32,020 nucleotides of DNA, taken from positions 1 through 32,020 of the forward strand of contig WRLJ01000001.1 in the NCBI GenBank assembly GCA_009777685.1. The letters are read 5' to 3'. Position numbers and translations under genes: made by a program. Position 1 is the first letter of the stretch, and each line of letters begins with the position of its first letter. Origin of the DNA: Oscillospiraceae bacterium. Lineage in GTDB: Bacteria; Bacillota; Clostridia; Oscillospirales; UBA929. The notes below the pieces were generated by a model. It was not told the origin of the DNA and searched no databases. It worked only from the letters and a program-made list of their open reading frames with translations. Positions 1-32,020 of the stretch are shown piece after piece.

Positions 1-246
1 ATGGCCGGGCAGTCTGAGCAGCATTCCGCTGAGCCAGCCGCACCGGCATTCATACCGGAACAGCGTGACGATATCCGGTATCCCCGCCCATTCGCCGGAA
101 TCCGTCTCCGCCGGCCGAGGCGCGTTTTTGTGCTTTTTTTTCACAGTCCCACCTCTCATCCCCGGGCAAGAGCATGTACTTTGACAAGAGGGCGCGGACG
201 GCAGATTGCCGCCCCCGCGACCTCCAGCAAGAGGGTTTTTCCTGCG

Positions 247-545
247 TAGGGACGCCATATATGGCGTCCGCCGTTTCCCCCGACGCGCAAAATGGGGAAA
301 CACGGCGCGATGCGGGCATCGCGCCCTACGGCGTGTGCGGCCAGGCAAACGCGGTGCCGGACGCCATATATGGCGTCCCTACAGGGTGTGTGCAATCCCC
401 CGGACACGGCACGCCGTGTCCCTACACATTTATATGCCCTGATGATTGACGGAATAGGGTTTTTTGTAGGCCGGCCAAATCGTTCCGCCGTAGGGACACG
501 GCGTGCCGTGTCCGGGCGTGCCGTGTCCGGGCGTGCCGTATTACG
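247..545. repeat. Cluster of REP-like palindromic elements: GTAGGGACGCCATATATGGCGTCC and its inverted copy, plus GGACACGGC..GCCGTGTCC hairpins with a tandem GGGCGTGCCGTGTCC
   Basis: The perfect 20-nt palindrome GGACGCCATATATGGCGTCC occurs at 250-269 and 359-378. The flanks GTAG(247-250)/CTAC(379-382) make the two copies a 24-nt inverted pair. GTTTCCCC..GGGGAAAC hairpin lies between them. GGACACGGC-AC-GCCGTGTCC is at about 402-421, and GTAGGGACACGGCGTGCCGTGTCC followed by a GGGCGTGCCGTGTCC duplication is at about 491-535. The region lies 3' of the minus-strand cvpA-like gene. Confidence 0.7.
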
Positions 546-559
546 CGGGACACGCGCAA

Positions 560-1216
560 TCAGTTCCCGGCCATAAACATCCGCAGCAGAACGGTGTTGT
601 CCATCGTCTCCGCCCCAATCAGACTCGTAAAGCTCAGAACATACACGACAATCCACACAATGGCCCCGCCCTTGATCAGCCCCCCGGCAACGCCGCCGAT
701 TTTGTTGACCGTGTTCAAAACCGGCAGCTTGGCAACCGTGTCAAGCAGGCGGGCCGCAAACAGCAGGGCCAGCAGGAGGACCAAAAACGCGGCCAAAAAC
801 GTAAGCCCCCGGGCAATGGTCTCCGTGAGGGCGGAGGTCAGCGCGGTTTGGAGCGTTTGCCCGGTCTGGTCGATGTACCCGGCGACGGACGCGGCAAACC
901 GCTGGGCGTTGTTCTGGTTGAAGCCCAGCGCGGTCAGCAGCTCAACGGCGAAGGTTTCGGTGACCGCGCCCGCTTCCGCGGCGACGTTCAGGGAGCTGTC
1001 CTCAATTCTGAGATCCACCCAGCCGCTGACGAACGGCTCGATCAGCCCCTCCACGCGCGGGGAGAGGGCGTTTGCCGTGAAGTGCGCGCCGACCAGGGAC
1101 AGCGCCAGCGTCAGCGCCCCGGCCACCGCCATGATCAATCCCGTTTTCAGCCCGCGGGCCCCAAAGAACAGGATTGTGCCGAGAATCAGCGCGTCGATGA
1201 TGAGATACGGGGACAT
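560..1216 (-). CDS. cvpA: CvpA-family integral membrane protein (colicin V production protein-like)
   Basis: 218-aa ORF with about 4-5 hydrophobic helices. The N-terminus MSPYLIIDALILGTILFFGARGLKTGLI is typical of CvpA family proteins. RBS GAGGAGG lies upstream of the ATG at 1216. Confidence 0.55.
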   Translation of the reverse strand: MSPYLIIDALILGTILFFGARGLKTGLIMAVAGALTLALSLVGAHFTANALSPRVEGLIEPFVSGWVDLRIEDSSLNVAAEAGAVTETFAVELLTALGFNQNNAQRFAASVAGYIDQTGQTLQTALTSALTETIARGLTFLAAFLVLLLALLFAARLLDTVAKLPVLNTVNKIGGVAGGLIKGGAIVWIVVYVLSFTSLIGAETMDNTVLLRMFMAGN

Positions 1217-1267
1217 AAGCAGCCTCCTCTTGGCGGAGCGGAACGCTTCATTCCGCCCCGTCTGATT

Positions 1268-2887
1268 TTATGGAATCGCGCCGGTTCCCTTGTAGCGCAG
1301 TACAAGCATGGTGATATCGTCGGCTTGCTCCGCGCCCTCGGCGAATCGGTCGATCTCGCGTTTGACGGATACCGTAAAGTCCTGCAAGGACAGCCCCCCA
1401 GAGCCGTCCGATACCAGCCGGTTTGCCGTTTCCAGCAAGCGGGGGTCGGAAAACAGGCTGTTTTCGCGGTTGACCGCCTCGGTCACCCCGTCTGTATACA
1501 GAAACAGCTCGCCGCCGGGAACCAGGGTGGTTTCATGCGGCGTATACCGCATATCCTCCATGCCGGCCAGGACAAACCCGACCTTGGAGGTCAGCCAGCC
1601 GAACTGCCCGCCGGACCGCAGCAGCGGCGGGTTGTGCCCGGCGTTGACGAAGTCGAGCCTGCCGGTGGGGATATCGAGATAGCCCATGAACGCCGTAACG
1701 AACATGCCCGCCTCGTTGCCCTCGCACAGCAGATTGTTGACGGTCTCAAAGACCTCCCTGGGGCTTTTGCCGGACTGGGCGTTGTTTTTAATCAGCGTCT
1801 TGGCGATGACCATAAACAGCGCGGCGGGGATGCCCTTCCCCGACACGTCGGCCATGACCAGGGCCAGGGTGTTTTCGTCGATGAAGAAGAAGTCGTAGAA
1901 GTCGCCGCCCACTTCCTTGGCGGGCTGCATACTGGCATAGAGGTCAAACTCGGAACGCTCGGGGAAGGCGGGGAAGATGCCCGGCAGCATACTGGCCTGA
2001 ATCTGCGTGGCGACGTTCAGCTCGGTGGCAATCCGCTCCCGGTCGGCGGTGACGGCCGCCAGGTTTTTCATGTAGAGCCGGATATCGCCCGCCATGCGGT
2101 TAAAGCTCTCCGCCATCGTTTGCAGCTCATCGCCGGTGCGCGGGACCCCGAAGGCCCGCAGCTGCCCGTCCTCGGAGCTGAAGCCCTCCATGTGGCGCGA
2201 CAGGCGCACGACGGGGCGCAGAATCTGGCGGTGTATGAGCAGCAGAAGGACGGCCAGAAACACCAGGACGATGCCGAGGGTCAGCAGCAGGAGCCGCACG
2301 GTTTGCAGCGTGATTTCGCGCAGAATACGGTCCATCGAGATATCGGCCCCCACCACCGCGGTGATGGCGCCGCCGGCCGTGTACACGGGCGCGTAGGCGG
2401 ACGCCAGCCAGCCGTATTCGCTGTTGGTGACGACCGCGCCCTCCGTGGCGCGCCCGGTCAGGTAGGTGTCCAGGACGATCCCATAGACCTCGTCCTCGCC
2501 GGACTCCTCGCCCAGCCCGGCAATCAGCGCGGCGTCGCCGCCCTCGGAGAGAATGTCAAATATGTAAACGCAGTTGTTGACCTCCGTATCGGGCCTGACG
2601 ACATACAGGTAGCTCAGCCCGAAAACGCCCTTCAATTCCGTCAGCAGCGCGTAGGCCGCCTCATACTCGCCGTCCGCGCCGTTTTGCAGATAGCCCTCCA
2701 CGCTGTCCCCGTTGACCAGCGCGGACGCCGCCCGGGCCGCGCTGAGGGCCAGCTCGGTGTACCGCTCCTCCACCTGCCTGTAGCTGATGGAATAGACGGC
2801 ATACCCGACGCTCAGCGACAGCAGCAGTCCCATCGCGACAAAAACGGCGGTCATTTTCCCTTTAACGCCCAGCTTAATCGTTTTCAT
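1268..2887 (-). CDS. Membrane sensor PP2C/SpoIIE-family serine phosphatase (N-terminal TM, extracytoplasmic Cache-like domain, TM, HAMP, PP2C)
   Basis: The start was trimmed to the ATG at 2887 (MKTIKLGVKGKMTAVFVAMG.., signal/TM). HAMP-like segment is HRQILRPVVRLSRHMEGF...MAESFNRMAGDI. PP2C/SpoIIE motifs are GGDFYDFF, ADVSGKGIPAALFM, NAGHNPP and LYTDGVTEA. Confidence 0.85.
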   Translation of the reverse strand: MKTIKLGVKGKMTAVFVAMGLLLSLSVGYAVYSISYRQVEERYTELALSAARAASALVNGDSVEGYLQNGADGEYEAAYALLTELKGVFGLSYLYVVRPDTEVNNCVYIFDILSEGGDAALIAGLGEESGEDEVYGIVLDTYLTGRATEGAVVTNSEYGWLASAYAPVYTAGGAITAVVGADISMDRILREITLQTVRLLLLTLGIVLVFLAVLLLLIHRQILRPVVRLSRHMEGFSSEDGQLRAFGVPRTGDELQTMAESFNRMAGDIRLYMKNLAAVTADRERIATELNVATQIQASMLPGIFPAFPERSEFDLYASMQPAKEVGGDFYDFFFIDENTLALVMADVSGKGIPAALFMVIAKTLIKNNAQSGKSPREVFETVNNLLCEGNEAGMFVTAFMGYLDIPTGRLDFVNAGHNPPLLRSGGQFGWLTSKVGFVLAGMEDMRYTPHETTLVPGGELFLYTDGVTEAVNRENSLFSDPRLLETANRLVSDGSGGLSLQDFTVSVKREIDRFAEGAEQADDITMLVLRYKGTGAIP

Positions 2888-3455
2888 CGCCCACCTCCGG
2901 TATTTCAGCCAGGTATATCTCAGCGGCGCACACACACGCTTCCCCGCAAACGGGGCAGTGGAAGCCCATCGCGTGAAGGTCCCTGTAGAAGTTTTCGTAC
3001 CGCCCCAGGCGGATGCCCCCGTCAAACGCGGCAAAGACCTTGCGCGCCGGCGCGCTGCCGTCCGGGTAAATCCAAAACTCGTTTAAGGCCAGCTCCGCGC
3101 CCCGGCGGCGCAGTTCCGCGATCATGGCCGCGCAGAGCCTGCCCGCCAGACCGAGGCGGCGGTACTCCCGCTTGACCGCGACCGTGTCCCCGGTGTATAC
3201 GGTCCGGCCCTCCGACAGACGCCCGATCCGGGCGGCCAGCTCCGGGGGGCATCCCGGCAGGGCGATGCCCTTCACATAGACGAGCGCGCCGGCAAACATA
3301 CCGCCGACCGTACACTTCAGCGCGATATTGTCCGGGCTGGCCAGCACCCGTTCAAAATGCGGGCGGACCCCTTTGCCGTAGAACAGGGCCTCCTCATTGA
3401 GGGCCACCAGGTCATCCAGGTCGGCAAGCGTCGCGTGCGAGATGTCGGCGTTCAT
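2874..3455 (-). CDS. GNAT-family N-acetyltransferase with a C-terminal CPxCG Cys cluster
   Basis: The start was trimmed to the ATG at 3455 (MNADISHATLADLDDLVALNEE). The acetyl-CoA binding-like motif is VAVKREYRRLGLAGRLCAAM. The C-terminus has HCPVCGEACVC. There is a 4-bp ATGA overlap with the upstream gene stop and a 14-bp overlap with the downstream PP2C start. Confidence 0.75.
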   Translation of the reverse strand: MNADISHATLADLDDLVALNEEALFYGKGVRPHFERVLASPDNIALKCTVGGMFAGALVYVKGIALPGCPPELAARIGRLSEGRTVYTGDTVAVKREYRRLGLAGRLCAAMIAELRRRGAELALNEFWIYPDGSAPARKVFAAFDGGIRLGRYENFYRDLHAMGFHCPVCGEACVCAAEIYLAEIPEVGDEND

Positions 3456-6382
3456 GCGTTCCCTCCCCTGGCCCCCCGGCCCAGCAGAGCAAAGAGCAGG
3501 AACAGCGCGGCGGAGACCAGCCCGATCACCCAGGCCGCCAGCCGGTAGCCCAGCGCCAGCGCCGCGCCGAACAGCAGCGGCCCCGCCGTTTGCGAGAGAT
3601 TGTCCAGCAAGGAGTATATGCCCATGGACTTCCCGGTCCCAAACGCCTTTACCGCGCGGATTGAGGAGAAATACACCCCCTGCGCCACATAGCCGAAGCA
3701 GGCGGCGGCGCTCATCATAAACACGGCGGCGGCGGCGCTCTGAAACGAGGGCCGCAGCGCGAACAGAATCAGCCCGGCGGCGCACAGGCCGCCCGCGAGG
3801 AGGTTGGTTCTCTTCCCCCCCAGCCGTTTCAGCAGGGCGGCGGACAGGGCGGGCGCGATAAAGATACCGGCCGCGCCGGAGAACAGGAGCGCCTGGCCGA
3901 TGCCGACCTCGGAAACGCCCTGCTCGCTGGCGTACAGGGGAAAGGCGAACTCGCGGAAATACAGGATGACCATAAAGGGCGACATCATAAACAGCAAGAA
4001 GGAAAACACGCTCTTGTCACGCAGAAACCGCGCCAGACCCATTTCCTTTTCCTCCAGGGCCTCCATCTGCGCGCTGAGCGACAGCCCGAAACTCCGGGGC
4101 GCGCTCTTGAAGGCAAGCCACAGCGCGGGGAGCAGCGCCGCCGCCGACAGCAGGAAGGTCAGGGCATAGCCGCCCGCCTGGGCGGCGTAAGCGCCCGCCG
4201 ACGTGCCCGCCACGATGCCGGCGACCATGCCGATGTTGACGCCGGAAAACAGGGCGCTCTTCCGCCGTTCCTCCTCATAGGCGGCCGGAAGCGTGTTGCC
4301 CGCCACCACCACCACGCCCAGGCCGGCCCCGGAAAGGCTCAGTCCGGCGATCAGCAGCGCGTAATGGTTCATCGTCACGGCGGCGGCGGTGAGGAAGAGC
4401 CCGGCGATTTCCGTCACCGTCCCGCACACGAGCGAGAGGTTCATGCCCAGCCGGTCAATCAGCACGCCGCCCGCCACCGCCGCGATGGCCACAAAGAACA
4501 GCTTGGCGGACAGCGGCAGGGCCGCGCCCATCGACAGCGACCACCCCAGCCCGGAATCGGAGAAGATGCGGCCCGAAAGCTGCGGGATAAACGCCGTGCA
4601 GGCGCTGTCGGCCAGAAACGCCAGGAAGATGAGCGGCCGGATCAGCTCCGGGACATAGCGGCCCTTCCCCGAAAGCCGCCGCAGGGCGGACAAAGGCTCA
4701 AGGATGGCGGAGACCTCGGAAAACACCAGGATGAACATCACCAGCAAAACGGCGGTGGACAGGGCGATGTCCCGAATCTGCCGCTGGGTGCGCAGGGCCG
4801 CCGTGTCCAGATTGTATCCCATTTCGACCAATCCGGCAATCGCGCCCTCCGAGCTGAAGACCGGCGCGGCGGCATACGTCCACGACCCGTTGACATCGGA
4901 AAAGCTCTCAAACAGATAGGGCGCGCGCCCCTCAAAGACGTCGCTCCAGCCCTCGGAAATTTCAGCGATGGGGTACATCACGCCCACCGTGTCCTCGTAG
5001 TCCAGCACGGAATACACCACGCCGTCCACGACCTTGTGCAGGACATAGTACAGATAGCCGCCCTGCTCGTACGCCGTTTCGCAGATCGGGTCCAGCGCGG
5101 CGCGGACGCGGTGATAGGCCGGGCCGCCGTAGTCCTCCGGCGCGTTCAGGGAGGCAAAATCATCGCCGATCGTCATGCCGGAAATGCCGCTGACGGCCAG
5201 CGTCATCTGCGTGATGCTAAACTCCTTTTCCTGGGCCTCGGTCTGGATCGACGCGCTGAAGATACTGGCCGCCACGATCACCGAGGTCAGCGTGACGGAA
5301 ATAATGATGATGAACAGATACTTCGACTGGCCGACGCCGCCCTTCAGGACGCGCAGGCCCAGACGCCCCAGCAGGAACAGGACCGCGGCGGCCGACGCCG
5401 CCGCCAGCAGCCAGACCAGAAGCCGCCGCAGGAAATACTCCGCGGTGTATTCCGCCGAATCCCCGGCAAACCGCGTCTCTCCCCCGGCGGAGACCTGGTA
5501 AACGCTCTGGCCGTCGGTGAAGCTGACCAGCCCGGTTTCGTCCGTGTCCAGCCGGAAGATAATTCCATCTCCCTCGAAAAACACGGAGCCGTCGGCGCGG
5601 ACGATGCTCTGCGAGGCCAAGTCGGTGATGTACAAAGAGCCGCTTCCGTCCGGCGCGGCCTCGCGCGGGATCCAGCCCGCCCGTCCCAGGCCGTCCAGCG
5701 CCGCCAGCCCGCCCGCCGCGTCCTCCGCGTAAATCACGCCGTCCTTGCTGACCGCGTATAGGGTATCCCCAAAGGCGTCATAGACGGCGCCGTACAGGTA
5801 CGGGGCGTTTTCGGCGGACACCGAGCGCAGGAGCGCGGGGGTTTCCCCGGCCAGGCTGTTCACCAGGCTGTACAGCTCCAGCGCGCCGTCACGGGCCATC
5901 AGGAAGGTCAGGCGGCCGTCATGGGAGCGCAAATCCAATATATTGCCATGCTGGAACGGCTTTTCCTCTTCGTAGGGCCGCTCGAACAGGACCGTTTCAA
6001 AGCGCCCGCCGGCGGAGAAGCGCAAAATCCGCTCCGTCTCGACCCGCGTGCTTCCTTCCTCGTATTTCACATCGGCGATGTAAATTTTTCCGCCGTGCGC
6101 GGCGGTATGCTCGGCGTAGAAAAACCCTCCGGTTTCCTTGGCCCCGGTGATGGCGGCGCTGACCTTATGCCCGCTGAGAACCGTCACGCGGGTCTTGCCG
6201 CCGTCTGTCACCAGCAGCAAGTTCCCGGCGGTGACCGCGTGGGAAGGGTCGGCGAAAACCCGTCCCCGGTCAAAGGGGTTTTCCGCCAGCCGCTCACGCC
6301 CGGCGAAGACCGTCAGCAGCGCCGCGGCCAGGAGCGCGCCCGCAATATATACCGCCCGTTTCCGTGGGTTTCGGATTGCCAT
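3452..6382 (-). CDS. Large fusion protein: N-terminal TM, ~300 aa beta-propeller-like extracytoplasmic domain, TM, Cache-like domain, and a C-terminal MFS-type 12-TM transporter
   Basis: 976-aa ORF with RBS GAGGTG 8 nt before the ATG at 6382. The N-terminal region has repeated strand-like segments (GKIYIADV, GSLYITDL, LYAVSKDGVIY). The middle has a Cache-like pattern (GGYLYYVLHKVVDGVVYSVLDYED...WTYAAAPVFSSEGAIAGLVEMGYNL). The C-terminal ~430 aa is polytopic and Gly/Ala-rich, MFS-like (LIDRLG, LLKRLGGKRT loop motifs). Confidence 0.7.
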   Translation of the reverse strand: MAIRNPRKRAVYIAGALLAAALLTVFAGRERLAENPFDRGRVFADPSHAVTAGNLLLVTDGGKTRVTVLSGHKVSAAITGAKETGGFFYAEHTAAHGGKIYIADVKYEEGSTRVETERILRFSAGGRFETVLFERPYEEEKPFQHGNILDLRSHDGRLTFLMARDGALELYSLVNSLAGETPALLRSVSAENAPYLYGAVYDAFGDTLYAVSKDGVIYAEDAAGGLAALDGLGRAGWIPREAAPDGSGSLYITDLASQSIVRADGSVFFEGDGIIFRLDTDETGLVSFTDGQSVYQVSAGGETRFAGDSAEYTAEYFLRRLLVWLLAAASAAAVLFLLGRLGLRVLKGGVGQSKYLFIIIISVTLTSVIVAASIFSASIQTEAQEKEFSITQMTLAVSGISGMTIGDDFASLNAPEDYGGPAYHRVRAALDPICETAYEQGGYLYYVLHKVVDGVVYSVLDYEDTVGVMYPIAEISEGWSDVFEGRAPYLFESFSDVNGSWTYAAAPVFSSEGAIAGLVEMGYNLDTAALRTQRQIRDIALSTAVLLVMFILVFSEVSAILEPLSALRRLSGKGRYVPELIRPLIFLAFLADSACTAFIPQLSGRIFSDSGLGWSLSMGAALPLSAKLFFVAIAAVAGGVLIDRLGMNLSLVCGTVTEIAGLFLTAAAVTMNHYALLIAGLSLSGAGLGVVVVAGNTLPAAYEEERRKSALFSGVNIGMVAGIVAGTSAGAYAAQAGGYALTFLLSAAALLPALWLAFKSAPRSFGLSLSAQMEALEEKEMGLARFLRDKSVFSFLLFMMSPFMVILYFREFAFPLYASEQGVSEVGIGQALLFSGAAGIFIAPALSAALLKRLGGKRTNLLAGGLCAAGLILFALRPSFQSAAAAVFMMSAAACFGYVAQGVYFSSIRAVKAFGTGKSMGIYSLLDNLSQTAGPLLFGAALALGYRLAAWVIGLVSAALFLLFALLGRGARGGNA

Positions 6383-6417
6383 GCCCTTCGCACCTCGTAT
6401 GTTTATTCTGGGGGCTT

Positions 6418-6843
6418 TCAGAGCTTTTTTCGTATGAGAAGGATGTTTTCACTGTTTTCGTAACGGTATTCCGCATGGTCCGTCAGCTTCTTGACGATGA
6501 AGATCCCCAGCCCGCCGATCTCCCGCTCTTCCACGGGCAGCGACGTGTCCGGGTCCGGCCTGGCCAGAGGGTCATACGGGGTTCCGCCGTCCCGAAACTC
6601 GGCTTCAAAGATGTCCGGCCCGGCCGTCAGGCGGACGCGAACCTCCCCCTCCCCGCCCGGGTAGGAATAACTCGCGATGTTGATGAATATTTCCTCCGCC
6701 GCGATCAGCATCGCGTTTTGGCCGTCCTCGTCCATCCCCGCCTCCCGCGCCGCGCCGCCCACAAACGCAAGCAGGTCCTCCAGGCGGTCACGCCGCGCGG
6801 GAATCGCAAGATGCCAATGGACGGCATCATATAAATCTTTCAC
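6418..6843 (-). CDS. RsbW/SpoIIAB-like anti-sigma regulatory factor (serine protein kinase, HATPase_c_2)
   Basis: 141 aa with a GTG start at 6843. N-box-like AAEEIFINIASYSY, G1-like FRDGGTPYDP and G2-like EIGGLGIFIVKKL. The size and architecture are typical of partner-switching kinases. Confidence 0.8.
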   Translation of the reverse strand: MKDLYDAVHWHLAIPARRDRLEDLLAFVGGAAREAGMDEDGQNAMLIAAEEIFINIASYSYPGGEGEVRVRLTAGPDIFEAEFRDGGTPYDPLARPDPDTSLPVEEREIGGLGIFIVKKLTDHAEYRYENSENILLIRKKL

Positions 6844-6855
6844 ACAAATCCCCCG

Positions 6856-8181
6856 CTAACCCTCGCAGGCAAAATAACTGAACATATCCCCGCCGCCGTT
6901 CCGCCGGACCGCGGCGTCGATAAAGCCCGCCGTGGTATCCAGCGCCTGGGTCAGCCCGGCGACCGTTACCGGCCCGCCCGCCTCCCGCAGTCCCTTCAGC
7001 CGGTAAAACAGCGCGTCACGGGATACGTCGGTGATGGCTTCCATCTCCGCGGTAAAGTCCTCGATGCCCTTCCGCAGATACGCGTACGCCTCGTCCGCCG
7101 ACTTCGCGGCCAGCAGCTTCGACAGCGCCAGCGAGTCCAGGTTCATCTTCTCAAAGTTCTGCGCCCTCGCCGTCGCGGAGATGTTCAAGCGGACAATCAC
7201 GCCCAGGATCATCTTGTTCAGCAGCCCCTGGTTGAGGTCCTTGCGCCCCCGGAAGACCTCAAAGAGATCGTCCAAATACCGGATCGCGGTTTCCGCGTCG
7301 CCGTCCATCGTCGCCTCAATCAGCCGCCGCTCCTTGTGGTCCGGGTAGGCGTATTCGATGTCGCCGGCGTGCAGATAGTCGATGTGGATGACGTTGTTAT
7401 GCCCGAAAATCTGCGTGGCCCGGCAGGCGCGGTCCGCTTCCCGGCGGCTGATATGCAGCTCGCCGGCCTTGTTCCGCGTCCGGCCGATCCCAATGGAGAA
7501 CATGGCGTCGGTTTCCCGGAACAGCCGGAGGCGAATCTCGTTGGCCACTGACAGGGTATGCTCCTTGATGGGCGATTTGTCCAAAATCAAGTAAAACTCG
7601 CTGGCGTCAGAGGCAAGCAAGCGAACGGCCTTGAGGTCGGACGCCGCCCGCCGCAAGGTCCGCAGGACCTCCTCCCGGTAGGAATCCGAGGAGACGCACA
7701 AAACGGCATACCCCGGCGTCCAGTCAAACGACTGGGCCAGCAGGACGGCCGCCTCCTCGTGGGTCAGGAAATGGCTCTTCATCAGCAGCCGCAGGGTCCG
7801 CTCCCCCTCCGCCTCCGGGTCGGGCGCGGGGGCGGGCGGCGGCGGCGCCACCTTGCCGCAATCCTTCAAGGCCGACGCAAAGCTCCGGGTGAGCGTGACC
7901 CTCGGGATGCGGGACAGGATCAGCGCCTTCGGCACGTCCCCCACCACCATCAGCTTAACGCGCGGAAAAAATGAAATGACCGCCCGCAAGACCGGAATGG
8001 CCTTCTCGTCCACAAGATTGGCCGCGCATAACAGAATATGCGCCTTCTCGCGCGCCAGCAGGCGCACCATCTCCGAGAGCGTAAGGCACTCCGGCAAAAC
8101 GGCCAGCCCTTCCTTTCTCAGGCTGTCCCGCCACATCCTCCCCTCGGGGGCTTTCCGGTTGGCAACAAGAACACTTTGCAT
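6856..8181 (-). CDS. Regulator with a pseudo-receiver N-terminal domain, a degenerate GGDEF-like middle domain and a C-terminal half AraC-like HTH
   Basis: The start was trimmed to the ATG at 8181 (MQSVLVANRK). The receiver-like fold has no acidic phospho-acceptor at the expected position (HILLCAANLVDEK). The GGDEF-like block reads YAVLCVSSDSY...RLLASDASEFYLIL...MFSIGIGR...READRACRATQIFGHNNV, with SDASEF replacing GGDEF. The C-terminus TVAGLTQALDTTAGFIDAAVRRNGGGDMFSYF resembles one AraC-type HTH. Confidence 0.5.
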   Translation of the reverse strand: MQSVLVANRKAPEGRMWRDSLRKEGLAVLPECLTLSEMVRLLAREKAHILLCAANLVDEKAIPVLRAVISFFPRVKLMVVGDVPKALILSRIPRVTLTRSFASALKDCGKVAPPPPAPAPDPEAEGERTLRLLMKSHFLTHEEAAVLLAQSFDWTPGYAVLCVSSDSYREEVLRTLRRAASDLKAVRLLASDASEFYLILDKSPIKEHTLSVANEIRLRLFRETDAMFSIGIGRTRNKAGELHISRREADRACRATQIFGHNNVIHIDYLHAGDIEYAYPDHKERRLIEATMDGDAETAIRYLDDLFEVFRGRKDLNQGLLNKMILGVIVRLNISATARAQNFEKMNLDSLALSKLLAAKSADEAYAYLRKGIEDFTAEMEAITDVSRDALFYRLKGLREAGGPVTVAGLTQALDTTAGFIDAAVRRNGGGDMFSYFACEG

Positions 8182-8289
8182 AATCCCGCGTTCACTCCTG
8201 TCAGGTTTTAACTTTGCGGTAACAGCATACACCCGCAGATATACACGTGCCAGTATACAGCAGGAAAAAATTAGAAACCACCGCCCAGG

Positions 8290-8307
8290 GGGGAAATGGA
8301 TTTCCCC
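8290..8307. promoter_or_regulatory. Perfect 8+2+8 palindrome GGGGAAAT-GG-ATTTCCCC in the divergent intergenic region (candidate operator)
   Basis: Read directly from the sequence. It lies between the divergently transcribed regulator (start 8181, minus) and the sigma factor gene (start 8446, plus). Confidence 0.3.
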
Positions 8308-8445
8308 GAACCGCGTTTCCTTTCGTTCCCCCGGCTGAAAATCCAGCGAATCCCTTCCCCCCTGGGATGTGTTTTTTGCGCCTCGTTTCCGTTACGATAC
8401 AATTGCGCGTGCGCGGAGCGCCGCTCGCGTAGGGGAGGGTGCGCC

Positions 8446-8952
8446 GTGGAGCGTCCGGAAATGGCCGAAATCTATGAAACGTACTTCTCAAAAATTTATA
8501 ATTTTATCTTTTACAAGGTCATGCACAAGGAAATCGCCGAGGATTTGGTCAGCATGGTCTTTCTCAAAGCGCTGGAAAAATATAGCTCCTACGATATGGA
8601 CAAAGGCGCCATCTCCACGTGGCTGTACGCCATCGCGCAAAATCTGCTCACCGACTATTACCGGACCCGCAAAATCCCGGTCAGCCTGGACGAAGCCACC
8701 GGCGACCTGGCGCTTTGCGTAGACTTTGAGGAGCAGTCCTCGCTGATCGCGGACGAGACGCGGCGCGAGCTGTATCTGGCGCTGGCCGAACTGGACCCGC
8801 GCACGCGCGACATCCTTTCGCAAAAATATTTTCTGGAGAAGAGCATCCGCCAGATCGCGTCGGAAAGGCAAATGAACGAAAGCACCGTCTCCACCATCCA
8901 CAACCGCGGGCTGAGCAAGCTGCGCGCGAGGATGGGCGGCGGCGTTCTCTGA
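8446..8952 (+). CDS. ECF-type sigma-70 family RNA polymerase sigma factor
   Basis: Region 2-like: IYNFIFYKVMHKEIAEDLVSMVFLKALEKY...STWLYAIAQNLLTDYYR. Region 4-like HTH: LDPRTRDILSQKYFLEKSIRQIASERQMNESTVSTIHNRGLSKLR. The GTG at 8446 is preceded by GGGGAGGG; an alternative ATG is at 8461. Confidence 0.85.
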   Translation: MERPEMAEIYETYFSKIYNFIFYKVMHKEIAEDLVSMVFLKALEKYSSYDMDKGAISTWLYAIAQNLLTDYYRTRKIPVSLDEATGDLALCVDFEEQSSLIADETRRELYLALAELDPRTRDILSQKYFLEKSIRQIASERQMNESTVSTIHNRGLSKLRARMGGGVL

Positions 8953-8958
8953 GTTTGC

Positions 8959-8987
8959 GTGAGCTATCGGAAGGGTTTGGCCGTATA
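8959..8987 (+). promoter_or_regulatory. Candidate ECF-type promoter P1: G-TGAGCT-N16-CGTATA
   Basis: GTGAGCTAT is at 8959-8967 and CGTATA at 8982-8987. The same two boxes occur at an identical 23-nt offset at 21264/21287 and 26438/26461. The architecture resembles the B. subtilis SigW-type TGAAAC-N16-CGTATA. It lies about 48 nt upstream of the ATG at 9035. Confidence 0.5.
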
Positions 8988-9034
8988 AGAGGACACGGAG
9001 CCAGCGGGCCAGACAAGCAAGGGAGGTGAGGTTT

Positions 9035-9247
9035 ATGCCGGACTTGAACAGCAAACATCTGGATTTTTCCCAGGAGTCGAATCTGAAGGAACGGCTGTGG
9101 GCGCAGATACAGCAGCGCATGGCTGAGCGCGCGCCGCTGCGCGAGGAAATCGGGCTGGAGGAGCTGGGGCCGCGGGCAGCAGCGCCCCGCGCCGCGGAGA
9201 GCGCGGGCAATAAGCCTCCGCAGAAAGAGCATACGCGCCAGAAATAA
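9035..9247 (+). CDS. Small hydrophilic hypothetical protein (70 aa), possible sigma-factor partner
   Basis: Strong RBS GGGAGGTGAGG lies before the ATG at 9035. The ORF is immediately downstream of the sigma gene. It has no TM segment and no recognisable domain. Confidence 0.45.
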   Translation: MPDLNSKHLDFSQESNLKERLWAQIQQRMAERAPLREEIGLEELGPRAAAPRAAESAGNKPPQKEHTRQK

Positions 9248-9282
9248 CCGGCGCGAAAATACAGGGAAGGGTGAATGCCCGC

Positions 9283-9474
9283 ATGGAGCAGTATGACAAT
9301 CCCGGCCGGCCGGCAGGGCCGGAGCAGGGAACGGCGGACCCATCGAACGCCATGAGGGTTCCGATTACGCTGGCGGAGCTGATGCGGGAGGCCGACCTCA
9401 GCCGCCCCGCGAAAACCGCCGCCGCGCGCAGCGATCCGTCCGTCAAGCCGGATCGTACTATGGGAGCGAGGTGA
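9283..9474 (+). CDS. Small hypothetical protein (63 aa)
   Basis: The ATG at 9283 is preceded by GGGAAGGG. The ORF ends 6 nt before the VirD4-like start. Its composition is Pro/Ala/Arg-rich, so coding status is uncertain. Confidence 0.3.
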   Translation: MEQYDNPGRPAGPEQGTADPSNAMRVPITLAELMREADLSRPAKTAAARSDPSVKPDRTMGAR

Positions 9475-9480
9475 GCGGGA

Positions 9481-11463
9481 TTGAACACATGGATCCGTAA
9501 AATTCTGACGTGGCTGCTCGGCTGTTTCTTTGCCGTGGCGGTGATGGGCTACATCCTGATCGTTCTGATCGAGAAGGGCGCGGAAACCGTCCGGACGCAG
9601 GACTACAGCCTGCTCTGGGAGCCCAGTCTGTTTTTGCGCACGGAGACCTACATCTGGGGCGGGGCCGCGGCTGTGCTGCTGGTCGTCCTCTACTTCGTCT
9701 ACGGCAACAATGACGCCCGGCGCGCCAAGCGCATGATGAAGAGCAAGGCCAAGGGCGTGGAGGGCGCGCTGGAAAACTCCCGCTTTATGAATGACGAGGA
9801 GCGCGACTACAACTTCGCGCCGTACCGCTACAGCAAGCTCAAGGAAAGCAAGAAGGACGGCGTGCCCGTGCGGGCCATCATGGAGGGCAAGGAGCTGAAG
9901 GTCAACCTGGCCCCGCCCATGCACGGCCTGATTATCGGCGCCACCGGCAGCGGCAAGACCACCACCTTTATCAATCCGATGGTCCAGATCCTGGGCGAGA
10001 CCCAGGCCGCCTCGTCGATGATTCTGACCGACCCCAAGGGCGAGCTGTTCCAGATGCACTCCCAGAAGCTGAAGAAGAAGGGGTACAAGGTCATGGTGCT
10101 GGACCTGCGCGACCCCTATTCCTCGTACCGCTGGAACCCGCTGGAGGGTATGTTCCGCATGTATACCGAGTACCTGGAGGGCGGCAAGGGCATTTTCCGG
10201 CGGCGCGACTCGGCGGTCAGCTCCGGCCTGGAGCTGCACGACCCCCCGGAAGCCTTCGGCGAGTGCTGGTATGAGTACCAGGGCACAGCCTACGCCTCCA
10301 GCAAGGAACTGAGCGGCATCATCAAGGTCAAGCGCCAGCGCATTTATGACGAGATGTACGAGGACCTCAACGACCTGGTCAGCGTGCTTTGCCCCATCGA
10401 GTCGGCGGACGACCCCGTGTGGGAAAAGGGCGCGCGCTCGGTCATTATGGCTACCTTGCTGGCTATGCTGGAGGACAGCGAGAACCCGGATTTGGACATG
10501 ACGATGGAGAAGTTCAACTTCTTCAACCTCAACAAGGCCATCGCCAACTCCGAAAACGAGTTTGCGGCCCTGAAGGAGTATTTCAAAGGACGCGACACGC
10601 TCTCCAAGGCCGTCACCCTGTCCCGGCAGGTGCTGTCCGCCGCCGACACGACGCTGGCTAGCTATATGTCCATCGCCTTTGACAAGATGAGCATGTTCAA
10701 TGACGAGGGTATATGCGCGCTGACCTCGGCCACCGACATCAACCCCGACGACTTCGCCGACCGGCCCACCGCGCTGTTTTTGAAAATCCCCGACGAGAAG
10801 GACACGCGCCACGGCCTGGCGGCGGTCTTCGTGCTGTGCATCTATAAGGCGCTGATTAAAAAGGCGTCCGCGCGCGAGGACTTGTCGCTGCCGCGCAATG
10901 TCTACTTCATCCTGGACGAGTTCGGCAACATGCCGAAGATTGACAAGTTTGACAAGATGATCACCGTCGGCCGCAGCCGGAAAATCTGGTTTAACATGGT
11001 GGTGCAGTCCTACGCCCAGCTCAACAACGTCTACGGCGACACCGTGGCCGACATCGTCAAGAGCAACTGCGGCATCAAGATGTTCATCGGCTCCAACGAC
11101 ATCGAGACCTGCAAGGAGTTCTCCGAGCTGTGCGGCAACATGACCATCTCCACCAGCAGCGTCTCCAGCTCCACGGGCGACAAGTCCGGCAATTTGTCGG
11201 TCTCGACGCAAATCCAGACGCGCCCGCTGATTTACCCGTCCGATCTGCAAAAGCTGAACAATAAGGAAAGCACCGGCAACTCCATCATCGTCACGTTCGG
11301 CAACTATCCGCTGCAAACCAAGTTCACGCCCAGCTACAAATGCCCGCTGTACCAGTTCGGCATGATGGACCTCACCGAAGCGCGCAGCAATGTGTTCTAC
11401 AGCGAGGAGGTCTACTACGACCTGGCCTACCGCAATCAGCTTATCCTGACAAAGGACGGTTGA
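9481..11463 (+). CDS. VirD4/TraG-family type IV coupling protein (T4CP ATPase)
   Basis: The TTG start at 9481 is preceded by GAGGTGA. There are two N-terminal TM helices. Walker A is GLIIGATGSGKTTT, the family motif is LTDPKGELF and Walker B is VYFILDEFGNMPKI. Confidence 0.85.
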   Translation: MNTWIRKILTWLLGCFFAVAVMGYILIVLIEKGAETVRTQDYSLLWEPSLFLRTETYIWGGAAAVLLVVLYFVYGNNDARRAKRMMKSKAKGVEGALENSRFMNDEERDYNFAPYRYSKLKESKKDGVPVRAIMEGKELKVNLAPPMHGLIIGATGSGKTTTFINPMVQILGETQAASSMILTDPKGELFQMHSQKLKKKGYKVMVLDLRDPYSSYRWNPLEGMFRMYTEYLEGGKGIFRRRDSAVSSGLELHDPPEAFGECWYEYQGTAYASSKELSGIIKVKRQRIYDEMYEDLNDLVSVLCPIESADDPVWEKGARSVIMATLLAMLEDSENPDLDMTMEKFNFFNLNKAIANSENEFAALKEYFKGRDTLSKAVTLSRQVLSAADTTLASYMSIAFDKMSMFNDEGICALTSATDINPDDFADRPTALFLKIPDEKDTRHGLAAVFVLCIYKALIKKASAREDLSLPRNVYFILDEFGNMPKIDKFDKMITVGRSRKIWFNMVVQSYAQLNNVYGDTVADIVKSNCGIKMFIGSNDIETCKEFSELCGNMTISTSSVSSSTGDKSGNLSVSTQIQTRPLIYPSDLQKLNNKESTGNSIIVTFGNYPLQTKFTPSYKCPLYQFGMMDLTEARSNVFYSEEVYYDLAYRNQLILTKDG

Positions 11464-11465
11464 CC

Positions 11466-13079
11466 ATGAATAGGAAAACGCTCATCCTCATACTGGCCGT
11501 CGCGGCGCTTTGCGTGGTTGTTGCCATGCTCGCCGTTCCGGCGCTGGCGGGTCCGGACGACTCCGCGTTCCCCTCTCCTGAGCCGAGCGCGTCTGTTTCC
11601 CCTGCCCCCGCTCCGGGCCAGACTCCGCCGGGCCAGTCCCCCCCAGACCAGACCCCCCCGGGCCAGACCTCGCGGCCGGACGGGAGCGACGCCCCAAGCC
11701 CGACGTCGTCCTCCGCGCCGCCGCCGTTCCCGGATTGGTTTAACCAGCTGACCGACATGCCGGCGTGGCTGTTCACGGTCGATGAATTTCCCGCGTGGTT
11801 TTACGAGCTGCCCTCCGAGCCGGACTGGTTCCGGCAGGCCGCCCGGATTCCAAGCTGGTTTTACCAGATCACCGAAATTCCCGCCTGGTTCTATCCGCCG
11901 GAGCCGTGCCCCTGCGGGATGGAGTCGTGCGAGTGCGCCGGCGGGCCGGAGGACTGCGACTGCGCGGACCCGCTTTGGCCCGGCCCGGAGCCGCTGATTT
12001 GCCCCTGCGGTATTCCCAACTGCCTGTGCGAGGGCGACCCGGACTGCGAGTGCGCCGGGCCGCGGCCCGACCCGGACTGCCCCTGCGGGATGCCGGACTG
12101 CCTGTGCGAGGGGGAGCCGGACTGCGAGTGCGACCCCTACACCCCGATCCCGCCCGGCTTCTGCCCCTGCGGGATTCTGGGCTGTGACTGTGAGGGCGGG
12201 CCGGACTGCGACTGCGCGGAGGGGGGCTTCATCCTGCCCGATCCCGATCCCATCGACAACCCCGAGCTGCCGGTGAGCCTGCCGCATACCGTCCCGATTC
12301 CGGGCGGGGTGGGGGAGATTCGGTCGAGCGTGCCCCACGATCTGGTCACCAACACCGCCGTCAGCGTGGAATTTCCCTCGCATCTGTACATCACCCGGGA
12401 CGGCGAGCTGTTCTCCTGGACCCCCGGGGACGTGCTGGCAGACCCCGGATTTTATGAAATCGGCTCCCCGGACGTCGCCCCCGCCCCGCTGTTCCGCTTT
12501 CGGATTGTGCGCGGCCCGGTCAACGACTTGCCGGAATATACCGCGCCCAACGGCTTTTTTATCCGTGAGGTGAGCTACAACGAGACCTTGTTCGTAGTCC
12601 ATAGTATCTCCTACCCGCTGGAAGAGGACGGCGCGTACTTCCTGATTTTGCAGGAAGGCAGCCCGGAGAATTTTGTGGAAGTCCCGGAGGACGTCGACCC
12701 GGAATCCGGCTGGGTTCCGCCCGAAATGATTTATGTGTCTGTGGAGATTGACCGCACGCCGCCCGTTCTGACCTTTGAGGGGCTGGACGACGAGGATACG
12801 GCCTACGGCCCGGTCAGCTGGAGCGCCGACGAGCCGAACGTCTCCATCCGGGTGGTGCGGAACAACAAGCACTATGACTATAACCTCTGGGAGCTGTCCG
12901 AGACCGGGCAATATTTAATCATTGCCTCGGACGCGGCGGGCAACGAGAGCCTATATGCCCTGACCCTCCGGTATGACATGAACGCGGCCGCCATTTGGAC
13001 AATTGTGATTGCCGCCCTCCTGCTGTCGTCGCTGGCCGGGTATTTGATTTACTACCGCCGGCATCTGCGGGTGCGGTGA
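11466..13079 (+). CDS. Secreted, C-terminally membrane-anchored repeat protein (signal peptide, Pro-rich linker, six Trp decapeptide repeats, four CPCG Cys-rich repeats, Ig-like C-terminal region, TM anchor)
   Basis: The start was trimmed to the ATG at 11466 (MNRKTLILILAVAALCVVVAMLAVPALAG), 2 nt after the VirD4-like stop. Repeats are P[DAS]W[FL].. x6 (aa 89-146) and CPCGxxxCxCxGxP[DE]DC[DE]C x4 (aa 148-251, 24 Cys). The C-terminal TM is AAIWTIVIAALLLSSLAGYLIYY followed by RRHLRVR. Confidence 0.75.
   Translation: MNRKTLILILAVAALCVVVAMLAVPALAGPDDSAFPSPEPSASVSPAPAPGQTPPGQSPPDQTPPGQTSRPDGSDAPSPTSSSAPPPFPDWFNQLTDMPAWLFTVDEFPAWFYELPSEPDWFRQAARIPSWFYQITEIPAWFYPPEPCPCGMESCECAGGPEDCDCADPLWPGPEPLICPCGIPNCLCEGDPDCECAGPRPDPDCPCGMPDCLCEGEPDCECDPYTPIPPGFCPCGILGCDCEGGPDCDCAEGGFILPDPDPIDNPELPVSLPHTVPIPGGVGEIRSSVPHDLVTNTAVSVEFPSHLYITRDGELFSWTPGDVLADPGFYEIGSPDVAPAPLFRFRIVRGPVNDLPEYTAPNGFFIREVSYNETLFVVHSISYPLEEDGAYFLILQEGSPENFVEVPEDVDPESGWVPPEMIYVSVEIDRTPPVLTFEGLDDEDTAYGPVSWSADEPNVSIRVVRNNKHYDYNLWELSETGQYLIIASDAAGNESLYALTLRYDMNAAAIWTIVIAALLLSSLAGYLIYYRRHLRVR
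12570..12598 (+). promoter_or_regulatory. Weaker fourth match to the P1-P3 motif (GTGAGCTAC-N14-CGTAGT) inside the surface-protein gene
   Basis: GTGAGC is at 12570-12575 and CGTAGT at 12593-12598, the same 23-nt offset as P1-P3. The -10-like box is degenerate and the location is intragenic. Confidence 0.2.
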
Positions 13080-13490
13080 GGAGGAACCCGCCCTAAGGCT
13101 CCTTTCCTAAAGGAGCTGTCGGCGAAGCCGACTGAGGATTGACAAAGTTCCCGTAGCGTTACCCCCAAGCGCGTACCCCGCCCTAAAATCCTCCGTCACG
13201 CCTTGCGGCGTGCCACCTCCTTTACGAAAGGAGGCTCACGCGCCCTAAGGCTCCTTTCCTAAAGGAGCTGTCGGCGAAGCCGACTGAGGATTGACAAAGT
13301 TCCCCCGCAAGCCCCCAAGCGCGTGCCCCGCCCTAAAATCCTCCGTCACGCCTGACGGCGTGCCACCTCCTTTACGAAAGGAGGCTCACGCGCCCTAAGG
13401 CTCCTTTCCTAAGGAGGAACCCGCGCCCTAAGGCTCCTTTCCTAAAGGAGCTGTCGGCGAAGCCGACTGAGGATTGACAAAGTTCCCGCA
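13079..13490. repeat. Tandem structured intergenic repeats, period about 150-152 bp, built from two hairpin-rich sub-units
   Basis: Unit A (CGCCCTAAGGCTCCTTTCCTAAAGGAGCTGTCGGCGAAGCCGACTGAGGATTGACAAAGTTCCC) occurs at 13089-13152, 13241-13304 and 13424-13487, with a truncated copy at 13391. Unit B (..CCCCAAGCGCGT.CCCCGCCCTAAAATCCTCCGTCACGCC....GGCGTGCCACCTCCTTTACGAAAGGAGGCTCACG) occurs twice. Four stems are visible: GCTCCTTT/AAAGGAGC, GTCGGC/GCCGAC, CACGCC/GGCGTG and CCTCCTTT/AAAGGAGG. Confidence 0.85.
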
Positions 13491-13571
13491 CAGCCCCCCC
13501 CCCAATGTCTTTCGGCCCGTTCCCTCGGGTCGTTGGCATAGATATTTTACCATGAAAAGGAGGTGCAACAC

Positions 13572-13910
13572 ATGTACGGAGCGTTCAATTCCTTGGTCCT
13601 CACCGCCGCGGCGGCGGCGCCCGATCTCGGGAAGGTCGTGTCTCCGATTACCACGCTGCTGGAGACCATCTTTACCGTGGCCATCCCTTTGGTGGGCGCG
13701 ATCGGCGCAATCTACTGCATCCTTCTTGGCCTGAAGCTGGCCAAGGCCGACGAGCAGCAGGACCGCGAAAAATCCAAGCACGCCCTGAAAAACGCCATCA
13801 TCGGTTTTGTGCTGATCTTTGTGCTGGTCGTCGCGCTGCGCATCGGACTGCCCATCATGAGCGAATGGGCCGACAGCCAAACGGCGACGCAGACAGAAGC
13901 CCCGGCGTAG
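13572..13910 (+). CDS. VirB2/TrbC-like small two-TM (pilin-like) T4SS protein
   Basis: RBS AAGGAGGTG lies 6 nt before the ATG at 13572. The 112-aa protein has a hydrophobic leader, TM1 (IFTVAIPLVGAIGAIYCILLGL), a short charged loop (KLAKADEQQDREKSKHALK) and TM2 (NAIIGFVLIFVLVVAL). It sits immediately upstream of the VirB6-like and VirB4-like genes. Confidence 0.6.
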   Translation: MYGAFNSLVLTAAAAAPDLGKVVSPITTLLETIFTVAIPLVGAIGAIYCILLGLKLAKADEQQDREKSKHALKNAIIGFVLIFVLVVALRIGLPIMSEWADSQTATQTEAPA

Positions 13911-13990
13911 CTGTCCAACTGAACAGGGCTGCCGCGGAGCGCAACCGCAATCCGTCGGAAGGCGCGGCAGCCCGGGAGTGAGTGTTTGTC

Positions 13991-16975
13991 ATGTTTATGT
14001 TCAAATTTTATATCGCGGCGTTGTTCACGGGCATAAAACGCCACGTTTTTTTCCGCGCGGCCACCACCTTTGAGTGGGACAAGGCCGGCATCCCGACCAT
14101 TCCGGATACCGGCGAGAAGGTCGCGGACCTGATCATCTCCGCCCTGAACTGGGTCTTGTCCTTTGTCTGGGAGACGGTGATCGGCGGCTTCATTGATATG
14201 ATCCGCGCGTTTTTGTATTCCATGCTGGTCATTCCGCTGTTACTCGTGCATATCTTTGGCGGGGCGGTGGATTTGTTCTCCGGCTTGCAGGCGTTTGAAA
14301 CCGAGGTCAAGACCATCGCCCCGGCGGCGGCGTTTCCCGACGTCCCGTACAACGGCTTTCTCCGGCTGGACAGCCTGTATCTGTTCGATCACTGGGTCGA
14401 ATACGACAACGGCGGCGGAAGCCAGCCTGAACCCACCGTCGCGTTCAATGATTTCAAGGACGCCATGTTACAGCTCTGGCACGGCAACGGGGACACGAAA
14501 TCCAGCACCAAATCCAGGGTTCCGGAGTCTATCAAAAACAACAACGGCAGCTATTATCTTGAGCAGGCCATCAGCGTATACCGCAACGAGCCGGACATGC
14601 TCTGGACGGAAAAGGGCGCGAAAAGCAAAGCGACCGATGTGCATAACTACTTCAAAGCCTATGGCGGCAGGGATGCGCACACCAGGGACTTGGGCCTGGA
14701 TTTCGACGAGATGACGACAGCGGAATTCCGGGACTGGTATTTCCGCTTCTTTTTCTACAACTCCACCGAGATCGAGCGGGGTATCATCCTGGTGCATCCG
14801 CGGGATGTCTACGGGGACGGGACCAACTATTTGTACGGCGGGTCGTTTGAGTATAGCGGCAGTCGCTGGAACAACGACAAACCGAGAGATTGGGATAACG
14901 GCTCCACGGTCTACCAGCGGGTAAGAGGGTTTTATACCAGCGAAGGCTATGGCGAACGGACGCCCCTGACCCGGGGCGACGAGGCCATGCGGTATCACAA
15001 GTTTCTCCCCGACTGGGGCGATAACAACCAGACCATCATCCGCCATGCCGTCATACACAATATATACCACTGGAAAGGCACTTTTAGTACATATCGCTAC
15101 TATACCTATAAACTCTACACCTATTACCGGGCCTCGCTGCTCTGGGAAGACTTTGTCCAGAATATGCCCGGCATTGTGGGCGACTACAGCATCACGAATC
15201 TCTATGACTGGAACCGCTACACCGACACCTTCCAGGAGATCATGCGGCAAAACGGCATCAACCCCGGCTGGGGGCAGATGTACGAGTACGTCGCCAACAG
15301 CCTCCGCTCGGGCACGCCCATGTCGCCCAAAACCGAAACCAAGCGCTATACCATGCTGGACCTCTTCTTTGCCCAAAACGCCGTGTCTTATGCGTTCTGG
15401 GGCGTCACCCTGATCGCGATGGCGCTCTGCATCGCCTTTTCGATCATCGCCGTCGTCCGCTCGATGGGCGACCTGCAGCAAAAGCGCCCGCTGGGGCAGG
15501 TGGTCGGCTCCATCGGCAAGGCCATGCTGACCTTCCTGCTGATCCCCGTGATGGTGATCGCCGCGGTGAATGTCTCCGGGGTCCTGCTCCAACAGCTGGA
15601 CTATACGATGGCGGCCGCGTCCGTGGGCGGCCTTACAGGCGACACCAGCTCCGACGGCCGCAACACCAGCGGCTTTGTGACCGAGCGCTTTGACGTCCCC
15701 AAGGGCATCATGCTGGGGGCCATCACGCTGGACAGCATCCGCGACCCCAACCCCAACAGGCCCCTCTCCCCCGCCCAGCGGCGGGAGGAATTTGAAAAGG
15801 TGAAGGCCGACATTGTGTCGGGCCGCCTGGCCTGGGCCAACGCCGGGGAGGTGGTCAAGCGGGTGGACGTCTTTAAGATGTATTTGCTGCCCTCCATTGT
15901 CGCCGCGTGGTTCTCGGCGTTCATTATGATTATGATCTTAATGATTTTCATCCGGCGGATCTTCGAGATGGTGATGCTGTACATTGTCTCGCCGCTGTTC
16001 GTGGCCCCCATGCCGCTGGACGAGGGGCAGAAGTTCAAGGCGTGGAAGGACGCCTTTATCGGCAAGGCCATCTCGGGCTTCTCCTCCATCCTGATGCTCC
16101 GGCTGTTCCTGATGTTCGTGCCGATGATCTGGCAGAGCGGAATCCGCTTTGCCTCGGACGAGTTCGCCGACGTGATGCTGAAGGTGCTGTTTATGCTCGG
16201 CGGGCTGTACACGGTGTATAAGTCCCACACGATGATCACGGGTCTGGTCAGCCAGCAGGCCGCCTCCGCCGAAACGGAGAGCAGCACGGGCCTGGTCGGC
16301 GCGTACACGGTGGGCGTGGCCACCAGCGCGCTCCAGCAGACCATGACCAAAATGGCCGGCACCGTGGCCGGCAAGCCCTTCGACCTCGCCGACAGCCATC
16401 TGGACAAATTGTTCAAGCCCGGTAGCGGCGGCGGAGGAAGCTCCTCTGGCGGCGGCGGTGGCGGTGGAGGCGGCTCCGGCAACAAGTTCAGCGGCGACTC
16501 CGGCGGTTCCGGCGGCGAGTCCCCCGACTTCTCGGGCGGAGGAGGAGGCGGCGAAAGCTCCGGCGGCGGAGAAAGCTCCGGAGGCGGCGGCGGAGGCGGA
16601 GGAGGCTCCTCTGGCGGAGGAAGCTCCTCTGGCAGCTCAAACCGCTTCTCCGGCGGAGGAGGCGGAAGCTCCTCCGGCAGTTCGTCCGGCGGCGGCAGTT
16701 CCTCTGGCGGCGGAGGCTCCTCCGGCAGCTCGTCGTCGGAGATCAACCCCAACACCCATTCCAGCTACCAAAAAAAGGGGCTGTTTGAGGACGAGTTTGA
16801 AAACGAACCCTTCGAGGGCCGCCTGTTCTCCGACCCCCCGCCGCCCCCGGCCCCGTCCAACCCCGCGCGCGACCGCTTCATGGCCGCCTATTCGGGGGAA
16901 AGCAGCGGCTCCCAGCAGTTCAACAGCCGCCCGGGCCTGTTCACCGACGAGTTTGAAGACGACGATGATGGTTAA
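13991..16975 (+). CDS. VirB6-like polytopic membrane protein with a large aromatic-rich extracytoplasmic insert and a Gly/Ser-rich, acidic C-terminal tail
   Basis: About 994 aa; the start is uncertain (GTG 13982, ATG 13991 or 13997). It has multiple TM helices. The conserved block MLYIVSPLFVAPMPL and SYAFWGVTLIAMALCIAFSIIAV are shared with the next gene. A ~350-aa Trp/Tyr-rich segment lies between TMs. The C-terminal ~105 aa is Gly/Ser low complexity, followed by two GLF[ET]DEFE motifs. Confidence 0.6.
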   Translation: MFMFKFYIAALFTGIKRHVFFRAATTFEWDKAGIPTIPDTGEKVADLIISALNWVLSFVWETVIGGFIDMIRAFLYSMLVIPLLLVHIFGGAVDLFSGLQAFETEVKTIAPAAAFPDVPYNGFLRLDSLYLFDHWVEYDNGGGSQPEPTVAFNDFKDAMLQLWHGNGDTKSSTKSRVPESIKNNNGSYYLEQAISVYRNEPDMLWTEKGAKSKATDVHNYFKAYGGRDAHTRDLGLDFDEMTTAEFRDWYFRFFFYNSTEIERGIILVHPRDVYGDGTNYLYGGSFEYSGSRWNNDKPRDWDNGSTVYQRVRGFYTSEGYGERTPLTRGDEAMRYHKFLPDWGDNNQTIIRHAVIHNIYHWKGTFSTYRYYTYKLYTYYRASLLWEDFVQNMPGIVGDYSITNLYDWNRYTDTFQEIMRQNGINPGWGQMYEYVANSLRSGTPMSPKTETKRYTMLDLFFAQNAVSYAFWGVTLIAMALCIAFSIIAVVRSMGDLQQKRPLGQVVGSIGKAMLTFLLIPVMVIAAVNVSGVLLQQLDYTMAAASVGGLTGDTSSDGRNTSGFVTERFDVPKGIMLGAITLDSIRDPNPNRPLSPAQRREEFEKVKADIVSGRLAWANAGEVVKRVDVFKMYLLPSIVAAWFSAFIMIMILMIFIRRIFEMVMLYIVSPLFVAPMPLDEGQKFKAWKDAFIGKAISGFSSILMLRLFLMFVPMIWQSGIRFASDEFADVMLKVLFMLGGLYTVYKSHTMITGLVSQQAASAETESSTGLVGAYTVGVATSALQQTMTKMAGTVAGKPFDLADSHLDKLFKPGSGGGGSSSGGGGGGGGGSGNKFSGDSGGSGGESPDFSGGGGGGESSGGGESSGGGGGGGGGSSGGGSSSGSSNRFSGGGGGSSSGSSSGGGSSSGGGGSSGSSSSEINPNTHSSYQKKGLFEDEFENEPFEGRLFSDPPPPPAPSNPARDRFMAAYSGESSGSQQFNSRPGLFTDEFEDDDDG
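16421..16737 (+). repeat. Coding low-complexity GGN/AGC (Gly/Ser) tract
   Basis: About 317 bp of ggc/gga/agc/tcc repeats encode GSGGGGSSSGGGGGGGGGSG... They generate spurious Pro/Glu-rich (minus strand) and Ala/Pro-rich (other frame) ORFs in the track. Confidence 0.9.
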
Positions 16976-18278
16976 CGCGCTGACGCCGGCCCTGGGCGGC
17001 CTGGCCGCCCGCGCCGGGGCCGCGCTGGGCTACGGCGGCTACCACTACGGTCCCAGCCCCGAGAATGAACTCATGTCCGAGCTGTTTTACCACATCTATG
17101 TCTTCTTCCTGGACTTTTTGGAGAAGCTGTGCGGCTTTTATGAGATTCTGGCCGGCACGCGCACCGTGGTCTACAACGGCCAGCGGATGGTTCTGGTCGA
17201 TATCCTGTTCAACCACGGCGCGGTGTCCTACGCCTTCTGGGGCGTCACCTTGATCGGCATCGCGCTGGCGATTTTCTTCTCCATTCTGGCCGTCTCCAAG
17301 CGCATGGTGGAGTTCAAGGGCGAGGGCCTCGGCCCCACGTTGGGACAAATCGGCCGGACCCTGCTGAGTTTTCTGCTGGTCCCGCTGCTGGCCTTCGGTC
17401 TGGTGCGCACGGGCGCGATCGTCCTCAACGCCACCGACGACCTGTTCGCCAACAACTACGAGGCCAACCTGCCCGGCTATATCTTCGCCACCACCGCCAC
17501 CTCCGCCGGCCTTTACCAGGGCGGCCAAAAGGGGCATATCGACGACGCCCTGCGCAAGCCCTACCTGACCGGGGCCAAGCGCTATGACAACGTGGCCGCC
17601 GTCAAACGCGACTTCAACCTGGGGCTGATTGACTCGCTCTCCGGCATCTTCCTCTGCGTGGCCCTGGGCGCGATTTATGTGTTCATCTTCGTGTTGTTAA
17701 TCGTCAGCCTGTTCGGCATCGTGCTGCACTACATTGTCTCCCCGCTCTTCGTGGCCACGATGGCCCTGGGCGACCCGGAGATGTTTATGCGCTGGCTGCG
17801 CTCGTTTATCCCCTGCTTCTTCACGGGCTACGGGCTGCTGCTGTCGTATAAGATCATCATTTATATCATCATTCCCTTCCTCAGCTCCGGCGTGGTCTTC
17901 TCCGCCGATCCCCTCGGCGACATCCTGCTGAAATTCCTCTTTGTCTTCGGCATGGTCTACAGCGCCTACAAAAACGCCGGAACCCTGGCGCAAATGCTCA
18001 ACCCCGACGGCCAGAGCGATGAGACGATGGTGCTGGGCACGGCGGGCAGCATCGCCTCGGGCGGCCTGAAAATCGCCTGGGCCGCGGCCAAGAGCGCGGG
18101 CAAGGCGGCCCTCAAGCTGGGCGTGAACGCCGCGACCGGCGGGCTGGATATGCTCGCCGACATGGGCAGCATGGCGACCAGCGTGGCCTCAGAGGCCGTC
18201 AAGGGCGCGGCGGAGGCCGTCACCGACGCGGCCGCGGGCGGCGGCGGCGGAGACGGCGGCGGTTCAGAGGAAGAATAA
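16965..18278 (+). CDS. VirB6-like polytopic membrane protein, shorter paralog of the preceding gene
   Basis: The start was trimmed to ATGATG at 16965/16968, overlapping the upstream stop (16973-16975). Blocks shared with the upstream gene are HGAVSYAFWGVTLIGIALAIFFSILAVSKRM and LHYIVSPLFVATMALGD. It has about 7-8 TM helices and a Gly-rich acidic C-terminus (GGGGGDGGGSEEE). Confidence 0.6.
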   Translation: MMVNALTPALGGLAARAGAALGYGGYHYGPSPENELMSELFYHIYVFFLDFLEKLCGFYEILAGTRTVVYNGQRMVLVDILFNHGAVSYAFWGVTLIGIALAIFFSILAVSKRMVEFKGEGLGPTLGQIGRTLLSFLLVPLLAFGLVRTGAIVLNATDDLFANNYEANLPGYIFATTATSAGLYQGGQKGHIDDALRKPYLTGAKRYDNVAAVKRDFNLGLIDSLSGIFLCVALGAIYVFIFVLLIVSLFGIVLHYIVSPLFVATMALGDPEMFMRWLRSFIPCFFTGYGLLLSYKIIIYIIIPFLSSGVVFSADPLGDILLKFLFVFGMVYSAYKNAGTLAQMLNPDGQSDETMVLGTAGSIASGGLKIAWAAAKSAGKAALKLGVNAATGGLDMLADMGSMATSVASEAVKGAAEAVTDAAAGGGGGDGGGSEEE

Positions 18279-18298
18279 AACATTTGGAGGCGGCGCGT

Positions 18299-20941
18299 AT
18301 GCGTATCATCCCGAAAAACACCCGCGTAAAAATCGAGTTCTACAAGGGCATTGACCTGCCCGACGCCGTCATCGGCCTGTTGGGGGTCATCCTCGCGGTC
18401 GTCCTGTTCACCTCCAACATCCCCTCGCGCTTCTGGCTCATGCTGGCTACCGCGGTCCTGTTCGGCGTCCTGCTGGTGCGCATCGACAGCGAGAAGACGT
18501 ACATGATGCTGCTCAACCTCTTCAAGCACCTGAGCATCCGGCACGTCTATACCAAAAACGCCCCCAAGAAGGGCGCGGATATCCGCGCCCTCATGCCCTT
18601 CACCGGCTTCGGCGACGGGTGCATCGAGTTCAGCGACGACTATTTCGCGCAGGTCCTGGAGGTGCCCTCCGTCGAGTTCCGCTTCTACAGCGAGCACCGG
18701 CAGGACACCCTCATCGACCGCGTCCTCGGCTCGGCCCTCCGGCAGTCTGGCGACCTGATGGTCAATCTGGTCAAGCTGGACCGCCCGGTCAACTACGACC
18801 GCTGCATCGAAAGCGAGTTTGAGAAAATCGAGGCGCTGAAGTCCTCCTACACCAACGGCCTGGTCTCCGAGGACGAGCTAAAACTCCGCGCCGACGTCCT
18901 GCGCGGCCGCATCGAGGCGCTCCAACGCCTCAACACCGAGAAAACGGTGGTCACTCCCTGCTATTACCTGGTCTTCTTTGAAAAGGACAAAAAGACCCTC
19001 AAGGAAATCACCCAGGCCGCCGCCGGCCTCCTGTCCGCGCAGGAGCTGAAATGCCGCGTCCTGACCGAGCCGGAGCTGGCCGCGTTCTGCAAATACGGCT
19101 ACACCCTCGAATTTGACGAGCGGGAAGCGCCGAACCTCGAGCCGGAGGATTACATGGACTGGATCATGCCGGAGAAAATTGAGTTCTTCGCGCGCCGCCA
19201 GACCGTGGACGCGCTCAACACCTACACCCTGCGCATCAGCAACTACCCCACCGCCGTCGGCAACGCCTGGGGCTGGCGTCTGTTCGACATCCCCAACACC
19301 AAGGTCGTTATGAAAATGAAGCCGGTCGACAAGTACAAGGCGGTGCGCCGCATCGACCGCGCCATCGACGAGCTACGCAGCCAGTCCGCCGCCACCGGCA
19401 AGACCAGCCGCGTCATCGAGCTAAACGAGCATATCGAAACCCTGACCCGCCTGCTGATGCTGCTGCAAAACGACAGCGAGACGCTCTTCGAGGTCAACAT
19501 TTTCCTCACCATCTACGAGCGGGAAAAAGGCGAACGAATCACGGTAAAAAAGAAAGTGCGCCGGATGCTCAACGAGGAGGGCTTCCGCTCCGAGGATATG
19601 ATGTTCCAGCAGTTTGACGCCTACGCGGGCGGCTGCGTGTCGGCCTACGACCCCTTCTCCGGCCAGTCCCGGGGCATCCACTCCACCAGCGTGGCGGCGG
19701 TGTTCCCGTTCGTCCACGGCGTCCTGCACGACGAGAAGGGCATCATGATCGGCAGCAGCGGCCGCACCCCGGTGCTGATTGACTTCTTCAAGCGCGACCA
19801 CGACCACGTCAACAGCAACATGGTCATCATCGGCAAATCCGGCAGCGGCAAGAGCTTTGCCACCAAGACCATCCTGGCCAACCTGGCGGCCGAGGACAGC
19901 AAGGTCTTCATCCTCGACCCGGAAAACGAATACCTCGGCATCGCCAAAAAGATGGGCGGCAAAATCATCGACGTGGGCAGCTCCAAAACGGGGCGTCTCA
20001 ACCCGTTCCACATCGTGCCCAGCATCGACGAGGAGGACGAGGAGGCGGACGCCGGCGGCGCGAACAGCAGCTACTCGGCCCACCTGCAATTCCTGGAGGA
20101 ATTCTTCCGCCAAATCCTGCCCGACATCGGGGCCGACGAAATGGAAATCCTGAACACCAACATCAGCCGGACCTACGAAAGCAAGGGCATCGACGCCCAG
20201 ACCAACATCGCCGCGCTGAAGCCGGGCGATTTCCCCACCTTCGACGACCTCTACGACAGCCTCCTGAGCGCGTTCCAAACCTCGCAAAGCGATTTCGGCC
20301 GGGAAAACCTGCGCATCCTGCTGACCCACATCGCCAAATTCGCCGGCGAGGGCCGCAACGCCATGCTCTGGAACGGGGAAGCCACCGTCACCACCAACGA
20401 GAATTTTGTGGTCTTCAACTTCCAGTCCCTGCTGGCCAACAAAAACAACATCATCGCCAACGCGCAGATGCTGCTGGTGCTGAAATGGCTGGACAACGAG
20501 ATCATCAAAAACCGCGACTACAACATCCGCTACGAGGCAAACCGCAAGATCATCGTCGTCATCGACGAGGCCCACGTCTTCATCGACACCAAATACCCCA
20601 TCGCCCTGGACTTTATGTTCCAGCTGGCCAAGCGCATCCGCAAATACAACGGGATGCAGGCCGTCATCACGCAGAACATCAAGGACTTTGTCGGCAGCGA
20701 GGAAATCGCCCGCAAATCGACGGCCATCATCAACGCCAGCCAGTATTCCTTCATCTTCGCCCTGGCGCCCAACGACATGCACGACCTTTGCCGCCTCTAT
20801 GAAAAAGCCGGCGCCATCAACGAGAGCGAGCAGGAGGAGATCATCAACAACGGGCGCGGCCAAGCCTTTGTGGTCACCAGCCCCGGCAACCGCACCCGCG
20901 TCCGCATCACCGCCTCCAAAGAGCTGCAAAAATTATTTTAA
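18299..20941 (+). CDS. VirB4-family T4SS ATPase with an N-terminal TM hairpin (VirB3-like fusion)
   Basis: RBS GGAGG lies 8 nt before the ATG at 18299. The N-terminal hydrophobic hairpin is AVIGLLGVILAVVLF...FWLMLATAVLFGVLLV. Walker A is MVIIGKSGSGKSFATK, family motifs are VFILDPENEY and RLNPFHI, and Walker B is IIVVIDEAHVFID. Confidence 0.9.
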   Translation: MRIIPKNTRVKIEFYKGIDLPDAVIGLLGVILAVVLFTSNIPSRFWLMLATAVLFGVLLVRIDSEKTYMMLLNLFKHLSIRHVYTKNAPKKGADIRALMPFTGFGDGCIEFSDDYFAQVLEVPSVEFRFYSEHRQDTLIDRVLGSALRQSGDLMVNLVKLDRPVNYDRCIESEFEKIEALKSSYTNGLVSEDELKLRADVLRGRIEALQRLNTEKTVVTPCYYLVFFEKDKKTLKEITQAAAGLLSAQELKCRVLTEPELAAFCKYGYTLEFDEREAPNLEPEDYMDWIMPEKIEFFARRQTVDALNTYTLRISNYPTAVGNAWGWRLFDIPNTKVVMKMKPVDKYKAVRRIDRAIDELRSQSAATGKTSRVIELNEHIETLTRLLMLLQNDSETLFEVNIFLTIYEREKGERITVKKKVRRMLNEEGFRSEDMMFQQFDAYAGGCVSAYDPFSGQSRGIHSTSVAAVFPFVHGVLHDEKGIMIGSSGRTPVLIDFFKRDHDHVNSNMVIIGKSGSGKSFATKTILANLAAEDSKVFILDPENEYLGIAKKMGGKIIDVGSSKTGRLNPFHIVPSIDEEDEEADAGGANSSYSAHLQFLEEFFRQILPDIGADEMEILNTNISRTYESKGIDAQTNIAALKPGDFPTFDDLYDSLLSAFQTSQSDFGRENLRILLTHIAKFAGEGRNAMLWNGEATVTTNENFVVFNFQSLLANKNNIIANAQMLLVLKWLDNEIIKNRDYNIRYEANRKIIVVIDEAHVFIDTKYPIALDFMFQLAKRIRKYNGMQAVITQNIKDFVGSEEIARKSTAIINASQYSFIFALAPNDMHDLCRLYEKAGAINESEQEEIINNGRGQAFVVTSPGNRTRVRITASKELQKLF

Positions 20942-20956
20942 TAGGGGGAAACGCCG

Positions 20957-21256
20957 ATGACCATCACCAAAACAGACGGAAAAACCATCGTTTGGGCCAT
21001 AGAGGGCCGATTGGAGGCCGAAAGCGGCCTCCGGCTCCAGCGCGAGCTGGAAGCCGCCTGGGACACCCTGAGCAAAGACCTCGTGTTTGACTTCACGGGC
21101 CTGACCTATATCAGCAGCGCCGGGCTGCGCGTCCTGCTGATGACCGAAAAGAAGGCCCGGGCCCGCGGGGTTCAGTTCTCGATCAGCGGCGCCAACCAAA
21201 TGGTCCGCGAAATCTTCGACATCACCGGATTTTCCAGCGTGCTGTCCATTGTTTGA
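20957..21256 (+). CDS. STAS-domain anti-sigma-factor antagonist (SpoIIAA/RsbV-like)
   Basis: 99 aa. DLVFDFTGLTYISSAGLRVLL matches the STAS phospho-serine loop (DSSGL-type); the candidate phospho-Ser is S53/S54 (nt 21113-21118). GANQMVREIFDITGFSSVL matches the C-terminal STAS helix. The gene starts 15 nt after the VirB4-like stop. Confidence 0.85.
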   Translation: MTITKTDGKTIVWAIEGRLEAESGLRLQRELEAAWDTLSKDLVFDFTGLTYISSAGLRVLLMTEKKARARGVQFSISGANQMVREIFDITGFSSVLSIV

Positions 21257-21263
21257 CGGTCAT

Positions 21264-21292
21264 GTGAGCTATAACAGCGGAAACGCCGTATA
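21264..21292 (+). promoter_or_regulatory. Candidate ECF-type promoter P2: G-TGAGCT-N16-CGTATA
   Basis: GTGAGCTAT is at 21264-21272 and CGTATA at 21287-21292. The boxes and spacing are identical to P1. It lies in the 108-nt gap between the STAS gene and the first gene of the six-gene array. Confidence 0.5.
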
Positions 21293-21364
21293 TAGAAGCA
21301 AGCACCCGCACCCGCATCCCCAAATTTTGATGGTTCCCACGGGAACAGAAAGGACGGTATCCCT

Positions 21365-22570
21365 ATGCCGGGCTTAGGAAAAGAAGTATTCCAGAACATG
21401 AAAACGGTCGAGGACCAATACCTGACCACGGAGATGAACATTCAGGCTCTGTTCTTCCAGCAGAAGGGCGCGATGAACGGCGACGTGCCGGGTCTCAAGC
21501 CCCAGGAAATGCCGCCGAAGCCAACCCTGTACCACACGGACGATATGGCCACCCTGCGGATTTTGAGGGACATGGAAAAGGATGTCGATCCCGCCAACGC
21601 CACCCTCAAGGCCTCGGTCGGCGAATACCAGAAGCAATGCTACAGCTCGCTCCAAAACCTGTCCCTGCTGCGGACCAAGAACGCCTTCCTCGGCAAGCTC
21701 ATCTCCGGCATAGACAATGTCGCCGCCAGCCTGAACCTGAGCGATGTGGAAAAGCAGCGCGCGCTGGATACGCTGACGGAGGTCAAGCGGCGCGGCGACG
21801 CGAAGATTCAGGCCGACAAGCTCTACATCGACAACTCCGTCCGCCAGTTCTCCAACGACCTCAAGGGCGAACCCACGGTGACCTCCAACGGGGTGGTGCA
21901 GTACGCCCATGAGCCCGAGTTTAAGGAAAGCCGATTTTTCCACATCTTCAACGCCGATGTGGAAAAGCGGCGTCAGGAAGCCTTCGACGGCTTCTTTGGC
22001 CAGCAGTTCCCGGACAAGGGCTTTAACATTCTCGAAAACGGCGTGAGGATTACCATCGGCGGCGTCACCTATGAACTCATTGACGAGACGGGCAAGAAGT
22101 CGGACGGCCCGGACAAGAGCGGCATCCAGCTCCGCGCCCTCGAAGGCCCGGAGAGGACCGTGGACCTCAATGATCCTGAGCTTGACGCCCCCGAATCTCC
22201 CCAGCAATCGCAAGCCCCCAAAAAATCGGGACTCCTCGCCATCGAATACCCGGAGCAGTCCCAGCCGTCTATGGTCCAGGAGGAGCCGCAGGCCATCGAG
22301 ATTGACATCCCCGATCACGACTTTGTCATGGTGAACAAAGAAGAAATCGACATGAACGACCTCAAGGACCCCACCCCCAGCCGGAGCCCCTCGTTCTGGG
22401 ATTCGATCACCGACATGGTCAACTCGGCCGTCGCGTTCGGCAAGAGCATCCTGCAAGCGCTGAAAATCATCGGGCCGGACCTGCCGACCCTCAACCCAGA
22501 CCATACCCTGAGCGGCCCGACCGTCACGGAACCGGCCAAAGTCTCGCAGCCCAAGGAGCGCAGCGTATAA
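21365..22570 (+). CDS. Hypothetical soluble protein, family member A of the six-gene array
   Basis: 401 aa with no signal peptide or TM. The shared core reads HTDDMATLRILRDME...C-x6-LSLLRTKNAFLGKL. The shared motif RSPSFWDSITDMV is at aa ~340-356 (nt 22394 onward). The C-terminal tail is basic and Pro-rich (..SQPKERSV). Confidence 0.7.
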   Translation: MPGLGKEVFQNMKTVEDQYLTTEMNIQALFFQQKGAMNGDVPGLKPQEMPPKPTLYHTDDMATLRILRDMEKDVDPANATLKASVGEYQKQCYSSLQNLSLLRTKNAFLGKLISGIDNVAASLNLSDVEKQRALDTLTEVKRRGDAKIQADKLYIDNSVRQFSNDLKGEPTVTSNGVVQYAHEPEFKESRFFHIFNADVEKRRQEAFDGFFGQQFPDKGFNILENGVRITIGGVTYELIDETGKKSDGPDKSGIQLRALEGPERTVDLNDPELDAPESPQQSQAPKKSGLLAIEYPEQSQPSMVQEEPQAIEIDIPDHDFVMVNKEEIDMNDLKDPTPSRSPSFWDSITDMVNSAVAFGKSILQALKIIGPDLPTLNPDHTLSGPTVTEPAKVSQPKERSV

Positions 22571-22612
22571 AGGACGGCTCACCGCCGTCCAAACGGAAAA
22601 GAGGAGACAGCT

Positions 22613-32020: not shown

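Follow-up and report, generated by a model that had tools for sequence, protein, structure and literature searches.

A probable ECF-type promoter motif conserved in T4SS loci of termite-gut-type Clostridia, and a locus-encoded sigma factor as its probable reader

Introduction

What drives the expression of a T4SS locus in which a bipartite sequence motif recurs in front of apparatus and putative cargo genes, and which itself encodes a sigma factor? An earlier note on this DNA had proposed that three identically spaced copies of the motif precede each transcription unit of the T4SS/cargo block, and that an ECF-type sigma factor encoded in the locus reads them, thus driving both apparatus and cargo operons as a self-contained regulon. 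Here we analyse this proposal in the window (the whole contig, 32,020 bp) and in related loci. Neither this sigma factor, nor the motif, nor its target has been described previously, and a literature search found no account of the sigma, the motif or the regulation of this T4SS.

Results

Three copies of a bipartite motif in the window

The pattern TGAGC[T/G]-N16-CGTATA has exactly three matches in the window (8960, 21265 and 26439), all on the + strand, and the search for TGAGCK-N16-CGTATA returned none in each of 100 dinucleotide-preserving shuffles; three copies at identical spacing are therefore confirmed. The gap between TGAGC and CGTATA is 17 nt in 3/3 copies, TGAGC is preceded by G in each, and the distance from the G of GTGAGC to the C of CGTATA is 23 nt throughout. 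All three copies are intergenic or located at a gene end. As their flanks and spacers are unrelated to one another, they are not duplicated segments.

The first copy (P1) lies 7 nt past the stop codon of the sigma gene, and the last A of its CGTATA is 48 nt from ATG 9035 (in frame with the listed start, GTG 9026), where the unit of small ORFs and VirD4 starts. P2 is located 8 nt past the STAS stop codon and 73 nt from ATG 21365 of the first cargo unit, and P3 is 56 nt from ATG 26522 of the second one, the stop codon of the upstream 636-aa gene being the TGA of the motif itself. A GGAGG-like RBS is present at each of these three ATG codons. The placement 48-73 nt before start codons with an RBS was thus described correctly, including the implied start at 9035. 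The motif does precede the VirD4 unit and both cargo units, but the proposal that it stands before each transcription unit fails for the pilin-VirB6-VirB4-STAS block, which has no copy in front of it in the window; relatives, unlike the window, do have a copy before the pilin gene (L047 14401, L052 14504, L011 4949).

With a position weight matrix (PWM) built from 20 unique instances of the family, the three window sites score 23-33 bits. The next-best site reaches 10.8 bits, within the range of shuffled sequences (up to 13), so the window holds three copies and no more; window searches allowing 2 mismatches, using the PWM or permitting a flexible spacing of 15-19 nt likewise gave nothing further above shuffle level. 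Because the PWM was derived from the same family loci that it scores, the enrichment test described below was restricted to the window-derived pattern. An Rfam scan of the whole window revealed no family.

Upstream of the sigma gene (8446), the PWM found nothing above chance in the window. A copy ahead of the own gene, i.e. positive autoregulation, is usual for ECF sigmas, and its lack here is unusual for a member of this group. As the sigma gene has no upstream copy, the circuit would not be autoregulated in the window.

A weak site within a 579-aa gene (12570) was considered as a fourth copy and rejected, its score being at chance level and its position inside a conserved V-S-Y-N peptide. 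It is syntenic with strong intragenic sites in related loci (L010 5402, L041 13976, L049 13794), and all of these sites encode the conserved peptide V-S-Y-N/E-G/E...V-L/I/V. Coding constraint may stand behind this site and its counterparts, and in the window it is probably non-functional.

Table 1. Features of the 32,020-bp window
Feature	Position	Strand	Remarks
HAMP + SpoIIE-type PP2C phosphatase, candidate partner-switching input	1268..3034	-	Pfam SpoIIE 2e-44, HAMP 1e-6
HATPase_c_2 protein (RsbW/SpoIIAB-type anti-sigma kinase fold), candidate anti-sigma factor	6418..6843	-	Pfam 1.5e-22
GGDEF_2-domain protein	6856-8232		
ECF-type sigma factor, 168 aa, proposed reader of the motif	8446..8952	+	Pfam Sigma70_r2 + r4 only
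P1, promoter-like motif GTGAGCTAT-N14-CGTATA	8959..8987	+	PWM 23.0 bits
First unit 3' of P1, small ORFs + VirD4	9035..11463	+	
70-aa ORF, conserved	9035-9247	+	conserved in L009, L010, L011, L013, L046
67-aa ORF	9271-9474	+	
VirD4 coupling protein	9481-11463	+	CD1115 family, 293 bits vs cut-off 250
Weak motif-like site GTGAGCTAC..CGTAGT, within 579-aa gene	12570..12598	+	2 mismatches; 9.9 bits, shuffle level
T4SS core, no motif copy of its own in the window	13563..20941	+	
Pilin-like gene	13563-13910	+	
Two VirB6-like MMCAP2_0566/Mbov_0396-family membrane proteins	13982-16975 and about 16990-18278	+	
VirB4	18284-20941	+	Mbov_0397 family model, 588 bits vs cut-off 590
STAS-domain anti-sigma-factor antagonist, final gene before P2	20957..21256	+	Pfam STAS 1.3e-15
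P2, promoter-like motif GTGAGCTAT..CGTATA, also given as GTGAGCTATAAC..CGTATA	21264..21292	+	PWM 32.9 bits, window's best
Putative cargo genes proposed under P2 and P3	21365..29536	+	
First cargo operon	21365-26441	+	401-, 634-, 636-aa ORFs
P3, promoter-like motif GTGAGCGGT..CGTATA, also given as GTGAGCGGTAAC..CGTATA	26438..26466	+	PWM 25.0 bits
Second cargo operon	26522-29536	+	293-, 262-, 424-aa ORFs
Hairpin, 13 bp, all G:C, T-runs on both sides	29545..29575		probably the terminator closing the cargo block

The locus-encoded sigma factor

The gene directly upstream of P1 indeed encodes an ECF-type (group 4) sigma factor, as had been claimed: Sigma70_r2 and r4/r4_2 are its sole domains, and it scores 87.3 bits on TIGR02937 (cut-off 42.9). 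All named subfamily models stay below their own cut-offs, with the BldN-family model TIGR02952 on top (106.5 bits, cut-off 206.45). The SigW models give 60.0 and 56.1 bits (cut-offs 209 and 243.1), and the protein is not a SigW orthologue. In the PDB, its closest matches are 6dxo and 5wuq (SigW). With its homologues it forms a clade of 34 proteins of at least 54% identity, followed by a drop to 42% or less elsewhere; the hosts of this clade are termite-gut-type Clostridia.

In many homologues the -35 box encodes the tail of the sigma factor, F-E-L-stop (TTTGAGCTATAA), and in the window and in L012 it lies past the sigma stop codon; being conserved both within the tail and after the stop codon, the box is kept whether it is coding or not. 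Covariation between the recognition helix of the sigma and the -35 box was also considered, and was discarded as having no evidence value, as only two deviant loci are available. These carry substitutions in the sigma MNESTVSTIHNRG (E-K-T in L051, with TGAAGT; ENTVYT in L009, with TGAAC); for P0029/L060, the contig ends short of the promoter region.

Conservation of the motif in relatives

The enrichment analysis covered the loci of the family and two sets of controls. Across the non-redundant sigma-clade loci (236 kb), 18 copies of the core TGAGC-N17-CGTAT were counted (0.39 expected, shuffle maximum 3). The family consensus is tTGAGCTrTAa-N12-CGTATA, and the register TGAGC-N17-CGTATA is invariant in the three window copies and 17 further unique ones, although the spacer sequence is free (12 free positions across the 20 unique instances). 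Bases outside the search pattern are conserved as well: position +5 is T in 19/20 unique instances, +6 a purine in 20/20 and +8 A in 15/20, and an A directly follows CGTAT in 17/20.

With its free spacer, the motif recurs syntenically in no fewer than 12 independent loci carrying the clade sigma. Of the 15 lineages with this sigma, 12 have the motif; in the remaining three, the contig is truncated or the only site is a deviant one. Copies follow or overlap the sigma stop codon (L010, L011, L012/L047, L013, L041, L049, L052), follow STAS (L001 12963; L003 13029, with the spacer one base longer; L047 18007), precede the gene for an anti-sigma-kinase-like HATPase_c_2 protein (L041 6236, - strand) or precede the operon of the sigma itself (L054 9160, L044 7681, L014 7348; a variant in L051). 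In L014, the sigma is 44% identical and T4SS genes are absent nearby, yet the motif still stands ahead of the sigma operon. Behind the sigma gene of two close homologues the site deviates (TGAAC-N18-CGTATA in L009, TGAGCT..CATATA in L046). All copies point the same way as the gene downstream of them. The cargo genes are not conserved in relatives, which leaves P3 with no syntenic site for comparison.

Loci of other ECF sigmas (26 loci, 168 kb) do not contain the motif, nor do closely related T4SS loci without such a sigma (L056-L059, 66 kb), whose VirD4 is 69-73% identical and which possess LytTR regulators in place of the clade sigma. The motif is real and non-random; it has ECF geometry, is syntenically conserved, and co-occurs with the sigma clade but not with the sigma-less sister loci.

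T4SS, cargo and partner-switching genes

The window contains a T4SS gene set with VirD4, VirB4, VirB6-like and pilin-like genes all present. The locus is chromosomal, beside rpsF. No relaxase, integrase or recombinase domains were detected among the scanned window ORFs; in relatives, recombinases are located several kb upstream in L044 and L052 only. Among the putative cargo proteins, the 401-, 293- and 262-aa products are distantly related paralogues that have a C-terminal F-x-D-S motif in common. The 636-aa product has a weak, sub-threshold OTU-like match; this match aside, the six cargo ORFs showed no significant Pfam or NCBIfam domain even at E <= 1. The operon after STAS in L001 includes genes for a protein with an Ntox11 toxin domain and for an OTU-like homologue.

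A PP2C phosphatase, a STAS protein and a HATPase_c_2 protein are all encoded together with the sigma in the window, and comparable partner-switching sets were found in L041, L054, L005 and L014. The STAS protein scores 59.9 bits on TIGR00377 (cut-off 53.45), and it keeps a serine, in ..TYISSAGL.., where SpoIIAA/RsbV carry their phosphoserine; its gene follows VirB4 in L001, L003, L004, L007, L008 and L047. The HATPase_c_2 gene adjoins the sigma gene in L013, L052 and L054. An 890-aa ORF on the opposite strand (503-3175, +) was rejected as a gene, being an antisense artefact of the HAMP-SpoIIE phosphatase; its "homologues" in relatives are also on the strand opposite to real genes. The three proteins probably gate the activity of the sigma together. 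The description of the regulon as self-contained had to be given up, since this partner-switching set accompanies the sigma.

Discussion

A promoter model for the locus

The sigma-promoter idea passed all in-silico tests able to refute it. The three motifs are thus quite probably ECF-type promoters read by RNA polymerase with the locus sigma; that this sigma binds the motif, and where transcription starts, we infer from the sequences compared. The proposal that it drives these promoters gains support from comparative genomics, as the motif tracks the sigma clade. The motif has the two-part build of an ECF promoter: its spacer length is constant and agrees with the 16-17 nt or so usual for this class, and the CGT of the -10 box does not vary. 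The -35 box, TGAGCT, does not contain the AAC core; an AAC is found in some copies within the downstream extension (..TATAAC), in the wrong register. This core is typical of ECF -35 boxes, but not universal.

The proposed promoter would consist of the -35 box tTGAGCT(rTAa), the 17-nt gap counted from TGAGC and the -10 box CGTATA. With active sigma, transcription would start a few bases past CGTATA and enter three units. One would begin with the small ORFs and VirD4 and probably extend over the pilin, VirB6-like, VirB4 and STAS genes; the two others would be the first and the second cargo operon. The activity of the sigma would be gated by the PP2C, STAS and HATPase_c_2 proteins. As a type of regulation this is ordinary, i.e. 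a standard ECF promoter arrangement.

Other readings of the motif

The motif could be a true ECF promoter that is read by another, host-encoded ECF sigma (e.g. a SigW-like one), the locus sigma recognising something else. The -10 box agrees exactly with that of the B. subtilis SigW consensus, SigW is among the nearest solved relatives of the locus sigma, and no motif precedes the sigma gene in the window, all of which suits such a reader. We nevertheless consider it improbable, as the motif follows the clade through 12/15 lineages, stands ahead of the operon of the sigma itself (L014, L044, L054) and is missing from the sister T4SS loci without the sigma, and no second sigma gene was found conserved across the family loci. 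It is quite improbable that the boxes are the site of a non-sigma regulator (LytTR, LuxR/MalT, PucR-like) or another protein-binding signal: the boxes do not form a direct or an inverted repeat, their co-directional orientation and their distance to start codons suit a promoter, and the LytTR-regulated sister loci do not have them. Additional regulators do occur near the sigma (MalT/GerE in L041, LytTR in L046), and the GGDEF_2-domain protein is encoded in the window, but no such regulator is conserved across the motif loci, whereas the sigma is.

A housekeeping sigma-A promoter, with TTGAGC as -35 and TATAnn as -10, is very unlikely. The relatives' tTGAGC does match TTGACA at 4/6 positions, and TATAA/TATAT resembles TATAAT. 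This reading was rejected, however, since it needs a 19-nt spacer and leaves invariant bases foreign to sigma-A promoters (the C-G before TATA and the GAGC) unexplained; moreover, the base before TGAGC is G and not T in 3/3 window copies, and a sigma-70-type promoter scan reported nothing at the three motif sites. Defluviitaleaceae without the motif before the pilin gene have a sigma-A-like TTTACA and an A+T-rich -10-like stretch instead. Finally, the -35 box overlaps stop or C-terminal codons of upstream genes and the intragenic "copy" in relatives encodes a conserved peptide, as one might expect of a functionless chance likeness or a by-product of duplication or coding constraint. Such an explanation is hardly credible, being already contradicted by enrichment (0/100 shuffles; 18 copies for 0.39 expected in relatives) and synteny, as well as by the unrelated flanks and spacers of the window copies and the conservation of the box inside and outside coding sequence.

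Implications

The promoter reading by the locus sigma points to an unusual wiring, in which a Gram-positive T4SS that perhaps exports proteins rather than DNA comes under an ECF sigma together with RsbW-type partner switching. Tentatively, and with considerable doubt, one may go further and regard the two-domain ECF sigma, checked by partner switching (HAMP-PP2C, STAS, HATPase_c_2), as the master switch of a relaxase-less chromosomal MICE-type T4SS of gut Clostridia that was converted from conjugation to protein or toxin delivery. If this were true, the box TGAGCT-N16-CGTATA would mark effectors (the orphan paralogues with the C-terminal motif, the OTU-like and the Ntox11 proteins) and would be a Gram-positive counterpart of the hrp box of HrpL, and in the sister systems of human-gut Enterocloster and Lachnospiraceae a LytTR regulator would have taken the place of the sigma.

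The motif offers a cheap, sequence-only route to the regulon limits of an uncharacterised secretion locus in uncultured termite-gut Clostridia: any gene behind tTGAGCTrTAa-N12-CGTATA can be listed as a candidate for part of the apparatus, a regulator or secreted cargo. Cultured human-gut Clostridia carry relatives of the T4SS with the similar VirD4 and would allow the apparatus to be studied. Furthermore, the sigma and its promoter would make a compact and probably orthogonal pair for synthetic biology in Firmicutes.

Comparison with known systems

Promoters of B. subtilis SigW have the form TGAAAC-N16-CGTATA. The motif described here shares with them the bipartite ECF architecture, the register and spacing and the identical -10 hexamer, and SigW (PDB 5wuq) is one of the two nearest solved relatives of the locus sigma (E = 3.8e-10). 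Nevertheless, the locus does not belong to a SigW regulon, as the sigma is below the cut-offs of the SigW models and the -35 box differs (TGAGCT, extended tTGAGCTrTAa; 3/6 positions). In addition, a membrane anti-sigma partner of the RsiW type is lacking from the locus, and the proposed targets comprise a T4SS and orphan cargo genes rather than envelope-stress genes.

The three folds of the SpoIIE-SpoIIAA-SpoIIAB-sigmaF and RsbU-RsbV-RsbW-sigmaB systems (SpoIIE-type PP2C, STAS, HATPase_c_2) are all present in the window. Classical partner switching targets group-3 sigmas with sigma3, whereas here the only sigma of the locus is a two-domain ECF protein, which the HATPase_c_2 protein may bind. 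A comparable set of genes is known from the bsc T3SS locus of Bordetella, which encodes the ECF sigma BtrS together with BtrU, BtrW and BtrV (PP2C, HATPase kinase, STAS). In both cases an ECF sigma and a PP2C/anti-sigma-kinase-like/STAS trio are found in one secretion locus, but the Bordetella proteins are Gram-negative, and the partner-switchers there control secretion and not the activity of BtrS.

HrpL of Pseudomonas syringae and Erwinia is likewise an ECF sigma within a secretion cluster, and its promoter, the hrp box, recurs before apparatus operons and effector genes and so defines a secretion regulon; its group, ECF32, is conserved with T3SS genes (PMC7826278). However, HrpL belongs to a Gram-negative T3SS and is controlled by two-component and enhancer-binding proteins, while the locus described here encodes a Gram-positive MICE-like T4SS, and the box sequence and the phylum differ. 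The locus sigma is unlikely to belong to ECF32.

As for the apparatus, NCBIfam models of the Mycoplasma ICE (MICE) proteins Mbov_0395/0396/0397 and of the CD1115-type VirD4 of C. difficile CTn elements match the T4SS proteins of the window. We know of no sigma-factor control of MICE or CTn elements, and a literature search found none. Unlike these elements, the locus is chromosomal, neither a relaxase nor an integrase was detected in the window, and its T4SS genes are followed by orphan or toxin-like cargo genes.

A bipartite motif in front of the VirD4 and cargo units

The window contains three exact matches to TGAGCK-N16-CGTATA, all on the plus strand and all where the earlier note had placed them (GTGAGCTAT-N14-CGTATA for P1 and P2, GTGAGCGGT-N14-CGTATA for P3), compared with none in 100 dinucleotide-preserving shuffles of the 32,020 bases. 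They end 48 nt (ATG 9035), 73 nt (ATG 21365) and 56 nt (ATG 26522) upstream of start codons that each possess a GGAGG-like ribosome-binding site, which agrees with the distances of that note. Its claim that every transcription unit is preceded by the motif holds for the VirD4 unit and both cargo units (putative cargo genes 3' of the STAS gene), but not for the pilin-VirB4-STAS block, which lacks one. No fourth copy above shuffle level was found in the window by a 2-mismatch search, a weight matrix or flexible spacing; the site at 12570 has 9.9 bits in the weight matrix vs. up to 13 in shuffles. As the flanks and the 17-nt spacers of P1, P2 and P3 are unrelated, the copies are not duplicated segments. 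The -35 box doubles as a gene end: its TGA terminates the 636-aa ORF in the window (26439-26441) and the STAS gene in a related locus (L001, 12963).

Features of the T4SS locus and its surroundings
Feature	Position	Strand	Remark
CvpA-like protein	560-1216	-	
HAMP + SpoIIE-type PP2C phosphatase	1268-3034	-	
MFS transporter	within ORF 3452-6382	-	Pfam match, ORF residues 585-910; real start uncertain
HATPase_c_2 protein, RsbW/SpoIIAB type	6418-6843	-	
GGDEF_2-domain protein, 458 aa	6856-8232	-	
ECF-type sigma factor	8446-8952	+	
Motif P1	8959-8987	+	
Conserved 70-aa ORF	9035-9247	+	
67-aa ORF	9271-9474	+	
VirD4, CD1115 family	9481-11463	+	above cut-off
Conserved 440-580-aa protein	ending 13079	+	
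Structured repeat, about 150 nt	about 13089-13500		three copies
T4SS pilin-like gene	13563-13910	+	
Two VirB6-like MMCAP2_0566/Mbov_0396-family proteins	13982-18278	+	
VirB4, Mbov_0397 family	18284-20941	+	588 bits vs. cut-off 590
STAS anti-sigma-factor antagonist	20957-21256	+	
Motif P2	21264-21292	+	
Three orphan ORFs (401, 634, 636 aa)	21365-26441	+	
Motif P3	26438-26466	+	TGA = stop codon of 636-aa ORF
Three orphan ORFs (293, 262, 424 aa)	26522-29536	+	
Strong G:C hairpin	29545-29575		
rpsF	31688-31984	+	

Neither a relaxase nor a recombinase was detected in the window, which makes up an entire contig of an Oscillospiraceae MAG (NCBI). An 890-aa ORF (503-3175, plus strand) was rejected as an antisense artefact of the PP2C gene; it matches no family, and the "homologues" that tblastn places in other loci are on the strand opposite the real genes. 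The repeat that separates the 579-aa gene from the pilin gene contains an exact 36-mer (GGAGCTGTCGGCGAAGCCGACTGAGGATTGACAAAG) at 13112, 13264 and 13447, and one unit is predicted to form a long multi-hairpin fold (-59.6 kcal/mol, z = -4.9). It has no Rfam match, is absent from all 60 fetched loci and sits where relatives carry a pre-pilin motif copy.

The motif follows the sigma factor rather than the T4SS

Sigma2 and sigma4 are the only domains of the sigma factor (168 aa), which scores above the cut-off of the ECF superfamily model and below that of every named subfamily (BldN, SigW, SigX and SigM among them); of the solved structures, 6dxo and B. subtilis SigW are closest to it. Among 5.8 billion proteins, only 34 relatives have at least 54% identity (the sigma clade), the next ones being at most 42% identical. 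The clade shows almost no variation in the predicted -35 recognition helix (MNESTVSTIHNRGL).

Related loci were gathered via VirB4 (L001-L008), sigma alignment (L009-L014) and exact look-up of sigma or VirD4 homologues (L041-L060). All sigma-clade loci originate from termite-gut-type metagenomes or Oscillospiraceae/Defluviitaleaceae MAGs and have a common gene order (sigma, small ORF, VirD4, ~440-aa gene, pilin, VirB6-like gene(s), VirB4, STAS, variable genes). The number of large VirB6-like MMCAP2_0566-family paralogues between pilin and VirB4 varies from none (L047) to at least three (L001-L004, L007), and the loci therefore differ by up to about 10 kb.

The pattern TGAGC-N17-CGTAT, derived from the window only, has 18 matches in 236 kb of non-redundant family loci (window excluded) vs. 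0.39 expected (shuffle maximum 3), whereas there are none in 26 loci of other ECF sigmas (168 kb, 0.18 expected) or in sister T4SS loci without the sigma factor (66 kb, 0.09 expected). These matches occupy syntenic places: directly 3' of or overlapping the sigma stop codon (L010, L011, L012/L047, L013, L041, L049, L052), 5' of the pilin gene (L047 14401, L052 14504, L011 4949), after STAS (L001 12963, L047 18007; L003 13029 with a spacer 1 base longer), 5' of HATPase_c_2 (L041 6236, minus strand) and 5' of the sigma-containing operon (L044 7681, L054 9160; in L051 twice as the variant TGAAGT-N16-CGTATA). The consensus, tTGAGCTrTAa-N12-CGTATA, is also conserved at positions outside the search pattern, and its 12 intervening positions carry no information; a bipartite promoter would be expected to leave such a footprint. 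In many sigma homologues (3' ends in e.g. L010, L013, L041, L052) the -35 box, TTTGAGCTATAA, encodes a C-terminal F-E-L-stop, whereas in the window and L012 it lies beyond the stop codon; conservation thus applies to the DNA box, not to the protein tail.

The sigma factor of L014 is only 44% identical to that of the window, and there are no T4SS genes within 18 kb of it (its neighbours are dCache-HAMP-PP2C, a STAS protein and a MatE transporter); nevertheless, a perfect motif is located 137 nt before the two-gene sigma operon. Conversely, L056/L057 (Enterocloster asparagiformis type), L058 and L059 (Lachnospiraceae) encode VirD4 proteins 69-73% identical to that of the window, but a LytTR response regulator replaces sigma, and the best matrix score for the motif in these loci, 12.9 bits, is at chance level. 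Upstream of their VirD4 there are LytTR response regulators together with HATPase_c_5 kinases, or LytTR, STAS and an Rce1-like protease; regulatory input thus seems to have been exchanged between lineages. These four loci are of human-gut-type Clostridia, and in L058 and L059 the locus adjoins the ftsZ-spoIIGA-sigE-sigG region.

What reads the motif

Comparative genomics supports the earlier reading of the motif as promoters of the locus sigma factor. A sigma-A promoter would require a 19-nt spacer and leave the invariant GAGC and CG bases unexplained, and a sigma-70 scan revealed nothing at P1, P2 or P3. A transcription-factor operator is unlikely, as the two boxes do not repeat each other and invariably point the same way as the downstream gene, and sigma is the only regulator conserved across the loci. 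Co-occurrence and autoregulation speak against recognition by a different, host-encoded ECF sigma factor. The "pre-pilin" sites that lie within genes (L010 5402, L041 13976, L049 13794, window 12570) encode a conserved V-S-Y-N/E-G/E...V-L/I/V peptide, may reflect coding constraint and were not counted as evidence.

The analysis establishes, at the level of sequence, a conserved, clade-specific, ECF-shaped bipartite motif in promoter position before the VirD4 unit and two cargo units. RNA polymerase with the locus sigma factor would initiate a few bases 3' of CGTATA. P1 would serve the small ORFs and VirD4 and probably read through the pilin-VirB4-STAS block; P2 and P3 would initiate or raise transcription of the two cargo operons, with the hairpin at 29545 as their end.

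The window encodes a complete partner-switching set (HAMP-SpoIIE PP2C, HATPase_c_2, STAS) beside the ECF-type sigma factor; components recur in L041, L054, L005 and L014, and PP2C is directly 3' of STAS in L004/L007/L008. Since the three components recur with the sigma clade and HATPase_c_2 is motif-preceded in L041, sigma might be gated by partner switching, with HATPase_c_2 as anti-sigma factor, STAS as antagonist and HAMP-PP2C as input. This suggests that an RsbW-type anti-sigma factor acts on a two-domain sigma factor, which would be unusual, if true.

Putative cargo

The 401-, 293- and 262-aa proteins (21365-22570, 26522-27403, 27439-28227) are distant paralogues sharing an N-terminal ..KT[LV]ED.. 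region and a C-terminal [SG]F-x-DS...[IV]...L motif that could be a secretion signal; the remaining cargo ORFs are orphans. Residues 453-557 of the 636-aa protein match OTU protease below threshold. The post-STAS promoter of L001 (contig shared with L041) is followed by an operon (13038-19801) whose products are an orphan of 822 aa, a CvpA-like protein, a protein of 541 aa that carries an Ntox11 polymorphic-toxin domain (4e-27) and a protein homologous to the OTU-like C-terminal region of the window protein. This operon hints at export of toxins or effectors by the T4SS. CvpA (colicin V production) family membrane proteins are encoded in or beside the window locus, L001 (15527-16195), L003 (13091-13819) and L051 (1-201), in two cases directly 3' of the post-STAS promoter.

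Comparison with known systems

Full-text literature searches turned up no account of this sigma factor, of the motif or of a T4SS of this kind under sigma control. The apparatus genes match the Mycoplasma ICE module, and VirD4 matches the C. difficile CTn VirD4 family. B. subtilis SigW promoters have the form TGAAAC-N16-CGTATA; the motif shares their register and -10 hexamer but differs in its -35 box, which lacks the AAC core, and the sigma factor fails SigW models. Bordetella BtrS with BtrU/W/V, an ECF sigma system, is a second functional analogue of the locus, the closest being HrpL and the hrp box of T3SS clusters. Sigma factors of group ECF32 are conserved together with T3SS genes (PMC7826278). 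In kind, sigma and motif are an ordinary ECF sigma/promoter regulon. Less ordinary are the extended -35 box without AAC, the location of promoter copies 3' and not 5' of the sigma gene in most loci, the RsbW-type partner switching accompanying an ECF sigma factor, and the target, a relaxase-less Gram-positive T4SS with toxin-like cargo.
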